From an uncultured Gemmatimonadales bacterium (GTDB taxonomy: Bacteria > Gemmatimonadota > Gemmatimonadetes > Gemmatimonadales > GWC2-71-9), in contig CAVUAK010000001.1 of the NCBI GenBank assembly GCA_963739455.1, positions 192,001 to 256,000 of the forward strand: DNA of 64,000 bases, in the 5' to 3' direction. Of this stretch, positions 1 through 64,000 are shown piece by piece. A program made the position numbers and the translations under genes. The notes under the pieces were generated by a model. The model had not been told where the DNA came from, made no database searches, and saw nothing but the letters and a program-made list of their open reading frames with translations. The stretch's first letter is position 1. Each line of letters starts with the position of its first letter.

Positions 1-45
1 GGTCGGCCCCTGGAAGGAATTTCTCCCAGTGCTGGCCGACCGGAA

Positions 46-597
46 ATGACACAGCCTCCGCGAGATACCCACTGGGAGGAAATGCCGGGACAGAAGCAGT
101 CCGGACCGCTCGTCGGTATTCGTGGTTGGCTCCTGTTCTACGTAGCTGGTGCCTGTTTCGCCCCCGCCAATGCCTTCTCTGCCACCGCTGACCTCAGCAG
201 CACCATCGAGGCGATCAAGGGAGCATGGGCCCATTCGCTTCCCTGGACTTTGGGCTTGGTGTCGTCGCTGTTCGTGCAGGGAGGTATCGCGGTCGGCTCC
301 GTGTACGGGCTCTACCTGATTTTCACTCAGAACCGGGCAACTCGAGCATTCCATGTCGCGCTCTGGCAGGCAGCAGCAGTTGCAAGCCTGGTTTGCGCCG
401 CCTGTCTGATGCTCGGCAGCACAGCGATGGCGGGGCACATTCCGCTCACCGTGAACGGAACCGTGGTTCAGGCCGGGCTGCCACCCTTCCTCGTCACTCT
501 GCCGCACCTGGGCCTCGCCGCGACTGCAGCGATCTGGTGGCAATACTGGAAGAAGTCAGTGCGGGTCCGTAACACGTTCCCGGGCAACGATCCATAG
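46..597 (+). CDS. DUF2569-like membrane protein
   Basis: About 4 hydrophobic helices; N-terminal GIRGWLLF and C-terminal YWKKSVRVRNTF resemble the DUF2569 pattern (GIGGWL...SKRVKNTF). Confidence 0.65.
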   Translation: MTQPPRDTHWEEMPGQKQSGPLVGIRGWLLFYVAGACFAPANAFSATADLSSTIEAIKGAWAHSLPWTLGLVSSLFVQGGIAVGSVYGLYLIFTQNRATRAFHVALWQAAAVASLVCAACLMLGSTAMAGHIPLTVNGTVVQAGLPPFLVTLPHLGLAATAAIWWQYWKKSVRVRNTFPGNDP

Positions 598-600
598 CCA

Positions 601-678
601 TCTTCCCTCTTCCCCTCTTCCCTCTTCCCTCTTCCCTCTTCCCTCTTCCCTCTTCCCTCTTCCCTCTTCCCTCTTCCC
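601..678. repeat. Heptamer tandem repeat (TCTTCCC)x11
   Basis: Read directly; one unit has an extra C; lies between convergent genes. Confidence 0.95.
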
Positions 679-685
679 GCAGTTA

Positions 686-717
686 CCTCAAGTCTTCAAG
701 CCCTCAAGTCTTCAAGC
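686..717. repeat. Octamer tandem repeat (CYTCAAGY)x4
   Basis: cctcaagt cttcaagc cctcaagt cttcaagc, overlapping the kinase stop codon. Confidence 0.85.
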
Positions 718-2391
718 CCCCAGCTTCACCTGCCCCGCCCACGCATCCAGTTCACCCCTGATACACCCCGAAGCCTGCACCCCCCGCGCCCTCAGCTCCA
801 CCGTGTGACGCCCCGCCGCGACTGGCCCCAGGTCCAGCACCCCCGTTCCATGCGCACCACCCAGCGCCACCGGACCAAGTGGCCCGATGCCCGATCGCAC
901 AACGACCCCGTCCACCAGTACATCGAGCAGGATGTTCCCGCAGAACGCCGACGTCACCCGATAGTCCACGCTCAGCGGGCCCTTCGTCGTCACCTCCCTC
1001 GAGAACCCCTCATCGCAATTGAGGCCCGCCGAGCTGCACTCCACCACGAACGACTCGAAGCCCGCGGCATCCGTCCGCGACGAAGCACTCGACCTCGCGA
1101 TCCATCGCTCACGCCACCCAATCGTCACCACCGCGAGCAGCACCACAAGACCCAGTGCAAGCACACTCCGATGCTGCGACACGAACCGCGAGCTCCGATA
1201 CCAGAAACCGTCCCCGCCCGCGCCGACTGGCAATCCATCCAGGTGACGCCGCACATCCGCCGCCAGCTCTCGCACCGACTGGTACCGCCGCTCTGGTTCC
1301 TTCCTCAGCGCCTTCATCACGATGTTGTCCAGTTCGCCGCGAAGCCGCCGCTGCAGCGCCCTGGCACTTCCGTCGCCGGTGGCGCTCCAGATCTCCACCT
1401 GGGTCGCGCGCGGGCGCACCTCGTCCCCGCCCCGCTCCACCGGCCGCGTGACGGCGGTGCTCGGCTTCACCGGGTCGGTGTTGCAGACTGACTTCGCGAT
1501 CTCATGGGGCGCGCGGCTCAGGAACTGGTATGGCGAGCGACCCGTCAGCAGCTCGTAGAGCACCACGCCCAGCGAGTAGACGTCGCTGATCGGCGATGCG
1601 TGCTGCCCTGCGACCTGCTCCGGGCTGGCATACTCCGGTGTCAGCATCCGCCAGTCCGTCACCGTCGTCACAGCGTCGCTCTCGTCCGATTCCAGCAGCT
1701 TCGCGATGCCGAAGTCGAGCAGCCGCGGGGCGCCCGAGGCCGAGATGAGGATGTTCGAGGGCTTGATGTCCCGGTGCACCACCCGTTGCCGGTGTGCGTA
1801 CGACACCGCCTCGCACACTTCGAGGAAGAGGGTGAGCCGCTCGGGGATCGTGAGCTTCATCGCGGCGGCAAAGGCGTCGATGTGCTGCCCCTCGATGTAC
1901 TCCATCACGATGTACGGTCGGCCATCCGGGCTCGTTCCGGCGTCGAGCAGGCGCGCGATGTTCGGGTGCTCCAGCGACGCCAGGATGCGCTGCTCCTCCC
2001 GGAACCGCCGGAGGATGGCATCGGTGTCGAGGCCGCGCTTGGTAATCTTGATCGCGACGGACTTCTGGAACGCCCCGTCGGCCCGCTCGCCCAGGTACAC
2101 CGTCCCCATCCCGCCCCGCCCCAGCTCCCGCGCGATGCGATAGGCGCCAAGCTGCTGCCCGGTCATGGCGGCCTGTGCATCGTCGTCCAGCCCCGCCAGC
2201 ACCGCGCGAGCCGACGCCTCGCTCAGGAAGTCGTCGGAACGCGCATGCGCCGCCAGCAGGCGGCGCAATTCGTCGAGCAGGTACGGCTCGTCCGGGAAGA
2301 GCGTCTCCAGCCAGGCGGCCCGCGCCTCAGGCTTGAGCCGCAGCGCCTCCTCGAACGCCTCGTCGAGTCGTTGCCAGGTATCGGCGCTCAT
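712..2391 (-). CDS. Membrane-anchored Ser/Thr protein kinase (ECF-associated) with a small Cys-containing C-terminal domain
   Basis: GRGGMGTVY, VAIK, HRDIKPSN, DFG and TPEYASPE motifs, then a TM helix. Start placed at MSADTWQ (2391), which overlaps the sigma factor stop as ATGA. Confidence 0.93.
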   Translation of the reverse strand: MSADTWQRLDEAFEEALRLKPEARAAWLETLFPDEPYLLDELRRLLAAHARSDDFLSEASARAVLAGLDDDAQAAMTGQQLGAYRIARELGRGGMGTVYLGERADGAFQKSVAIKITKRGLDTDAILRRFREEQRILASLEHPNIARLLDAGTSPDGRPYIVMEYIEGQHIDAFAAAMKLTIPERLTLFLEVCEAVSYAHRQRVVHRDIKPSNILISASGAPRLLDFGIAKLLESDESDAVTTVTDWRMLTPEYASPEQVAGQHASPISDVYSLGVVLYELLTGRSPYQFLSRAPHEIAKSVCNTDPVKPSTAVTRPVERGGDEVRPRATQVEIWSATGDGSARALQRRLRGELDNIVMKALRKEPERRYQSVRELAADVRRHLDGLPVGAGGDGFWYRSSRFVSQHRSVLALGLVVLLAVVTIGWRERWIARSSASSRTDAAGFESFVVECSSAGLNCDEGFSREVTTKGPLSVDYRVTSAFCGNILLDVLVDGVVVRSGIGPLGPVALGGAHGTGVLDLGPVAAGRHTVELRARGVQASGCIRGELDAWAGQVKLGA

Positions 2392-2951
2392 GCAGCACCT
2401 GGTCCCTCGAGTGCGTCGAGCAGCCACGCCCGCGCGAATGTCCATTCCCGTTCGACCGTGGCAGCCGAGATATCCAGCACCGCCGCGGTCTCCTCGATCG
2501 TGAGTCCGCCGAAAAAACGAAGCTCCACTACCCGCGCCTTCCGTTCGTCCCGGTCGGCGAGTCGCTCCAGCGCGTCGCTGAGTGCGATGACGTCCACCGC
2601 CGGCTCCTCGCCTCCGCCCACCAGGCTGAGTGACACCCGCTCCTGCACGCCGCCCCGCTTGGCGGCCGCCCGGTCGCGCGCATGGCTCACGAGAATGCGC
2701 CGCATCATGTTGGCCGCGATGCCCAGGAAGTGCGCCCGGTTCCGCCAGTCCACCCGCCGCTGGTCAACCAGTCGGAGGTAGGCCTCGTGCACCAGCGCAG
2801 TGGGGGTGAGGGTGTGGTCTGGCCGCTCCCGGCCCATGTAGCGGACCGCGAGGTCGCGCAGCGCCGCATAGATGACGGGCAGGGCATCATCGAGGGCGCC
2901 CTTGTCGCCCTCACCCCACGCGATGAGCGACTGGGTAACGATGGTGTCCAC
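2388..2951 (-). CDS. ECF-type sigma-70 factor (TIGR02999-like, kinase-associated)
   Basis: HTLTPTALVHEAYLRL, WRNRAHF, VVELRFFGGLTIEETA and W.FARAWL motifs. Confidence 0.93.
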   Translation of the reverse strand: MDTIVTQSLIAWGEGDKGALDDALPVIYAALRDLAVRYMGRERPDHTLTPTALVHEAYLRLVDQRRVDWRNRAHFLGIAANMMRRILVSHARDRAAAKRGGVQERVSLSLVGGGEEPAVDVIALSDALERLADRDERKARVVELRFFGGLTIEETAAVLDISAATVEREWTFARAWLLDALEGPGAA

Positions 2952-3041
2952 TGATGGGCCGGCTTTGGGATGGCACCAATATCACCCCCGTTACCCGAGG
3001 CCTCAACATCTGCCTCTTCCCTCTTCCCGTAGTTTCTGTTC

Positions 3042-3095
3042 CCTCCCCGCCCTCCCCGCCCTCCCCGCCCTCCCCGCCTTCCCCGCCTTCCCCGC
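3042..3095. repeat. Nonamer tandem repeat (CYTCCCCGC)x6
   Basis: Read directly in the divergent intergenic region; G-rich on the minus strand. Confidence 0.92.
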
Positions 3096-3140
3096 CTTCA
3101 AATCCCGCCGTAGATTCGCAGTTACGCACTGTTTTCCCTC

Positions 3141-4518
3141 ATGCCACGAAATCCCTTGCGCATTCGCTCCATCCGGCGCGCCATTATCGCAGCCCTGTCC
3201 TGCCTCGCCCTGGCGCACCCCGCCATGGCGCAGCAGGAGTATTCCCTCGCGGCCCCGATCCTCACCCTCGACGAGGCCATCGTCCTCGCCCTCAAGGGCA
3301 ACTACAGCGTCGAGAACGCCACCCTCGGTGTCGCCAAGTCCGGCGCCACCGTGAGCGCCATCAAGACCCATCGCCTCCCCGTCCTCCAGCTCGACGGTGC
3401 GGCCAACTACAGCATCCTGAAGCAGCCCTTCACCGTCCCACAGGGCGCCTTCGGCGACTATCCCATCATCGGGCCGATCCCGTACCAGGACACCACCATC
3501 GGTTCCATCGAGGGCTTCTTCGCCACTGCCTCGATCGGCGTTTCCCAGCCGCTCCTGCAGCTCTATCGCACCGGCCTCCTCGTCGAGCAGGCGGAAGTTG
3601 ACGACTCCATCTCGAGCCAGGGTCTGCGCAACAAGCAGCAGGACGTCGTCAAGTCGGTCAAGTCGCAGTACTACGAGATCCTCAAGACCGAGAACACCCT
3701 GCAGGCCACCAAGGCGAGCATCGCCTTCTACCGCGAGTTGGTGAAGCTGGTCGACAACTACGTGAAGCAGGAAGTGGCGCAGGAATACGAGCTGCTCGAC
3801 ACCCAGGCCCGGCTCGCGCGCGCCGAGCACAGCGCGCGGAGCCAGGGTAACGCGCTCATCACCGAGAAGGAGCGGCTCAACAACCTGCATGGGGCGCGAC
3901 CCCAAGACGCCGTTCCGCGTCAGTGAGGAACCGCCCGCGGCCCGCGCCGGCTATCCCTCCATGGTCGCCGCCGAGTCCATCGCGATCGCCCAGCGGCCCG
4001 ATGTGCAGGAGAAGATCCTCAAGCTCAAGCAGGCGGAGACCGGCGCGCGCATCACCCGCGCCGACTACATCCCGACGCTCAACCTCGTCATGCAGCTCAC
4101 CCAGCTCTTCAACGTCGACTTCGTGCCGCCCACCAACTGGATCGTCGGGCTCCAGATGCGCTGGGACATCTGGGACTGGGGCAAGAAGGGCAACGACCTC
4201 ACGAAGAAGAAGGCCGACATCGCGCAGGCGGCGAACGACCTCGATGACACGAGGGCGCAGGTCGCCATCGAGGTGGACAGTCGCATCCGCGAGCTCGAGG
4301 AAGCCCAGGAAATGGTGAAGGTCACGGAAATCAGCCAGGCGGCTGCCACGGAGAAGCTTCGCGTGCTTACCAACCAGTACAAGGAGCAGTCGGCGCTGCT
4401 CAAGGATGTGCTGCAGGCCGAGTCCGAACTCGCCGAGGCCAACGCGCAGCACGCCGACGCCGTTCTCTCCGCATGGAACGCCCAAGCCCAGCTCGACAAG
4501 GCACTGGGCCAGACGTGA
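3141..4518 (+). CDS. TolC-family outer membrane efflux protein (one frameshift near 3888)
   Basis: Signal peptide, LTLDEAIVLALKGN; ORFs 3141-3926 and 3889-4518 join (LNNL/MGRDP); C-terminus AQLDKALG. Confidence 0.88.
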
Positions 4519-5654
4519 ACCTCTCAACTCTGAACTCTCGACTCTGGACCTTTGTCGCTCTCTGTGCGGCGGCATGCAAGTCCGCACCTCCAAGCGAGCC
4601 CCCCGGCACCCCGGTTCGCACCCAGCTCGTCGAGACCGCGGGCGCCACCAGCGGCATCCGCTATTCCGCCAACGTCATCCCTCGCGCCCAGGTCGACGTC
4701 GCCTTCAAGGTCAACGGCTACGTCGACGCCATCCGCCAGGTGAAGGGCGCCGATGGCCGCACCCGCGACCTGCAGCAGGGCGACGTCGTGCCCGCCGGTT
4801 CCATGCTCGCCAAGGTGCGCGACACCGACTACGTCGACAACGTGAAGAAGGCGCAGGCCAACCTCGACAAGGCCAACGCGGCAGTCGAGAAAGCCACCAA
4901 CGATTTCCGCCGTGCCACCAACCTCAAGGCCACCAATAGCATCACCGGCCCCGACTACGACTCGGCGAAGCAGGAATACGAAACCGACAAGGCCGCCGTC
5001 GACGGCGCCAAGGCCCAGCTCAACGAGGCCCAGACCAACCTCGGCTATGCCACGCTGGTCGCACCAATGAATGGCGTGCTGCTGCAGCGGAAGATCGAGG
5101 TCGGTGACCTCGTCGGTCCCGGCACCACCGGCTTCGTCCTCGCCGACGTCTCCTATGTAAAGGTGGTGTTCGGCGTGCCCGACGTGATGCTCAACCGCGT
5201 GTCACTGGGCCACAAGATCCAGATCTCCACCGCCTCCGTGCCCGGCAAGCTCTTCACCGGCACCGTCACCGCCATCTCCCCCTCGGCGGACGCCAACACC
5301 CGCGTCAGTGAGGTCGAGGTGTCGGTGCCCAATGCTGATGGCGCGCTCCGCGACGGCATGGTCGCGTCCCTCGAGATCGGCGCGAAGCCTGGCCCGGCCG
5401 CCACTGCGCGCGCCGAGGCAGTGGCGGTTCCGCTCGCCGCCGTGGTGCAGTCAGGCCAGGGCAATGCCTCCTACGGCGTCTTCGTGGTCACCACCGAAGG
5501 CAAGAAGGACGTCGCGAAGCTCCATCAGGTGGAGCTGGGGCAGGTGGTGGGCAACTCCGTGATCGTGAACTCCGGCCTCGAGTCCGGCGCGCGCATCATC
5601 GTCACCGGTGCCACGATCGTGCGGGACGGTGATACCGTCCGGCCCATTCAGTAG
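4515..5654 (+). CDS. RND efflux periplasmic adaptor (MFP), lipoprotein
   Basis: GTG overlaps the TolC TGA; AAAC lipobox; VAFKVNGYV, LVAPMNGV and LRDGM motifs. Confidence 0.9.
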   Translation: MNLSTLNSRLWTFVALCAAACKSAPPSEPPGTPVRTQLVETAGATSGIRYSANVIPRAQVDVAFKVNGYVDAIRQVKGADGRTRDLQQGDVVPAGSMLAKVRDTDYVDNVKKAQANLDKANAAVEKATNDFRRATNLKATNSITGPDYDSAKQEYETDKAAVDGAKAQLNEAQTNLGYATLVAPMNGVLLQRKIEVGDLVGPGTTGFVLADVSYVKVVFGVPDVMLNRVSLGHKIQISTASVPGKLFTGTVTAISPSADANTRVSEVEVSVPNADGALRDGMVASLEIGAKPGPAATARAEAVAVPLAAVVQSGQGNASYGVFVVTTEGKKDVAKLHQVELGQVVGNSVIVNSGLESGARIIVTGATIVRDGDTVRPIQ

Positions 5655-5661
5655 GCATCGC

Positions 5662-8600
5662 GTGGGCACTCGCGGAGGAACGCGAGCGGCAACTGCTCGA
5701 GAAGGAGAAGCAGACTCACAACACCGCGCGGTTCTTCGTCGAGAACCGGCACATCTCGTGGGTGCTGCTCGCCACCGTCCTCACCTGGGGCCTCTACGGC
5801 TACCGGAACATGCCGAAGCGGAAGGATCCCGCGATCCCCGTCCGCGTCGCCACCGCCATCACCCCCTGGCCCGGCACCAGCGCGCAGGAAATCGAGCAGC
5901 TCGTCACCCGCCAGATCGAGGCCACTGCCGCACAGAGCTCCGTCATTCATCCTTCCGGGGCCGGCGACTTCGGCATCAAGTCGCTCACCCTTCCCGGTGT
6001 CTCCATCGTCCAGATCCAGCTCGACGAGAGCGTGAGGGACCCCGAGAAGGAATTCAACGACATCAACCTCAAGCTCGCCGCCCTCAACCCCAGCCTGCCC
6101 GCAGGGCGCCGGGCCGATCCAGTTCAACAGCGGTTTCGGCGAGACCAGCGCGCTGCTGCTCTCGGTGGCGAGCCCCAAGGCGGGCGCCGTCGAGCTCTCG
6201 TTGCGGGCACGTGACCTCTCAGCGGCGATCGGGCGCGCACGCGAGGGCATCCCGCGCCGACAGCGCGCGTCCCCGCGCGGCACTCGTCATCGCGCTGCCC
6301 CAGGCGGTGAGCCCCGCCATCGTCGATCGCGCCCTGGAGACCTTCGACGGCGCCGTCCGCACCGAACCGTTCGCCAGCGGCATCATTGACCCTGCGCGGC
6401 CCCGGCTTCGTCGGCGTCGATCTCGCCACCAGTGCCAGCGACGACCGCGCTCGTGGCCTATGTGCAGGACTTCATGCAGAACCGGCTCGGCTACAGCGGC
6501 TTCTACACCGACGCCTGGCCTGCCATCGTCATTCGGGACACCTCGGAAACGCTCGCGCGCCTCACCGAGAATGCCGGGGACAAGTACACCTATCGCGAGC
6601 TCGACCAGTTCACCGACCTCCTGCAGCGGCGCCTCCTGAGCGTGCCGCAGGTGTCGAAGATCCTGCGCTCCGGCGTGCTCGCCCGAGCAGGTGCTTCTCG
6701 GCTACTCGCAGGAACAGCTCGCCGCCTACAACCTCCAGCCGACCAGCATCAAGGAGATCCTCACCGCCCGGAACACCACCATTCCCGGTGGCCTCTTCCA
6801 GGCCGGCGACATCAACGTGCAGGTGCAGCCCTCCGGTTCCTTCAGTGACGCGCGGGAGATCGGCGGCGTCATCATGACTCGCACGTCGTCGGGGCTGCCG
6901 GTGTACCTGCGCGACATCATGGACATGTATCGCGGGTACCAGACGCCGCCCCGCTTCCTCAACTTCGTCACCCGGCAGGACGAGCACGGAAGCTGGCAGC
7001 GCAATCGCGCCATATCGCTTGGCATCCAGATGCGGGACGGCGAGCAGATCGACGCCTTCGGCCGGGAAATCGACAAGGCACTCGGCACCATGGCGGGACG
7101 CCTCCCCGCCGACCTGATCATCGATCGCACGTCCGACCAGCCGCTGCAGGTGAAGGAGAACCTCGATCTCTTCATGGACGCGCTGTACGAGGCCATCGCG
7201 CTGGTGGTGCTCGTGGCGCTCATCGGCTTCTGGGAGTGGCGCGCCGCCCTCCTCATGATGCTCGCCATCCCGATCACGCTGTCGATGACCTTCGGCATCA
7301 TCTACCTGCTCGGCATCGACCTGCAGCAGGTGTCGGTCGCGACGCTCATCCTGGCGCTCGGCCTGCTGGTGGACGATCCCGTCGTGGCGGGTGACGCGAT
7401 CAAGCGCGACCTCGCCGCCGGCGACCCGCCCATCCAGGCCGCCTGGTGGGGACCCACCAAGCTGGCGACGGCGATCCTCTTCGCCACCGTCACCAACGTC
7501 GTGGCCTACCTGCCGCTGCTCCTGCTCACCGGAAACCAGGGAGACTTCCTCCACAGCCTGCCCATCGTCATGGCGTCGGCGCTCATCGCCTCGCGCATCG
7601 TGTCGATGACCTTCATTCCGCTCCTTGGCTACTACATCCTCCGCGCACCGAAGAAGCAGGAGCCCACCATCGAGGAGCGCCGCACCCGCGGCTTCACCGG
7701 CTGGTACTACCGGGTCGGCAAGTATGCCATCGAGCATCGGCGCATGGTCTTCGCCGCGTCCCTGCTTTTCATTGCGAGCGGTGCCTTCTTCAACCGGCAC
7801 CTGAGGCGCGCCTTCTTCCCCGACGACGTGCAGTACCTGTCGTACGTGGACATCTGGCTCCGGAACGCTGCTGCACTCCCCACCACCAACGACGTGGCCC
7901 GGGAAGCGGAGACGGTGATCCGTGAGGTGGCGGCGCAGTATGGCAGGGAGCACCCGGAGCACGGCAAGCCGACCGACGTGCTCGAGTCGATTACCGCCTT
8001 CGTGGGCGGGGGCGGCCCGCGCTTCTGGTTCTCGGTGTCGCCCGAGCTCCAGCAGCTCAACTATGCCCAGCTCATCGTGAAGGTGAAGGACAAGGACATC
8101 ACGCCCCGCATCGTGGGACAGATGCAGGACTCCCTCACCAGCCGGGTGCCCGGCGCGTTCATCGACGTGCAGCAGCTGCAGACCAACCCGGTGCAGTATC
8201 CGGTGGCCGTTCGCATCATTGCCCCGGCAGCGACGGCGGGAGACGAGGCCGCGAATGCCCGGGTGCTGCGCGGCATTTCCATGCAGGTGAGGGACATCCT
8301 CCGGAAGTCACGCCATGCCGCGCGCATCCGCGACGACTGGGGCGAGGAAGTGCTCGTCACCCGACTCGATGTCGATCCCGATCGCGCCAATCTTGCCGGG
8401 CTCACCAACCAGGATGTGGCTGCGTCATCGTCCGCCGGCCTCAACGGCACCCAGGTCGCCATCCTGCGCGAGGACAACAAGCAGATCCCCATCATTGCCC
8501 GGCTGCAGCCGCGCGAGCGGCCCGAGCTGAGCGACCTGCGCAACCTTTACATCTTTTCCACCGAGGACAAGAACAAGATCCCCATCGGGCAGGTGGCCAC

Positions 8601-9321
8601 CATCAGCCTTGGCATGGAGACCCAGCGCATCCGCCGGCAGGATCAGGTGCGCATGATGACGGTCTTCTGCTTCCCCATTCCCGGTGCGCTGGCATCCGAT
8701 GTCTACAACGACGTCGCAGCGCCGATCGCCGAGCTGAGCCGGAACATGTCTCCCGGCTACAAGCTCGTGGTGTCCGGTGAGCAGGCGAAGACCACCGAGG
8801 GATTCGGCCAGCTGCTCGGCGTCATGGCCATTTCGGGCTTCATGATCTACCTGGCGCTGGTGCTGCAGTTCCGCAATGCGGTGAAGCCATTCATCGTGTT
8901 CGCGGCGGTGCCCTATGGCCTCGTGGCTGCGATGGCATCGCTCTGGGTCATGCAGAGCAGCTTTGGCTTCATGGCGCTGCTCGGCATGGTGAGCCTCATC
9001 GGCGTCATCGTGAGCCACGTCATCGTGCTCTTTGACTTCATCGAGGAAATGCACGCGAAGGGGGAGCCGTTCGAGGATTCATTGCTCGACGCCGGCATCA
9101 TCCGCCTGCGGCCGGTGCTCATTACCGTGCTCGCCACCGTGCTGGCACTGTTTCCGCTGGCGCTGCATGGCGGCCCGCTCTGGCAGCCGCTCTGTGTTGC
9201 CCAGATCGGTGGCCTCCTCTTCGCCACGGTGGTCACGCTGATTCTCGTGCCGGTTATCTATTCCATCGCCGTCCTCGATCTCAAAGTCATCAAATGGGAA
9301 ACGAAGGAGTCCGAATCATGA
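5662..9321 (+). CDS. RND efflux permease (AcrB/AcrD/AcrF family), several frameshifts in the first ~1.05 kb
   Basis: ARFFVENRHISW, TPWPGTSAQEIEQLVT, LGLLVDDPVV and RLRPVLIT; pieces 5702-6105, ~6120-6680 and 6691-9321 are colinear. Start approximate. Confidence 0.88.
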
Positions 9322-9791
9322 ACCTCACGTCCTCACGCCTTCACGTCCTCACGTCTCGCGGAGCGCTCACGTCTTCACGTCTTCACGTCCTCACGTCACG
9401 CGCCGCCGCGATCTTCGTACTCGCACTGCTCCCCGCCCGCGCTGCGGCGCAGTCCATTGCCGGCGTGTGGTTTACCGAGGACAGTTCATCCAAGGTCACC
9501 ATCACCCAGAGCGGCAACGCCTACACCGGCAAGGTCAGCTGGGTAAAGAAGGATGGCGCCGTGGACGCGAAGAACAGTGATGCTTCGCTCCGCACCCGTC
9601 CCATCCTCGGCATCGACATCCTCACCGGCTGCACCGGCGACGCGACATCCGCCAAGGGCTGCCGCATCTACGCGCCCAGGAAGGGCTCCACCTACGACGG
9701 CGAGCTGAACCTCGACAAGGATGGAACGCTGAAGGTGAAGGTGAAGGCCGGTATCGGCGGGAAGACCCAGACTTGGACCCGCGCCTCTTAA
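9318..9791 (+). CDS. DUF2147-like secreted protein
   Basis: IAGVWFTED..KVTI, GKVSW, D.KN.D.SLRTRPILGIDIL, IY.PRKGSTY and TWTR; ATGA overlap with the RND stop. Confidence 0.85.
   Translation: MNLTSSRLHVLTSRGALTSSRLHVLTSRAAAIFVLALLPARAAAQSIAGVWFTEDSSSKVTITQSGNAYTGKVSWVKKDGAVDAKNSDASLRTRPILGIDILTGCTGDATSAKGCRIYAPRKGSTYDGELNLDKDGTLKVKVKAGIGGKTQTWTRAS
9323..9396 (+). repeat. Two blocks of octamer repeat (CYTCACGY)x4 inside the signal-peptide region
   Basis: Blocks 42 bp apart; translate as LTSSRLHVLTSR twice. Confidence 0.9.
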
Positions 9792-10318
9792 TACTGCTCC
9801 TCCTGGTCGCGGCGCCTGGCCTTCACGCCCAGGCGCCAGCCACGCCACCTTCCTGGCTCTTTGTCGTTCGCCCCGTACTGGGGATCTTCGCCGGGCTCGT
9901 CGTGGTCGGGGGGCTCATTTCAGGCAGGCTGCTCCGTGGATGGACCGGCCTCTTTCTCGTCACCACCATCCTCACCAATGCCACCGGCTTCCTCTTCCCC
10001 TTCATCAAGCTCTTGCCCTCGCATATCCTGGGCCGGCTGTCGCTCGTGCTCCTGCCGATTGCGCTCTACGCGCTGTACGGCAAGCACCTCGAGGGCGGAT
10101 GGCGGAAGGTCTTCGTCATCCTCAGCACCATGACGCTCTACTTCAACTGCTTCGTGCTGGTGGTGCAGCTCTTCTCCAAGTTCCCGCTGCTCATCGCCAC
10201 GGCACCGACGCAGAAGGAACCGCCCTTCGCCATCACGCACCTGATTGTCCTGGCCCTGTTCATCTGGCTCGGGCGCGCTGCGGTGAAGGGCTTCCGCAAC
10301 GGGAGCGCTGCTGCCTGA
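9773..10318 (+). CDS. Hypothetical integral membrane protein
   Basis: About 5 hydrophobic helices; TGFLFPF and LAPTQKEPPF-like segments; typical codon bias. Confidence 0.7.
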   Translation: MDPRLLILLLLVAAPGLHAQAPATPPSWLFVVRPVLGIFAGLVVVGGLISGRLLRGWTGLFLVTTILTNATGFLFPFIKLLPSHILGRLSLVLLPIALYALYGKHLEGGWRKVFVILSTMTLYFNCFVLVVQLFSKFPLLIATAPTQKEPPFAITHLIVLALFIWLGRAAVKGFRNGSAAA

Positions 10319-10338
10319 CCTGGCCGGGAACCCCTGAG

Positions 10339-10962
10339 GTGCGCCGTTCGCTGGTTTGTGCCGCGCTGGCGGTTGCGGCTGTGCGGGTATCCGCAGCTCA
10401 GCAACTGGGAAGCCTCAAGTCCGCGGTCGATGCGCGCGTTGGGTCGCAGGGTCTCCTCGTGTGGGCCGGCGACCGGCCGCTCGCGCGAGGCGACTTCCGC
10501 GGCATCGTACCGGCCGATACCAGTGCGCTCGGCGCGGTGTCCGCGGTTGGACTCCTGCATGCCATCATTTGCGACGCGAAGCACTTCGAGTTCGCAGTAG
10601 TCCCGTTCTTCATTCCTGACAGCTCGTGGACCCGCCCTGAGGTGCTGCGCAACGATGCCCGCGGCGCGTACGAGCTCGCGCACGAGCAAGGACACTTTGA
10701 CCTCACTGAGATATCGGCCCGGCAGCTCCGGGCCGAGTTGGCGCACTTCAACGTGGCCTGTGACTCCGCCACCGATGTGTTCACGACCATTGCCGATGCT
10801 GCGGTCGCGCGCCATGCCGCGCTGCAGGTGCAGTATGACAATGAGACGGTGCACGCACTGAAGGTGCCGGAGCAGGAGCGCTGGCTCGCGATGATAAAGG
10901 CCCTGCTGGATACCGTGCCGGCGGGCACCGCCGTGACGAACCGCAAGTACTGGAAGCCCTGA
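10339..10962 (+). CDS. DUF922-like predicted secreted Zn-dependent protease
   Basis: LAHEQGHFDLTEISARQLR (HExxH), QVQYDNET.H; signal peptide after GTG at 10339. Confidence 0.75.
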   Translation: MRRSLVCAALAVAAVRVSAAQQLGSLKSAVDARVGSQGLLVWAGDRPLARGDFRGIVPADTSALGAVSAVGLLHAIICDAKHFEFAVVPFFIPDSSWTRPEVLRNDARGAYELAHEQGHFDLTEISARQLRAELAHFNVACDSATDVFTTIADAAVARHAALQVQYDNETVHALKVPEQERWLAMIKALLDTVPAGTAVTNRKYWKP

Positions 10963-11075
10963 CCTTGCCAAGGGCACTGGTTGGCCCCAGATAAGGAGGT
11001 GTGGCATATCCCACGGGCTGGGGCCTCGCCCGGTGCGATGCGACAACTGGGGCCCGTTTCTCCGAGGAGGGCGTC

Positions 11076-11360
11076 ATGATCATCATCCGCAACACCTTCA
11101 TCGCGAAGCCCGGCAAGGCCAGCACGCTCGCCACCCAGCTCAAGGCCGGGCTCGCCGCCGGCAAGGTGCCGAAGAGTCGCGTGCTGACCGACCTGACCGG
11201 TGACTTCAACCGCGTCGTCATGGAGACCGAAGTGGAGGACCTGGGTGGCGTCGAGGCAAACATGAAGCGCTACCAGACCGACGACGCCGTCCGTGCCGCC
11301 ATGCAGGGCTACACCGACCTGTTCATCGGCGGCCATCGGGAGCTGCTCCAGACGGCCTGA
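11076..11360 (+). CDS. Small hypothetical protein (NIPSNAP/dimeric alpha-beta barrel-like)
   Basis: GAGGAGG RBS; RNTFIAKPGKAS.LA and RVLTDLTGDFNRVVME. Confidence 0.7.
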   Translation: MIIIRNTFIAKPGKASTLATQLKAGLAAGKVPKSRVLTDLTGDFNRVVMETEVEDLGGVEANMKRYQTDDAVRAAMQGYTDLFIGGHRELLQTA

Positions 11361-11367
11361 TTCGCAG

Positions 11368-13494
11368 TCAGTGCTTCCGTGGCACCGGCGCCCATCCCAG
11401 CCCATGCTTCACCGGCGGGGCGCCGTGTGCCATCGCCTTCCTCAGCGCGGTGAACGGACCCCCGCCCCGGAAGGCGAGCCGGTACGTGGCACCATCGGCG
11501 GGCGCCGTTTCCGCGTTGAACGGGATGTACTCGCCGCCGAACACCCACACACCCCAGTCCGCGTTCTCGCCCTTCTGCAGTGCCCAGGCGGCACTGAACC
11601 CGGCGACGCCCGTCAGGTCGGGATACACCAGGTCCCAGGTCACGGGCGCCGTCGCGTAGTAGTTCGACGATGCCCGGTAGAACGCCTGCCGGTAGGTCGA
11701 ACCACTCCCCTGCTCGAATGACACCTCGATCGCCTTGTTGTACTCCGCCTGCACCGGCATCTGGATCCGCGGACGCGAATAGGTCGTGCCCGTCGCCGTC
11801 GTGACCGTGGGTGTCACCGCCGCCGGCCCGAATGCCAGCGTCCGGTCCACCACGTCGCGATAGTACACCTCGGCGCGGCGCCACTCACCACTCTCCGCCT
11901 CCGCATACCCGACCATGCGCTGTACCTCACCCGGCGCGAGCTGCGCCACCGGCAGTGCGTCGTACGGCGTGGTCGTCGTCACGTCGAACGTGCCGTATGA
12001 CAGCACCGGATAGAAAAAGGTGCCGAGCGCCGTGTAGACCTGCGCCGATTCCCCGGCGAGGCCGCTCAGCGTCGCTGTGGCACTCGCCGGCGCGAACGCC
12101 TCCGCCGAGCCGAAATCCGCCACTGGGAGCGTCGAGCCATCCGCCGCATCCACGCCGCGCCGCAGGAGGAACCGGTTCACCCTCTCTGTCGCGTCGTCGT
12201 GCCGCGCCCCCACGAGGTCGAGCGGTCCGCTGGTGACGCCGAGCAGCTGGAAGGTCGATGCTCCCGCTGTTCCGCCGGCAAACTCCTCGCCGAAGCCCTG
12301 CCGCACCGCCGAAAACTCCGCCGCCCCCACCCCCGCAACCGACCCGTTCACCGTCTTGTCGCCGCAGTACCGGTTGAGGAACGTCACGTTCGCCCGCTGC
12401 TCCGAGAGCGTGGCGTAACTGAACGCCACCGAGAAGCCCCCATTGAACTCGTAGGCCGACGCGATCCCGCCTCGACCCGACGGGAGCGAGAAGGTGTACG
12501 TGTTCGTGCCTGACGCCGGCAGCACCTGCGTCCAGGCACCGTTGCCGTTCTGCTGGGCCACCCAGATCGGTGCGTCGGCATCGCTGCAATACGTAAGGCT
12601 GAACTGGTCCGGCGGCGGGCCCGGCTGCGGGTCTACCGCACCGAACGGGCTGAAATTCCGCACCCGTCCACCAATGCCGGCACGACGCGCGAGCAGCATC
12701 GCCACGCCGTTGCCCGCGGTGACACCGTCGCAGTCGAGGAATGGCGCATCCGCCCTCGGCAGTAGCTCGATGGTGGTCGGCGTCGCCGGGTCGGGATGCG
12801 CAATCTGCAGACGGGAGAGAATTGGGTCGGGGGCGTAGTACGCGCTCGCCGACTCAGTCACCTGGCACAGGCCCAGGATGGCGTCCGCGGCAAACGTCAC
12901 CGATGGCGTCACGTGGAAGTCGTAGAAGAGCGGATACTGGTTGAGGGTCGTCGGGAGGGGGCCATCGCCCGGCGCATACTGCGAGCTGTCGGGAAGGCGG
13001 TTGATCACCAGCAGGACGTTCCGGCTCAGGGCACTCGCCGGGATGTTGATTCCCGCGTGCTCGGTTCCGGTGACGAAATCGCCTCCCGCTGCATCCACCA
13101 CCGCCACCACACCATCGGTATCGAAGCTCTCGGGTGACAGCCCCGGGTCGCTCAGCCCCGCGGTGGTGAACGCATCGGTGATGAGGTCGCTCAGTCCCGA
13201 GCGCTGAGCGGCCGCGGTACCGCTCAACCGCCCTGCGGCGTACTCGTCCAGCGACAGGCTGGTGAGGTCGAACGCTGCCGCATCGGCCGCCGCGCCGCTC
13301 GAGCTCTCGAGCGTCGTGATGATGGTGAGCGCCTCGTCCCGTGCCGCCCCCGCCGGGAAGAGTGCCGTCGCCTGCTGGGCCAGGTCCCCCGGCGGGTTGG
13401 GGTTCGAACTGTCATCACCACAGCCAATTGCGAACGCCAATACCACCACCGCAGCACCGGCGAGCGCACGGCGCCACCCACCTCGAGTCTTCAT
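11368..13494 (-). CDS. Large hypothetical lipoprotein (ZU5-like N-terminal half plus beta-sandwich C-terminal half)
   Basis: FAIGC lipobox; VDAAGG....AGINIPASAL pattern; 708-aa open frame with strong codon bias. Confidence 0.75.
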   Translation of the reverse strand: MKTRGGWRRALAGAAVVVLAFAIGCGDDSSNPNPPGDLAQQATALFPAGAARDEALTIITTLESSSGAAADAAAFDLTSLSLDEYAAGRLSGTAAAQRSGLSDLITDAFTTAGLSDPGLSPESFDTDGVVAVVDAAGGDFVTGTEHAGINIPASALSRNVLLVINRLPDSSQYAPGDGPLPTTLNQYPLFYDFHVTPSVTFAADAILGLCQVTESASAYYAPDPILSRLQIAHPDPATPTTIELLPRADAPFLDCDGVTAGNGVAMLLARRAGIGGRVRNFSPFGAVDPQPGPPPDQFSLTYCSDADAPIWVAQQNGNGAWTQVLPASGTNTYTFSLPSGRGGIASAYEFNGGFSVAFSYATLSEQRANVTFLNRYCGDKTVNGSVAGVGAAEFSAVRQGFGEEFAGGTAGASTFQLLGVTSGPLDLVGARHDDATERVNRFLLRRGVDAADGSTLPVADFGSAEAFAPASATATLSGLAGESAQVYTALGTFFYPVLSYGTFDVTTTTPYDALPVAQLAPGEVQRMVGYAEAESGEWRRAEVYYRDVVDRTLAFGPAAVTPTVTTATGTTYSRPRIQMPVQAEYNKAIEVSFEQGSGSTYRQAFYRASSNYYATAPVTWDLVYPDLTGVAGFSAAWALQKGENADWGVWVFGGEYIPFNAETAPADGATYRLAFRGGGPFTALRKAMAHGAPPVKHGLGWAPVPRKH

Positions 13495-13587
13495 GCTTCA
13501 CTCCAGAGTCACGTACTTCGTACTGGGTTGCCTAATCTCACCGGGGGCTGCAAATAGTGAGTTGGTCCCTTCACTCACGAGCTGCTC

Positions 13588-15518
13588 ATGTGCGGCATTA
13601 CCGCGGTTCTATCATCCAGTGATGCCATTTCCGCGGAAATGCTCCATCGGGGCACCGCCGCGCTGCACCACCGCGGTCCCGACGGGCGCGGGCACTGGCT
13701 CTCCCCTGACTGCCGCGTGGGACTGGGACATACCCGGCTCTCGATCATCGACCTGCAGACCGGTGACCAGCCGATCGCGAACGAGGACGAGTCGCTATGG
13801 ATCGTCGCCAACGGTGAGTTCTACGATTTCGAGCGGATCCGCGACGAGCTCCGTCGCAGGGGCCACCGCTTCCGCACCGGCTCCGACAGCGAGATCGCGC
13901 TGCATCTCTACGAGGACCACGGCCCCGAGTGCCTGCATCACCTGCGGGGCGAGTTCGCGTTCGTCATCTGGGACGGGCGGAACCGGCGGCTCTTCGCCGG
14001 CCGCGACCGCTTCGGCGTCAAGCCGCTCTTCTACGCGGAGCACGCTGGCGCGCTCTACCTCGCGTCCGAGGCAAAGGCGCTGTTCGCCATGGGCGTGCCG
14101 GCGCGGTGGAGCGCCGAGATCGGTGTACGCCGGTGGCTTCATCATGCCGGGCGAGCGGACGCTGTTTCACGGCGTGCACGCCGTTCCACCCGGCCACTAC
14201 CTGCGCGCCACGCCGAAGGGCATCGGCTGCATCAGTACTGGGACGTGGACTACCCCGCCGACGCCGACGCGCCAGCCCCGCGGTCCGAGCGCGAGTACGT
14301 GCAGGGATTTCGCGAGGTGCTGGAGGAGTCGGTCAAGACCCGGCTCCGCGCCGACGTGCCGGTGGGCTGCTACCTGAGCGGCGGGATCGACTCGTGCGCG
14401 GTGCTCGGCCTGGCGGCGCTGCACCACAACGGTCCGGTGCGCGCGTACACCCTCACCTTCGATGGCGCGCAGTACGATGAGAGCGCCATCGCGAAGGAGA
14501 TGGCGCTCCTGGCCGGCGCCGACTTCCACCCGATCCCGATCACGCAGGCCGATCTCGCCGCCAACTTCCGCGACTCGGTGATGCAGGCGGAGCTTCCCTG
14601 CCTCAACGCACACACCGTCGCCAAGTACATGCTGAGCCGCGCCGTGCGACAGAACGGCTACAAGGTGGTGCTCACCGGCGAGGGCTCCGACGAGATCCTC
14701 GCCGGCTATCCGCACTTTCGCCGCGACATGCTGCTCTATCACACCGCCGGGCAGGATCCCGCCGAGGTCGCGCGGCTGATGCAGCAGCTCGAGGAAGCAA
14801 TCAGGTCTCGCGCGGCCTGCTGATGCCGGACGGCGAGACGGACTCCGGTGCCGTCTGCCAGGAACTGCTCGGCTTCGTCCCTTCGTGGCTCGACGCGCAG
14901 ACCGGCATCCTGCTTCGGATGCAGCCGTCTCATGCGCGACGACTTCCTCAAGGACCAGCAAGGTGCGGATGTCGTCGGCACCCTGCTCGCGTCGCTCGAT
15001 GTGCGCCGAAGATTGCAGGGTCGGAATGCCGTGCACGCGGCGCTCTACCTCTGGGCCAAGACCGTCCTGCCGCACTACATCCTCAGCAACCTCGGCGATC
15101 GGATGGAGATGGCCCATTCGATCGAGGGGCGCGTGGCCTTCATGGACCATCACGTGGCCGAGTACCTGCACCAGGTGCCGGTGTCGCTCAAGATTCGCGG
15201 CATGACGGAGAAGTACATTCTGCGGGAGGCGGTACGGACGTCATCACCGACACGGTCTATCGCCGCCAGAAGCATCCCTTCCTGAGCCCGCCGGCGACGC
15301 TCAATACCGAGGGTGACCTGCATGGCCTCATGCAGGACACCCTGCGAGGCTCAGCGGGTGCCGCCGTGCCCTTCCTCGACCAGTCGCGCGTCATTGGTGT
15401 CCTCGACAGCCTCACCGACTCCACCCTCGATTTCGGCGACCGCGTGGTGCTCGACCAGGTCCTCACCCTGGCACTGAGCTTCGCCTTCCTGCACCAGGGC
15501 CTGGGGCTCCAGGCCTGA
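13588..15518 (+). CDS. asnB: Asparagine synthase (glutamine-hydrolysing) family amidotransferase, frameshifted
   Basis: MCGI N-terminus, HRGPD, RLSIID, NGEFY, RDRFGVKPL, LSGGIDS, LTGEGSDE, DRMEMAHSIEGRV; split over three ORFs. Confidence 0.88.
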
Positions 15519-15542
15519 GCGCTTCACTATCTTTCAGTACCC

Positions 15543-18500
15543 ATGAAATCACTTCGCCTGCTTGCCCTGCTGGGTCTCGTCCTGGTGATGACCCGGCCGC
15601 TCCCCGCCCAACAGCTCCCGTACCGCACCGGTCAGTGGATTCCCGACTCCCTCGGCAATCATCGCGTGGTCGTCCACGTCGGCGCGCCGTCGCCAGGCGG
15701 TGCGCGTCCACATTCCCTGGCGCCGCCCCGATGCGAAGCCCGAGGCCGTCGAGATCATCGCCGTCGGGCCCCGCCGGCACCCGCATCGCCAATCTGTATC
15801 GCCGCAGCATTACCCGCGAGTTCGGTGACCTGGCCTTCCAGCCGGTCGATGGCCCTGGCGACTACTACCTCTACTATCTGCCCTATCGCGGGTCGATCAC
15901 TTCCAACTACCCGCGGATCTTCTATCCGGCGCCCACTGTAACCGCGGATGCCGCCTGGCAGGCATCAACGGTGGCACACTGGACCACGCTCCCGCGCGCG
16001 AACGTCGTCGCAATGGAGTCGATCGACGACTTCAACAGCTTCTCCCCCATGCAGGTCATCGCAACACAGGCGGAGACACAGGCGCTGGTGAGGAAGGCGG
16101 GGAATGCACCGTTCATTCTCTTCGCCGAGGACCGTGCACATCCCGGTACGCATGCGGAGCGACCTGCCCCAGAGATGGATCGCGAGTGGCGCTGGCGGCG
16201 CCGTCACCGGTGAAGCGCATCGCGGCGAATGGTTCGCCTTCCAGGTCGTGGTCTACGCTTCGAAGCAACCGCTCGACAGCGTATCCGCATCTTTCAGTGC
16301 CCTCCCCGCCCTCCCCGCCCTGGGCGCCTTCACCTGCGTCAACGTCGACGGCATCGACTGGCGCGGTCGGTCTTTCACTCGCAACGTCACCATCGCCAAG
16401 GGCGAGGTCTACCCTCTCTGGTGCGGCGTCCAGGTCCCGATCGACGCGAAGCCCGGCCGCTACATCGGAACGGCTACCGTAGTCGCTGTTCCTCCTCACG
16501 CAGTCGCCGTTCCTCCTCACGCTTTTCAGCGTCTTCCCATGGCCCTCACCATCCTCCCCGACACCATCGCTGCTGCGGGAGACAACGATCCGGCGCGCCT
16601 CTCCCGCCTCCGCTGGCTCAACTCGACGCTGTACCAGGATGACGGGCTCGTTCCACCCTACACACCAGTCACCGTCACCGGCGCGACACTTGGCGTGCTT
16701 GGCCGTGATCTCCGCATCGGTGCCAATGGTCTCCCCGAGTCGATTCGCAGCTTCTACACCCCGGAGATGACCTCCATCGGTTCTTCCCCTCACGAGCTGC
16801 TTTCCCAGCCGCTCTCACTCGCGGTTGAGAGCGCACACGGGTCGCTCCTCCCTTGGTCCTCCGGCCCGCTCACCTTCACGAAGAAGGCCGAGGGCGCCGC
16901 TGGCTGGAGCGTCACCAGTACCAGCGGTCCGCTCACGATCAGGCTGACGGCGCAGCTCGATTTCGACGGCACCGTCGAATACCAGGCGGCGCTCAGCAGC
17001 ACCGCCAACGTCAATCTCGCCGACGTCCGCCTCGAACTGCCGATGAAGAACGACGCCGTCCGCTACTTCATGGGCATGAACCTGAAGGGCGGCAAGCGCC
17101 CAGCGAGCTACGACTGGAAGTGGGAAGTCACCCGTAACCAGGACGCCGCCTGGCTGGGCGACGTGAACGGCGGCATCCAGTTCACCCTCAAGGACGACCA
17201 CTCCTACGTCCGACCCCTCAACACCAACTTCTACCAGCAGAAGCCGCTGGTCATGCCCGCCTCCTGGGCCAACCGTGGCCGGGGCGGCTGCACCTTCCGT
17301 GAAACGGCCGCCATATATAGGACAACCTGCTTCAGCGGCCCTCGCACGCTGATCGCCGGTGACACACTGCACTACGACTTCCGGCTGATGATCACACCGT
17401 TCCACCCGATCGACCCGGCCCAGCACTGGAAGGAGCGCTACTTCCACGCCTACGTGCCGCTCGACTCGGTGGCGAAGATGGGCGCCAACGTGATCAACGT
17501 GCATCACGCGACGCCCATCAATCCCTTCATCAACTACCCCTTCCTCCGCCCCGACACCATGCGGGCCTACATCGACTCGGCCCACGCCCGGCAGATGAAG
17601 GTCAAGATCTATTACACGGTGCGCGAGCTCACCAACCGCGCCCCCGAGCTCTGGACCCTGCGCACGCTCAACGATGAGGTCCTCGCCGACGGTCCCGGCG
17701 GCGGATGGTCCTGGCTCCAGGAGCATGTGGAGGGGAGCTACCTCGCTGGCTGGTTCGTCCCCGAGATCAGTGACGCCGCCCTCGTCACCAGCGGTGTGTC
17801 GCGCTGGCACAACTTCTACATCGAGGGACTCGACTGGCTCGCGCGGAACGTCGGCATCGACGGCCTCTATCTCGATGACGTCGCCTTCGATCGCACCACC
17901 ATGATGCGCGCGCGGAAGGCGCTGGAGCGGAACCGCCCCGGATCGCTCATCGACCTCCACAGCGCCAACCAGTACAACCCGCGCGACGGCTTCGCCAGCA
18001 GCGCCAATCTCTACCTCGAGCACTTCCCCTTCATCGACCGCCTCTGGTTCGGCGAGTACTTCGACTACGACTCGCAACCCGACTACTGGCTCGTCGAAAT
18101 CTCCGGTATTCCCTTCGGCCTCATGGGCGAGATGCTCGAGGGCGGCGGCAATCCCTGGCGCGGCATGCTGTTCGGCATGACCAACCGCCTTCCCTGGTCC
18201 GGCGATCCCCGCCCCATCTGGCAGGAGTGGGACCGCTTCGGCATCCAGGACACGAAGATGATCGGCTGGTGGGTGCCGGACCCACCCGTTACCACCGGCC
18301 GTAGTGATGTCCTGGTCACCACTTATGCCGGAAACGGAAAGGCCTTGCTCGCGATTGCGAGCTGGGCCCCCGATACCGTGAGCGTTCCGCTCCTCATCGA
18401 CTGGAGGGCGCTCGGTCTCGACTCGGCGCGAACTACCATCACTGCTCCCGCCATCGATAGCTTTCAGGTTGCTCGTGAGTTCAAGCCGGGCGAAGCGATC

Positions 18501-18548
18501 CCCGTCGCCCCGGCCCGTGGCTGGCTGCTGGAACTGACAACCCATTGA
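15543..18548 (+). CDS. Secreted glycoside-hydrolase-like protein (DUF6067-like), frameshifts in the 5' part
   Basis: Signal peptide, DSLGNHRVVV, YYLYYLPY, INPFINYPF, GIDGLYLDDVAFDR; ORFs 15543, 15635 and 16104 are colinear. Confidence 0.72.
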
Positions 18549-18562
18549 GAACGAGGCCCGAG

Positions 18563-18922
18563 ATGCTCCGCGCCACCACCCTCACGGCACTTGCTGCCGT
18601 CCTCGCACTCGTCGCGTGCGACTCGAACAACCTACCGGATCCCGCGCCTAGCGTCTCCATCGTCACCAATGCCAGCGCGCTGGGACCGAACGCGTTCGAC
18701 CCGAATCCATTCACCCGGAGCTTCAACGCTGGAAGCCGGGTCGCCTGGGCCAACAACGATGGCGTCGTACACCGGCTCGTGTCCGTGGCCCCCGCACCGC
18801 TTTTCGACTCCGGCGATATCGCCCCTGGGGCGACCTTCGAGTTCACCTACTCCGCGCGCGGCACCTACGCCTATCATTGCTCCATTCACCCGTCTATGGT
18901 CGGCACCATCACTCTGAACTGA
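18563..18922 (+). CDS. Cupredoxin (plastocyanin/amicyanin-like) lipoprotein
   Basis: LVAC lipobox; H..., YHCSIHPSM type-1 copper ligands. Confidence 0.9.
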   Translation: MLRATTLTALAAVLALVACDSNNLPDPAPSVSIVTNASALGPNAFDPNPFTRSFNAGSRVAWANNDGVVHRLVSVAPAPLFDSGDIAPGATFEFTYSARGTYAYHCSIHPSMVGTITLN

Positions 18923-18935
18923 GCCACGAGGTACC

Positions 18936-19589
18936 GTGCCGGACGCCCAGCCGCCGACCAATCGTACTCGCGTCCGCCGCCTCCCCGAGCGCGGCGCCTA
19001 TGATCGCGAGACCATCTACGCGATCCTCGATGCCATGCCGGTGGCCCACGTTGGCTACACTCTCGACGGCCAGCCCTTTGTCACCCCGACGCTGCAATGG
19101 CGCGAGGGGAACCACGTCTACTGGCACGGTTCCGCCGCGAGCCGCATGCTGCGCAGCATCGAGGGATCACCCGTCTGCCTCACCGTCACCCTTATCGACG
19201 GCATGGTCCTCGCCCGCTCCGGCTTCAATCATTCCATGAATTACCGCTCCGCCATGCTGCTAGGCCGCGCACGAGTCGTCAACGATCCCGCTGAGAAGGA
19301 GGCGCGGCTCAAGAACTTCGTCGAGTCGCAGTTTCCCGGTCGCTGGGACATCCTCCGCCCCATCACCACCCAGGAGTTGAAGGGCACCAGCGTGCTCACC
19401 ATGCCGATCGATGAGGCATCAGCCAAGGTGCGCACCGGCGAACCGCATGACGAGCCGGAGGACGAGGCGCTCGACATCTGGGCCGGCGTCATCCCGATTC
19501 GGTTCGAGGTCATGCCGCCGGTCGCCGACCGGCATGTGCACGCCGATCGCCGGCCTCCCACTCACGCATCCACCTTCCGCATCGGCTAG
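18936..19589 (+). CDS. Pyridoxamine 5'-phosphate oxidase-family flavin-binding protein
   Basis: RRLPERGAYD, YWHGSAASRM, LARSGFNHSMNYRS and ASAKVRTG. Confidence 0.9.
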   Translation: MPDAQPPTNRTRVRRLPERGAYDRETIYAILDAMPVAHVGYTLDGQPFVTPTLQWREGNHVYWHGSAASRMLRSIEGSPVCLTVTLIDGMVLARSGFNHSMNYRSAMLLGRARVVNDPAEKEARLKNFVESQFPGRWDILRPITTQELKGTSVLTMPIDEASAKVRTGEPHDEPEDEALDIWAGVIPIRFEVMPPVADRHVHADRRPPTHASTFRIG

Positions 19590-19599
19590 GCGCCACCGC

Positions 19600-19650
19600 C
19601 TTCCCCGCCTTCCCCGCCTTCCCCCGTCCTCCCCGCCCTCCCCGCCCTCC
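19600..19650. repeat. Nonamer tandem repeat (CYTCCCCGC)x5
   Basis: Same unit as 3042-3095; abuts the padR promoter. Confidence 0.88.
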
Positions 19651-19699
19651 TCTTGACAGTCTAAAGGAGACGACTTAGCCTCTTGTAGACTGTCAGGAG
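19650..19699 (+). promoter_or_regulatory. Sigma-70 promoter of padR with paired inverted operator sites
   Basis: TTGACA (19653-58), 17-bp spacer, TAGCCT (19676-81). The 20-mers 19650-19669 and 19680-19699 are inverted repeats (17/20 match); the second overlaps the AGGAGG RBS. Confidence 0.75.
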
Positions 19700-19705
19700 G
19701 AACCA

Positions 19706-20056
19706 ATGCCCCACGATCCCGTCGAACTCCTCCCCGGTACCCTCGAGCTCCTCGTCCTCAAGGCATTGAGCCTCGAGCCGATGCATGGCTGGGGTATCGG
19801 CAATCGCATCGGCCAGCTCTCCAGTGACGTCTTCAGCGTGCAGCAGGGCTCGCTCTACCCTGCCCTCCAGCGCATGCTGCGGAAGGGATGGGTCCGCTCC
19901 GAGTGGCGCGCGTCCGACAACAACCGCCGCGCCCGCTACTACATCCTCACTCGCGAGGGCGCCCGCCAGCTCGCCGCCGAGACCTCACTCTGGCAGCGCG
20001 CATCCGGGGCGATCAACGAGATCCTCCAGGTCCGCCCGACCACCGCGCACGCATGA
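19706..20056 (+). CDS. PadR-family transcriptional regulator (acidobacterial type)
   Basis: LLPGTLELLVLKAL, MHGWGI, QGSLYPALQR and NNRRARYY.LT. Confidence 0.93.
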   Translation: MPHDPVELLPGTLELLVLKALSLEPMHGWGIGNRIGQLSSDVFSVQQGSLYPALQRMLRKGWVRSEWRASDNNRRARYYILTREGARQLAAETSLWQRASGAINEILQVRPTTAHA

Positions 20057-22677
20057 CCCGCATCGACCTGGTTGAACGCCTCAAGGCCCTTCTCTTCCGC
20101 GATCGCGCCGAGCGCGAACTCGATGAGGAACTCCAGTTCCATCTCGAGCGCGAAGCCGAGGCCCGCGCGCACGCCGGCAGTGCCACCCCGGAGCGCGACG
20201 CACATCTGGCACTCGGCGGCAAGGAGAAGGTGAAGGAGGACGTGCGCTCCGCCCGCGGCGTGCGCGCCCTCGAGGAGCTGCTAGCCGATACTCGCTACGC
20301 GTTGCGAGCGCTTGGACGGAATCCCGGCTTCACCCTCACCGTCATCGCGGTGCTTGGCATCGCCATTGGCGCCGCCACCGCGGTGTACACCGTGGTCAAT
20401 CGCGTTCTCCTGGCCGACCTGCCCTATCCCGCCGCGGGCCAGTTGGTGCGCATTCGCATGAAATACTCGCCCGGCGTGCTGGGCACCATCTCGGCCGTCG
20501 ATATCCTCGCAATCCGGGACCAGCAGCGCAGCTTCGACGCCTTCGGTGCAATTCGCTTCGGCACCGCGTCCGTCCCCGGCCCTGGTGGCCCGGAAGCCGT
20601 CACCTCCGGTCGTGTCACCTCAGGATTCTTCAAGGCACTCCGCGTTGGCGCAGCATACGGTCGCCTGCTCGAGCCCGGCGATGATGCCCCCGGCGCGCCG
20701 TCCATGGTCATCGTCTCCTACGCTTATGCCGAGCGCGCACTCGGCGGCGCCGCGCACGCCGTCGGCCAGGCGATCACCATCGATGGGGTGAGCAGTACTG
20801 TCGCGGGCGTCCTTGAAGCGAGCCAGCCCGACCTTATCGGGGTTCGCGCCGCCGTCTGGACCTCCCTCCAGGTCGCGACACCAAACCGCCGTGGCCCCTT
20901 CGGCTACAACGGCATCGCGCGACTCAAGGACGGCGTGACACTCGAGCAGGCCGCTCAGGATCTCGACGACATCAGCGTGCGCATCTTTTCCCTCTGGGCC
21001 GCCGGGTTCCAGGACAGCGCCGCGCGCCTCACGCCCCAGCCGCTGCGCGACGCCATCATCGGCACCGCGGGACGCCAGGTCGGGCTCTTCGCCGGTGCCG
21101 TGGCATTGGTGCTCCTGCTTGCCGTCGCGAACGTGGCGACTCTCATGCTTGTCCGCGCCTCCGCTCGCGAGCATGAGCTCGCCGTCCGTATCGCACTCGG
21201 TGCCGCGCGCCATCGCATTGCCCGCCTCATCCTCACCGAGTGCATCGTGCTCACCGTTCTCGCCGGGTTCGTCGGTCTCGCCATCGCTGCCAGTGCACTC
21301 GGTCTCGTTGGCCTCGTGGCCCCCGGTCTTCCCCGTCTTGCAGAGGTCGCGCTCGATGCCCGGAGCGTCACCTTCGCCGGAGCCGTGGCGCTCCTGAGTG
21401 GCGTGCTCGTCAGTCTTGCTCCACTTGCCGCTGTCTTCTCCCGTCGCTCACCAGCGGCTGCCGGTCTCCTCTCCTCACCAGCTCGCGGCGGCTCGAGTCG
21501 CCGCTCCAACATGGTACGGAGCGCACTGGTCGTCGCCGAGTTTGCCTTGGCGCTCCCGCTGCTGCTCGGCGCTGGATTGCTGGCCAACAGCTTCCTTCGC
21601 CTTCAGCAGGTCGACGCCGGCTTCGACCCGCGCGGTGTGGTGGGCGTCGGCCTCTCGCTCCCTCGAGCGCGCTACCAGGACAGCGTCACCCCGGCCTTCT
21701 GGCGCATGGCTGAGGCGCGCGCGCTAGCCGTCGACGGTGTGAGCGCCGCGGGGTTCACCAGCTCACTGCCACCCGACAATTTCGGCGACACCAACAACTT
21801 CGATCTCCTCGACCGCCCCGTGCCCGCCGGCACTTCCCAGCCAAATGCGCCCTGGCCCGTGGTGACCAACGGCTACTTCACCGCGATGGGTGTTGCGCTG
21901 CTCGAAGGGCGCCTCTTTAGCCTCGCTGACTTCGCCGAGGCCCCACCTGTTGTCGTCGTCAGTCGCGCATGGGCCGCGAAGTATTTCCCGGGCACCAGCG
22001 CGCTCGGACGCCAGATGTACAGTGGTGGCTGCAATACCTGCCCACCGAATACCGTCATTGGCGTGGTGGGTGACGTGCTCTACCAGGGACTCGCGGGTGA
22101 CGGCGTCGCGGTGTATGCACCGATTGCACAGGAGCCATCGCGATCGCTCACGCTCATCGTGCGCGGCATCGCCTCCCCGCCCACCATGCTCCGCTCTCTC
22201 CGCGAGGCCGTCGCTTCACTCGATCCCGCGCTGGCACCGACCGATGTCGTCATGAGCGAGCGCCTGCAGGATGCACTCGGTGATCCCCGCCGTTGGGCCG
22301 CAGTGGTCGGAGCCTTTGCTGGCGCCGGCGCCCTCCTCGCCGCGCTCGGAATCTTTGGCCTCATGTCCTATGTTGTCCGCCAGCGCCGTCGCGAAATCGG
22401 TGTCCGCATGGCGCTCGGTGCCACGCCCCGCGACCTCGTCTGGTTCGTCCTCCAGCGCGGCATGCGCTACGCGATCATCGGAACCGTGCTCGGTCTTGCC
22501 CTGTCTGCTATGGAATCGAAGTGGCTCGGCTCACTCCTCTTCGACGTGCGTCCATCAGATCCCCCTACCATCGCGCTGGCCGTCACGGCGCTGCTCGCAA
22601 TCGCGCTGGTCGCCTGCCTCCTGCCCGGACTTCGCGCCGCGCGCATAAGACCGCTGGAAGCGATCAGCGCAGACTAG
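20053..22677 (+). CDS. ABC transporter permease, ADOP/duplicated MacB-FtsX type with prefix domain
   Basis: ELDEELQFHLE, DTRYALRAL.RNPGF, ANVATLML, RRREIGVRMALGA; ATGA overlap with padR. Confidence 0.93.
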   Translation: MTRIDLVERLKALLFRDRAERELDEELQFHLEREAEARAHAGSATPERDAHLALGGKEKVKEDVRSARGVRALEELLADTRYALRALGRNPGFTLTVIAVLGIAIGAATAVYTVVNRVLLADLPYPAAGQLVRIRMKYSPGVLGTISAVDILAIRDQQRSFDAFGAIRFGTASVPGPGGPEAVTSGRVTSGFFKALRVGAAYGRLLEPGDDAPGAPSMVIVSYAYAERALGGAAHAVGQAITIDGVSSTVAGVLEASQPDLIGVRAAVWTSLQVATPNRRGPFGYNGIARLKDGVTLEQAAQDLDDISVRIFSLWAAGFQDSAARLTPQPLRDAIIGTAGRQVGLFAGAVALVLLLAVANVATLMLVRASAREHELAVRIALGAARHRIARLILTECIVLTVLAGFVGLAIAASALGLVGLVAPGLPRLAEVALDARSVTFAGAVALLSGVLVSLAPLAAVFSRRSPAAAGLLSSPARGGSSRRSNMVRSALVVAEFALALPLLLGAGLLANSFLRLQQVDAGFDPRGVVGVGLSLPRARYQDSVTPAFWRMAEARALAVDGVSAAGFTSSLPPDNFGDTNNFDLLDRPVPAGTSQPNAPWPVVTNGYFTAMGVALLEGRLFSLADFAEAPPVVVVSRAWAAKYFPGTSALGRQMYSGGCNTCPPNTVIGVVGDVLYQGLAGDGVAVYAPIAQEPSRSLTLIVRGIASPPTMLRSLREAVASLDPALAPTDVVMSERLQDALGDPRRWAAVVGAFAGAGALLAALGIFGLMSYVVRQRRREIGVRMALGATPRDLVWFVLQRGMRYAIIGTVLGLALSAMESKWLGSLLFDVRPSDPPTIALAVTALLAIALVACLLPGLRAARIRPLEAISAD

Positions 22678-22704
22678 CCGCGGCCGAAGAGGAAGTTCTG
22701 GGGA

Positions 22705-22834
22705 CCGCGGCGAATGGGTGCGCTCCGAAGGCGTGGCCGCGGCGAATGGGTGCGGCTCCAGAAGCACCGTTGCTCGGCGAGAGAAGGTTGGCCGCGGCAA
22801 ATGGGTGCGGCTCCAGCGGCACCGTTGCTCGGCG
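22705..22834. repeat. Three direct copies of CCGCGGCRAATGGGTGCG; copies 2 and 3 share about 45 bp
   Basis: Cores at 22705, 22737 and 22792; internal GGTGC..GCACC hairpin. Confidence 0.8.
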
Positions 22835-22927
22835 GCGGCGCAATCGAACTCTCCCCACCCGCACCACCGATCTGGCAGGCGTTGTGATGCTGAGAGGGCC
22901 GCGCCTGGCACGTGTGCCGCGGAGCCG

Positions 22928-23028
22928 CCCCAGAGCCGCGCCAGCGAGCGGCCCCAGAGCCGCGCCAGCGAACGGTCCCAGAGCCGCGGCAGCACGCCGC
23001 CCACAGCCGCAGCGCGTACGTCCCAGAG
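22928..23028. repeat. Degenerating 24-bp tandem repeat (CCCAGAGCCGCGCCAGCGA.CGG)
   Basis: Units at 22928, 22952, 22976 and 23000, plus a partial unit at 23021. Confidence 0.82.
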
Positions 23029-23191
23029 TTCACTTCCGGGACCATGAATCCCATTTCCGAACACCGCTCGCGCATCATCCACGGCCGTGCCATACCCAGC
23101 AACGACTTAGCACCATCTCACTCCGGGAATGACCGGCACACATCTTCCCTAGTAGGCTACCCGTCAGCCCCATCACCGCAAGGATCTCTAC

Positions 23192-24433
23192 GTGGACGTA
23201 GTTCGGGAAAAGAAGGTCAATCGCCGCCCCCAGTACCTCGCCGTTGCGGCGCTGGGACTCCTCGTCATCATGACCGCCGGCATCAGCCGCCTCAAGGATG
23301 CGCCCCCCAGCGTCGAGCGCGCGGCACTCTCCATCGACACCGTCGAGTCCGGCCCCATGGTTCGCGAGGTCCGCGCCCCCGGCACCCTCGTCCCCGAGCA
23401 GATCCGCTGGATCTCCGCTGTTGCCCCTGGTCGCGTCGAGAAGAAGCTCGTCCAGCCCGGCGCCAGGGTCACCGCCCAGACCATCCTCATGGAGCTCAGC
23501 AACCCCGACGTCGAGATTCAGCTCCTCCAGGCCCAGCGCCAGCTCACCGACGCCGAGGCCCAGCTCGTGTCGCTCCGCATCAGCCTCGAGACCCAGCGCC
23601 TCACCCAGGCCGGCGTCGTCGCCCAGGTCCGCTCCCAGTACAATGAGGCCGCCCGCCAGGCCGGCGCCGCCAACGAGATGGTCGACAAGCAGCTCATCTC
23701 CGCCTTCGATGCCGCCAAGGCGAAGGATGCCGTGGCCGAGATGACCGAGCGCCTCGCCATCGAGCAGCAGCGCCTCAAGATCCTCACCGACAACATCCCG
23801 CTCCAGCTCAAGGTCCAGCAGGAGCAGGTCGATCGTCTCAAGGCCGTCGTCGCCTTCCAGCGCTCCCTCGCCGGCGCCATGATCGTCCGGGCCGGCGCCG
23901 ATGGTGTCCTCCAGGAACTCCCCCTCGAGGTGGGCCAGTTCGCCCAGAGCGGAACCACCATCGCCAAGGTCGTGCAACCAGAGCGCCTCAAGGCCGTATT
24001 GCGAGTGCAGGAGAACCAGGCCCGCGATGTCACCATCGGCCAGGCTGCCGTCATCGACACACGCAACGGATTGGTCAGGGGACACGTCTCACGTACTGAT
24101 CCCTCGTCGTCCGGCGGCACCGTCACCGTCGACGTGGCGCTCGACGATTCCTTGCCGAAGGGCGCCCGGCCCGACCTCAGCGTCGACGGCACCATCGAGA
24201 TCGAGCGACTCGGCAAGGTTCTTCACGTCGGCCGCCCGACCTACGGACAGGCCAACAGCACCGTCGGCCTCTTCCGCCTCCTGCCCAATGGCGACGCCGA
24301 GCGGGTCCAGGTGGCACTCGGCCGCAGCTCGGCCAGCGAAATCGAGATCGTCCGCGGCCTCGAGCCCGGAGACGTGGTGATCCTGTCCGACATGACCCGG
24401 TTCGACGGCGTCGATCGCGTTCGCGTCAAGTAA
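23192..24433 (+). CDS. HlyD/MFP-family periplasmic adaptor of an ABC exporter
   Basis: MD..R N-terminus, TM helix, REVRAPGTLVPE, ARPDLSVDGTIEIE and GLEPGDVVILSD. Confidence 0.9.
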   Translation: MDVVREKKVNRRPQYLAVAALGLLVIMTAGISRLKDAPPSVERAALSIDTVESGPMVREVRAPGTLVPEQIRWISAVAPGRVEKKLVQPGARVTAQTILMELSNPDVEIQLLQAQRQLTDAEAQLVSLRISLETQRLTQAGVVAQVRSQYNEAARQAGAANEMVDKQLISAFDAAKAKDAVAEMTERLAIEQQRLKILTDNIPLQLKVQQEQVDRLKAVVAFQRSLAGAMIVRAGADGVLQELPLEVGQFAQSGTTIAKVVQPERLKAVLRVQENQARDVTIGQAAVIDTRNGLVRGHVSRTDPSSSGGTVTVDVALDDSLPKGARPDLSVDGTIEIERLGKVLHVGRPTYGQANSTVGLFRLLPNGDAERVQVALGRSSASEIEIVRGLEPGDVVILSDMTRFDGVDRVRVK

Positions 24434-24460
24434 CCAGCTCGCAACTTGAATGGAGAGCAC

Positions 24461-25171
24461 ATGACAACCGCCGGCCCGGCGCTGATCCGCCTCGAAGGCA
24501 TCAAGAAGGTCTTCTACACCGATGAAGTCGAGACGCACGCCCTCGCCGAGGTGCACCTCGAGGTAAAGCGCGGCGAGTACGTCGCCATCTCCGGCCCTTC
24601 CGGCTGCGGCAAGACCACCCTGCTCTCCCTTCTCGGCCTGCTCGACACGCCCACCGGCGGCGAGTACTGGCTCGATAACAAGCCCGTTGCCCAGCTCTCG
24701 GCCGCCGAGCGCGCGCGCATCAGGAATCGCGAAATCGGCTTCATCTTCCAGGCCTTCAACCTCATCGGTGATCTCACCGTCTACGAGAACGTCGAGCTGC
24801 CGCTAACCTATCGTGGCATGCAGCCGGCCGATCGCAAGCAGAAGGTCATGGCCGCGCTGGAGAAGGTGGGCATGAGCCACCGCGTCCGGCACTACCCCGC
24901 ACAATTGTCCGGCGGTCAGCAGCAGCGCGTCGCCGTGGCCCGTGCCGTGGCCGGCGAGCCCCTCATCCTCCTCGCCGACGAGCCCACCGGCAACCTCGAC
25001 TCCACCAATGGGGAGTCGGTCATGCAGCTCCTGCAGGAACTGCATCGCGCCGGCGCCACCATCTGCATGGTTACCCACGATCCGCGCTACGAACGCCACG
25101 CCGACCGGTCGATCCATCTCTTCGACGGACGCGTCGTCGAGGACCAGGCGCTCGAACTGACGACCGCCTGA
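24461..25171 (+). CDS. ABC transporter ATP-binding protein (LolD/MacB type)
   Basis: [26 protein letters not shown] and VTHD. Confidence 0.95.
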
Positions 25172-25187
25172 GCCGAAGGAGCATCTC

Positions 25188-27659
25188 ATGGGACACCTGG
25201 CGAAGGACATCAGGTACGCGCTCCGCACCCTGCGCCGAAGCCCCGGCTTCGCCGCCATCGCGATCCTGACACTCGCACTCGGCATCGGCGCCAACACCGC
25301 GATCTTCTCGGTGATCAACGCGGTCCTCCTTCGCCCGCTGCCGTTCTTCCAGCCCGAACGGCTGGTCACGGTCACGCACGACTACCCGTCGCTCAAGATG
25401 CAGGCGCCGGTCTCGGTCCCCGGATTCGTCGAGTACGAGAAACAGAAGCAGGTCTTCGCCAGCGCCACCGTCACCTCCGGCTGGAACCCGACACTCACCG
25501 GCCACGGCGATCCCTCCCGCCTCCGCGCCACCATCGTGGCGGGCGACTACTTCGCCACCTTCGGCGTGCCGCCGCTCCTCGGCCGCTCCCTCCGTGCCGA
25601 TGAGTCGACCCCGGGCAACGACAAGGTGGCGGTCCTGAGCGAGAACTTCTGGCGCACCTCCTATGGCGCCGACAACGCCATTGTAGGCCGGAAGATCATC
25701 CTCAACGGTGAGTCGTTTGAGGTGGTGGGAGTTATGACCCGCGCGTTCAACTCGATGACCAATCGCAATACCGATCTCTGGGTGCCGCTCGCCTTCACGC
25801 CCGACCAATACCTCCCGTCCTCCTCGAACGAGTTCCTCACCTTCACCGCCCGGCTGAAGGACGGCGTGACGATGGAGGTCGCCAAGGCGGAAATGGGAGC
25901 GCTCGCCAACCGCATACGCGGCGACCGTCCCGGTGGCGGATATCCCGAGGACTGGACCCTTACTGTCACGCCGCTCAGGGACAGCATCGTCGACCCCACC
26001 ATGCGGAAGGCGATGCTCGTGCTGCTCGGCGCCGTCGGCCTCGTGCTGCTCATCGCCTGTGCCAACGTCGCAAACCTGCAGCTGGCGCGTGCCGCCGCTC
26101 GTTCCCGCGAGATTGCCGTGCGCGTGGCGCTCGGGGCTTCGCCCGGCGACCTCATTCGCCAGCTTCTCACCGAGAGCCTGATCCTCTCCCTCGCCGGCGG
26201 AGCCCTCGGGTTGCTCTTCGCCGTCTGGGGCGTGCCGGCCTTGCTCGCGCTCAACGCGCGAAACCTGCCGCCCGCCACCTTGATCGGCCTCGATGCGAAG
26301 GTGCTCGCGTTCACGGTGCTGTTGTCCCTCCTGACGGGACTCCTCTTCGGGTTGGCACCCGCCGTCCGCGTCTCACGCACGTCGCTGCAGGAGTCATTGA
26401 AGGAGGGCGGGCGCGGTGCCGCCGGCGATCGCGGCGGCCTCGCCCTGCGTCGTGGGCTCGTGGTGGCGACGGTGGCGATCGCGCTGACGCTCCTCGTCGG
26501 CGCCGGATTGCTCACCCGCAGCTTCGAGCGGCTCGTCGGCGTCGATCCAGGGTTCCGCCCCGATCACCTGCTCACGTTCAACATCGGCTTGCCCGCGACG
26601 AAGTATCCCAGCGATACGGTACAGATCGCGTACTTCGATCGCGCCACCGAGGCCATCACCTCTGTCCCGGGCGTCACCGCCGTCGGCGCCACGTCGGTGC
26701 TCCCCTTCAGCAACGGCTGGTCCACCACCTCCTTCTTTGTCGAGGGCCAGCCGACCGACCGGCAGGCCATTACGCCCTGGGGCGACGTCCGCATCGTCAC
26801 GCCCGGTTACCTCCCCGGGATTGGCGCGCCGCTGATCAAGGGACGGCAGTTTACCCAGCAGGACGACGCGAGCGCGCCGCTCGTGGCCATCGTCGACGAG
26901 GAGATGGTGCGTCGCTTCCTGCCCAACGAGGACCCGATCGGCAAGCGCATCACCTTCAATGGATCAGGTGATTCCACCATCACCTGGATCCAGATCGTGG
27001 GCGTCGTCGGTCACACGATGCATGAGGGGCTCGACGGGGAGCGCCGGCTGCAGGCATACTTCCCGCTCCGGCAGAATGGCAACCGCAACATGGCCTTTGC
27101 CGTTCGCACAGGCGGCGATCCACTCGGTGCCATGCCCGGCATTCGTCAAGCACTCAAGACCGTCGACCCCGACATCGCCATCGCGAACATCAGCCCGATG
27201 GACGAGCTCATCTCCACCAGCACCGGTCCGCGCCGGTTTTCCATGGTGCTCCTGGCCATCTTCTCCGGCCTCGCAGCCGCGCTCGCCGCCATCGGCCTCT
27301 ACGGCGTCATGTCGTATACCGTCACCCAGCGCTCCAAGGAGCTCGGCGTGCGCCTGGCCCTCGGTGCGACACCCGCCGGCGTGCAGCGCCTGGTCATGGG
27401 TCAGGGCATGCGCCTCGCCCTCGTCGGCGTGGGTGCCGGCCTCGTCGCGGCCCTGCTCCTGGTGAACTTGCTCCGCGCCTTCGACAACGCGGCGACGGTG
27501 AAGCCGGCCGACCGACTCCTGTTTGGGGTCAATGCAAACGACCCGGCCACCTTCGTGTTGATCTCGCTCTTCCTGCTCGGCGTGACATTGCTCGCCACCT
27601 GGCTGCCCGCGCGCCGGGCCACCAGCGTCGATCCCGTCGTCGCCCTGCGCGACGAGTAG
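25188..27659 (+). CDS. ABC transporter permease, ADOP type
   Basis: DIRYALRTLRRSPGF, LIACANVANL, GLYGVMSY.V.QR.KELGVRLALGA and VDPVVALR.E. Confidence 0.94.
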   Translation: MGHLAKDIRYALRTLRRSPGFAAIAILTLALGIGANTAIFSVINAVLLRPLPFFQPERLVTVTHDYPSLKMQAPVSVPGFVEYEKQKQVFASATVTSGWNPTLTGHGDPSRLRATIVAGDYFATFGVPPLLGRSLRADESTPGNDKVAVLSENFWRTSYGADNAIVGRKIILNGESFEVVGVMTRAFNSMTNRNTDLWVPLAFTPDQYLPSSSNEFLTFTARLKDGVTMEVAKAEMGALANRIRGDRPGGGYPEDWTLTVTPLRDSIVDPTMRKAMLVLLGAVGLVLLIACANVANLQLARAAARSREIAVRVALGASPGDLIRQLLTESLILSLAGGALGLLFAVWGVPALLALNARNLPPATLIGLDAKVLAFTVLLSLLTGLLFGLAPAVRVSRTSLQESLKEGGRGAAGDRGGLALRRGLVVATVAIALTLLVGAGLLTRSFERLVGVDPGFRPDHLLTFNIGLPATKYPSDTVQIAYFDRATEAITSVPGVTAVGATSVLPFSNGWSTTSFFVEGQPTDRQAITPWGDVRIVTPGYLPGIGAPLIKGRQFTQQDDASAPLVAIVDEEMVRRFLPNEDPIGKRITFNGSGDSTITWIQIVGVVGHTMHEGLDGERRLQAYFPLRQNGNRNMAFAVRTGGDPLGAMPGIRQALKTVDPDIAIANISPMDELISTSTGPRRFSMVLLAIFSGLAAALAAIGLYGVMSYTVTQRSKELGVRLALGATPAGVQRLVMGQGMRLALVGVGAGLVAALLLVNLLRAFDNAATVKPADRLLFGVNANDPATFVLISLFLLGVTLLATWLPARRATSVDPVVALRDE

Positions 27660-27663
27660 CGCC

Positions 27664-30072
27664 ATGCGGTGGCCTGAGCTGCGCTACGCCGTCCGCAACC
27701 TGTGGCGGACACCCGGCTTCACCCTCGTGGCCCTCGCCACCCTGGCGCTCGGCATCGGCGCCAACACCGCGATCTTCAGTGTCGTGCGCGCCGTGCTCCT
27801 GCGCGACTGGCCCTTCGAGCAGCCCGCAAGGCTCGTGCAGGTCGGGCATGAGCGCGCCGAGCGCGGCAGCGTCTTTGGCGGGTTCTCCCCGCAAGACGTG
27901 GACGACCTGCGTTCCGGCACGCCACAACTGTCGTCGGTCTCGTCGTATTTCTTCGTGCCTGGGCTCACCACACGCAACATGACCGGCGTTGGCGAGCCGC
28001 TCAACATCTCCGCCGCAATGGTGGATGGACGATTCTTCACCACGCTCGGCGTCTCGGCGGCGCGAGGCCGCGCCTTCGGCCCCGCCGATGACCTCGCCGG
28101 TTCCAATCGCGTGGTGGTGCTGAGCGACGCTTTCTGGCGCTCTCATCTTGGCGCTGACCCGAAGGTCGTGGGGAGTACGGTCCAGCTCGACGGACAGCCG
28201 TTCGAGATCATCGGCATCATGCCCCCCGCCTTCGCGTTCCCGAGTGGAGAAGCGCAGCTCCTCCTGCCACTGTCCGTCCTCACCGATGCTGACGTGCCCC
28301 ACGTGCGCGCCGTACGCTGGCTCAACGTCGTGGCTCGGCTCGCCCCCGGTGCCACCCTCGAATCGGCCCGCAACGGTGCCGGCTCGGTGATGGAGCGGCT
28401 CGCGCGCGACTACCCCGAGAGCAACGAGGGCTTCAACCACCCCGCGATCGTGCCGCTCACCCAATACCTGAGCGGCAACATCCGCCTGCCGCTGCTCGCC
28501 CTGCTCGCCGCGGTCGGTCTCGTCCTCCTCATTGCCTGCGTCAATGTCGCGCACCTGATGCTTGCGCGCGGACTGGGACGCGCCCGCGAAATGGCCATCC
28601 GGTCGGCCCTCGGCGCCACCCGCGGTCGCCTTCTCGGCCAGCTCCTGCTGGAGAGCGCGGTGCTCGCACTCGCGAGTGCGACGATCGGGTTGCTGCTCGC
28701 CTGGATCGGCGTACCACTCCTCGCCTCACTCGCCACCGATGTCATTCCACGCGCGGCGGAGATCGCCATCGACCCCGTCATCGCCGGCTTCTCCCTGCTC
28801 GCCGGCATCGCGGTCTTCCTCGTGGTGGGCATCATGCCGGCGATTCGCACCGCCGAGCCCGCGGCCGGCACCTCGCTGCGCGAGGGGCGCGGACAATCGG
28901 CCGGCACCGGTCGCCTCGCCGACGGCCTGGTTGCCGCTGAGAGCGGCCTTGCGGTCCTTCTGCTCTGCGGCTCGGCCCTGGCACTCACGAGTCTCTGGCG
29001 GCTGACGCACGTGGACCCGGGGCTTCGCGCCGACAACGTCGTCGCCATGCGCTTGATGTTGCAGGGAGGGCGATACGACAACGAGGTCACGGCACAGCGC
29101 TTCCGCACCGACCTGCTGGCCCGCCTGGCGGCGATCCCCGGCGTGACGGCGGCGGGTGCGAGCAAGCGCGCACCGCTCACGGCGGGCGGCGAGCCCTACA
29201 GCTTCCGCCTGGTGCGTGCTGGAGGCGTGGTGGACACGATCCAGCCCGCCGCCGGCATCATGATCATCACTCCCGGCTACTTCAGTTCACTCTCCATCCC
29301 GCTGCTGGGCGGTCGCGAGTTCAGCGCGGCCGATACCACCGATCCCGTCCCGATGATCGTGAGCCAGGCCCTCGCGAGGCAGGCGTGGCCCGGGCAGGAA
29401 CCGGTGGGCCAGCGGTTCCTCTTCGGCCGGGATGAGGGCGTGGTGGTCGGTGTCGCGGCGGATGTCCGACATCAGGGACTCGCGCTCCCCGCCGCGCCCG
29501 CCGCCTACATGCCGATCGCCATTCTCCAGCGCTCGGCGTTCAATGTCTTCGTGCGCGTCACCGGTGCGCCGCTCGGGTACATCGCGAGCATCCGCGACGC
29601 CGTGCATGAGCTCGATCCCGACATGCCCATCAGCGACCTCGGGTCGCTCAGCTCCCAGGTGTCGGGGTCGGTGGCCCAGCCACGGCTCTTCACCTTGCTG
29701 CTCGGCGTCTTCGGCGTCATCGCGTTGCTGCTCGCATCCATCGGCGTCTACGGCGTGGTGGCGCAGGCCGTCTCCCGTCGCCAGCGTGAAATCGGCATTC
29801 GCATGGCACTCGGCGCCCAGGGCCCCTCGGTCGTGCGCCTGGTGGTGGGTCACGCACTCCGGGCGACGATAGCCGGTACCGCGCTCGGGCTGGTGGCGTT
29901 CCTCCTGGCCTCCCGTCTGGTGCGGGCCCGGCTGTACGATGTGCGGGCCACTGATCCGCTCATCCTCGCCGCCGCCGTCGCCACGCTGCTCCTCGCCGCG
30001 TTCCTGGCCGCGTGGCTGCCCGCTCGTCGTGCCGCGCAGGTCGACCCGATGACAGCACTGAGAATCGAGTGA
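27664..30072 (+). CDS. ABC transporter permease, ADOP type
   Basis: LRYAVRNLWRTPGF, LIACVNVAHL, REIGIRMALGA and VDPMTALRIE. Confidence 0.94.
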   Translation: MRWPELRYAVRNLWRTPGFTLVALATLALGIGANTAIFSVVRAVLLRDWPFEQPARLVQVGHERAERGSVFGGFSPQDVDDLRSGTPQLSSVSSYFFVPGLTTRNMTGVGEPLNISAAMVDGRFFTTLGVSAARGRAFGPADDLAGSNRVVVLSDAFWRSHLGADPKVVGSTVQLDGQPFEIIGIMPPAFAFPSGEAQLLLPLSVLTDADVPHVRAVRWLNVVARLAPGATLESARNGAGSVMERLARDYPESNEGFNHPAIVPLTQYLSGNIRLPLLALLAAVGLVLLIACVNVAHLMLARGLGRAREMAIRSALGATRGRLLGQLLLESAVLALASATIGLLLAWIGVPLLASLATDVIPRAAEIAIDPVIAGFSLLAGIAVFLVVGIMPAIRTAEPAAGTSLREGRGQSAGTGRLADGLVAAESGLAVLLLCGSALALTSLWRLTHVDPGLRADNVVAMRLMLQGGRYDNEVTAQRFRTDLLARLAAIPGVTAAGASKRAPLTAGGEPYSFRLVRAGGVVDTIQPAAGIMIITPGYFSSLSIPLLGGREFSAADTTDPVPMIVSQALARQAWPGQEPVGQRFLFGRDEGVVVGVAADVRHQGLALPAAPAAYMPIAILQRSAFNVFVRVTGAPLGYIASIRDAVHELDPDMPISDLGSLSSQVSGSVAQPRLFTLLLGVFGVIALLLASIGVYGVVAQAVSRRQREIGIRMALGAQGPSVVRLVVGHALRATIAGTALGLVAFLLASRLVRARLYDVRATDPLILAAAVATLLLAAFLAAWLPARRAAQVDPMTALRIE

Positions 30073-30734
30073 TCCGCCTCGAGGGCATCGAGAAGGCCGT
30101 ACCGACCCGCCCTTCGCCCACCTTCCTGCTCCGCCGCATCTCGCTGGAGGTGGCCGCCGGTGACTTCGTCACCATCATGGGCCCCTCCGGTGCCGGGAAG
30201 ACCACAATGCTCACCATCCTTGGCATGCTCGACGGTGACTTCACCGGTGAGTACTGGTTCGGCGACACCGCCGTGCACCGGCTGGCGCCGCGCGAGCGCA
30301 ATGCACTGGCACGCACCGCCGTGGGGTTCGTCTTCCAGCACTATCACCTCCTCGACGAGCTCACGGTCGCCGAGAACCTCGATCTCCCGCTGAGCTATCG
30401 CAATGTGTCGGCATCGGCGAGGGCGGCGCTCGTTGGTGACACGCTCGACCGATTCCATCTCGTCGGCAAGAAGGACCTCTACCCCCGCCAGCTCTCCGGC
30501 GGGCAGCAGCAGCTGGTGGCCGTCGCCCGTGCCGTGATCGCCGGACCGCGCCTCCTCCTCGCCGACGAACCGACCGGCAATCTCCACTCGACCCAGGGGC
30601 GTGAGATCATGGAACTCTTCCGTCGGCTCAATGGCGAGGGCGTCACCATCGTACAGGTGACCCACTCAGAGGAAAATGCCCGCTACGGCAACCGCGTCAT
30701 CCACCTGAAGGACGGCTGGCTCATCCCCGGGTAG
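30069..30734 (+). CDS. ABC transporter ATP-binding protein
   Basis: GTG overlaps the permease stop; [24 protein letters not shown] and VTHS. Confidence 0.93.
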   Translation: MIRLEGIEKAVPTRPSPTFLLRRISLEVAAGDFVTIMGPSGAGKTTMLTILGMLDGDFTGEYWFGDTAVHRLAPRERNALARTAVGFVFQHYHLLDELTVAENLDLPLSYRNVSASARAALVGDTLDRFHLVGKKDLYPRQLSGGQQQLVAVARAVIAGPRLLLADEPTGNLHSTQGREIMELFRRLNGEGVTIVQVTHSEENARYGNRVIHLKDGWLIPG

Positions 30735-30746
30735 ATTCAATCGCCC

Positions 30747-32105
30747 ATGGAACTCCCCGCACCGCGCATCCTCGTCGCCGACGACCAGTCGGACATCCTG
30801 CAGGCGCTTCGGCTCCTGCTCCGGAGCGAGGGCTTTGTCGTCGAGACCGCCACATCCCCGGCCGCCGTGCTCGCAGCACTCGAGGATCGCGACTTCGACG
30901 TCCTCCTCATGGACCTCAACTACACCCGCGATACCACGTCGGGCCGCGAGGGCCTCGATGTCCTGGCGCGCATTCACCTCCTCGACGCGGCACTGCCGAC
31001 GGTGGTGATGACGGCGTATGGCAGTGTGGAAGGTGCCGTCGAGGCGATGCGCCGCGGCGCCCGCGACTATCTCGAGAAGCCGTGGGACAACACCCGGCTC
31101 GTGTCGCTCCTGCGGACCCAGGTGGAACTTGGTCGCGCACTCCGCCGGAGCCAGCGGCTGGAAAGCGAGAACCAGTCGCTTCGCCGCGAGGGCCTCCCCG
31201 ATCTCGTCACCGAGTCTCCCGCCATGCGTGCGACCGCGCGCCTCATGGCTCGCGTCGCCCCATCCGATGCCAATGCACTGCTGCTCGGGGAACACGGCGT
31301 CGGCAAGGAAATCGCCGCGCGCTGGCTCCATGCCGCGAGCGGTCGCGCCGCGAAGCCGATGATCACCGTCAACGTCGGCGGACTGTCGGAGGGTGTCTTC
31401 GAGAGCGAACTCTTCGGTCACCTGAAGGGCGCCTTTACCGACGCCAAGGCCGATCGTATCGGCCGCTTCGAGCTCGCCGATCACGGTACCATCTTCCTCG
31501 ACGAGATCGCGAACATGACGCAGGGGCAGCAGGCCCGCATCCTGCGCGTGCTCAACACCGGGGAGTTCGAGCGGGTGGGATCGTCCCGCACGCGCACCGT
31601 GGAAGCGCGTGTCTTCTCTGCAACCAATGCCGACCTCGTCGCCGAAGTCGCGGCGGGCCGTTTTCGCGAGGACCTGCTCTACCGCCTCAACACCATCGAG
31701 ATCCGCATCCCCCCGCTGCGCGAGCGCCGGGAGGACATTCCCCTCCTCGCCGCCCAGTTCCTTGATCGCTACGCCGCCCATTACCGGAAGGCGCTGCGCG
31801 GCTTCCGTCCCGAGGCAATGGCAGCCATCCTCGCCTACGCCTGGCCCGGCAACGTGCGCGAGCTGGACCACACCCTCGAGCGCGCGGTCCTCCTCGCCGA
31901 TGACACCGAGATCAAGGTGGCCGATCTCTCGCTCACCGCCGGCGACCGCTCGGCTCACCTCGACCAGATGACGCTGGAGGAGGTGGAGCGCGTGCTCATC
32001 CAGAAGGCGCTGGCGCGCGCCGACGGCAACGTCGCCGGGGCCGCCAAGGCGCTCGGCCTGAGCCGCAGTGCGCTCTATCGCCGGCTGGAGCGGTTCGGGC
32101 TCTAG
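30747..32105 (+). CDS. Sigma-54-dependent (NtrC/Fis-family) response regulator
   Basis: Receiver domain (DD...LMDLN...TAYG..EKPW), AAA+ GEHGVGKE, ESELFGH.KGAFTDA, WPGNVREL and Fis-type HTH. Confidence 0.95.
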   Translation: MELPAPRILVADDQSDILQALRLLLRSEGFVVETATSPAAVLAALEDRDFDVLLMDLNYTRDTTSGREGLDVLARIHLLDAALPTVVMTAYGSVEGAVEAMRRGARDYLEKPWDNTRLVSLLRTQVELGRALRRSQRLESENQSLRREGLPDLVTESPAMRATARLMARVAPSDANALLLGEHGVGKEIAARWLHAASGRAAKPMITVNVGGLSEGVFESELFGHLKGAFTDAKADRIGRFELADHGTIFLDEIANMTQGQQARILRVLNTGEFERVGSSRTRTVEARVFSATNADLVAEVAAGRFREDLLYRLNTIEIRIPPLRERREDIPLLAAQFLDRYAAHYRKALRGFRPEAMAAILAYAWPGNVRELDHTLERAVLLADDTEIKVADLSLTAGDRSAHLDQMTLEEVERVLIQKALARADGNVAGAAKALGLSRSALYRRLERFGL

Positions 32106-32110
32106 TGCCC

Positions 32111-33430
32111 ATGGCGACATATCCCCGTCGCACCGTCACCATCGCGCTCTGGTCAGCGCTCCCAGCCGTTCTCCTCGCCCTCGGTCTTCTCTGGACCGGA
32201 CCGTATGGCGCCCGCGCACAGTGGACCGGCACAATCTTCATCCTGGTCATCCTGGCCGTCGGCCTCAGCGTCCTCTACGACCACGTCATCCGCCCGATCC
32301 AGACTGCCTCGAACCTTCTCGCCGCCATGCGCGAGGGTGACTTCTCCCTTCGTGCCCGCAGCACCGGCCCCGACGACGATCTCGGCCTCCTTTATATAGA
32401 GGCCAACGGACTCGCCGAGATGTTGCGAAGCCATCGGCTCGAGGCCCTGGAATCCGGTGCCCTGCTCCGGGCCGTCATGGCCGATATCGACGCCGCCGTG
32501 CTCGCCTTCGATGCCGATGACCGGCTTGTCCTCGTCAACCGCGGCGGCGAGGAACTGCTGGGTGCACCCGCGACCCAGCTCATCGGCAAGCATGCGCGAG
32601 ACCTCGAGGTCAGCGACTGCCTCGACGGGGAGACGCCTCGGGTCCTCGAGCGCGCGGGAGCGACCCGCTGGGAACTCCGGCGCACCACCTTCCGACAGGA
32701 TGGCCGCCCGCATCAGCTGGTGCTGCTCACCGATGTAAGTCGCACCCTGCAGGCGGAAGAGCGCGAGGCCTGGCAGCGACTCATCCGCGTGCTCTCGCAT
32801 GAGATCAACAACTCCCTCACCCCGATCCGGTCGTTCGCCGGCTCGCTCCGCACCATCGTGCAGCAGGGACCGCGCACCCCCGAGGGCGACGAGGACCTTC
32901 GTCGCGGGCTCGACATCATCGGGCAGCGGGCCGATTCGCTGGGGCGCTTCATTGCGGCATACGCGCGCCTCGCCCGGCTGCCGATGCCCGTGCTGCAGCC
33001 TGTACTGGTGGAAGATTGGGTGCAGCGGGTGGTGGCACTGGAGAGGAGGCGCCCCGTCACCATCTCCCCAGGACCGTCCGTTGTCCTGATTGCCGACACC
33101 GGCCAGATGGAGCAGTTGCTCATCAACCTGGTCCGCAATGCCGCCGATGCCGCCGCCGAGACAGGCGGTACCGTCGAGGTCACCTGGTCGGTGCGCGATC
33201 GCGAACTCGAACTTGCCGTGCTCGATGACGGACCGGGCATTGCCGACACCGCGAACCTGTTCGTCCCCTTCTATACCACGAAGCCGGGCGGCTCCGGCAT
33301 CGGGCTCGCACTCTCCCGCCGCATCGCGGAGGCACATGGGGGCAGGTTGTCGCTGGAGAACCGGAAGGAAGGCGGCTGCCGCGCGACACTGAGATTGCCG
33401 TTGAGTCGTGGTGGGTCACAGCTTTCCTGA
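32111..33430 (+). CDS. Sensor histidine kinase (HAMP/PAS, NtrY-like)
   Basis: Two TM helices, SHEINNSLTPI H-box, NLVRNA, DDGPGI, FYTTK..GSGIGL. Confidence 0.93.
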   Translation: MATYPRRTVTIALWSALPAVLLALGLLWTGPYGARAQWTGTIFILVILAVGLSVLYDHVIRPIQTASNLLAAMREGDFSLRARSTGPDDDLGLLYIEANGLAEMLRSHRLEALESGALLRAVMADIDAAVLAFDADDRLVLVNRGGEELLGAPATQLIGKHARDLEVSDCLDGETPRVLERAGATRWELRRTTFRQDGRPHQLVLLTDVSRTLQAEEREAWQRLIRVLSHEINNSLTPIRSFAGSLRTIVQQGPRTPEGDEDLRRGLDIIGQRADSLGRFIAAYARLARLPMPVLQPVLVEDWVQRVVALERRRPVTISPGPSVVLIADTGQMEQLLINLVRNAADAAAETGGTVEVTWSVRDRELELAVLDDGPGIADTANLFVPFYTTKPGGSGIGLALSRRIAEAHGGRLSLENRKEGGCRATLRLPLSRGGSQLS

Positions 33431-33516
33431 CGACACGATCCCAAGTTGCGGGGTAAGGAACCACTACTGGCACGTGCCGATCGACTGGCGTCCCACTTCG
33501 CAACATGAGGTCCGCT

Positions 33517-33880
33517 ATGCGTCCCCTCCTCGCCCTCTCGCTCCTTGGTCTCGCCTCCCTCGCCGGCACCGCCGCCTGCAGTTCCGACAACAACGGACCC
33601 GCGGTCACCGGCGACGTCTCCATAACCTCCGGCGCGAGCGCCAAGACCACCACCGCCTTCGCACCCAATCCGTTTACGAAAAGCGTCACGACCCCGCTGG
33701 TCACCTGGGTCAACAACGACGGCGTCACCCACCGCATCGTCTCCGATGCGCCGTTGTTCGCTTCTGCCAACCTCGGTAACGGGGCGTCGTTCAGCTTCTC
33801 CTTCACCGCCCCCGGCGACTACGCCTATCACTGCTCCATCCACCCCGGCATGGTCGGGCACGATCACGATCACGCCGTAA
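33517..33880 (+). CDS. Second cupredoxin lipoprotein (1-bp frameshift near 33857)
   Basis: TAAC lipobox, YHCSIHPGM; removing one G gives MVGTITITP*, matching its paralogue MVGTITLN*. Confidence 0.85.
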
Positions 33881-33881
33881 G

Positions 33882-33951
33882 GACGTGAAGACGTGAAGAC
33901 GTGAAGACGTGAAGACGTGAGGAACGACCTCAAGTCCTCAAGTCCTCAAGT
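33882..33951. repeat. (GACGTGAR)x5 followed by near-complementary (CCTCAAGT)x3; imperfect hairpin
   Basis: Read directly; the reverse complement of CTCAAGTC is GACTTGAG, one mismatch from GACGTGAG. Confidence 0.85.
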
Positions 33952-33996
33952 CTTTACAGACTGGTGCCCGTCGGGACGCGCCGCCATCTTCCCCCC

Positions 33997-36612
33997 ATGA
34001 ACGACGCCACCCGCCTCGCAAATGCCCTGGAAGAACGCTACCGCATCGAGCGCCAGCTCGGTGCCGGTGGCATGGCAACCGTCTACCTCGCCACCGACCT
34101 CAAGCACGATCGTGAAGTCGCCCTTAAGGTCTTGAGGCCCGAGCTCGGCGCCGTACTCGGCGCTGAGCGCTTCCTGGCCGAGATCAAGATCACCGCCCGG
34201 CTCGACCACCCCCACATCCTCACCCTGATCGACTCGGGCGAGGCTGGCGGCTTCCTCTTCTATGTCCTTCCGCTTGTCCGCGGCGAGTCCCTCCGTGACA
34301 AGCTCAATCGCGAACAGCAGCTCGGCCTCGAAGAGGCTCTGGCTATTACGAAGCAGGTCGCCAGCGCCCTCGACTACGCCCATCGCTCCGGCGTTGTCCA
34401 CCGCGATATCAAGCCCGAGAACATCCTGTTGTTCGAGGGTGAGGCGATGCTGGCCGACTTCGGCATCGCACTCGCCGTCAAGGAAGCCGGCGGCAATCGC
34501 CTCACGGAAACCGGCCTCTCACTCGGCACGCCGCAGTACATGAGCCCCGAGCAGGCGACGGGTGACCGGCTCCTCGATGCCCGGAGCGACGTCTACTCCT
34601 TGGCCGCCGTGCTCTATGAAATGCTTGCCGGCGAGCCGCCGGTGACGGGGCCGAACGCCCAGGCGATGATCGCCAAGCTCATGACCGAGCGCCCGGTGCA
34701 CCTGCGCGTGGTGCGCGGCTCGGTGCCCGAGAACATCGACGCCGCGGTCGCGAAGGCGCTCGACAAGACCCCGGCCGATCGCTTCGGCAGCGCCGGCGAC
34801 TTCTCCCGCGCGCTCGACCTGAAGCCGATCACCGGAACGGTGCCGATCGCATCGAGCCCCGTCGCGGCAGCAGGGAAGTCGAAGCGCGGTCTCTGGATCG
34901 GCCTTGCCGCCGCGGCACTCCTCGCGGCCGTGGCTGGCGCCTTCGCCATGAAGGGCAAGGCGGCACCTGTCGCTGCAAAGCCGGAGTCGTTCGCCCTCCG
35001 CGACCGCACCCAGCTCACCACCAGCGGCAACGTCTTCGTCTCCGCCATCAGCGCCGACGGCAAGCAGCTCGCGTACATCACGCACAACTGCGGCACGACC
35101 GGCTGCTCCTACGCCGTGGACATCCAGGACGTGGGCGGCACCGCGACCCATCGCATTCTCGACAACATCAGCGCCGGCTACGGACTCGAGTGGAGCCCCG
35201 ACCGCCGCAACCTGATCTTCGTCGGGACCTGGCAGGGTCGCTACGGCTAGTTACCTGCTCTCGGCGCTCGGCGGAACGCCGCGCTTCCTCGGCCCGGTCG
35301 CCGCCATGTTCTACGCCGGCGGTGACTCGCTCCTCATCGGGCCGTCCGGGCCGAGCGCCGACTCCTCGTTCCAGGTCAAGGTGACGTCCATCGACGGCAC
35401 AGTGCGCGACAGCATCCGCGTCGCCGGTCCGGGCCTCGGCCTCGACGGGCTGAGCGTGTCACCCGGCGGCAAGTGGATCGTGGCGCTGGTGGTGCAGGCG
35501 GGCCGCGGCTTCTGGCAGGTGTTCGATCGCAGCGGCAAGGTCGCAGATCACGTCCTCAACTCGTGCACCTGCCCCGGGCGCATCACCAGCGATGCGCTCT
35601 GGCTCACCCGCTCCGGCCAGGGCTTCGAGTCGATCGTCCGGCTCGGCATCGACCCCGCCACCGGCAAGCTGGCATCACGGCAGGACACGCTGCTCGTCGG
35701 GCAACTTCAACAACTTCAGTGTCACCGCCGACGGCTCCACCCTGGTGGTCGACGACGGCAAGGCCGAGTATTCGCTCTGGGCCCTGCCGGCGTCGGCGGC
35801 GCTTGCCGGGAAGTTCAACGACGCCGATCGTCGCACCCGGTCGTCCACCCAGATCATCAGCTCGCTGTCCCCCGATGGCGCTCGCATCCTGCTGGCGCGC
35901 GACGTCGCCTCATCCTCCGGGTCGGCCGAGCGACGCTTCACGGTCATGCCATTCGGCGGCGGACCTGAGGCGCCGCTCAACGTCGCCCGCCGGCACCCGG
36001 GTCTCGCAGTGGATCGATTCCGTCACGGTGGAGTTCGGCGGTCAGTTCGAGGGCGGCGCCCGGGTCAGCCTGGTGGACGTGCGCACCGGCGCCACCGCGC
36101 GTACCGTTGACCTGCCCGATTCTCTCGTGTCCGACGTGGTGCCGCTGGCCGATGGCTGGGCCTGGATACCGGCCGGCAGCGATCGCGTCGTTGTGCGCCG
36201 CGGCGACAAGACCACGGAGATCCCGAAGCCAGACTGGTACGCGGCGCTCTACCTCCTCGACGTTGACCCGTCAGGCAAGAACCTTCTCATGATCGGCTGG
36301 GGCCGTACTCAGGACTCGCTCGGCGCGGCCGTCGTGCCGGTCGATGGCGGCGCCCCCGTCATGTGGGCCCGATCGTTCGCCGAGCGCGGCGCGGCTCGCT
36401 TCATCGACGACGGCTCGATCCTCTTCCAGCCGTGGGATACGCCGGAATCGATCGTCTTCTACAAGGTCACCGCTCCGGGTAAGATGCAGCGGCTCGGCAA
36501 GGTGCCGCGATCGGTGGCAGGCGTGAGCCTCTCCGACGACCTCAAGCGCGCCATGGTGCTCGAGGCCGACTACCATGGCGACGCCTTCATGAGCCGCGTC
36601 GTACGACCGTAA
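33997..36612 (+). CDS. Ser/Thr protein kinase with TM helix and C-terminal TolB/PD40-like beta-propeller; frameshifts near 35248, 35700 and 35990
   Basis: GAGGMATVY, HRDIKPEN, DFG, GTPQYMSPE; then AISADGKQLAY, WSPDRR, SVSPGGKW and LSPDGARI blades across ORFs 33964, 35306, 35592 and 35473. Confidence 0.88.
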
Positions 36613-36650
36613 GCGGACGCCTGACGACCGCCGACTGCCGACTCCCCAAC

Positions 36651-36710
36651 GTGACGATCCAGTCACGACACCACCATCAATCCGTCCCAGTCCCGTCCGA
36701 GTCGCGTCAC
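36651..36710 (+). promoter_or_regulatory. Pho-box-like 11-bp-periodic array upstream of the plcP-like gene
   Basis: GTGAC(36651), GTCAC(36662), ACCAT(36673), GTCCC(36684), GTCCG(36695), GTCAC(36706). Confidence 0.6.
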
Positions 36711-36785
36711 TTCAGCATTTTCCCGTTGTGCCCGCCCCATCCTCTTCATAACATTGCCCCATGACGCCAGCAGCCGGGGTGCACG

Positions 36786-37619
36786 GTGGCTACGACGCCT
36801 GACGTACAACGATGGCGATCCATCTGGATATCCGACGTTCACCTGGGCACGAAACACGCCCAGGTGGATGCCCTGCTCGAGTTCCTCAAGGGCACGAGAT
36901 CGGACTACCTCTATATCGTGGGAGACTTGATCGACGGCTGGGAACTGAAGCGCAACTGGTATTGGCAGGACAGCTATAACACCCTCATCCAGAAGCTCCT
37001 CCGCAAGCAGCGCAAGCACACCCGCATCATCTACGTCACCGGCAATCACGACGAATTTCTCGAGACCTTCATCGGGCTCACCTTTGGCAAGCTCACGCTC
37101 GTCAAGGAAGCGATTCACGAAGCCGCCGATGGACGCCGGTACCTGGTCATCCACGGCCACCAGTTCGACGGCCTCACCCACTTCAATCGCCTGCTCGAAC
37201 GACTCGGCTCGCGCCTCTACGACTGGGTCCTCAACCTCAACCAGTACCTCAATCGACTGCGCCGTCAGTTCGGGCTCGGTTACTGGTCATTCGCTGCCTT
37301 CCTCAAGGCGAAGGCCAAGAGCGCGGTTCAGTACGTCACCGAATACGAATCAGCCATGATCACCCTCGCTGCCGCGCACGGGGTGGACGGCATCATCTGC
37401 GGTCACATTCATCGCGCCGAGATTCGCGACATCAACGGCCTGACGTACCTCAATGCGGGAGACTGGGTCGAGAGCTGCACGGCGCTGGTGGAGGATTTCG
37501 CGGGCAACTTCAGCCTCATCCACTTCCATGAAGATCCTGTTCACGGTGCAGGGCGAGGGGCGGGGGCACATGACCCAGGCCCTCGCCGTGCACCGGAACC
37601 TGTCCCGCTGGGGGCATGA
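36786..37619 (+). CDS. PlcP-like metallophosphoesterase (UDP-2,3-diacylglucosamine diphosphatase/LpxH2 family; putative phospholipase C)
   Basis: ISDVHLG, GDLIDGW.LKRNWYW, IQKLLRK.RK, GNHDEFL, HGHQFD, GYWS, CGHIH and N.GDWVESCTALVE. Confidence 0.88.
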   Translation: MATTPDVQRWRSIWISDVHLGTKHAQVDALLEFLKGTRSDYLYIVGDLIDGWELKRNWYWQDSYNTLIQKLLRKQRKHTRIIYVTGNHDEFLETFIGLTFGKLTLVKEAIHEAADGRRYLVIHGHQFDGLTHFNRLLERLGSRLYDWVLNLNQYLNRLRRQFGLGYWSFAAFLKAKAKSAVQYVTEYESAMITLAAAHGVDGIICGHIHRAEIRDINGLTYLNAGDWVESCTALVEDFAGNFSLIHFHEDPVHGAGRGAGAHDPGPRRAPEPVPLGA

Positions 37620-38631
37620 ACTCGTGGGTGTCGCGGCCGGTCGGCACAACGACCGGTCGCTGCCCAGCTATTTCGCGAATGCCTTTGACGTACCCGTGAC
37701 CCTGCTTGAAAGCCCCGGCTTCAACTTCCGCGAGAGCCGGTCGATCGACCTCCCCGCGACGCTCATAGGCACGGTACAGCGCGCGCCCGCCTACCGCGAC
37801 AGCATGGCCCAGCTCCGCGCCATGGTTCGCGACACCAGTCCCGACCTCGTCGTCAATTTCTTCGAGCCACTCACGGGCCTGGTTCAGTTCATCAAGCCAT
37901 TGCCAGTGCCCGTACTGGCGATAGCGCACCAGCACATGATCGAGCATCCCGCCTACGTGCGCCGGCCTGGGGGCACGATCGACCGGACTGGCCTCTCACT
38001 CTTCGCCGGCCTCGTCGGCACCAAATCGTGGAAGCTCGCCCTCTCGCTCACGCCGGCAGGGGACCTGCCGGCTCGACGGCTGCTCGTTGGACCGCCTCTC
38101 CTGCGGCCCGAACTGTTCGAGCTCGTGCCATCGCCTGGCGCGTTTATCCTGGTGTACGTGGTCAACCACGGCTACAGCGAGGAGATCCGCGCCTGGCACC
38201 GGCTCAACCCGCTGGTCCCCCTGCACTGCTTCTACGACCGCCCGGGCGCGCCTGATGAAGAAGTGGTGGATCGCACGTTGAGCTTCCATCGGCTGGATGG
38301 GAAGAAGTTCATGCAGATGATGGCGGGATGCCGCGCACTGGTGAGTACCGCCGGCTTTGAGTCGATCTGCGAGGCGGCCTGGCTCGGCAAGCCGGTGCTG
38401 GCCGTTCCGGTACAGCACCACGCGGAGCAGATGCTTAACGCACTTGATGTAGTCGAGGCAGGGCTCGGTATTGCTGACAGCACCTTCCGGCTCGACCGGT
38501 TGGCTGAGCTCCCCGATCAACTCGACAATACCGGCTTTCGGGCATGGGTCGGTCGTGGCGACGAGGTACTCCGGGGTGCGCTGTGCCAGGCCGCCGGGAG
38601 CACCCGCCACGCACGTGGATCGATTCTGTGA
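37528..38631 (+). CDS. GT-B glycosyltransferase (MJ1255/VC2487-like)
   Basis: MKILFTVQGEGRGH.TQA, DLVVNFFEP and STAGFESICEA.WLGKP.L.VP...H.EQ..NA. Confidence 0.88.
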   Translation: MKILFTVQGEGRGHMTQALAVHRNLSRWGHELVGVAAGRHNDRSLPSYFANAFDVPVTLLESPGFNFRESRSIDLPATLIGTVQRAPAYRDSMAQLRAMVRDTSPDLVVNFFEPLTGLVQFIKPLPVPVLAIAHQHMIEHPAYVRRPGGTIDRTGLSLFAGLVGTKSWKLALSLTPAGDLPARRLLVGPPLLRPELFELVPSPGAFILVYVVNHGYSEEIRAWHRLNPLVPLHCFYDRPGAPDEEVVDRTLSFHRLDGKKFMQMMAGCRALVSTAGFESICEAAWLGKPVLAVPVQHHAEQMLNALDVVEAGLGIADSTFRLDRLAELPDQLDNTGFRAWVGRGDEVLRGALCQAAGSTRHARGSIL

Positions 38632-39061
38632 CGGTGCAGTTTGGCGGTCAGTTTGAGGGCGGTACCAGGATCAGCCTGATGGATGCGCGCACCGGCGCCA
38701 CCTCGCGCACCGGCGCCAACTCTCGTACCGTTGACCTGCCCGACTCCCTGATGCGTGCCGTGATCCCGCTCCCCGATGGCTGGGCCTGGGTGCCCGCCAG
38801 CGCTGATCGCATCATCGTTCGCCGCGGCGAGAAGACACTGGAGTTTCCGAAGCCGGAGTGGTTCATTGCGCTACACATGCTCGATTTCGATGCAGCCAGC
38901 CAGCGGCTGCTATGCTCGGCTGGGCCCTTCGCAAGACACCCTGGGCGTGGCCGTCGTACCGATCGATGGGACCGTGAACCTCTCCGATGACCTCGAGCGC
39001 GCCATGGTGCTCGAGGCCGACTATCACGGGGATGCATTTGAGCAGGGTCGTACGCCAGTAA
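38615..39061 (+). pseudogene. Degenerate relic paralogous to the 3' end of the kinase gene (36009-36612)
   Basis: WIDSVTV(Q/E)FGGQFEGG, RTVDLPDSL, DGWAW.PA..DR and LSDDL.RAMVLEADYHGDAF are shared; it has frameshifts, an internal deletion and no start codon. Confidence 0.85.
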
Positions 39062-39164
39062 GCATATCGGATGGGACTCCGAGGCCTTCGACGCTACACC
39101 AGCCGGAGGTAACAGCTCCGTGACACACTAGCTGGCGAATGAATCCGCAGGTATGCTCCTCGCC

Positions 39165-39551
39165 ATGAAGAGTCGTCTTCTTTGCCTCGCGGCTTTGACT
39201 GCATGCTCCAGCGTGGACACCTCCACACCGCCTGATGCCTACTGTACGGACAGCATAGAGCCCGGGTTGATGGTCTATATCGTCGATGCGGTCACGGGAA
39301 TTCCCCAGGCGGACGACGCACGGGCATTTGCCATCGATGGTGCATATTCGGACTCGCTGAGGTTCGGCATTGCAGCCGGCACGACACTGATCGCGCTTCA
39401 GGGAGCTGCTGAGCGCCCAGGTCTTTACCATCTCCGCATCGACAAGCAGGGTTACCGCACCTGGACACAGGCCGACGTTCGGGTTTTCGCCGACGCTTGT
39501 CATGTGCGGACCGTGCAGGTAACGGCGAGGCTGCAGCCCATCGAGCCGTAG
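39165..39551 (+). CDS. Small hypothetical lipoprotein (carboxypeptidase-regulatory-like beta-sandwich)
   Basis: LTAC lipobox; V.DAVTG.P, ERPGLY.LRIDKQGYRTW and C-terminal CHV.T. Confidence 0.75.
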   Translation: MKSRLLCLAALTACSSVDTSTPPDAYCTDSIEPGLMVYIVDAVTGIPQADDARAFAIDGAYSDSLRFGIAAGTTLIALQGAAERPGLYHLRIDKQGYRTWTQADVRVFADACHVRTVQVTARLQPIEP

Positions 39552-39557
39552 CGCCGC

Positions 39558-39617
39558 GTAACACTTCCGTTATGTACCCTTCGCCCAACCCACACACGAC
39601 GCGCATGCAGCGGTGAC
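39558..39617 (+). promoter_or_regulatory. Pho-box-like 11-bp-periodic array upstream of the phoX-like gene
   Basis: GTAAC(39558), GTTAT(39569) and GTGAC(39613, five periods on); the intervening units are weak. Confidence 0.5.
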
Positions 39618-39669
39618 AGCAGCCTCCGAAGTTTCCCGGATACTGGTTTACCCAATCCCGGAGCTTCCC

Positions 39670-41229
39670 ATGCATGTGCGCTGGATTCTGACCGCCGCCG
39701 CCGCTCTCGCGGTCGCGGCCGCGTGTAACAAGGATCAGGACAGCGTCGCCCCAGCGGCCGACGCCGATATCGCGCTCAACAAGGGCCACGACCGCGACCG
39801 CGGCTTCCGCACCGAGCAGCCCGCCCAGGCCGAAGCCCTGGTCAGCGGCGCCCGCCTGGTGCCGATCCTTACCACTGGTGACATCCTCCCTGGCAGCAAC
39901 CTTCCATGGGCCCCGGTCCCCGACGGGTTGGGTGCCTATCGCGACGGGCGCGGCATTGTCGTCTTCGCCAACCATGAAATCACCGCCAGCGGCGTCTCCT
40001 CTTCCAACGGCGGGCCATCCTTCCTCTTCTCGCGCGTCTCCCGCCTCACGCTCGATCCGTCGTCACTCAAGGTGCTGGGCGGCGACTACGCTGAGGATGG
40101 GAGCGGCGGCTACATCCGCTTCTGTTCCGCCACCTGGGCCGGCGCGAAGGAAGGCCTCCCCACCGGCTTCTTCCTCACTGGCGAGGAGAATGGCGCAACC
40201 GCCAAGGGCTCCGTCGTGCTCGCCGTCAGCGGTCAGGGACAGAAGACCGAACTGCCGCACCTGGGCGCTTTCAGCCATGAGAACACCGTGCCGATCGACG
40301 GCTATGACCAGGTGGTCGTGCTGGGCACTGATGACTCGCAGGGCCAGTCGGAGCTGTACATGTACGTGGCCAGGAATGAGCGCGCCTTCCTGAGCGGTGA
40401 CCAGTCGAAGGGCCATCTCTACGTCTTCAAGACCGACGCCAAGTCGGTCGCAGGCAACCCGCTCCACTCCGGCAACCTCCAGGTCGGGGAGACGATCAAG
40501 GGTTACTTCGTTCCCATCGATGACCCTGCCGATCTCGGCGCCGCTCCCGCGGACCGCTATGCCCGGTTGCAGGCGAAGGTCGATGCGCTCGGTGCCATGC
40601 CCTTCGTGCGCCTCGAGGACGCTGACTATGTGCCCGGCCGCCGCCATGCGCGTGGCGAACCCACCGCGTACTTCGTGGACACCGGCGCGGAAAGCACCAC
40701 CGGACGCCCACAGGTGGGCGCCGACTGCGGCGGGCCGTGTGATGCCTACGGCTCGATCTACCGCATCGAGCTCTCCGAGAATGATCCCACGAAGTGGGCT
40801 GAGCTGACGCTCGTCGCCCGCTCCTCCGGGCCGAAGAGTGGATGGTCGTCGCCCGACAACATCGCGATCTCCCGGAAGAGCATCATGATCATGGAAGATC
40901 CCGCCAACACCCAGTGGGACGGCAGCCGCGCTCCCGGCATCTGGAACGCATCACTCTATCCCCGCGGTCGCGTCGGCGCCTTCCAGGAAGTGGCGCAGGT
41001 GACCCAGGAGTCGCTCATTCCCGGCCCCGGCGGCAAGTGCATCGACGCATCCGGCCTCTGCTGGGAGTCGAGTGGCATCATCAGCACCGATGACCTGCTC
41101 GGTCCCGGCACCTGGCTGTTCGATGTGCAGGCACACACCTTCCCGTTCGCCGTCGGCACTGGCGCCGACGCGAAGCAGTATACGAAGGAGAGCGGCCAGC
41201 TCCTGTACCTCCGCGTCCCGGGCAGCTGA
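39670..41229 (+). CDS. PhoX/DUF839-like alkaline phosphatase, lipoprotein
   Basis: AAAC lipobox; PDGLG, NHE, RFCSA, TGEE, LGAFSHEN, RLED, SPDNI, MED, WESSG and VQAH. Confidence 0.8.
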   Translation: MHVRWILTAAAALAVAAACNKDQDSVAPAADADIALNKGHDRDRGFRTEQPAQAEALVSGARLVPILTTGDILPGSNLPWAPVPDGLGAYRDGRGIVVFANHEITASGVSSSNGGPSFLFSRVSRLTLDPSSLKVLGGDYAEDGSGGYIRFCSATWAGAKEGLPTGFFLTGEENGATAKGSVVLAVSGQGQKTELPHLGAFSHENTVPIDGYDQVVVLGTDDSQGQSELYMYVARNERAFLSGDQSKGHLYVFKTDAKSVAGNPLHSGNLQVGETIKGYFVPIDDPADLGAAPADRYARLQAKVDALGAMPFVRLEDADYVPGRRHARGEPTAYFVDTGAESTTGRPQVGADCGGPCDAYGSIYRIELSENDPTKWAELTLVARSSGPKSGWSSPDNIAISRKSIMIMEDPANTQWDGSRAPGIWNASLYPRGRVGAFQEVAQVTQESLIPGPGGKCIDASGLCWESSGIISTDDLLGPGTWLFDVQAHTFPFAVGTGADAKQYTKESGQLLYLRVPGS

Positions 41230-41234
41230 TCCCG

Positions 41235-43043
41235 GTGCACAGTCACTCCCTCCGCCCGGTGCTGTTGTCGCTGGCCTGCGCCCTCTCGGCAGGTTGCGAG
41301 GCAACGACGCCGGCGGCGGGAAGCAGTACTCCGCAGGCCAACATCGCGGCGCAGGCCTTTTATCAGGCCGGCCTCGATTCCCTCGCTGTCCGTACTTCCG
41401 CACTGATCATCGCCATCGACGCCATCGATGGCTCGCCTGCCCGGGCCGACTCGGCCCGGCAGGCGTTTGTTCAGGCTCGCAACTCGTACAAGCGCATCGA
41501 GGCCCAGGCTGAGTACTACTCTGCTACGGCAGTGGAGCCGGTCAACGGTCCCTCGCTCGAGGCGGAGGAAGAAGACGATCCCCGGCTCAGCGTGGCGGCC
41601 GATGGCTTCCAGGGCGTCGAGGAAGGACTGTACCCGGAGGTAGACCCGGCCCGGCGCGATTCGCTGCTGAAGATTGCCGCGATGCTTCAGGCCCAGCTCC
41701 CTACGCTCAAGGAGTACGGCCGCCGCGTCTACATGACCGACGCCACGCTCCTCGATGCGATGCGCCAGGAACTGGTGCGCATCCAGGTACTCACCCTGTC
41801 CGGCTTTGATTCACCACTGGCGCAGCATGGGCTGGAGGAAGCAGTCGCGGCCCTCTCGGGACTTCGCGATCTCGCCTGGCTGGTGGCACCCAACGTCGCG
41901 ACAAATGAGCGTGCCGCCTTCCTCCTGGAGCTGGAGCGCACTGCACGCGCCCTCGAGGGCAGCGACTGGGACCGCTTCGACCGGCTGGGGTTCTACCGCG
42001 AGCGCGTCCCGCCACTCTCAACCGCGCTGGCGCAGTTCCGGATCGCGGCCCGCATCCCATCGCCGCCCGACGCCCGCATCTGGCGCGCAGAGGCCTCGTC
42101 GGTGTTCGAGGCTGGTGCCTTCGATCCCTACGCGCCTTCCGAGCAATGGGTGGGACGTCCCGACTCGGCCCGCATCGCCGAGGGCCGCCGGCTGTTCTTC
42201 GATGCCCGCATGTCCGGCAGCGGCGCGCGAAGCTGCAGCACCTGTCACCAGCCCGGGCGCGCCTTCACCGATGGTCTCGCGCGCAGTGCACCGCTCGCGA
42301 CATCGCCTCATGCCGTCCTGCGAAACGCGCCCACTCTCATCAACAGCGGACTGCAGACGTCGAACTTCTACGACCTGCGCACTGAGACCCTCGAAGGACA
42401 GGTCGGCGAGGTGGTGAGAAACCGGGATGAGATGCACGGCGATCCCCAGGTCAGCAGCGATACTCGGCAGGCGATCGCCGCGTACGTGCGCTCGCTCACT
42501 TCACTCAACAGCCGCTTCGATCGCTATGTCCGGGGAGAAGATGTGGAGTACACCGCCGAGGAACGCCTCGGCTTCAATCTCTTCATGGGCAAGGGCCTCT
42601 GCGGGACCTGTCACTTCGCACCACTCTTCAATGGCACCGTGCCTCCCGCCTACACCCAGACCGAGTCGGAAGTCATCGGCGTGCCGTCACGTGCGCAGAC
42701 GCGGAACGCCACCATCGACCCCGATCTGGGCCGGATCGCCATTACCCGACGTCCCACGCAGAAGCACGCGTTCAAGACCCCGACGCTTCGCAACGTCGAA
42801 CTCACCGCACCCTATATGCACAATGGGGTTTATCGAACGCTGGAGGAGGTCCTGGACTTCTACAATCGAGGCGGGGGGGTGGGGATCGGAAGCCAGGTAC
42901 CTAACCAGACACTGCCCTTCGACAAGCTGGACCTCACAATCGCAGAGCAGCGCGCGATCATCGCCTTCCTTCGCACACTGACCGACACCACTGGGCTCGG
43001 AGGCAACCTCAAGGTCGTCACTGTCGCGACAACAAAACAGTGA
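41235..43043 (+). CDS. Di-haem cytochrome c peroxidase/MauG-family protein with imelysin-like N-terminal helical domain, lipoprotein
   Basis: SAGC lipobox; ARQAF..AR..YKRIE; CSTCH and CGTCH haem sites; RNAPTL, FKTPTLRNV.LTAPYMHNG. Confidence 0.88.
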   Translation: MHSHSLRPVLLSLACALSAGCEATTPAAGSSTPQANIAAQAFYQAGLDSLAVRTSALIIAIDAIDGSPARADSARQAFVQARNSYKRIEAQAEYYSATAVEPVNGPSLEAEEEDDPRLSVAADGFQGVEEGLYPEVDPARRDSLLKIAAMLQAQLPTLKEYGRRVYMTDATLLDAMRQELVRIQVLTLSGFDSPLAQHGLEEAVAALSGLRDLAWLVAPNVATNERAAFLLELERTARALEGSDWDRFDRLGFYRERVPPLSTALAQFRIAARIPSPPDARIWRAEASSVFEAGAFDPYAPSEQWVGRPDSARIAEGRRLFFDARMSGSGARSCSTCHQPGRAFTDGLARSAPLATSPHAVLRNAPTLINSGLQTSNFYDLRTETLEGQVGEVVRNRDEMHGDPQVSSDTRQAIAAYVRSLTSLNSRFDRYVRGEDVEYTAEERLGFNLFMGKGLCGTCHFAPLFNGTVPPAYTQTESEVIGVPSRAQTRNATIDPDLGRIAITRRPTQKHAFKTPTLRNVELTAPYMHNGVYRTLEEVLDFYNRGGGVGIGSQVPNQTLPFDKLDLTIAEQRAIIAFLRTLTDTTGLGGNLKVVTVATTKQ

Positions 43044-43343
43044 TCAGCGCGTGGAATTTTCGCGGCGCGGCTTGGAGCTGTGATGTAACTGCTTTGGCAT
43101 CGCTAGGTTGCGCGGCCCATGATCCGAGTTCAATCCCCACCATTCGATCGGCTCCGCCCACAGCGCGGCATACGTGCGGGCCAAGCGGATCGCCGATTCC
43201 GTCGAATAGGGCTCGCGGATCTCTTCGATCGTACCGGTCCGCGTTCCGCGCACAACGATGCCCTCGGGGAACCACTCGTCTGTAAGCATCGCCGATACTG
43301 CAGCCCGGGACTGCGTTCGTCCAGTAGCCCCGATGTAACACTC

Positions 43344-43364
43344 CCCTGTTCCCTGTTCCCTGTT
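43344..43364. repeat. Heptamer (CCCTGTT)x3
   Basis: Read directly; abuts the stop of the 43365-43925 gene. Confidence 0.8.
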
Positions 43365-43925
43365 CTACTGCCCCACCTTCGGCATGCTTGGAAGCGGCGC
43401 AATGGCCTCGGACGCCGGGGGCGCCGGCGGACGGGCCATCGCCGTCGTACCGGTGGACCGAACCCGGCGTGGGGCAGCCTCGTGCAATGCGCTGGTGACG
43501 GCCGGCCGGTGTTGCATCGCCGTCACCGAGTCACGCAGGTGACTCACCTCTATCGAGAGCGAGTCGTACCGCAGGCGAGCCGCCGCCAGCTCGACCGCCA
43601 CCGTCGAGTCGGCTTGTCCATGCTCTTTCCGGCCCGGACGCCCGGCCACCATGCCGATGGCGAACAGGCCCGCAGCCGCAAACGCCAGAGGCACGCCTGG
43701 CCACGTGGTGAGGCCATCGAGCGGTCCTGGCTTGTCCTCGTACAGCTCACCGAACATCGGGCGCACGTCGGCGGTCCGCTTGGTGCTGGGGGCTGCCTTC
43801 GGCGTGAGTGCCCGCAGTTCCTCCAGTTCGACGCGCATGCGTGCTGACTGTCGCGCAATCTGTACGACAGCGATCACGCTCGCCGCGATGGCAGCGACCC
43901 AGAGAAGGAGACTGAAGAGATTCAT
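43365..43925 (-). CDS. Hypothetical protein with two TM helices and a coiled coil
   Basis: MNLFSLLLWV start, two hydrophobic stretches and a Pro-rich tail. Confidence 0.6.
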   Translation of the reverse strand: MNLFSLLLWVAAIAASVIAVVQIARQSARMRVELEELRALTPKAAPSTKRTADVRPMFGELYEDKPGPLDGLTTWPGVPLAFAAAGLFAIGMVAGRPGRKEHGQADSTVAVELAAARLRYDSLSIEVSHLRDSVTAMQHRPAVTSALHEAAPRRVRSTGTTAMARPPAPPASEAIAPLPSMPKVGQ

Positions 43926-44043
43926 GACTCGTCCATGTCGGGAGGCCTGAAACAGCCCACCCCACAATTGACAGCCACTTCGTCACGGGAACATCGCCGC
44001 CAAGTCACACACGCATCCCACCCCAGCTGTTCCCTGGTCCGGC

Positions 44044-45150
44044 CTACGCCCTCCGCATCAGCGAAAGCACCAGCTCACTGAGGATGAGCAACACGATGAT
44101 GATCTCGAGCGCTTGCGACCGCGCCGCCACCGCCATGTCGTTCAGTGCCTCGGCCATGGTGCGGGCCAGCATCAGCTTGCGCTCCACACTCTGCCGCCAT
44201 GCCGGTTCATTCATCACGTCGAGGACAGCCCGGTAAATCCTCGCCAGGTAGATGTCATCAGTAATGCGCAGCGCGTTGGTTGCCTGCTCGATCAGGCGCG
44301 AGGTCTTTGCGGTGAGCTGGTGGACTTCCGTCACCAGCCGCTGCGAGCGGCGCGCGAACAGCGCGCCCGGGCCTACACCCATCGCCGTGGCACGGGCTTC
44401 GAGTTGCGGGACCCGGCTTTCCAGGATCGCATCGTACACTTCGAGTTCCAGCAGCTGCGCATTGGCAAACTCGATCAGGAGCTCGACGTCGTGGTCGGTG
44501 GCGTCCGGCTCCACCACAAGAGCGGCGTCGTAGGCAACGATGGTGCGGTCCAGCTGCGTGTATCGAAAGTCTCGCCCGAGCAGGCTCTCGCGCGCCGCCG
44601 GCGCCAGCGCCCGCGGCTCGCCGAGCAGAAGGCGTGGGATATCCGATTCGCCAAAGTCCCCCTCTGGTTCGCGGCTGAGCCGCAGGATGGCATACTCCTC
44701 GTTCACCGGGCTTCGATCCGGCTCCTGGATCGCCGGACCCAGCAATGACTCCACGCTGCTCACGAGCGGATCACTCCAACCCCGTGTGTCAGCCCCGTGG
44801 ATCATGTCGGCAATCACGGGTACGAGCTCCGCCCAGCTCTGCTCCGGTTTCCAGGTCAGGATGCGTCGACAGCTCACCACGCCGAAGTCGTAAACCGCGA
44901 CATGCAGCGCCTCCGACCACCCTGAGGGAGCGGCTGCCCCGGATAGGCTGGGCAGCTCCTCCGAGAAGTCGAGAATCAGGGGTGGTACCGGGATCCGGAT
45001 GCTTCCCTTGGCCTCGTTGCGACGCAGCACCGGACGACGACCCGCCCGCCCCGCCGAGCGTATCCGTGCCTCGGCGATCGCAAGATCAATGCGTTCGCCA
45101 ACGTCAACCAGCTGTGTCAGGGTGAGCATTCCCGGCGGGGCGATGGGCAT
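44044..45150 (-). CDS. Conserved hypothetical protein (RMD1/DUF155-like or CorA-like, C-terminal TM helix)
   Basis: YDFGVVS, IEFANAQLLEL..YD..L, DIYLARIY and LEIIIVLLILSEL. Confidence 0.7.
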   Translation of the reverse strand: MPIAPPGMLTLTQLVDVGERIDLAIAEARIRSAGRAGRRPVLRRNEAKGSIRIPVPPLILDFSEELPSLSGAAAPSGWSEALHVAVYDFGVVSCRRILTWKPEQSWAELVPVIADMIHGADTRGWSDPLVSSVESLLGPAIQEPDRSPVNEEYAILRLSREPEGDFGESDIPRLLLGEPRALAPAARESLLGRDFRYTQLDRTIVAYDAALVVEPDATDHDVELLIEFANAQLLELEVYDAILESRVPQLEARATAMGVGPGALFARRSQRLVTEVHQLTAKTSRLIEQATNALRITDDIYLARIYRAVLDVMNEPAWRQSVERKLMLARTMAEALNDMAVAARSQALEIIIVLLILSELVLSLMRRA

Positions 45151-45213
45151 CGTGTACGATAGCCACTCAGCCGAACTTGCGCGCCGGAGCCGAATCACGC
45201 CGCCCGTCATCGG

Positions 45214-45591
45214 CTAGTCGCTCCCACCGATCAGGACTGAGATCTCCATGGGCGAGATGCCCTCGCTCGGGAGGTCGAGCGTGGGCGCGTGACACACGTG
45301 GTTGACCTTGACCCAATACCTGCCGGCCGGCACGTTGCGGATCGTCACCATGTAGGAATGCTCCTCCAGGTTGGCGGCGCTCTCCGCACCCTCGTAGCGC
45401 GCCACCACATGCAGGTTGATCTTCTGCCGATGGCGGTTCGCGTGTGCGCTCAACGCCCATCGGCCCATCCCCACGCTGAGGCTGCCGCGCACCACCACCG
45501 TTCCTGGTCCACCTTCCGCTCCCACACTCGGACGCCCAGTCGCTGCTGCGCCAGTCTGGCTCTGGAACTCCGTCGGAAGCCGGTGCGCCAT
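45214..45591 (-). CDS. Small hypothetical beta-sandwich protein, last gene of the TonB operon
   Basis: TAATG stop/start overlap at 45589-45593; Y.VTIRNVPAGRYWVKV. Confidence 0.6.
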   Translation of the reverse strand: MAHRLPTEFQSQTGAAATGRPSVGAEGGPGTVVVRGSLSVGMGRWALSAHANRHRQKINLHVVARYEGAESAANLEEHSYMVTIRNVPAGRYWVKVNHVCHAPTLDLPSEGISPMEISVLIGGSD

Positions 45592-47696
45592 TACCAGCCC
45601 ACCGTCCAGCCGGTGAACCAGGGAACCACGTTGCCTTCGATCGGGGCACCACCCGTGTAGGTGAGCGTCGGATCGAAGAAGCCGGTGATCGGAATCGGTC
45701 CGCCGGTCGATGCCGCGCTACCGGGCATTGGACGGAAGTCGGGCGTGAGCGTCAGGAAGGGTGCGGCAAGGCCGGGGTTAGTCACGATATTGCCGAGTGA
45801 CGGGGTCAGGGCGTACGCCGCCTCATCGATGCAGTCCACATCGTCTGAGAAGTTGGGCTGTCCCTGGAAGAAGATGCTTGCCCGTACCGTGAGGCTGTCC
45901 GCTGTAAGCGCACAGCCTTGTGCCCCATCGATCTGCAGGCCGGCGCCGGAGGTGCGCAGGATGACCGCATTGCTGATCAACCCGCCGGTGCCGTGGCCAA
46001 GCAGCAGTCCCGGCGCATTCGTCTCCGTCCCCAGCGCGCCAATCACCGTGAGGTTGTAGATCGTCGGATACGTGAGGCGACGCGCCGAAGCGCTTCCGTC
46101 CGCGTTGCTCCCCAGCACCGCTGGACTGGCCGAGGCAGGCTGCTGCACGATCACGTTCTGGGCTCGGCCCTGCCATCCGTTGCTCCACCGGAGCCCGGTG
46201 CCAAGGTTGCCGGTCAGGAGCACCGCCCGGAATTCCGCACGGCCGCCCGACACGTACATCCCGTCACCGAAACTGTTGGCCACCTGGATGGTGTCCATGA
46301 CGGTGCCGCTGCCCACGCCAAGCAGCGACAGGCCCGGCGTGATGACGCCCTCTGCCGTCGCCATGCCGGCATTCTCGATCCTCACGTATCGCAGGGTGCC
46401 ACTGTTGAACCCGTCCTGGCATCCACCGTAGTAGCCAAGGTTCCCCGGCGACGCTTTCTGCGGACAGGGCTCGATCTCGTTTCCACTGCTCATGCCGTCA
46501 TTGTTGAGCACTCCAGGACCGTTGATGTTGAGCCCGCCCCAGCAGCCGGGATGCATTGATGGCGTGCAGCTGAATACCACCGGCTGCAGTCGGGTGCCGA
46601 TCGCGACGATCTTCGCGCCCCGCAGGACGGCCAGCCTGCCGGCGGTCGCGGTCTGCCCCTCGATGCGCGTCCCGGCCTCGATCGTGAGCGTCACACCGTT
46701 CTCCACGCTCACCACGCCATCGAGTTCGTAGACCGTGTCGCGTCGGAGCGTGCGATCCGCACTGATGACGCCGCTGAGTACCGCACGCAGGCCCGGCACC
46801 ACCCGGCCCGGAATCGGTCGTCCCACAATTGGTGCCGGCTGGCCCACCGACGCATTCGCGATCGCAAGGGCATCGAGCAGGTTGATCACGAACGTTCCGT
46901 TCAGCTCCCGGCCCGGCGGATTCGCATCGTCGGGCTCGCCAAGGCCTGGCAGGTTGGCCGGCTCGACGTTGGCCGCTATGACGTTGTCATTGGCCGCATT
47001 GGTGATCAGCGACTGGCTCCCGACGCCAACGTCCGCCGCCGCCAGGGCATCGAGCAGGGTGATGGAGCCGTCCAGCGTCGCGTCGCCGTAGATGGTGCCG
47101 GCGCCGGCCACGAACACGATCGACCTGGCCGGCGCCCGCTCACCGAGTTCCACTGCCCAGGCGTTGATGTCCATCATCCGGCCATCGGACCGCGGCAGTC
47201 CATTGTCCACCTCGGTCCCACCATGCACCACCAGGACGACAAGCCGTCCATCCGCCCCGACGCTCAGCGTCGGGCCCAGCCGCAGCGCGTCCGCGTAGCC
47301 CGGCGCGAGCACCCGGAAGGTCAGGACCACCATCCGCTCGGGGAGTGGCCCCAGCCCGAAAGTGATCAGCCGAAGCCGGGAGGACGGTGAGTCCTGCGTT
47401 GCTGCCATGGTGTAGCTGCCGGGTTCCACGATCTGGCCAGCGTACGCGAGCTGGCGCGAATCGAAGAGCAAGTCGGCTTCGAGCCCGCGCAGCCCACGGT
47501 CGAGGCCCCGCGCGCGAATCGCGACGGCGACCACCGCACCGACCGGCGCGGCGCGATCGGACACGACCACTTCGAGCGCAGGGGCATCCGAGGTGGCGTC
47601 AGGCTCCGGCGGCACATCCCGTCCACAACTCGCGAGTGCTATCGCGAGCAGCAGCGAGGCCAACACGCGCGGCGCGGCCAGCGCAGAATGCCTCAC
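45591..47696 (-). CDS. Lipoprotein: cohesin-like + dockerin-like + beta-helix domain (degenerate paralogue)
   Basis: LASC lipobox; GAVVAVAI..GLEADLLFDSRQLAY; YGDATLDGSITLLDAL...INLLDALAIAN; TLTIEAGT, WGGL.I.G, NSGTLRYVRIENAG, L.L.GVGSGT and W.TGWT. Confidence 0.8.
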   Translation of the reverse strand: MRHSALAAPRVLASLLLAIALASCGRDVPPEPDATSDAPALEVVVSDRAAPVGAVVAVAIRARGLDRGLRGLEADLLFDSRQLAYAGQIVEPGSYTMAATQDSPSSRLRLITFGLGPLPERMVVLTFRVLAPGYADALRLGPTLSVGADGRLVVLVVHGGTEVDNGLPRSDGRMMDINAWAVELGERAPARSIVFVAGAGTIYGDATLDGSITLLDALAAADVGVGSQSLITNAANDNVIAANVEPANLPGLGEPDDANPPGRELNGTFVINLLDALAIANASVGQPAPIVGRPIPGRVVPGLRAVLSGVISADRTLRRDTVYELDGVVSVENGVTLTIEAGTRIEGQTATAGRLAVLRGAKIVAIGTRLQPVVFSCTPSMHPGCWGGLNINGPGVLNNDGMSSGNEIEPCPQKASPGNLGYYGGCQDGFNSGTLRYVRIENAGMATAEGVITPGLSLLGVGSGTVMDTIQVANSFGDGMYVSGGRAEFRAVLLTGNLGTGLRWSNGWQGRAQNVIVQQPASASPAVLGSNADGSASARRLTYPTIYNLTVIGALGTETNAPGLLLGHGTGGLISNAVILRTSGAGLQIDGAQGCALTADSLTVRASIFFQGQPNFSDDVDCIDEAAYALTPSLGNIVTNPGLAAPFLTLTPDFRPMPGSAASTGGPIPITGFFDPTLTYTGGAPIEGNVVPWFTGWTVGW

Positions 47697-48994
47697 TGGA
47701 ACGTGTCCATGTCTTCGATCCGGGTGAAATTGCCCCGCGCATCCACCACATACAGGATGATGCCGTACACGTCGGTGTACGCGATGCTGTTGCCTAGTGG
47801 CAGGTCGGGCACCTGCGTGCCGAGATAGCCGGGTGTGTTGTAGATGCCGATGTCCTGCTTGCCATCGGGCGGGCCCAGGATCCCGTCCCGCAGCACCGCC
47901 GCCACGAAGAAGCCCACCTGGTCGCCCTCCGGATCCGCAACGGAGAAGTGCGTCTTGAGTACGTCTGGGCCGTTCAGCACCGCGTTGAAATCGCTGACAC
48001 CCGGGCGTGATCCCGCCTCGTCCCGGAGCGGCTGCTCCACCGTCACCGACGTATTGCCGAAGTTGTCGTCCACCCGGAGCGAAGCGCAGCGCCCGGCGAG
48101 CTCTGCGTCCGGCAGCCCGACCTCGAACGCCCCGATGATCGTCGCCGAGTCCGCGAACCCCGTGCGCCCATCGAGCAGCCCGCCCCGCACGCGCACACCG
48201 CCAGGCAGCACTGACGCACCGTGGCAGTCCGTGATGTCCCAGTAGTAGTTGGTCAGGTTTCGGTTGGGTGAGGTGACCCGCGCAATGAAGACGCCCGCCC
48301 CGTCATGGTACGATGGGTTGAACGACAGGATGGAGGGACGCTGCGTCGGCGACGAGCAGATGGCGTTGAAGCTGACGTCGGTCCCGCCATCCTCGCTCAC
48401 GGTCACCGTGCGTGACGAACCGCCGTCGTTCACGAAGGTGCAGTTGCTGCTCACGTGCTGCAGCGAGACGGTATACGTGCCTGCCGGAAGCTCAGGGAGC
48501 AGTACCGCGGAGTTTGCGCCGACCACTCCATGTGCCTCGGCGGCGGCCCCACTCACCTGCCACACATACATGCTGTCGTTCGCGACACCAGTGGTGTTGA
48601 CGGTGATGCTCAGCGACGCACCGCACACCACGAAGAACCGGCTCAGTGCCGTGTTGGTGCCCTCCGGAATGACGAGCACATCCGTCGTGCCGTACCGGCT
48701 GCGGCATTGTGTCGGAAGGTCCTGCAGTTCGATCGAGTAGGTTGACGGCGCTACCGAGAGGATGATGGTGTCGGTCGGCGCCGCCGTGATCGTGGTGTCG
48801 AGCATCTTGAGGGTGGAAAGGTCGCGCACGTGATACCGGTACTGTTGTGCCAGCTGGGTACCCTGCGGCTTTGCCACGATGGCCAGGTACGGTGGTCCTG
48901 CCGATGATGGCTCTGCCGCGTTGCTGCACGCAGCAAGTGCCCCGGCTGTGAAAAGCAGCCGGAGCACCCGCCACATACACACTGCCTTGTTCAA
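47693..48994 (-). CDS. Hypothetical lipoprotein with two Cys-bridged Ig-like modules
   Basis: LAAC lipobox; YSIELQDLPTQC...FFVVC and LPAGTYTVSLQHVSSNC...VSFNAIC. Start may be 48976. Confidence 0.75.
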   Translation of the reverse strand: MNKAVCMWRVLRLLFTAGALAACSNAAEPSSAGPPYLAIVAKPQGTQLAQQYRYHVRDLSTLKMLDTTITAAPTDTIILSVAPSTYSIELQDLPTQCRSRYGTTDVLVIPEGTNTALSRFFVVCGASLSITVNTTGVANDSMYVWQVSGAAAEAHGVVGANSAVLLPELPAGTYTVSLQHVSSNCTFVNDGGSSRTVTVSEDGGTDVSFNAICSSPTQRPSILSFNPSYHDGAGVFIARVTSPNRNLTNYYWDITDCHGASVLPGGVRVRGGLLDGRTGFADSATIIGAFEVGLPDAELAGRCASLRVDDNFGNTSVTVEQPLRDEAGSRPGVSDFNAVLNGPDVLKTHFSVADPEGDQVGFFVAAVLRDGILGPPDGKQDIGIYNTPGYLGTQVPDLPLGNSIAYTDVYGIILYVVDARGNFTRIEDMDTFQ

Positions 48995-49006
48995 CTGCGC
49001 ACTACC

Positions 49007-51430
49007 CTACCGGCCGGTCGGGGTGGACCAGCCCGTCCACCATGGCAGGCTGCCCGGGCCGGTCGCGCCCAGGTAGGTCGCCGAGACGTCGAAGAAACCG
49101 TCGTTGGGTGGCGTGGCACCGGTTGCCGTCGCCGCGGCACCGATCGGCGTGTAGTTCGCGATCGTCGTGAACGGCGACGCGATGAAGCTCGTCGTCGCAC
49201 CCGCCGGAACCGCCATGGCATTGCTCGGGTAGGTGATGGTGCCAGCCAGCCCGTAACCGGGGAGGAGGCTGTAGTCCTGCGTCCCGCCGGTGTACCCGAT
49301 CCACGTCGCTTCCAGGTCGCTGTTAGCGGCGTTCACCGTGTACTGACCACAGACCGTGCCAGGCGTCGGCAGGACTGGGTCCCCGGTGTCACCATCGCCG
49401 TTCGCCGAGTTGCCGAAGAACATGGCGTTGCGGAACGTCAGCGAATCCTTGGCGATCACCTTGCAGATATCCTGCGACAGCACCAGGCCGGCAGTTGCGC
49501 CAGCGGGCTGGTCGATATCGAGACCCGCCTTCCAGCCACCGACCAGGAAGTTGCGCAGCGTCCCGCCGGTGTTCTGGCGCAGGATGACACCCGCCGTAAC
49601 GGAGGAGGTGGTCGGGTCCGGCGCGCCCAGCAGCGTGAAGTTGTAGAGCGTCGGCGCCGAACGCGGCGCTGCTTCCGGGTCGGTCCCGTTGCCGTCGATG
49701 CCGAAGTTGTCGGCCTCGATGCCACGATCACAGCCGGTCTGGCAGCCGCGCACGATCACGAACTGCGCCTTGCCCCGGTAGCCAGCCACCCAGTCGAATC
49801 CGTCATCCTGGGTGCGGTTGATCACGAGGTGCTTCACGTTCACGGTGCCGCCGAAGAACTCGACGCCGTCATCCAGGCCGTTGTCGGTGCTTACGTAGTC
49901 GATGGTCGTTCCACTGCCGATGCCCTGCAGCGTGAGCGAGTTGCGCTCGTTCGTTGCCGTGAAGCGCGTACCGGCGTTGACGATGCGAACGTACGTCAGG
50001 CTGCCGCTGTTGTCGGCCGGGTCGTTGCCGCCGTAGGGGCCGGTGTTGCCCTCACCGGTCGGGCAGATGCCGCCCGAGCCCGCACCGCGACCGGCCTGGT
50101 CGCCCGGAACCGTCACGGCCGGACAGGCGGAGCCGTTGTTCACCGGCGCCAATCCGTTGATGTAGACACCGCCGAAGCAGCCGGCGCCGAACGGGCCACC
50201 GTTGGTGGCCGAGGCCACCGGCTCATAGCAGTTGAACTCGACCGGCTTGAGGAACGTGCCATTCGCGAAGATCTGCGAGTTGCGGTCGATCACCAGCGTG
50301 TTGCTGTCCGACAGCACCAGAGTGCCCGGCCCGATCGTGAGCTTGGCGCCGGTGACGTTGCAGACCGGGTTGGCGCCGGTCGGCTTCGGGATCACCCACA
50401 CATGCGTGGAATCCCACGTGGTGTTCACCGTGATCGGGCAGCTCACCACCTGCTCCGAGGCCAGCGCGCCGCGGCCGGCGATCTGCTTGCCGGCCACCGG
50501 ACGGGTGCCCGGGGCCACCGCTTCGTTCGCAATTTCGAGCGCGTCGATCAGGTTGATCGTGCCCGAGTTCGGGTTGCTGCAGCTCTCGAGGCCGGGACGG
50601 CAGGCACCAGCGAGGCCACCGTTGGTCGGCTGCACGTTCGCCGCCACCACCAGGTCCTTGCGTGATGCACTTCCGATGGCTCCATCAGTGCCCTGGATCG
50701 CGAACAGGTTGCCCACCGCGACGTTGCTGACATCGAGCGCATCGGCGAGGGACACGCCGCCGCTCAGGTTCACGTCACCATACTTGAGGTTGACGAGTCC
50801 CAGGTCGCCCGGGTTGGCGCTGATCGGGCCGGTCGGCCGGTAGCCGGCGTCGAGCAGCCCCTGCCAGTCCTGCACGGTGAGGATGCGGGCCGACTCCGGC
50901 ACGCTGAAGTTCCCCACTCGCACTTCCGGATCCACGTTCGCTCGCTTCACGTACAGCAGCTGCTGGCCTGCGGTGCCACCGATCTCATAGTCGAACTTGA
51001 GGCTCGCCGCGTAGTTGGCACGCGTCACTTCGAACAACAGCACCGATGCGTGCTCCGGCAATCCCGCCGGGTTCAGCACGCCCAGCCGCAGGCTGCCCTC
51101 ACGCGCCGCGGAGGCGTTGACGATCGTCGCCGTCGAGCGATCCTCCGGCTGGCCCACATAGCGGAGCGCCGCAGGACTGAAATGCAACGTGCCCTGCAGG
51201 GCGCCCAGCGACTTCCCGTCGATCTTCCCGACGCGAAGGGCCACGGCCACGCGCTGGCCGACCGGCGTATTCAGGTTCGAAACCTCGACCGCGAGGTTCA
51301 CATCCTGGCTTGACTCGGGCACCGCCGCCGGCTCGCTCGGCACGCCATGGTCGCTGTTACAGGCAGCGGCCAGGACGAGTCCGGCGGCGACCAGCGCGCG
51401 CTCGAATCGTGAGTTGAGGTGCAATCGCAT
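49007..51430 (-). CDS. Lipoprotein: cohesin-like + dockerin-like + acidic beta-helix domain of the TBDR-associated type
   Basis: AAAC lipobox; VGQRVAVAL..LGALQGTLHFSPAALRY; YGDVNLSGGVSLADAL...NSGTINLIDALEIAN; YGGNDPADNSGSLTYVRI, DDGVEFFGGTVN, DDGFDW..GYRGK.QF and GIEADN. Confidence 0.85.
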   Translation of the reverse strand: MRLHLNSRFERALVAAGLVLAAACNSDHGVPSEPAAVPESSQDVNLAVEVSNLNTPVGQRVAVALRVGKIDGKSLGALQGTLHFSPAALRYVGQPEDRSTATIVNASAAREGSLRLGVLNPAGLPEHASVLLFEVTRANYAASLKFDYEIGGTAGQQLLYVKRANVDPEVRVGNFSVPESARILTVQDWQGLLDAGYRPTGPISANPGDLGLVNLKYGDVNLSGGVSLADALDVSNVAVGNLFAIQGTDGAIGSASRKDLVVAANVQPTNGGLAGACRPGLESCSNPNSGTINLIDALEIANEAVAPGTRPVAGKQIAGRGALASEQVVSCPITVNTTWDSTHVWVIPKPTGANPVCNVTGAKLTIGPGTLVLSDSNTLVIDRNSQIFANGTFLKPVEFNCYEPVASATNGGPFGAGCFGGVYINGLAPVNNGSACPAVTVPGDQAGRGAGSGGICPTGEGNTGPYGGNDPADNSGSLTYVRIVNAGTRFTATNERNSLTLQGIGSGTTIDYVSTDNGLDDGVEFFGGTVNVKHLVINRTQDDGFDWVAGYRGKAQFVIVRGCQTGCDRGIEADNFGIDGNGTDPEAAPRSAPTLYNFTLLGAPDPTTSSVTAGVILRQNTGGTLRNFLVGGWKAGLDIDQPAGATAGLVLSQDICKVIAKDSLTFRNAMFFGNSANGDGDTGDPVLPTPGTVCGQYTVNAANSDLEATWIGYTGGTQDYSLLPGYGLAGTITYPSNAMAVPAGATTSFIASPFTTIANYTPIGAAATATGATPPNDGFFDVSATYLGATGPGSLPWWTGWSTPTGR

Positions 51431-51456
51431 GGATCACGTTCTCCAGTCTTCGGGTG

Positions 51457-51494
51457 ATTCCGGACCCGGCCAGTGCTCCTGGCCGGGCCGGAAT
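51457..51494 (-). terminator. Strong intra-operon stem-loop (attenuator or 3' stabiliser)
   Basis: ATTCCGGACCCGGCCAG-tgctc-CTGGCCGGGCCGGAAT; no U-tract. Confidence 0.6.
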
Positions 51495-51505
51495 GAACTG
51501 TTGGT

Positions 51506-53446
51506 TCAGGGCGTGGTCGGGATCGTGGTCGACCCGTCGTTGCCCTGCACGAAGGCGCTCACGTTGATCGTGCCCGTGGTGATCGCGTTGTAGATGTTGA
51601 CGTCGAAGGCCGAGAGCGCGGCGGTGGTGGCCAGCGATGCACCCGGGAGCAGCTCGAACGTGCATGAGCCGATCGGGATGTTGGCGCTGTTGGCGACACC
51701 AGTGCCTGCCTGGACCGCACCCGGCACCAGCACGCCCGGGGTGGCGGTACCGACGGTGAAGATCGTCCACGCCCGGCCCGGCGCGCAGTTGGACGTCGGG
51801 TCGTTGTCGAGGATCTGGAGGCGCGACGTCGGGTAGGTCGAGTTGAACTGGATCGTGTTCAACCGGTCCGTCGCCGCTTCCGTCGCGTCGTTGCGCGTGC
51901 TCATGTCGATGCGCCACGAGATCGTGATCAGCTGCCGCGCCTGGCCCAGCGCGTTGGTGCCCGCCGTAACCGGGCTCCACGTCGCGTACGCCTGGTAGAA
52001 TGACGGGGCCGGTGAGCAGGTCACCGCGAATGACACCGTCTGCGCCGCCGCGCCGGTGAGCCCGCTGTAGTTGGCCGCCGTCGCACCGGTGAAGCTGGTC
52101 GGCGTGCAGCTGGCCGGAATGCCGGTCACCGACACCGTGCCGGCGCCGCCCGGGGCGACGTACTGCACCGCGCTGCTGAAGGCACCAGCGGCGCTCGGGC
52201 TGATCGTCACCGGCGGAAGGCCGGCACCGGTCGGCGTGATCGTCACCGACGCGCCCGCGAGCGACGGCGCCACGGCCAGGCCACCGGCCAGCGTGACGTT
52301 GATCGTGCCGTTGACGGTGCCGGTCAGGGCGCTGCAGGTGACGCTGACGTCGGGCAGGGAAACAGTGCCGGCAGTGCTGATCGCCGGGACCGCGACGCCA
52401 GCCGGGGCAACGCAGCCGCTCGGCAGGTTGGTCAGCGTCAGCGTGCGCGCCGGACCAGCCGTCACATTGTTGATGATGAGGTTGTACGCCGGGGCGGCCG
52501 CGTTCGTGCTGACGCCGCTGAAGCCGCCGGGGGCGATCGTGCCCGTGGCGCCGGTGATCACGCCGATCTGCGGGGAAGACACCCGTGCCTGCACCGTCGC
52601 CGTCACCGCCGGGCCGCTGTTCTGCAGGTCGGCCGCGGTGAGGATCAGGGAACGGAAGTTGGAAACCGTCGCGTCGATGATGTAGCCGACCGTCTGGGTC
52701 GAGCTGCTCGCCAGCGGCCCGAGCGGGGCGCCGAAGGCCTCGTAGCGATAGCAGTCGTTCGCCGCTGCCGCTGCGCAATCGCTGTCGTTGAACCAGTTCC
52801 ACGGCGCGCCGTTGAGCGCCGCGGTACCGTCGCCATTCCAGTCATCGCTCGTGGTCACTTCGCCCCGGTTCGGCATCACGATGATCACTTCGTTCTGGCT
52901 GCCGGTGGCGCCGCCAGTGGTCGTGGTCACGTTGTTGGCGAAGGGGAAGCTGTAGATAGCCTGTGCGGTGAGGCTCGGCGGGGTCGGAAATGCCACGTTG
53001 CTGTTGCCGCCTGGACGGACCAGCTGCACCCCGCTCAGCTTGTTGGTCAGGGTGATGTCGAACGTCACCCGGATCTTGCCCGGGGGGGCGTTCACGCCCG
53101 GCAGGCCGGCGTTGAAGTTGGAGGCCGTGATGTCAATGACGTCACCACCCTGCAGGCCGGCGTTGATGTCCTTCGACACGCCACGACCCTTCCCGGCTGA
53201 CCCGATGCTCCCGCTCAATCCCGTCACGGGCGCCGACACCTTCACCGTCTTCTTCGCGACGTTCACGTCGAACACAAACGCTGCCTGGTTGAACTGCGGA
53301 TTCGGTGCCGGGTCACCCGGAACGTCCGGGCCGGCGGGCGAATCGGACTTCGCGCTGCAAGCGCCGAGTCCGAGTGCGGCGGCGGTGACCAGCATGGTCA
53401 TCGTGCGCGCGTTGACGCCCCGGTTGAGGGGGAAACCGAGAAACAT
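51506..53446 (-). CDS. Ala/Thr/Gly/Pro-rich surface lipoprotein with two Cys-bridged Ig-like modules and a C-terminal cohesin-like domain
   Basis: AGGAGG RBS before ATG 53446; LGAC lipobox; LTLTNLPSGC...VSVTC and VSVTGIPASC...FAVTC; C-terminal TIFTVGTATPGVLVPG...IGSCTFELL. Confidence 0.8.
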   Translation of the reverse strand: MFLGFPLNRGVNARTMTMLVTAAALGLGACSAKSDSPAGPDVPGDPAPNPQFNQAAFVFDVNVAKKTVKVSAPVTGLSGSIGSAGKGRGVSKDINAGLQGGDVIDITASNFNAGLPGVNAPPGKIRVTFDITLTNKLSGVQLVRPGGNSNVAFPTPPSLTAQAIYSFPFANNVTTTTGGATGSQNEVIIVMPNRGEVTTSDDWNGDGTAALNGAPWNWFNDSDCAAAAANDCYRYEAFGAPLGPLASSSTQTVGYIIDATVSNFRSLILTAADLQNSGPAVTATVQARVSSPQIGVITGATGTIAPGGFSGVSTNAAAPAYNLIINNVTAGPARTLTLTNLPSGCVAPAGVAVPAISTAGTVSLPDVSVTCSALTGTVNGTINVTLAGGLAVAPSLAGASVTITPTGAGLPPVTISPSAAGAFSSAVQYVAPGGAGTVSVTGIPASCTPTSFTGATAANYSGLTGAAAQTVSFAVTCSPAPSFYQAYATWSPVTAGTNALGQARQLITISWRIDMSTRNDATEAATDRLNTIQFNSTYPTSRLQILDNDPTSNCAPGRAWTIFTVGTATPGVLVPGAVQAGTGVANSANIPIGSCTFELLPGASLATTAALSAFDVNIYNAITTGTINVSAFVQGNDGSTTIPTTP

Positions 53447-53524
53447 GCGACCTCCTGAAGTTGGTGGGCTGGCGACTGCGGTTACCGCAGCGACCACAAG
53501 ATCCCGCCCACCACACACAGCACG

Positions 53525-53584
53525 GTGATTCCTCTGTAGCACGTTGATAAGCGACGGAGGCGCAATCGGTGACACCGTTGTGAT
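53525..53584 (-). promoter_or_regulatory. Internal Pho-box-like 11-bp-periodic array
   Basis: Minus strand: ATCAC(53584), GTCAC(53573), CGCCT, CTTAT(53551), GCTAC(53540), ATCAC(53529). Confidence 0.5.
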
Positions 53585-53589
53585 GTCGC

Positions 53590-55995
53590 TCACGGCGCGG
53601 TGAACGTTCCCTCGACCACGCGCGTGAGCGAGCCATAGCTGAAATCACCAGTCGCCGGCGTGCCTAGCAGCGCGCCGAGGATGCTTTGTGTCGTTGTCGT
53701 GGTACCTGGCGCACCAATGACATCGAACTTCACCCGTGCGATCGGTACCACACTCTGGGAGTTCTGCGCGGTCACCGATCCGCTGAAGCTGATGTCACCC
53801 TGCGGCGCGTTCGTGAAGTTGAACCCGCCCGGTGTACCCGAATCGATGTTGAGCGCGAAGAAGCGAAGCACCGCCGGGTCCCACTTGAGGCGCACCACCG
53901 CCCACGCGGCGAGCGCCTCCGGCCCCGGGGTCTGCGGGATATCAGTGGTCAGGTCGAACAGGATGGTCAGCGTCACCTGGCCGTTCACTACCGGCCCGAA
54001 GGACGATGACCAGGTGAAGGGTTGCCCGCCGCCACCTCCTCCGTCGGAGATGGTGACGCCGGCCGTGGCCGAGTTCTGGGCGCCGGAGTTGTCAGTCACC
54101 GTGAGCGTCGCGGTGTACGAGCCCGCCGCGGCATAGGCATGCGGGGCGACAGCGCCACTGCCCGTGGCACCGTCACCGAAGTTCCAGGCATATGACACGA
54201 TGCTGCCGTCGGGATCGCTCGACGCCGAGCCATCGAACGAAATCGACGCCCCGACTGACCCGGCATACGGGCCGCCCGGACGTGCGATCGGTGGCAGGTT
54301 GCCTCCACCGCCGCCCTCGCTGATCGTCGCCGTCGTCGTCGCCGTCGAGCTGGCACCGAGGTTGTCGGTTACCCGCAGCGACACCGTGAACGGACTGCCG
54401 CTGGTGCTGGTGTACGTATGGCTCGGCGTTGGCCCGATCGCGGTGCCACCGTCGCCGAACGACCACTCATAGGTCGCAATCGTTCCGTCGGGATCCGACG
54501 ATCCCGCGCCGTTGAACGCGATCGGCGATCCCACGGTCCCGCTGTACGGACCACCCGGTGCCGCCACCGGCGGCTGGTTCGTGCTGCCGCCACCAGTCCC
54601 CACCGTCAGCGTCGCTTCCTGCTTGCGCACCTGATCCGAGATGTTGAGCACCTCAGTCGGGTTTGCGGCGGTGTTCGCACTGACCTCGATGCCGGTCGTC
54701 TGCGTCGTGAACGTGGCGCCGTTGGCGGCTCCCGGGAGCACGGTGAAGTACAGCCTTGCCACGGTCACCAGCCCCGGCACGCCAAGGCCCGCCTTCACGC
54801 CGCCCGGGATGACCTGACCCGGGGTTGCCGTGCCGACGACGAAGATCGTGTTCAGCTGGCCCGCCAGCGCACTGTCGTACTGCACCACCGCCTGGTCGAA
54901 GGTGATCGTCGCCTGGGCCGTCGTGGCCCGCTTGTCCGGCTCGGCGCGCAGGTCGAGTTGCACCAGGAGCTCAACCACCGAACCCGCCGGTGATGTCGCC
55001 GGAGTGAAGGTGCTCGTCAGGATGAACGGCTTGTTGCCCGCGTCGGGATCAGTGCAGGTCACCGTGAAGGTGCGTTCGGTGGTCACGCCCGCCGTCACCG
55101 GTACGTCATCCAGCGTGGCCCCACCTTCCACCGTGCAGTTGTCCGGCACCTCCTGCAGCAGCACCTGGTAGCTGCCCGGCCGGAGCCCCGTCAGCAACTC
55201 CGTGCTGTTGGCGCTCGATGTCGTCTGCTCGATCACCACCGCCTGCAGTGAATCGGTGATCCCGACCACCTTGAGGTGATAGTTGGCCGGCAGGTCGTCG
55301 CCCGTCGTCGCGATCGTGAGCTTGAGGTCGCCCAGCGACGGATCGCTGCACGACACGAGGTAGGACACCGCCTGCACCGTGTTGAGCCCCTGGTCCGTGA
55401 CGGTGACATTCCGCTGAAGGCTGTCGACCGGGACACAGTTGGGCGCGAGATCGCCCAGGACGATGTGATACGCGCCCGGCCGGAGCGGCGACACGGTCCT
55501 GGTGCCGGTAGCATCCAGCTGCACGACCGCGGTGTCCGTGGCACTGCTGATGTGCGCCTCGAACCCGTCCGGGTCGAGCGCCACGGCCGGTCCCTGGGTC
55601 TTCGTCTGGATCGTGATGCCCGGCAGCGGCGGGGTGGACGTTCCCGACACCGTGGTGAAGCCGAGGCTCGAGCCCTGGCGATCGATGACCTCGAGCCGGT
55701 AGCCGTAACGCGTGTCCGGCCGGACTGCCTGGTCGAGGTATTCGCTTTGGCTGCGATTGACGTTGTCTGCCAGCAGGTCGAATGGCCCGGTGAGGTTTTC
55801 CCTGCGGTACAGCCGGTAGAAGCTGGCGTCGTCCACCGGGGTCCACCGCACTCGGACTGACCTGAGGTTGAGGGCCTCCGCCGAGAACGGCATCGCGCTG
55901 GGTTCGGGCGCGCTGTCTTCGCCGTGGCATCCCGCAGCGACTAGCAGCAGCAGGCCGACGGTGTACCGGGCAATCGAGCGGAGGCTAGAACGCAT
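53590..55995 (-). CDS. Scaffoldin-like lipoprotein: Fn3 - Ig - Ig - cohesin-like - PKD - PKD - cohesin-like
   Basis: AAGC lipobox; VRVRW..Y.LYR..Y.D..V.P.TRY.Y (Fn3); two N.PP.A.PGGPY..SSDPDG.I..Y.W.FGDG (PKD); QATITFDQAVVQY..VARLYFTV and LKWDPAVLRF..IARVKFDV; Gly linkers. Confidence 0.82.
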   Translation of the reverse strand: MRSSLRSIARYTVGLLLLVAAGCHGEDSAPEPSAMPFSAEALNLRSVRVRWTPVDDASFYRLYRRENLTGPFDLLADNVNRSQSEYLDQAVRPDTRYGYRLEVIDRQGSSLGFTTVSGTSTPPLPGITIQTKTQGPAVALDPDGFEAHISSATDTAVVQLDATGTRTVSPLRPGAYHIVLGDLAPNCVPVDSLQRNVTVTDQGLNTVQAVSYLVSCSDPSLGDLKLTIATTGDDLPANYHLKVVGITDSLQAVVIEQTTSSANSTELLTGLRPGSYQVLLQEVPDNCTVEGGATLDDVPVTAGVTTERTFTVTCTDPDAGNKPFILTSTFTPATSPAGSVVELLVQLDLRAEPDKRATTAQATITFDQAVVQYDSALAGQLNTIFVVGTATPGQVIPGGVKAGLGVPGLVTVARLYFTVLPGAANGATFTTQTTGIEVSANTAANPTEVLNISDQVRKQEATLTVGTGGGSTNQPPVAAPGGPYSGTVGSPIAFNGAGSSDPDGTIATYEWSFGDGGTAIGPTPSHTYTSTSGSPFTVSLRVTDNLGASSTATTTATISEGGGGGNLPPIARPGGPYAGSVGASISFDGSASSDPDGSIVSYAWNFGDGATGSGAVAPHAYAAAGSYTATLTVTDNSGAQNSATAGVTISDGGGGGGQPFTWSSSFGPVVNGQVTLTILFDLTTDIPQTPGPEALAAWAVVRLKWDPAVLRFFALNIDSGTPGGFNFTNAPQGDISFSGSVTAQNSQSVVPIARVKFDVIGAPGTTTTTQSILGALLGTPATGDFSYGSLTRVVEGTFTAP

Positions 55996-58693
55996 AGTTC
56001 ACCGCCACGTTGAGGTCGACGCCGTAGCGCACCGACCCGGCGATGCGCTGTGCGTCGGAGGCACTCTCGTCATCGGTTTCCAGCAGCACCAGCGCGTTGG
56101 TCAGGTTTTTTCCATCGATCGAGAGCTGCCAGTGCTTGGACAGCCCGAACACGACCTTCGCGTCCAGCGTCTCGTGACCAACCTCGATGTAGTTGGGCCC
56201 CTGGGTCTGCCCGCTCAGCGCGCCGTAGCGGAACACCCGGTTCCCGAACCAGTTGAAGAGCAGCGACGCCGTGATGTTGGGCCGCTCCGCCTGGTAGATG
56301 AAGTCGATGTTGATGAGGTAGGGTGACTGACCCTGGAACTGCAGGTCGGGCGAGAACACGCCCAGGCTGTCCGGCAGCGTAATCCGCGACCGCAGCAGAG
56401 TGACGTTGGCCTGCAGCAGCAGCCCGCGCAGTGCATGGGAAATGAACCCGAGTGACTTCTGGGCCTCGAGCTCGATGCCAATCGTCGAGCCCCGCGTCGC
56501 GTTGACCGGCAGCGACACGAACTCGCCGCTCTGGTATTGCACCACCGTCACGATCGGGTTGTCGAACTGCTTGTAGAAAACGCTCGCCGAGAGCTGCTCA
56601 CCCGCGCCCGGGTAGGTCTCGAACCGGAGGTCATAGTTGAGGATCGTTCCCGGCTCCAGCGCCGGGTTGCCGATCTCGAAGAGGCCGCCCACCACCGGCG
56701 GATAGCCGCCCGGGGCGAACTCCCTGAGCTCCGGACGCACGACCGTCTGCGAGAACGCCGCGCGAAGGTTGCTCGCCGGCGACACCGCCCACGTCAGGTT
56801 GACGGAGGGAAGCCAGTCGGTACTCGCCTTCGAGGGAACGCTCCCTGCATCGGTGGTATCCGCCAGGCGCACCGTGGCGTTCCACTGCTCCATCCGCAGG
56901 CCTCCCACGAAGCGAAGGCGCGGGAACACCTCCATGTCCGCCATCACGAACGCGGCGAAGACATCGTCGGTGCCGGAGTAGGGAAAGATGATGCCGCTGG
57001 TGGGAACGATCTGGATGAGGCCGTCGCTGCTGGCGCCCATGTTTTCCGGCGCGAACGCCTGTTCCGGCGGCAGCAGGCGCGTGGAAAGCGGAGCTCCGCC
57101 GGTGATCATCTGGTAGGCGGCGCCGTCCAGGTTGCGGTTCGTGAACCGCCCCAGCGCACCCACCTTGAATTCCGCGTCCCCCTCCTCACGCAGGGTGAAG
57201 GGCGTCGCGTACGAGAAGTCGCCCTGCGTGGTGATGTCGGTGAAGTCGTAGTTGTACCGGAAATTGGGAAACTGGTCCAGCAGCTGGAATCCCGGCCCGC
57301 CGGCCTGTGACACATAGGTCAGCTGGCGGTTGTCGTTGTCGCTCCGTCCTGCCCGGCCATACCCGGCCCGCCACTCCAGCCGCCCGTTGGGTAGCAGGTG
57401 CTCCCCCTCGACCAGGCCCTGGTAGATGAACCGCTCGATGAAGAACATCTGGTAGAGCTTGATCGCCGCGTCGTTCGGGTCGATGCGGACGCCCGAGCCG
57501 AGCGTGGAAGTGCTTGTCGATCCCGTGGTGTAGAAATTCTTGAACGACAGCTTGTTGCGGGAGCCAAGCCGGTAACTGAAGTTCGCGATCGCGCCGAAGT
57601 CGGCCAGCGCGGAGGCCACGTTGTAGGTGTACGCCCCCGAGCCCAGTGTGCTGTACAGGTCCGGCACGTACGTCCGCGCCGCCGAGGTGTTGAGCGCCAG
57701 TGAAAGGCCGAAGACATCCGACTGGCCGATGTCGAAGCTTGTGCCGAACGACGCCTGCAGCGATGCCGCGGGCAGCACGGTGCTGCTCGCCGGGGTCCAC
57801 ACATTCGCGAATCCCTGCGAGAAGACCACCGGATCCGGGTTGGGCGGCGGCGTGGCACCCGCACCGCGCCAGCCTGGAAAGGGAACGTCCTCGAAGGTGC
57901 CGTTGCTGTTGTAGCCACCCTTCACCTGGAAGGTGAACTCCGTCTCCTCCGGGAACTCCTTGGTGCGGATGTCTGCCGATCCGCCGGCAAAGTCGCCCGG
58001 CCGGTCGGGCGTGGCCGTCTTCTGCACCACGAGTGCCTCGAGCAACGACGACGGGAAGGCATTGAGCGGTACCAGCTGCTTGTCCGGCTCGGGGCTCGCC
58101 ACCTCGATGCCGTTCAGTACCGACGTGCTGTATCGCTCCGTGAGTCCACGAATGACGACCTTGTCGGCCAGCACTGCAACGCCGGAGACCCGGGTGATCG
58201 CAGCACCCGCGTCCGAGTCCGGTGTCTTGCTCATGAACTCGGCGCTCACGCCGTCACTCTCCACCGCAGAGTTCTTCTGTTCCGAGAGCAGCCCCGCGTC
58301 AGATGACGCCGCCTCGGGCAACTCGGCCGCGACCGCGAGCTCCTCGAGCTGCACTGTGGCCGTGTTGAGCGCCATGGTGATCACCGTCGTCTGGCCCGCC
58401 GTGACCCGCACGCTGTCCACCCGCGCCGGCTTGAATCCGAGCTGCCGCCCCGTCACCGAGTAGACACCCACCGGTAGTGCCACCGACCGGAAGCGGCCGT
58501 CGAGGTCGGACTCCGCCTTGCCGAGTTGTCCGGTTACCTCGATGGTCACTCCCTGCAGTGGCTTGCCGGAGCCGCCATCCACCACGCGTCCCGCAATCCT
58601 CCCGGTGGCAGCCGGCGCCTGTGCCGCAGCCACACGCGCCAGCCCCAGGCCGATGATCACGAGCCCGGTGAAGACCCGACATGTCACGCGCAT
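55985..58693 (-). CDS. TonB-dependent receptor with N-terminal carboxypeptidase-regulatory-like domain
   Basis: GRIAGRVVD..SG.PL.G; plug TPDSDAG.A..RVSGV, IRGL.ERY; TVVRPELRE, GNPALEP, GQSPYLIN; C-terminal Phe. ATG overlaps the upstream stop. Confidence 0.93.
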   Translation of the reverse strand: MRVTCRVFTGLVIIGLGLARVAAAQAPAATGRIAGRVVDGGSGKPLQGVTIEVTGQLGKAESDLDGRFRSVALPVGVYSVTGRQLGFKPARVDSVRVTAGQTTVITMALNTATVQLEELAVAAELPEAASSDAGLLSEQKNSAVESDGVSAEFMSKTPDSDAGAAITRVSGVAVLADKVVIRGLTERYSTSVLNGIEVASPEPDKQLVPLNAFPSSLLEALVVQKTATPDRPGDFAGGSADIRTKEFPEETEFTFQVKGGYNSNGTFEDVPFPGWRGAGATPPPNPDPVVFSQGFANVWTPASSTVLPAASLQASFGTSFDIGQSDVFGLSLALNTSAARTYVPDLYSTLGSGAYTYNVASALADFGAIANFSYRLGSRNKLSFKNFYTTGSTSTSTLGSGVRIDPNDAAIKLYQMFFIERFIYQGLVEGEHLLPNGRLEWRAGYGRAGRSDNDNRQLTYVSQAGGPGFQLLDQFPNFRYNYDFTDITTQGDFSYATPFTLREEGDAEFKVGALGRFTNRNLDGAAYQMITGGAPLSTRLLPPEQAFAPENMGASSDGLIQIVPTSGIIFPYSGTDDVFAAFVMADMEVFPRLRFVGGLRMEQWNATVRLADTTDAGSVPSKASTDWLPSVNLTWAVSPASNLRAAFSQTVVRPELREFAPGGYPPVVGGLFEIGNPALEPGTILNYDLRFETYPGAGEQLSASVFYKQFDNPIVTVVQYQSGEFVSLPVNATRGSTIGIELEAQKSLGFISHALRGLLLQANVTLLRSRITLPDSLGVFSPDLQFQGQSPYLINIDFIYQAERPNITASLLFNWFGNRVFRYGALSGQTQGPNYIEVGHETLDAKVVFGLSKHWQLSIDGKNLTNALVLLETDDESASDAQRIAGSVRYGVDLNVAVNYAF

Positions 58694-59703
58694 CAAGGCT
58701 GGCTCGACGCGGCGGCGCTCACCTGGGTGGCAAAGGGCTCCGGCTTGGCTGCCGACTCCGGCCACTCACCGCGAAGGAAGGTGGCCGCGGCGGTATCGAA
58801 TGCCGGTTCCGCCCCCAGCCAGGGGAAGCCGAACGCCCCGGCGATGAACGCGACACGTGCGTTCGGCAGGTGCTGCGCCCAGCGGGTCGCCGCAGCCTCC
58901 ACCATCTCGTTGCCCGATCCCTCGATCACCAGCACCGGTGCCGGGACGTCATTCAGCGCCAGCCGCCAGCTCCAATAGCCCAGCTTCGACAGCACCGCGT
59001 AGTTGATGCGCTCCACCTGCTCGATGCGGTCGTCGGGTGCGCTGCACACGCTCCTGCCCACCGTCCGTGTGTCGGCGCGTGGATCCTTGAGCGTGCCGTA
59101 GAAGAACGTCGGCCACACCACCCGGCATGCACGCGACACACTCTCCCCACGCCGCAGTTGCCCCAGCATCTGGGCCTCTCGGCCACGTCCGGTGGTATCG
59201 GTGCGCTGCATGCCGATCTCAAAGGCGAAGGAGGGGTGTACCACGAAGGGACTGACCATCAGGATGCGAGATACCCGATCCGGATGGCGTATGGCATAGA
59301 GAGCGCCCACCGCTGCACCCCAGTGGTGCCCGACCAGCGTGAGTCGCGAAAGGCCGAAGTGCTGACGCACCGATTCGAGGTCGGCCACGTCGGAATCGGG
59401 CGAGAGGGCAAGCGAGTCGGTCACGGCATCCGACCGCCCGCGTCCCCGCATGTCGTAGTAGATCAGTGTCCGCCCCGCCTGCAGCGCCTGGAGCGGTGCC
59501 TCGAGGTACACATGATCCACACCGGGCCCGCCATGCAGCACGACCACCGTGTCCGGCCCCGATCCAAGCGCGACGTATGACAGTCGAATCCCGCTCGCGG
59601 TTGTGACCGTTCCCTGTTCCCTGTTCCCTGTTCCCTTGGCGGTACACGCGGTTCCCGCCCATACCACGGCACACACGATGGACAGCACGCGTAGCGGACT
59701 CAT
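58693..59703 (-). CDS. Alpha/beta-hydrolase-fold lipoprotein (proline iminopeptidase-like), catalytic residues apparently lost
   Basis: GTAC lipobox; LHGGPG, YDMRGRGRS; nucleophile elbow reads GHHWG; no His in the GAFGFPW loop. Confidence 0.82.
   Translation of the reverse strand: MSPLRVLSIVCAVVWAGTACTAKGTGNREQGTVTTASGIRLSYVALGSGPDTVVVLHGGPGVDHVYLEAPLQALQAGRTLIYYDMRGRGRSDAVTDSLALSPDSDVADLESVRQHFGLSRLTLVGHHWGAAVGALYAIRHPDRVSRILMVSPFVVHPSFAFEIGMQRTDTTGRGREAQMLGQLRRGESVSRACRVVWPTFFYGTLKDPRADTRTVGRSVCSAPDDRIEQVERINYAVLSKLGYWSWRLALNDVPAPVLVIEGSGNEMVEAAATRWAQHLPNARVAFIAGAFGFPWLGAEPAFDTAAATFLRGEWPESAAKPEPFATQVSAAASSQP
59609..59636. repeat. Heptamer (GTTCCCT)x4 inside the hydrolase CDS
   Basis: Encodes KGTGNREQGT just after the lipobox. 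Confidence 0.85.
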
Positions 59704-59783
59704 TGAATTCCCGGCTGACATGGAGAACGTCGGAAGAGCGCGCCAAGTATCCCCCGCCGCGGCTGCATCAAGTGCAGCGCGCG

Positions 59784-59821
59784 GTATCGTCCTTGGCACG
59801 TCTGGGTATCGTGTTCGTTAC
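59784..59821 (-). promoter_or_regulatory. 11-bp-periodic array upstream of the hydrolase-TBDR operon
   Basis: Minus strand: GTAAC(59821), GATAC(59810), GTGCC(59799), GATAC(59788). Confidence 0.4.
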
Positions 59822-59841
59822 TTGACGGAAGGCGTACGGAG

Positions 59842-61485
59842 CTATCGGATGCGTGCGATCGCGATACGGGCGGCGAGCAATGGTGCGATGGCCTGGCCGC
59901 CTCCACCCGTCAGGCGCACCGGCACCGCCGCCGCATTGGCCGGCAGCACGAACCGCACATGCTGCCCCGATCCCGCGCGCAGCGTGCCGCTCCGGGCGTA
60001 GCTGGCACCGCTGGTGCTGTCGGGACGGAGCGGATACACCGGTGAGAGCTGCGACATCGTGGCACGCAGGTTGACCGACAGGTACTGCAGTTGTGGTGGA
60101 ACCGTGGGAAGCCCCTCGAGATTGTCGAGGTAGTTGGCGAGCTGCCATGCGCCCACCAGCTGGTCGAACGCCGTGCCGGTCACTGCAGCAACATTGTCAC
60201 TGCCGACGACGCTCGTCTGTACCAGCGCGCGGGTAAGCGCCGTTCCCTTCACATCCGCTCCGGCGTACTGGTCCGCCAGCCACCGCACGAAGAGCCACTG
60301 CGCACCCCGCTCCTGCAGGTAGCCCAGTGAACTCCCAGGGTTCACCAGGAAGTAGTTCGCCGGTTCGCCGAAGTAACCCGATGCATTGTAGACGTCGCCC
60401 TGCAGGAACTGGGATTGCCGGGTCGCGGCATCGCCCTGTGCCGCCCCGTCGGGAATGAGCCGGCCGCCGAGTTCCTCGGCGAAGTGGGACAGGCCCTCGT
60501 TCAGCCAGACGTTCTCGGAGCTGCCACCGCGAACCAGCACATGCTGGTTGAAGCTGATCATGTGCTGGAACTCATGAATGAACGTCGGCGCCAGGCCCCG
60601 CAGCACGCGCTCCCGCGTGTGACCGCAGCCTGGATTGGCGGCATCTGGCACCCGGCTGTAGAACACCTCGCCCCCGTTCGATCCCGGCTCGCTCGGCACC
60701 AGGTCCACCCCGTAGAAGTAGCCCAGGATGACCGACCCGTTGCTGCAGTCGCCGCTCAATGCGTTCACCGCACCCGAAAGGAGGATCGCGACGACCCCGT
60801 TGTCGTCGAGGTCCGATTCCCGTCCGAACGCCGTCGTGTCGATGGGATACATGTAGGTGTCGAAGAGCACGCCCACGTCGGTGATATCCTGGTCGGTCAG
60901 GCCGCCGGCCGGGACAGCGTCATCCACATAGATCGCGCCCTTGGCGCCCACGTAGCGCGCCGTCGCGGCCACCCGGACAAAAGCGGTGCAACTCGTCGTA
61001 GAGCAGACATTGAAGTCGCGATGGTCGCCCACGACCGGAAGGGCGACGAGCCTCGCGGCGCGCGGACCTGCAGGTGGTACGTCGCGAGTCAATCGCGCTT
61101 CCAGGTTCCGGAGTCGCTCGTGAAACGCTCCGTTCGGCTGGGGCGAGCCATCCGGTGAGGTAGCCCGCGCTCGCGTTGGGCTCCGCAGCGACGCCGATGT
61201 GCCTGCACCTGCCGTGAGCGAGTACGTACCACTGATCCCGCTCGTCACCTGCACTCCGTTTGTCGCGATCGCCGCCACGAGATACTCTGCGCCCGCAGGT
61301 CCCGCCGCCGGCAGCACCAGGCACCCCTCCGATAGCGACGGGTCAACCACGCGGTACTCGCCCGCTGCGAGGACAGTGGGTGTGATGGCGTCACATGGGC
61401 TGGCTGGCACCGGATCTGAGCCACCACAGGCAGTGGCAGCGGCGACTACGAGCAGTACGTGGTAGGCACGATGGGAAGAACGCAT
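59842..61485 (-). CDS. Zn-metallopeptidase lipoprotein (M30/hyicolysin-like)
   Basis: ATAC lipobox; FG.ESDLD.NG.V.IL, GYFY..DL, HEFQHMI.FNQH and WLNEGLSH.AE. Start may be 61533. Confidence 0.82.
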   Translation of the reverse strand: MRSSHRAYHVLLVVAAATACGGSDPVPASPCDAITPTVLAAGEYRVVDPSLSEGCLVLPAAGPAGAEYLVAAIATNGVQVTSGISGTYSLTAGAGTSASLRSPTRARATSPDGSPQPNGAFHERLRNLEARLTRDVPPAGPRAARLVALPVVGDHRDFNVCSTTSCTAFVRVAATARYVGAKGAIYVDDAVPAGGLTDQDITDVGVLFDTYMYPIDTTAFGRESDLDDNGVVAILLSGAVNALSGDCSNGSVILGYFYGVDLVPSEPGSNGGEVFYSRVPDAANPGCGHTRERVLRGLAPTFIHEFQHMISFNQHVLVRGGSSENVWLNEGLSHFAEELGGRLIPDGAAQGDAATRQSQFLQGDVYNASGYFGEPANYFLVNPGSSLGYLQERGAQWLFVRWLADQYAGADVKGTALTRALVQTSVVGSDNVAAVTGTAFDQLVGAWQLANYLDNLEGLPTVPPQLQYLSVNLRATMSQLSPVYPLRPDSTSGASYARSGTLRAGSGQHVRFVLPANAAAVPVRLTGGGGQAIAPLLAARIAIARIR

Positions 61486-61567
61486 ACACTCCGCGGGCGC
61501 GAGTTGGCGGGTAAGGTCCGCCGTCCGCGTCACGGATCAATGATGGTACCGCAACGTTCGTCTATCT

Positions 61568-61597
61568 CTGTTCCCTGTTTCCCTGTTCCCTGTTCCC
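61568..61597. repeat. Heptamer (CTGTTCC) about x4
   Basis: Read directly, right after the sulfatase stop. Confidence 0.8.
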
Positions 61598-61598
61598 G

Positions 61599-63995
61599 CT
61601 ACTTCAAGTACTCGATCGTCGTCTTCCCAATCGTGCCATTGAACGGGAACGGAGCTTGGTCGTAGTAGTCCGCTGATACCGGTGAGTCCAGGTCGGTGCC
61701 GATGTCGAACGTCGCGTTCGACGTGAAGTGAAGCGACATCGCTCGCGGCACCCGGCCCGTCCCCACCACCGCGCCATCCACCCGGAGCGTGATGTCCATC
61801 GGGCCACCGATCGGGCCGGCCAGCTTCGACTCCACTTCAATCGTGCGTTGGCCCGCTGGCACCCGGCCCTTGGACCGGATCCTGGTGCGCTCCACCTCGA
61901 AGAGGTTGAACTCGTACCAGAGGACATTGTCCTTCAAATAGCTCGTGACACCGCCGGAAAATCCCGCCAGCGCATAGAGCACCCCATTTGCCCTGGCAGG
62001 CACATCCACCTTCATCGTCACCAGGCTGCTGTTCTTGCCCAGCTTTGGTGCTGCCGATTCTGGCATCCGCGTAATCGGCGCATCGAAAGACCAGCTCGTG
62101 GCGGTGGGAGCCGGTGCATCCTCCGGATGGAACAGCGCGGTAGACCACAACCCGCCGCCGATCGGCATGTTCTTGTTCTTCTTCGACTCCTCGATGAAGA
62201 GCGCCTTCATCTCCTCGAGCTTGGCGGGCTCCGCCGCCGCCAGGTCGGTCGCCTGGCTCCAGTCGTCGTCGATGTGGTAGAGCTCCCACTTGTCCGTAAG
62301 TGGCGACCACTCCTTGATCCCCTTCGGGATGCCACCGACCCACGGGTCACGCGGCCCCGGCGCGCTCGCGAACCAGCCGTCGTGGTAGATCCCGCGACTC
62401 GCCATGATGTCGAAGAACTGGGTGTGGCGATGCCCGGCCGCCGCCGGGTCGCCGAACGCGTACACCATGCTGGTGCCCGCGATGGAGTCCTGCGTGAACC
62501 CGTTCACCACCCGCGGCGGCGTGATCTTCGTCAGTTCATAGATCGTGGGAACGATGTCGATGACATGATGGAACTGAGGGCGCGGCGTCGTATCGTGGGT
62601 AATGTGCCCCGGCCACGCAATCGCCATCGGCTGGCGCGTGCCACCGAAGTACGCCCCCATCAGCTTGGTGCCCTGGTACGGCGTGCTGCCGGCCCACGCC
62701 CACCCCGCGTGGAACATGTTGTCGGTCTTTGGCCCGCCCAGCACCGGCAGCCCGCCGAGCTCCTGCAGCGCCTTGATGTGCTGCGCGATCGTGGTCGGTA
62801 TCCCGTTCTGCGCCAGCTGCTCGCTGATCGTGCCGTTCAGCCCCTCCGATGACGACCCGTTGTCGCCCCAGATGTACAGCACCAGGGTGTTGTCGAGCCT
62901 GCCCTCCTTCTCGATTTCATCGATCACCAGGCCCGCGTTGTAGTCGGCGTGCTCGGCGAAACCCGCCCAGATCTCCATCAGGCGGCGCTGGAACGGCTTC
63001 TCCGATTCCGGGATCGATTCCCACGACGCCATCGTCGTGGCTCGCGGCGTCAGCTTCGCGTCCTGCGGAATCCATCCCTTGGCCTTCGCCCGCTCGAATG
63101 TCCGCACCCGGTATGCATCCCAGCCGTCGTCGAACTTCCCCTTGTAGCGGTCGGCCCACTCCTTCCACACCTGGTGCGGGCCATGCGCCGCGCCCGGTGC
63201 CCAGTACATGAAGAAGGGCTTGTCAGGTGCGTAGGCCTTCTGCTCGCGGAGCCACCGGATGGCGTCCTGCGCGAGATCCTCCGACAGGTGATAGCGCTTG
63301 GGCCTCTCCTCCGTCACCTGCGTCGTGTTTCGGACGAGCGTCGGTTCGTACTGTGATGCTTCACCAGCGAGGAAACCGTAGAAGTACTCGAACCCGTAGC
63401 CGGTGGGCCAATAGTCGAATGGGCCCTTGTCGGTGATCTGGTCCTCTGGCGTGTTGTGCCACTTCCCCCAGGCCCCCGTGTTGTAGCCGTAGTCCTTGAG
63501 CACCTCGACCATTGTCGCTGAGGTCTTGGGGATGACGCCGCTGAAGCCGTCGAAGTCATTGGCGATCGCGGAGATCTGCCCGTTGCCCACGAAGGTGTGG
63601 TTGCGGCCCGTCAGGAGCGACGCTCGCGTCGGCGAGCACATCGCGGTCGAGTGGAACCGATTGAAGGAGATCCCCATGTTCGCGATGCGGCTGAGCGTCG
63701 GCGTGTTGACCTCGCCGCCATAGGTGGACGGGGTGCCGGGTCCGACATCGTCCATCAGGATGATCAGGATATTTGGCGCATCCGCCGCGAGATGTTTCGG
63801 CTCGACCCGCTTGTGGTAGGTCGAGGTCTCCATCGTCAGTCCCGGAGTGGACGCGGAGGGCGCAGGCGGAAAGGGCAGCACCTCACCCGTCATCACCTGC
63901 TCGGTCCCCTTGCTTGCGGACTCCTTGCAGGCGGTTACGATGGATGCGAAGACCAGGGCGGACGCCAGCCGCCGGTACCGGCAATGGATTCTCAT
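61599..63995 (-). CDS. Arylsulfatase (Cys-type formylglycine sulfatase), lipoprotein
   Basis: VTAC lipobox; PNILIILMDDVG, CSPTRASLLTGR, GKWH and GDNG. Confidence 0.95.
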   Translation of the reverse strand: MRIHCRYRRLASALVFASIVTACKESASKGTEQVMTGEVLPFPPAPSASTPGLTMETSTYHKRVEPKHLAADAPNILIILMDDVGPGTPSTYGGEVNTPTLSRIANMGISFNRFHSTAMCSPTRASLLTGRNHTFVGNGQISAIANDFDGFSGVIPKTSATMVEVLKDYGYNTGAWGKWHNTPEDQITDKGPFDYWPTGYGFEYFYGFLAGEASQYEPTLVRNTTQVTEERPKRYHLSEDLAQDAIRWLREQKAYAPDKPFFMYWAPGAAHGPHQVWKEWADRYKGKFDDGWDAYRVRTFERAKAKGWIPQDAKLTPRATTMASWESIPESEKPFQRRLMEIWAGFAEHADYNAGLVIDEIEKEGRLDNTLVLYIWGDNGSSSEGLNGTISEQLAQNGIPTTIAQHIKALQELGGLPVLGGPKTDNMFHAGWAWAGSTPYQGTKLMGAYFGGTRQPMAIAWPGHITHDTTPRPQFHHVIDIVPTIYELTKITPPRVVNGFTQDSIAGTSMVYAFGDPAAAGHRHTQFFDIMASRGIYHDGWFASAPGPRDPWVGGIPKGIKEWSPLTDKWELYHIDDDWSQATDLAAAEPAKLEEMKALFIEESKKNKNMPIGGGLWSTALFHPEDAPAPTATSWSFDAPITRMPESAAPKLGKNSSLVTMKVDVPARANGVLYALAGFSGGVTSYLKDNVLWYEFNLFEVERTRIRSKGRVPAGQRTIEVESKLAGPIGGPMDITLRVDGAVVGTGRVPRAMSLHFTSNATFDIGTDLDSPVSADYYDQAPFPFNGTIGKTTIEYLK

Positions 63996-64000
63996 GACCG

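Follow-up and report, generated by a model that had tools for sequence, protein, structure and literature searches.

Cohesin- and dockerin-bearing lipoproteins of a Gemmatimonadales TonB-dependent receptor operon suggest a plug-and-socket surface complex unrelated to cellulose breakdown

What are cohesin- and dockerin-like modules doing in a diderm bacterium, in an operon that also encodes a TonB-dependent receptor (TBDR)? The question is raised by a 64,000-nucleotide stretch of an uncultured Gemmatimonadales genome (hereafter the window), whose operon suggests, judging from sequence, that its lipoproteins fit together, plug into socket, as a surface complex with no link to cellulose breakdown. 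To our knowledge, neither a partner nor a purpose has been assigned to most cohesins and dockerins outside cellulosomes; for such modules the operon offers partners and a membrane setting, and it allows predictions, position by position, of which domain should bind which. The system is not categorically new, since many lineages carry cohesin and dockerin modules that belong to no cellulosome; a literature search mostly outside subscription journals found no description of this operon or of a Gemmatimonadota cohesin-dockerin system.

Layout and conservation of the operon

The eight co-directional genes of the first-pass annotation were borne out as eight open reading frames, all on the minus strand between 45214 and 59703, with GC3 of 0.77-0.87 (Table 1). 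Its mostly overlapping junctions hold for four of seven, with g695 starting at ATG 53446 behind a Shine-Dalgarno AGGAGG; the other gaps are +143, +75 and +12. It was right that the hydrolase is degenerate (the nucleophile position is His in 13, Asn in 3 and Ser in 0 of 16 sequences); its count of five lipoproteins missed the lipobox of that hydrolase; the small protein g125 has none. The N-terminus of g125 orthologues, inspected by eye, is not signal-like, its Atlas matches are unnamed clusters only, and the protein probably lies outside the surface complex. A promoter and terminator scan gave signal at or below chance.

Table 1. Operon genes, their cohesin and dockerin domains, and one frequent associate (window coordinates)
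Feature	Coordinates	Strand	Description or evidence
HExxH zinc-metallopeptidase-like lipoprotein	59842..61485	-	lipobox; without cohesin or dockerin; frequent operon associate
Alpha/beta-hydrolase-fold lipoprotein (pseudo-hydrolase)	58693..59703	-	PF00561 E 1.5e-20; lipobox; optional gene
TBDR	55985..58693	-	CarboxypepD_reg-like N-terminal extension, plug, barrel; core gene
g801 scaffoldin-like lipoprotein	53590..55995	-	FN3, Ig-like repeats, cohesin 1, two PKD, cohesin 2; core gene
Cohesin 1 (g801)	54598..55035	-	Pfam Cohesin E 8.7e-4, below cut-off
Cohesin 2 (g801 C-terminus)	53593..54027	-	hhalign to coh1 99.3%
g695 lipoprotein	51506..53446	-	Ig-like middle part between an N-terminal domain and C-terminal cohesin 3; lipobox; core gene
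Cohesin 3 (g695 C-terminus)	51509-52012	-	hhalign to coh1 97.6%
g807 lipoprotein	49007..51430	-	cohesin 4, dockerin, right-handed beta-helix; core gene
Cohesin 4 (g807)	about 50915-51310	-	fold match and family profile
g807 dockerin	50465-50794	-	family profile
g433 lipoprotein	47693..48994	-	Cys-paired Ig-like repeats akin to those of g801; C-terminal Asp-rich domains; core gene
g701 lipoprotein	45591..47696	-	cohesin 5, dockerin, beta-helix; old g807 paralogue; optional gene
Cohesin 5 (g701)	47148-47579	-	homology to coh4
g701 dockerin	46797-47102	-	family profile
g125 small protein	45214..45591	-	without lipobox; optional gene

The TBDR matches PF13620, PF13715, PF07715, PF00593 and PF14905, reaches 248 bits against TIGR01782 (below the cut-off of 310) and shares 30% identity with the receptor from a Pho-cluster pair. 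Orthologues of g801 carry 2-3 cohesin-family domains, and g695 occurs in 1-3 tandem copies in relatives; the N-terminal domain of g695 has its best Atlas match (0.88) in an unnamed cluster. All 18 g807 homologues bear the precomputed PF28492 annotation, and neither cohesin nor dockerin was detected in g433.

Synteny, a check that the first reading had proposed, shows the gene set kept together. Of the 43 related genomes, 22 carry the core order TBDR-g801-g695-g807-g433 unbroken on a single contig, and the TBDR is the first gene in all 22 intact cases. Across the same 43, g433 is present in 33, the pseudo-hydrolase in 15 and g125 in 11, and the HExxH lipoprotein lies beside the operon in 15. 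The latter, which we take to be M30-like, matches Pfam Peptidase_MA_2 at E 0.03 (below cut-off) and keeps its HExxH motif in 16 of 16 orthologues; it lies upstream of the operon and, like the beta-helix domains of g807 and g701, was absent from the earlier annotation. Two candidate members were dropped: g388, found near the operon in 1/43 genomes, and the PhoX/di-haem neighbours (0/43).

Divergent cohesins and a fixed cohesin-dockerin cassette

The five cohesin and two dockerin intervals proposed from motifs are in frame in g801 (coh1, coh2), g695 (coh3) and g807 and g701 (a cohesin and a dockerin each), and every one of these domains scores below its Pfam cut-off. For coh1 and coh4, PF00963 gives 19.9 and 15.4 bits against a gathering threshold of 24.1, as divergent members. 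Their assignment comes from fold and family profiles. In the fold comparison that had been suggested, the AlphaFold model of g807 residues 41-172 (coh4) matches cohesins first by Foldseek; its best VIA match is 2jh2 (Z 13.8, rmsd 2.4, 122 aligned), and the first 47 VIA entries are cohesins. The coh4/coh5 family profile has cohesins as 19 of its 21 PDB sequence matches, the top PDB matches of the coh1 profile are ScaC/ScaB cohesins (best E 0.0035), and coh1 aligns to the coh4/5 family with an hhalign probability of 90.5%. The profiles of coh2 and coh3 have no PDB sequence match of their own and are tied to cohesins transitively, via profile alignment to coh1; aligned directly to the coh4/5 family, coh3 reaches only 2.5%.

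The dockerin profile finds dockerins in seven of its eight PDB matches (best E 7.5e-4) and recovers seven multi-dockerin proteins above the Pfam cut-off; Pfam Dockerin_1 itself is matched by 4/9 family members, below cut-off. Each domain consists of two repeats of calcium loop and helix (in g807 the helices are modelled at residues 228-238 and 294-305), with a conserved Asp at position 12 (D230 100%, D296 99%). The second calcium loop is interrupted, about 25 residues being inserted between N265-V-x-P268 and the end T-I-N-L-I-D296; inserted loops also occur in ruminococcal X-dockerins. Among the matches listed for the g807 model in the structure search, cohesins filled the list and no dockerin appeared, the dockerin having been folded as part of a longer chain. 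Generic Ig folds or isolated EF-hands are rejected on the PDB matches of the dockerins together with the structural matches of the cohesins.

Both operon dockerins, the only two that their own profile finds in genome G000 (84% complete), sit after a cohesin of their own chain; of the 156 proteins in which the dockerin is complete, 140 also have a cohesin. A search for longer homologues, covering 1450-4140 aa, gave six proteins, which did not enter the analysis. That every dockerin comes behind a cohesin of its own chain escaped the first reading and alters the mechanism it had pictured. With a 105-sequence alignment the tandem folds as one rigid unit (pLDDT 92.4, pTM 0.90). Without a control fold for comparison, complex predictions for g801 coh1 with the g807 dockerin scored 0.27 and 0.25 (mark 0.32) and are taken as evidence for neither side.

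Within chains, cohesin and dockerin positions are coupled (z 10.3, 8.4, 8.2, 7.9 and 5.3; shuffle maximum 4.6), and the coupled sites lie on strands 3/6/8 of the cohesin and at loop positions 9, 10, 13 and 14 of the dockerin. These couplings would fit binding in cis and homotypic binding in trans alike. A reading of the cohesin as an X-module buttress is rejected because they fall on dockerin recognition positions.

A genome-specific recognition code in sequence statistics

Position 10 is the same in both dockerin repeats in 76% of cases (27% when shuffled), and the paralogous dockerins of a genome resemble each other where recognition is expected. At ten recognition sites, a set picked after the motifs had been seen, they are 77% identical within a genome vs 32% between genera (22 genomes, 10 genera; permutation p 0.0005); at the 88 other sites the values are 47% and 43%, a small within-genome excess too (p at most 0.0015). 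With the literature positions 10, 11, 17, 18 and 22, presumably the recognition positions, the values are 72% and 49%. Only one of 26 held-out metagenome loci has both dockerins; it is closely related to G270, with 6/10 sites shared. The beta-helices of g701 form one clade (support 100 in a quick tree), and since this clade is old, the code shared by g807 and g701 is concerted. On the same ground we reject recent duplication as a general source of shared codes; the exceptions are G428 and G531, in each of which both dockerins cluster together. This pairing and the excess at the 88 sites mean that some gene conversion between paralogous dockerins is possible.

Does any cohesin follow the code? 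The contact positions of coh1 do (partial r 0.32; none of 500 random column sets was as high), and coh3 is borderline (r 0.32; 31/500 as high). For coh2 the correlation is 0.13 (104/500 as high), coh5 gave no co-variation signal, and a wider 12-column cohesin face gave a signal only in coh4, among 10 tests in total. By these measures coh2 is a cohesin class of its own, with no tracking of the dockerin code. Genome-specific face residues are shared by coh1 and coh3, with excess identity highest at the coupled columns. Extra dockerin proteins encoded elsewhere in the genomes carry their own genome's code in 5/5 cases, two of them being S8 proteases. Because dockerins share a genome code that coh1 tracks, we infer that they bind cohesins in trans.

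Assembly at the transporter and its alternatives

The payload of the cassette points to the receptor. The beta-helix of g807 (49010-50460) is right-handed and pectin-lyase-like, and stand-alone homologues of it adjoin a TBDR in 78 of 80 loci, such helix lipoproteins being encoded near TBDRs without a SusC-type match; cassette-bearing helices form their own branch (support 94, quick tree). Outside Gemmatimonadota (Bacteroidota/Ignavibacteriota), response regulator or kinase genes lie beside 15/36 stand-alone loci. Fold, synteny and TBDR architecture, rather than direct alignment to ElpS, Fjoh_0546 or BT4056, lead us to infer that the g807/g701 helix, which is of a widespread family of TBDR partners, belongs to the ElpS/BT4056 lid family; the named Bacteroidota loci have the same layout. 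ElpS/CC0171 (Caulobacter), Fjoh_0546/Fjoh_0545 (Flavobacterium) and BT4056/BT4055 (Bacteroides) likewise place a right-handed beta-helix lipoprotein downstream of the transporter, and the Pfam set given for Fjoh_0545 (PMC8115612) is that of the TBDR studied here. They differ in that our operon has a duplicated lid with a cassette, two scaffold genes between lid and TBDR, and mostly no Pho neighbours. The operon may give a handle on the role of this family and would join two fields, cellulosome-type assembly and TonB-transporter lids.

It seems fairly probable that the proteins form a lateral, lipid-anchored outer-membrane complex around the TBDR, held by calcium-dependent cohesin-dockerin bonds. 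The first-pass annotation had proposed a lipid-anchored assembly of this kind, for which fold, synteny and three co-variation results speak; its phosphorus argument from neighbouring genes falls away (see below). In the mechanism that we propose, g807 and g701 would be beta-helix proteins of the lid type to whose N-terminal side a cohesin-dockerin cassette has been added; within the cassette, the dockerin could pack against the cohesin of the same chain by way of the usual interface. Dockerins would also bind in trans through the one genome code, which is tracked by g801 coh1 and probably by g695 coh3: a dockerin could swap from its own cohesin to a scaffold cohesin, leaving its former partner free for another dockerin. 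In this way the lids, together with enzymes from other loci that match the code (the S8 proteases), would gather at the transporter, the symmetric repeats allowing two binding orientations. As a more tentative proposal, this would be a cellulosome-like way of recruiting proteins on a diderm outer membrane: self-capped cassettes would open when they exchange onto the lipoprotein scaffolds, would link up into chains, and would bring lids and proteases to a single TonB-dependent transporter wherever in the genome these are encoded, with the genome-specific code providing natural, mutually orthogonal plug-socket pairs. Distinct genome codes are in turn candidate orthogonal pairs for designer scaffolds.

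Nothing would assemble in trans if each dockerin bound its own cohesin only, making the cassette a rigid, calcium-stabilised lid spacer and the solo cohesins stalks. The rigid cis model (pTM 0.90), a cassette fixed in 140/156 proteins, the location of the strongest couplings inside one chain and the failure of coh2 and coh5 to follow the code agree with such a lock, but it does not explain the code common to g807, g701 and unlinked protease dockerins, nor the tracking by coh1 or the symmetric repeats, and we consider it very unlikely. A self-complementary cassette could also polymerise head to tail, giving chains or a lattice in two dimensions that would serve adhesion or kin recognition, with the TBDR as a separate member. 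The partners are all lipid-anchored already, so that tethering is needless, and PKD, FN3 and Ig stalks and a genome-specific code would suit a coat; an adhesive role has been discussed for the cohesin/dockerin proteins found in syntrophic sulfate reducers (PMC10553843). Against this stand the TBDR at the head of the core in 22/22 intact cases and a main payload that is a TBDR-partner helix, next to a TBDR in 78/80 stand-alone loci, and a coat or adhesin appears unlikely. Finally, the lipoproteins might sit in the inner leaflet of the outer membrane and face the periplasm, organising the periplasmic extension of the TBDR or processing imported substrate. The genome's GspD-like secretin, a candidate export route, scores below cut-off, and the TBDR has an N-terminal extension; if the lid-family link holds, the surface exposure of ElpS (PMC2996285) and the position predicted for BT4056, on the outside of its transporter (bioRxiv 10.1101/2023.03.17.533168), speak against this reading. 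A periplasmic assembly has the slightest chance of all these readings.

The lateral complex on the outer membrane would resemble known systems in parts. With cellulosomes (Clostridium thermocellum CipA; the adaptors Acetivibrio cellulolyticus ScaB and Ruminococcus flavefaciens ScaC) it shares the cohesin fold and a duplicated calcium-loop/helix dockerin; a cohesin and a dockerin in one chain resemble adaptor scaffoldins. Both also appear to have couplings at the 3/6/8 face, symmetry between the repeats and lineage-specific recognition (PMC12484212). In contrast to cellulosomes, the operon has a diderm host, partners that are all predicted lipoproteins, a scaffold with 2-3 cohesins, a self-complementary cassette N-terminal on its payload, a dockerin with a long second-loop insertion, and a coupling to a TBDR; no operon gene matched a glycoside hydrolase family, as had been noted, or any GH or CBM family above cut-off, which sets it apart from a cellulosome. 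Non-cellulosomal cohesins provide the best structural matches, Clostridium perfringens NagJ (Z 13.8) and Archaeoglobus fulgidus (Z 11.1), the latter organism having a protein with cohesin and dockerin in tandem. Non-cellulosomal pairs, including those of ANME and syntrophic sulfate reducers, likewise lack a cellulase context, and diderm sulfate reducers carry such modules (PMC10553843); here, by contrast, they belong to a conserved transporter operon in which a lid-type protein bears the cassette in fixed form, and the code can be measured genome-wide. No operon gene matched a SusC or SusD family. In the SusCD utilisomes of Bacteroidota the transporter is clustered with surface lipoproteins and enzymes, and the present assembly would differ in using cohesin-dockerin bonds, not direct barrel docking.

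What is imported? The case for phosphorus from neighbouring genes fails because the PhoX/di-haem pair and the sulfatase of the window are absent near all 43 related genome loci. Pho or PhoX genes lie near 0/43 genome loci and 4/26 metagenome loci; pst/phoU adjoin four of these 26 metagenomic operons, which amount to three distinct sequences of one sub-lineage. Stand-alone TBDR-beta-helix pairs lie near pstS in 21/44 Gemmatimonadota loci, and phosphorus scavenging is, on sequence grounds, weakly supported. Given the assembly, organic phosphorus and glycans or other compounds would be equally tentative candidates for the substrate, and proteins or peptides a slightly more tentative one. Genome G000 also has a second, stand-alone pair of TBDR and helix.

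Cohesin and dockerin domains of the operon

The eight minus-strand genes and seven domain intervals read by the first-pass annotation as a cohesin-dockerin operon are all found in the window, overlapping at four of seven gene junctions, and the phylum it gave agrees with the homologues, labelled Gemmatimonadales by NCBI. In gene order they are the hydrolase, the TBDR, g801, g695, g807, g433, g701 and g125, where the numbers give ORF lengths. The fold assignment also held up: solved cohesins rank ahead of all other Foldseek matches of AlphaFold models of g807, a cohesin-dockerin-beta-helix lipoprotein. Its best VIA match is 2jh2, a cohesin of Clostridium perfringens (Z 13.8; 122 residues at rmsd 2.4), and an Archaeoglobus cohesin reaches Z 11.1. 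Cohesins make up 19 of the 21 PDB sequence matches of the coh4/coh5 family profile, and the profile of coh1, in the scaffoldin-like lipoprotein g801, matches ScaC and ScaB cohesins. The other g801 domain, coh2, and coh3 of g695 have no PDB sequence match; they align to coh1 at 99.3% and 97.6%, respectively, and are thus putative cohesins by a transitive assignment via coh1, direct alignment of coh3 to coh4/5 reaching only 2.5%. Dockerins account for 7 of the 8 PDB sequence matches of the dockerin profile; searched against 1.84 billion representatives, it recovers 7 multi-dockerin proteins that pass the Pfam cut-off. In the operon dockerins, aspartate at position 12 of both repeats is nearly invariant and the second calcium loop is broken by an insertion of about 25 residues. 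The window cohesin and dockerin domains score below Pfam cut-offs, which may be why they are unannotated.

A genome-specific code and proposed binding in trans

A cohesin accompanies the dockerin in 140 of 156 full-dockerin proteins, and this cassette is nearly always N-terminal behind the lipobox (exceptions are mostly fragments). Its payload is a beta-helix in 112 of the 156; among 43 atypical proteins scanned, eight carry an S8 protease; RCC1 propellers, RHS repeats or a polysaccharide lyase sit on others. Giant proteins of 2300-3800 aa were retrieved as well, and one ORF of genome G739 stops 19 residues past its dockerin. The tandem, modelled from 105 sequences (pLDDT 92.4, pTM 0.90), has five cohesin-dockerin pairs that exceed the shuffle maximum of 4.6 in a coupling analysis of 172 sequences, joining cohesin strands 3, 6 and 8 (g807 residues 76, 77, 117, 150) to dockerin loop positions 9, 10 and 13-14, a surface we take to be the usual cohesin-dockerin interface. 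The strongest couplings overall link equivalent positions of the two dockerin repeats (z up to 20), position 10 being the same in both in 76% of sequences versus 27% when shuffled. At the sequence level, such symmetry is what PMC12484212 describes as a mark of dual binding.

The second such lipoprotein, g701, forms one old clade (support 100 in a quick, preliminary tree), yet at ten recognition sites, picked after the motifs had been seen, paralogous dockerins are 77% identical within a genome versus 32% between genera. The comparison draws on 22 genomes that hold the two paralogues; reduced to a single genome for each of 10 genera, it gives p 0.0005. Over the remaining 88 sites the two figures are 47% and 43%, and at positions named in the literature 72% and 49%. 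coh1 and coh3 have common genome-specific residues at coupled columns (excess 0.64, 0.33 and 0.27 at positions equivalent to 77, 119 and 117). When similarity at five coupled cohesin positions was compared with the g807 dockerin code over de-duplicated operons, coh1 (r 0.32, 0/500 random sets, n=23) and coh4 (r 0.37, 1/500, n=28) tracked the code, coh3 did so marginally (r 0.32, 31/500, n=22), and coh2 (n=23) and coh5 (n=15) did not at these positions; a wider 12-column face gave a signal for coh4 only. Five extra dockerin proteins from four genera each fit their own genome's code (as good a fit in 0-2 of 51-60 other-genus dockerins), two of them sitting on S8 proteases encoded on other contigs (G155, by Pfam; G005, by motifs).

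From these patterns we predict that dockerins probably bind scaffold cohesins in trans, gathering beta-helix lids and code-matched enzymes at the TonB-dependent transporter. Because all partners are lipid-anchored, such bonds would order the lipoproteins laterally instead of tethering them. The self-complementarity of the cassette hints at a capped form, which might open by exchange and extend into chains. A lock acting only in cis, favoured by the frequent pairing of the two domains in one protein but giving no reason for the code-matched proteases on other contigs, appears quite unlikely; a lattice serving adhesion or kin recognition is unlikely, and a complex facing the periplasm very unlikely. 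Under trans binding, the operon would work like a small cellulosome-type assembly; it is not a cellulosome, since its genes match no glycoside hydrolase, as already remarked in the first-pass annotation, and no CBM.

Conservation and a putative transporter-lid family

The operon dockerin type is present in 22/401 phylum, 33/401 family and 30/401 order samples (counts that each include the window's own genome, G000), where it is confined to two families of one order. Operon genes occur in 42 of the 43 other genomes with fetched loci, G464 giving no operon match. The core of the proposed gene set is syntenic, TBDR-g801-g695-g807-g433 lying in order on one contig in 22 of the 43; remaining loci are mostly fragments limited by contig ends, with gene order unchanged, and G342 and G417 hold solitary cassette genes. 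Also seen among the 43 are the hydrolase (15 genomes), an HExxH lipoprotein (15), g125 (11) and g388 (1).

Overlooked at first, the C-termini of g807 and g701 are right-handed beta-helices, the model matching many unrelated helices (VIA Z up to 21) and no close relative. Of 80 loci with stand-alone homologues, from Gemmatimonadota, Bacteroidota and Ignavibacteriota, 78 have a TBDR next to the homologue. In locus layout, helix fold and TBDR Pfam set, these pairs and the operon match, as far as the available texts describe them, Fjoh_0545/0546 (PMC8115612), ElpS/cc0171 (PMC2996285) and BT4055/BT4056, a predicted TBDT-lid pair (bioRxiv 10.1101/2023.03.17.533168). The operon helix would accordingly be a member of the ElpS/Fjoh_0546/BT4056 lid family, and the operon would extend an ElpS/BT4056-type pair. 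Cohesin-dockerin modules had been described outside cellulosomes before, among others from diderm sulfate reducers (PMC10553843); within the texts accessible to our literature search, no paper describing the operon was found.

Substrate and neighbouring features

A role in phosphorus scavenging had been proposed from neighbouring genes. PhoX, the di-haem protein, sulfatase and pst genes are near none of the 43 genome loci, whose flanks are of uneven length; phoU/pst genes converge on 4 of 26 metagenome operons (three distinct sequences, one sub-lineage). pstS lies near the stand-alone pair in 21 of 44 Gemmatimonadota loci, and in G057 that pair is flanked by two-component genes on one side and pstS/C/A/B-type, phoU and ppx genes on the other. 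Phosphorus is thus inherited context, but the helices of the operon branch off separately (quick tree, support 94) and mostly lack Pho neighbours. Proteins or peptides are the candidate substrate suggested by the HExxH lipoprotein that recurs beside the operon and by the S8 payloads.

Coordinates of features in and around the operon and in related loci
Feature	Location	Observation
PhoX-like protein, then imelysin-like/di-haem MauG-type fusion	window 39613-43043 (+)	without link to operon in relatives; a PhoX and MauG-like pair of Flavobacterium is phosphate-induced (PMC8115612)
g388	window 44044-45210 (minus)	starts 3 bases past g125; adjoins operon only in G008; no Pfam match; presumably RMD1/DUF155-type membrane protein
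Hydrolase without catalytic serine	window 58693-59703	conserved together with operon
Hydrolase paralogue	G000:C1:651427-652305	31% identical
pstS match	G000:C1:76413-77337	two frames; possible frameshift or assembly error
Stand-alone TBDR + beta-helix pair	G000:C1:343046-347633 (L034)	second pair in genome; flanked by clp and his genes
Break in that TBDR	near G000:C1:344780-344830	two frames; assembly error or frameshift
Further copy of g801/g433 Ig-like repeat	G000:C1:2424804-2425283	
Unassigned 229-aa gene	L038:10846-11532	after stand-alone helix gene in 39/44 Gemmatimonadota loci
Cassette fusions to RHS repeats, RCC1 + SBBP propellers, polysaccharide lyase; G739 ORF ending near its dockerin	P0141, P0142, P0144, P0160, P0168-P0172; L193:7540-9975; L211:9513-10454	

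A second cohesin-dockerin operon occurs in the same order (loci L029, L031 and L033, from family f3 genomes G056, G048 and G044), encoding a CsgG/TPR protein, a 370-aa protein without assignment, lipoproteins with cohesins, and secreted proteins of large size (cohesin+dockerin+beta-helix or PD40); its dockerins score above the Pfam cut-off. Cohesin matches were also found in L030, L032, L035 and L036.
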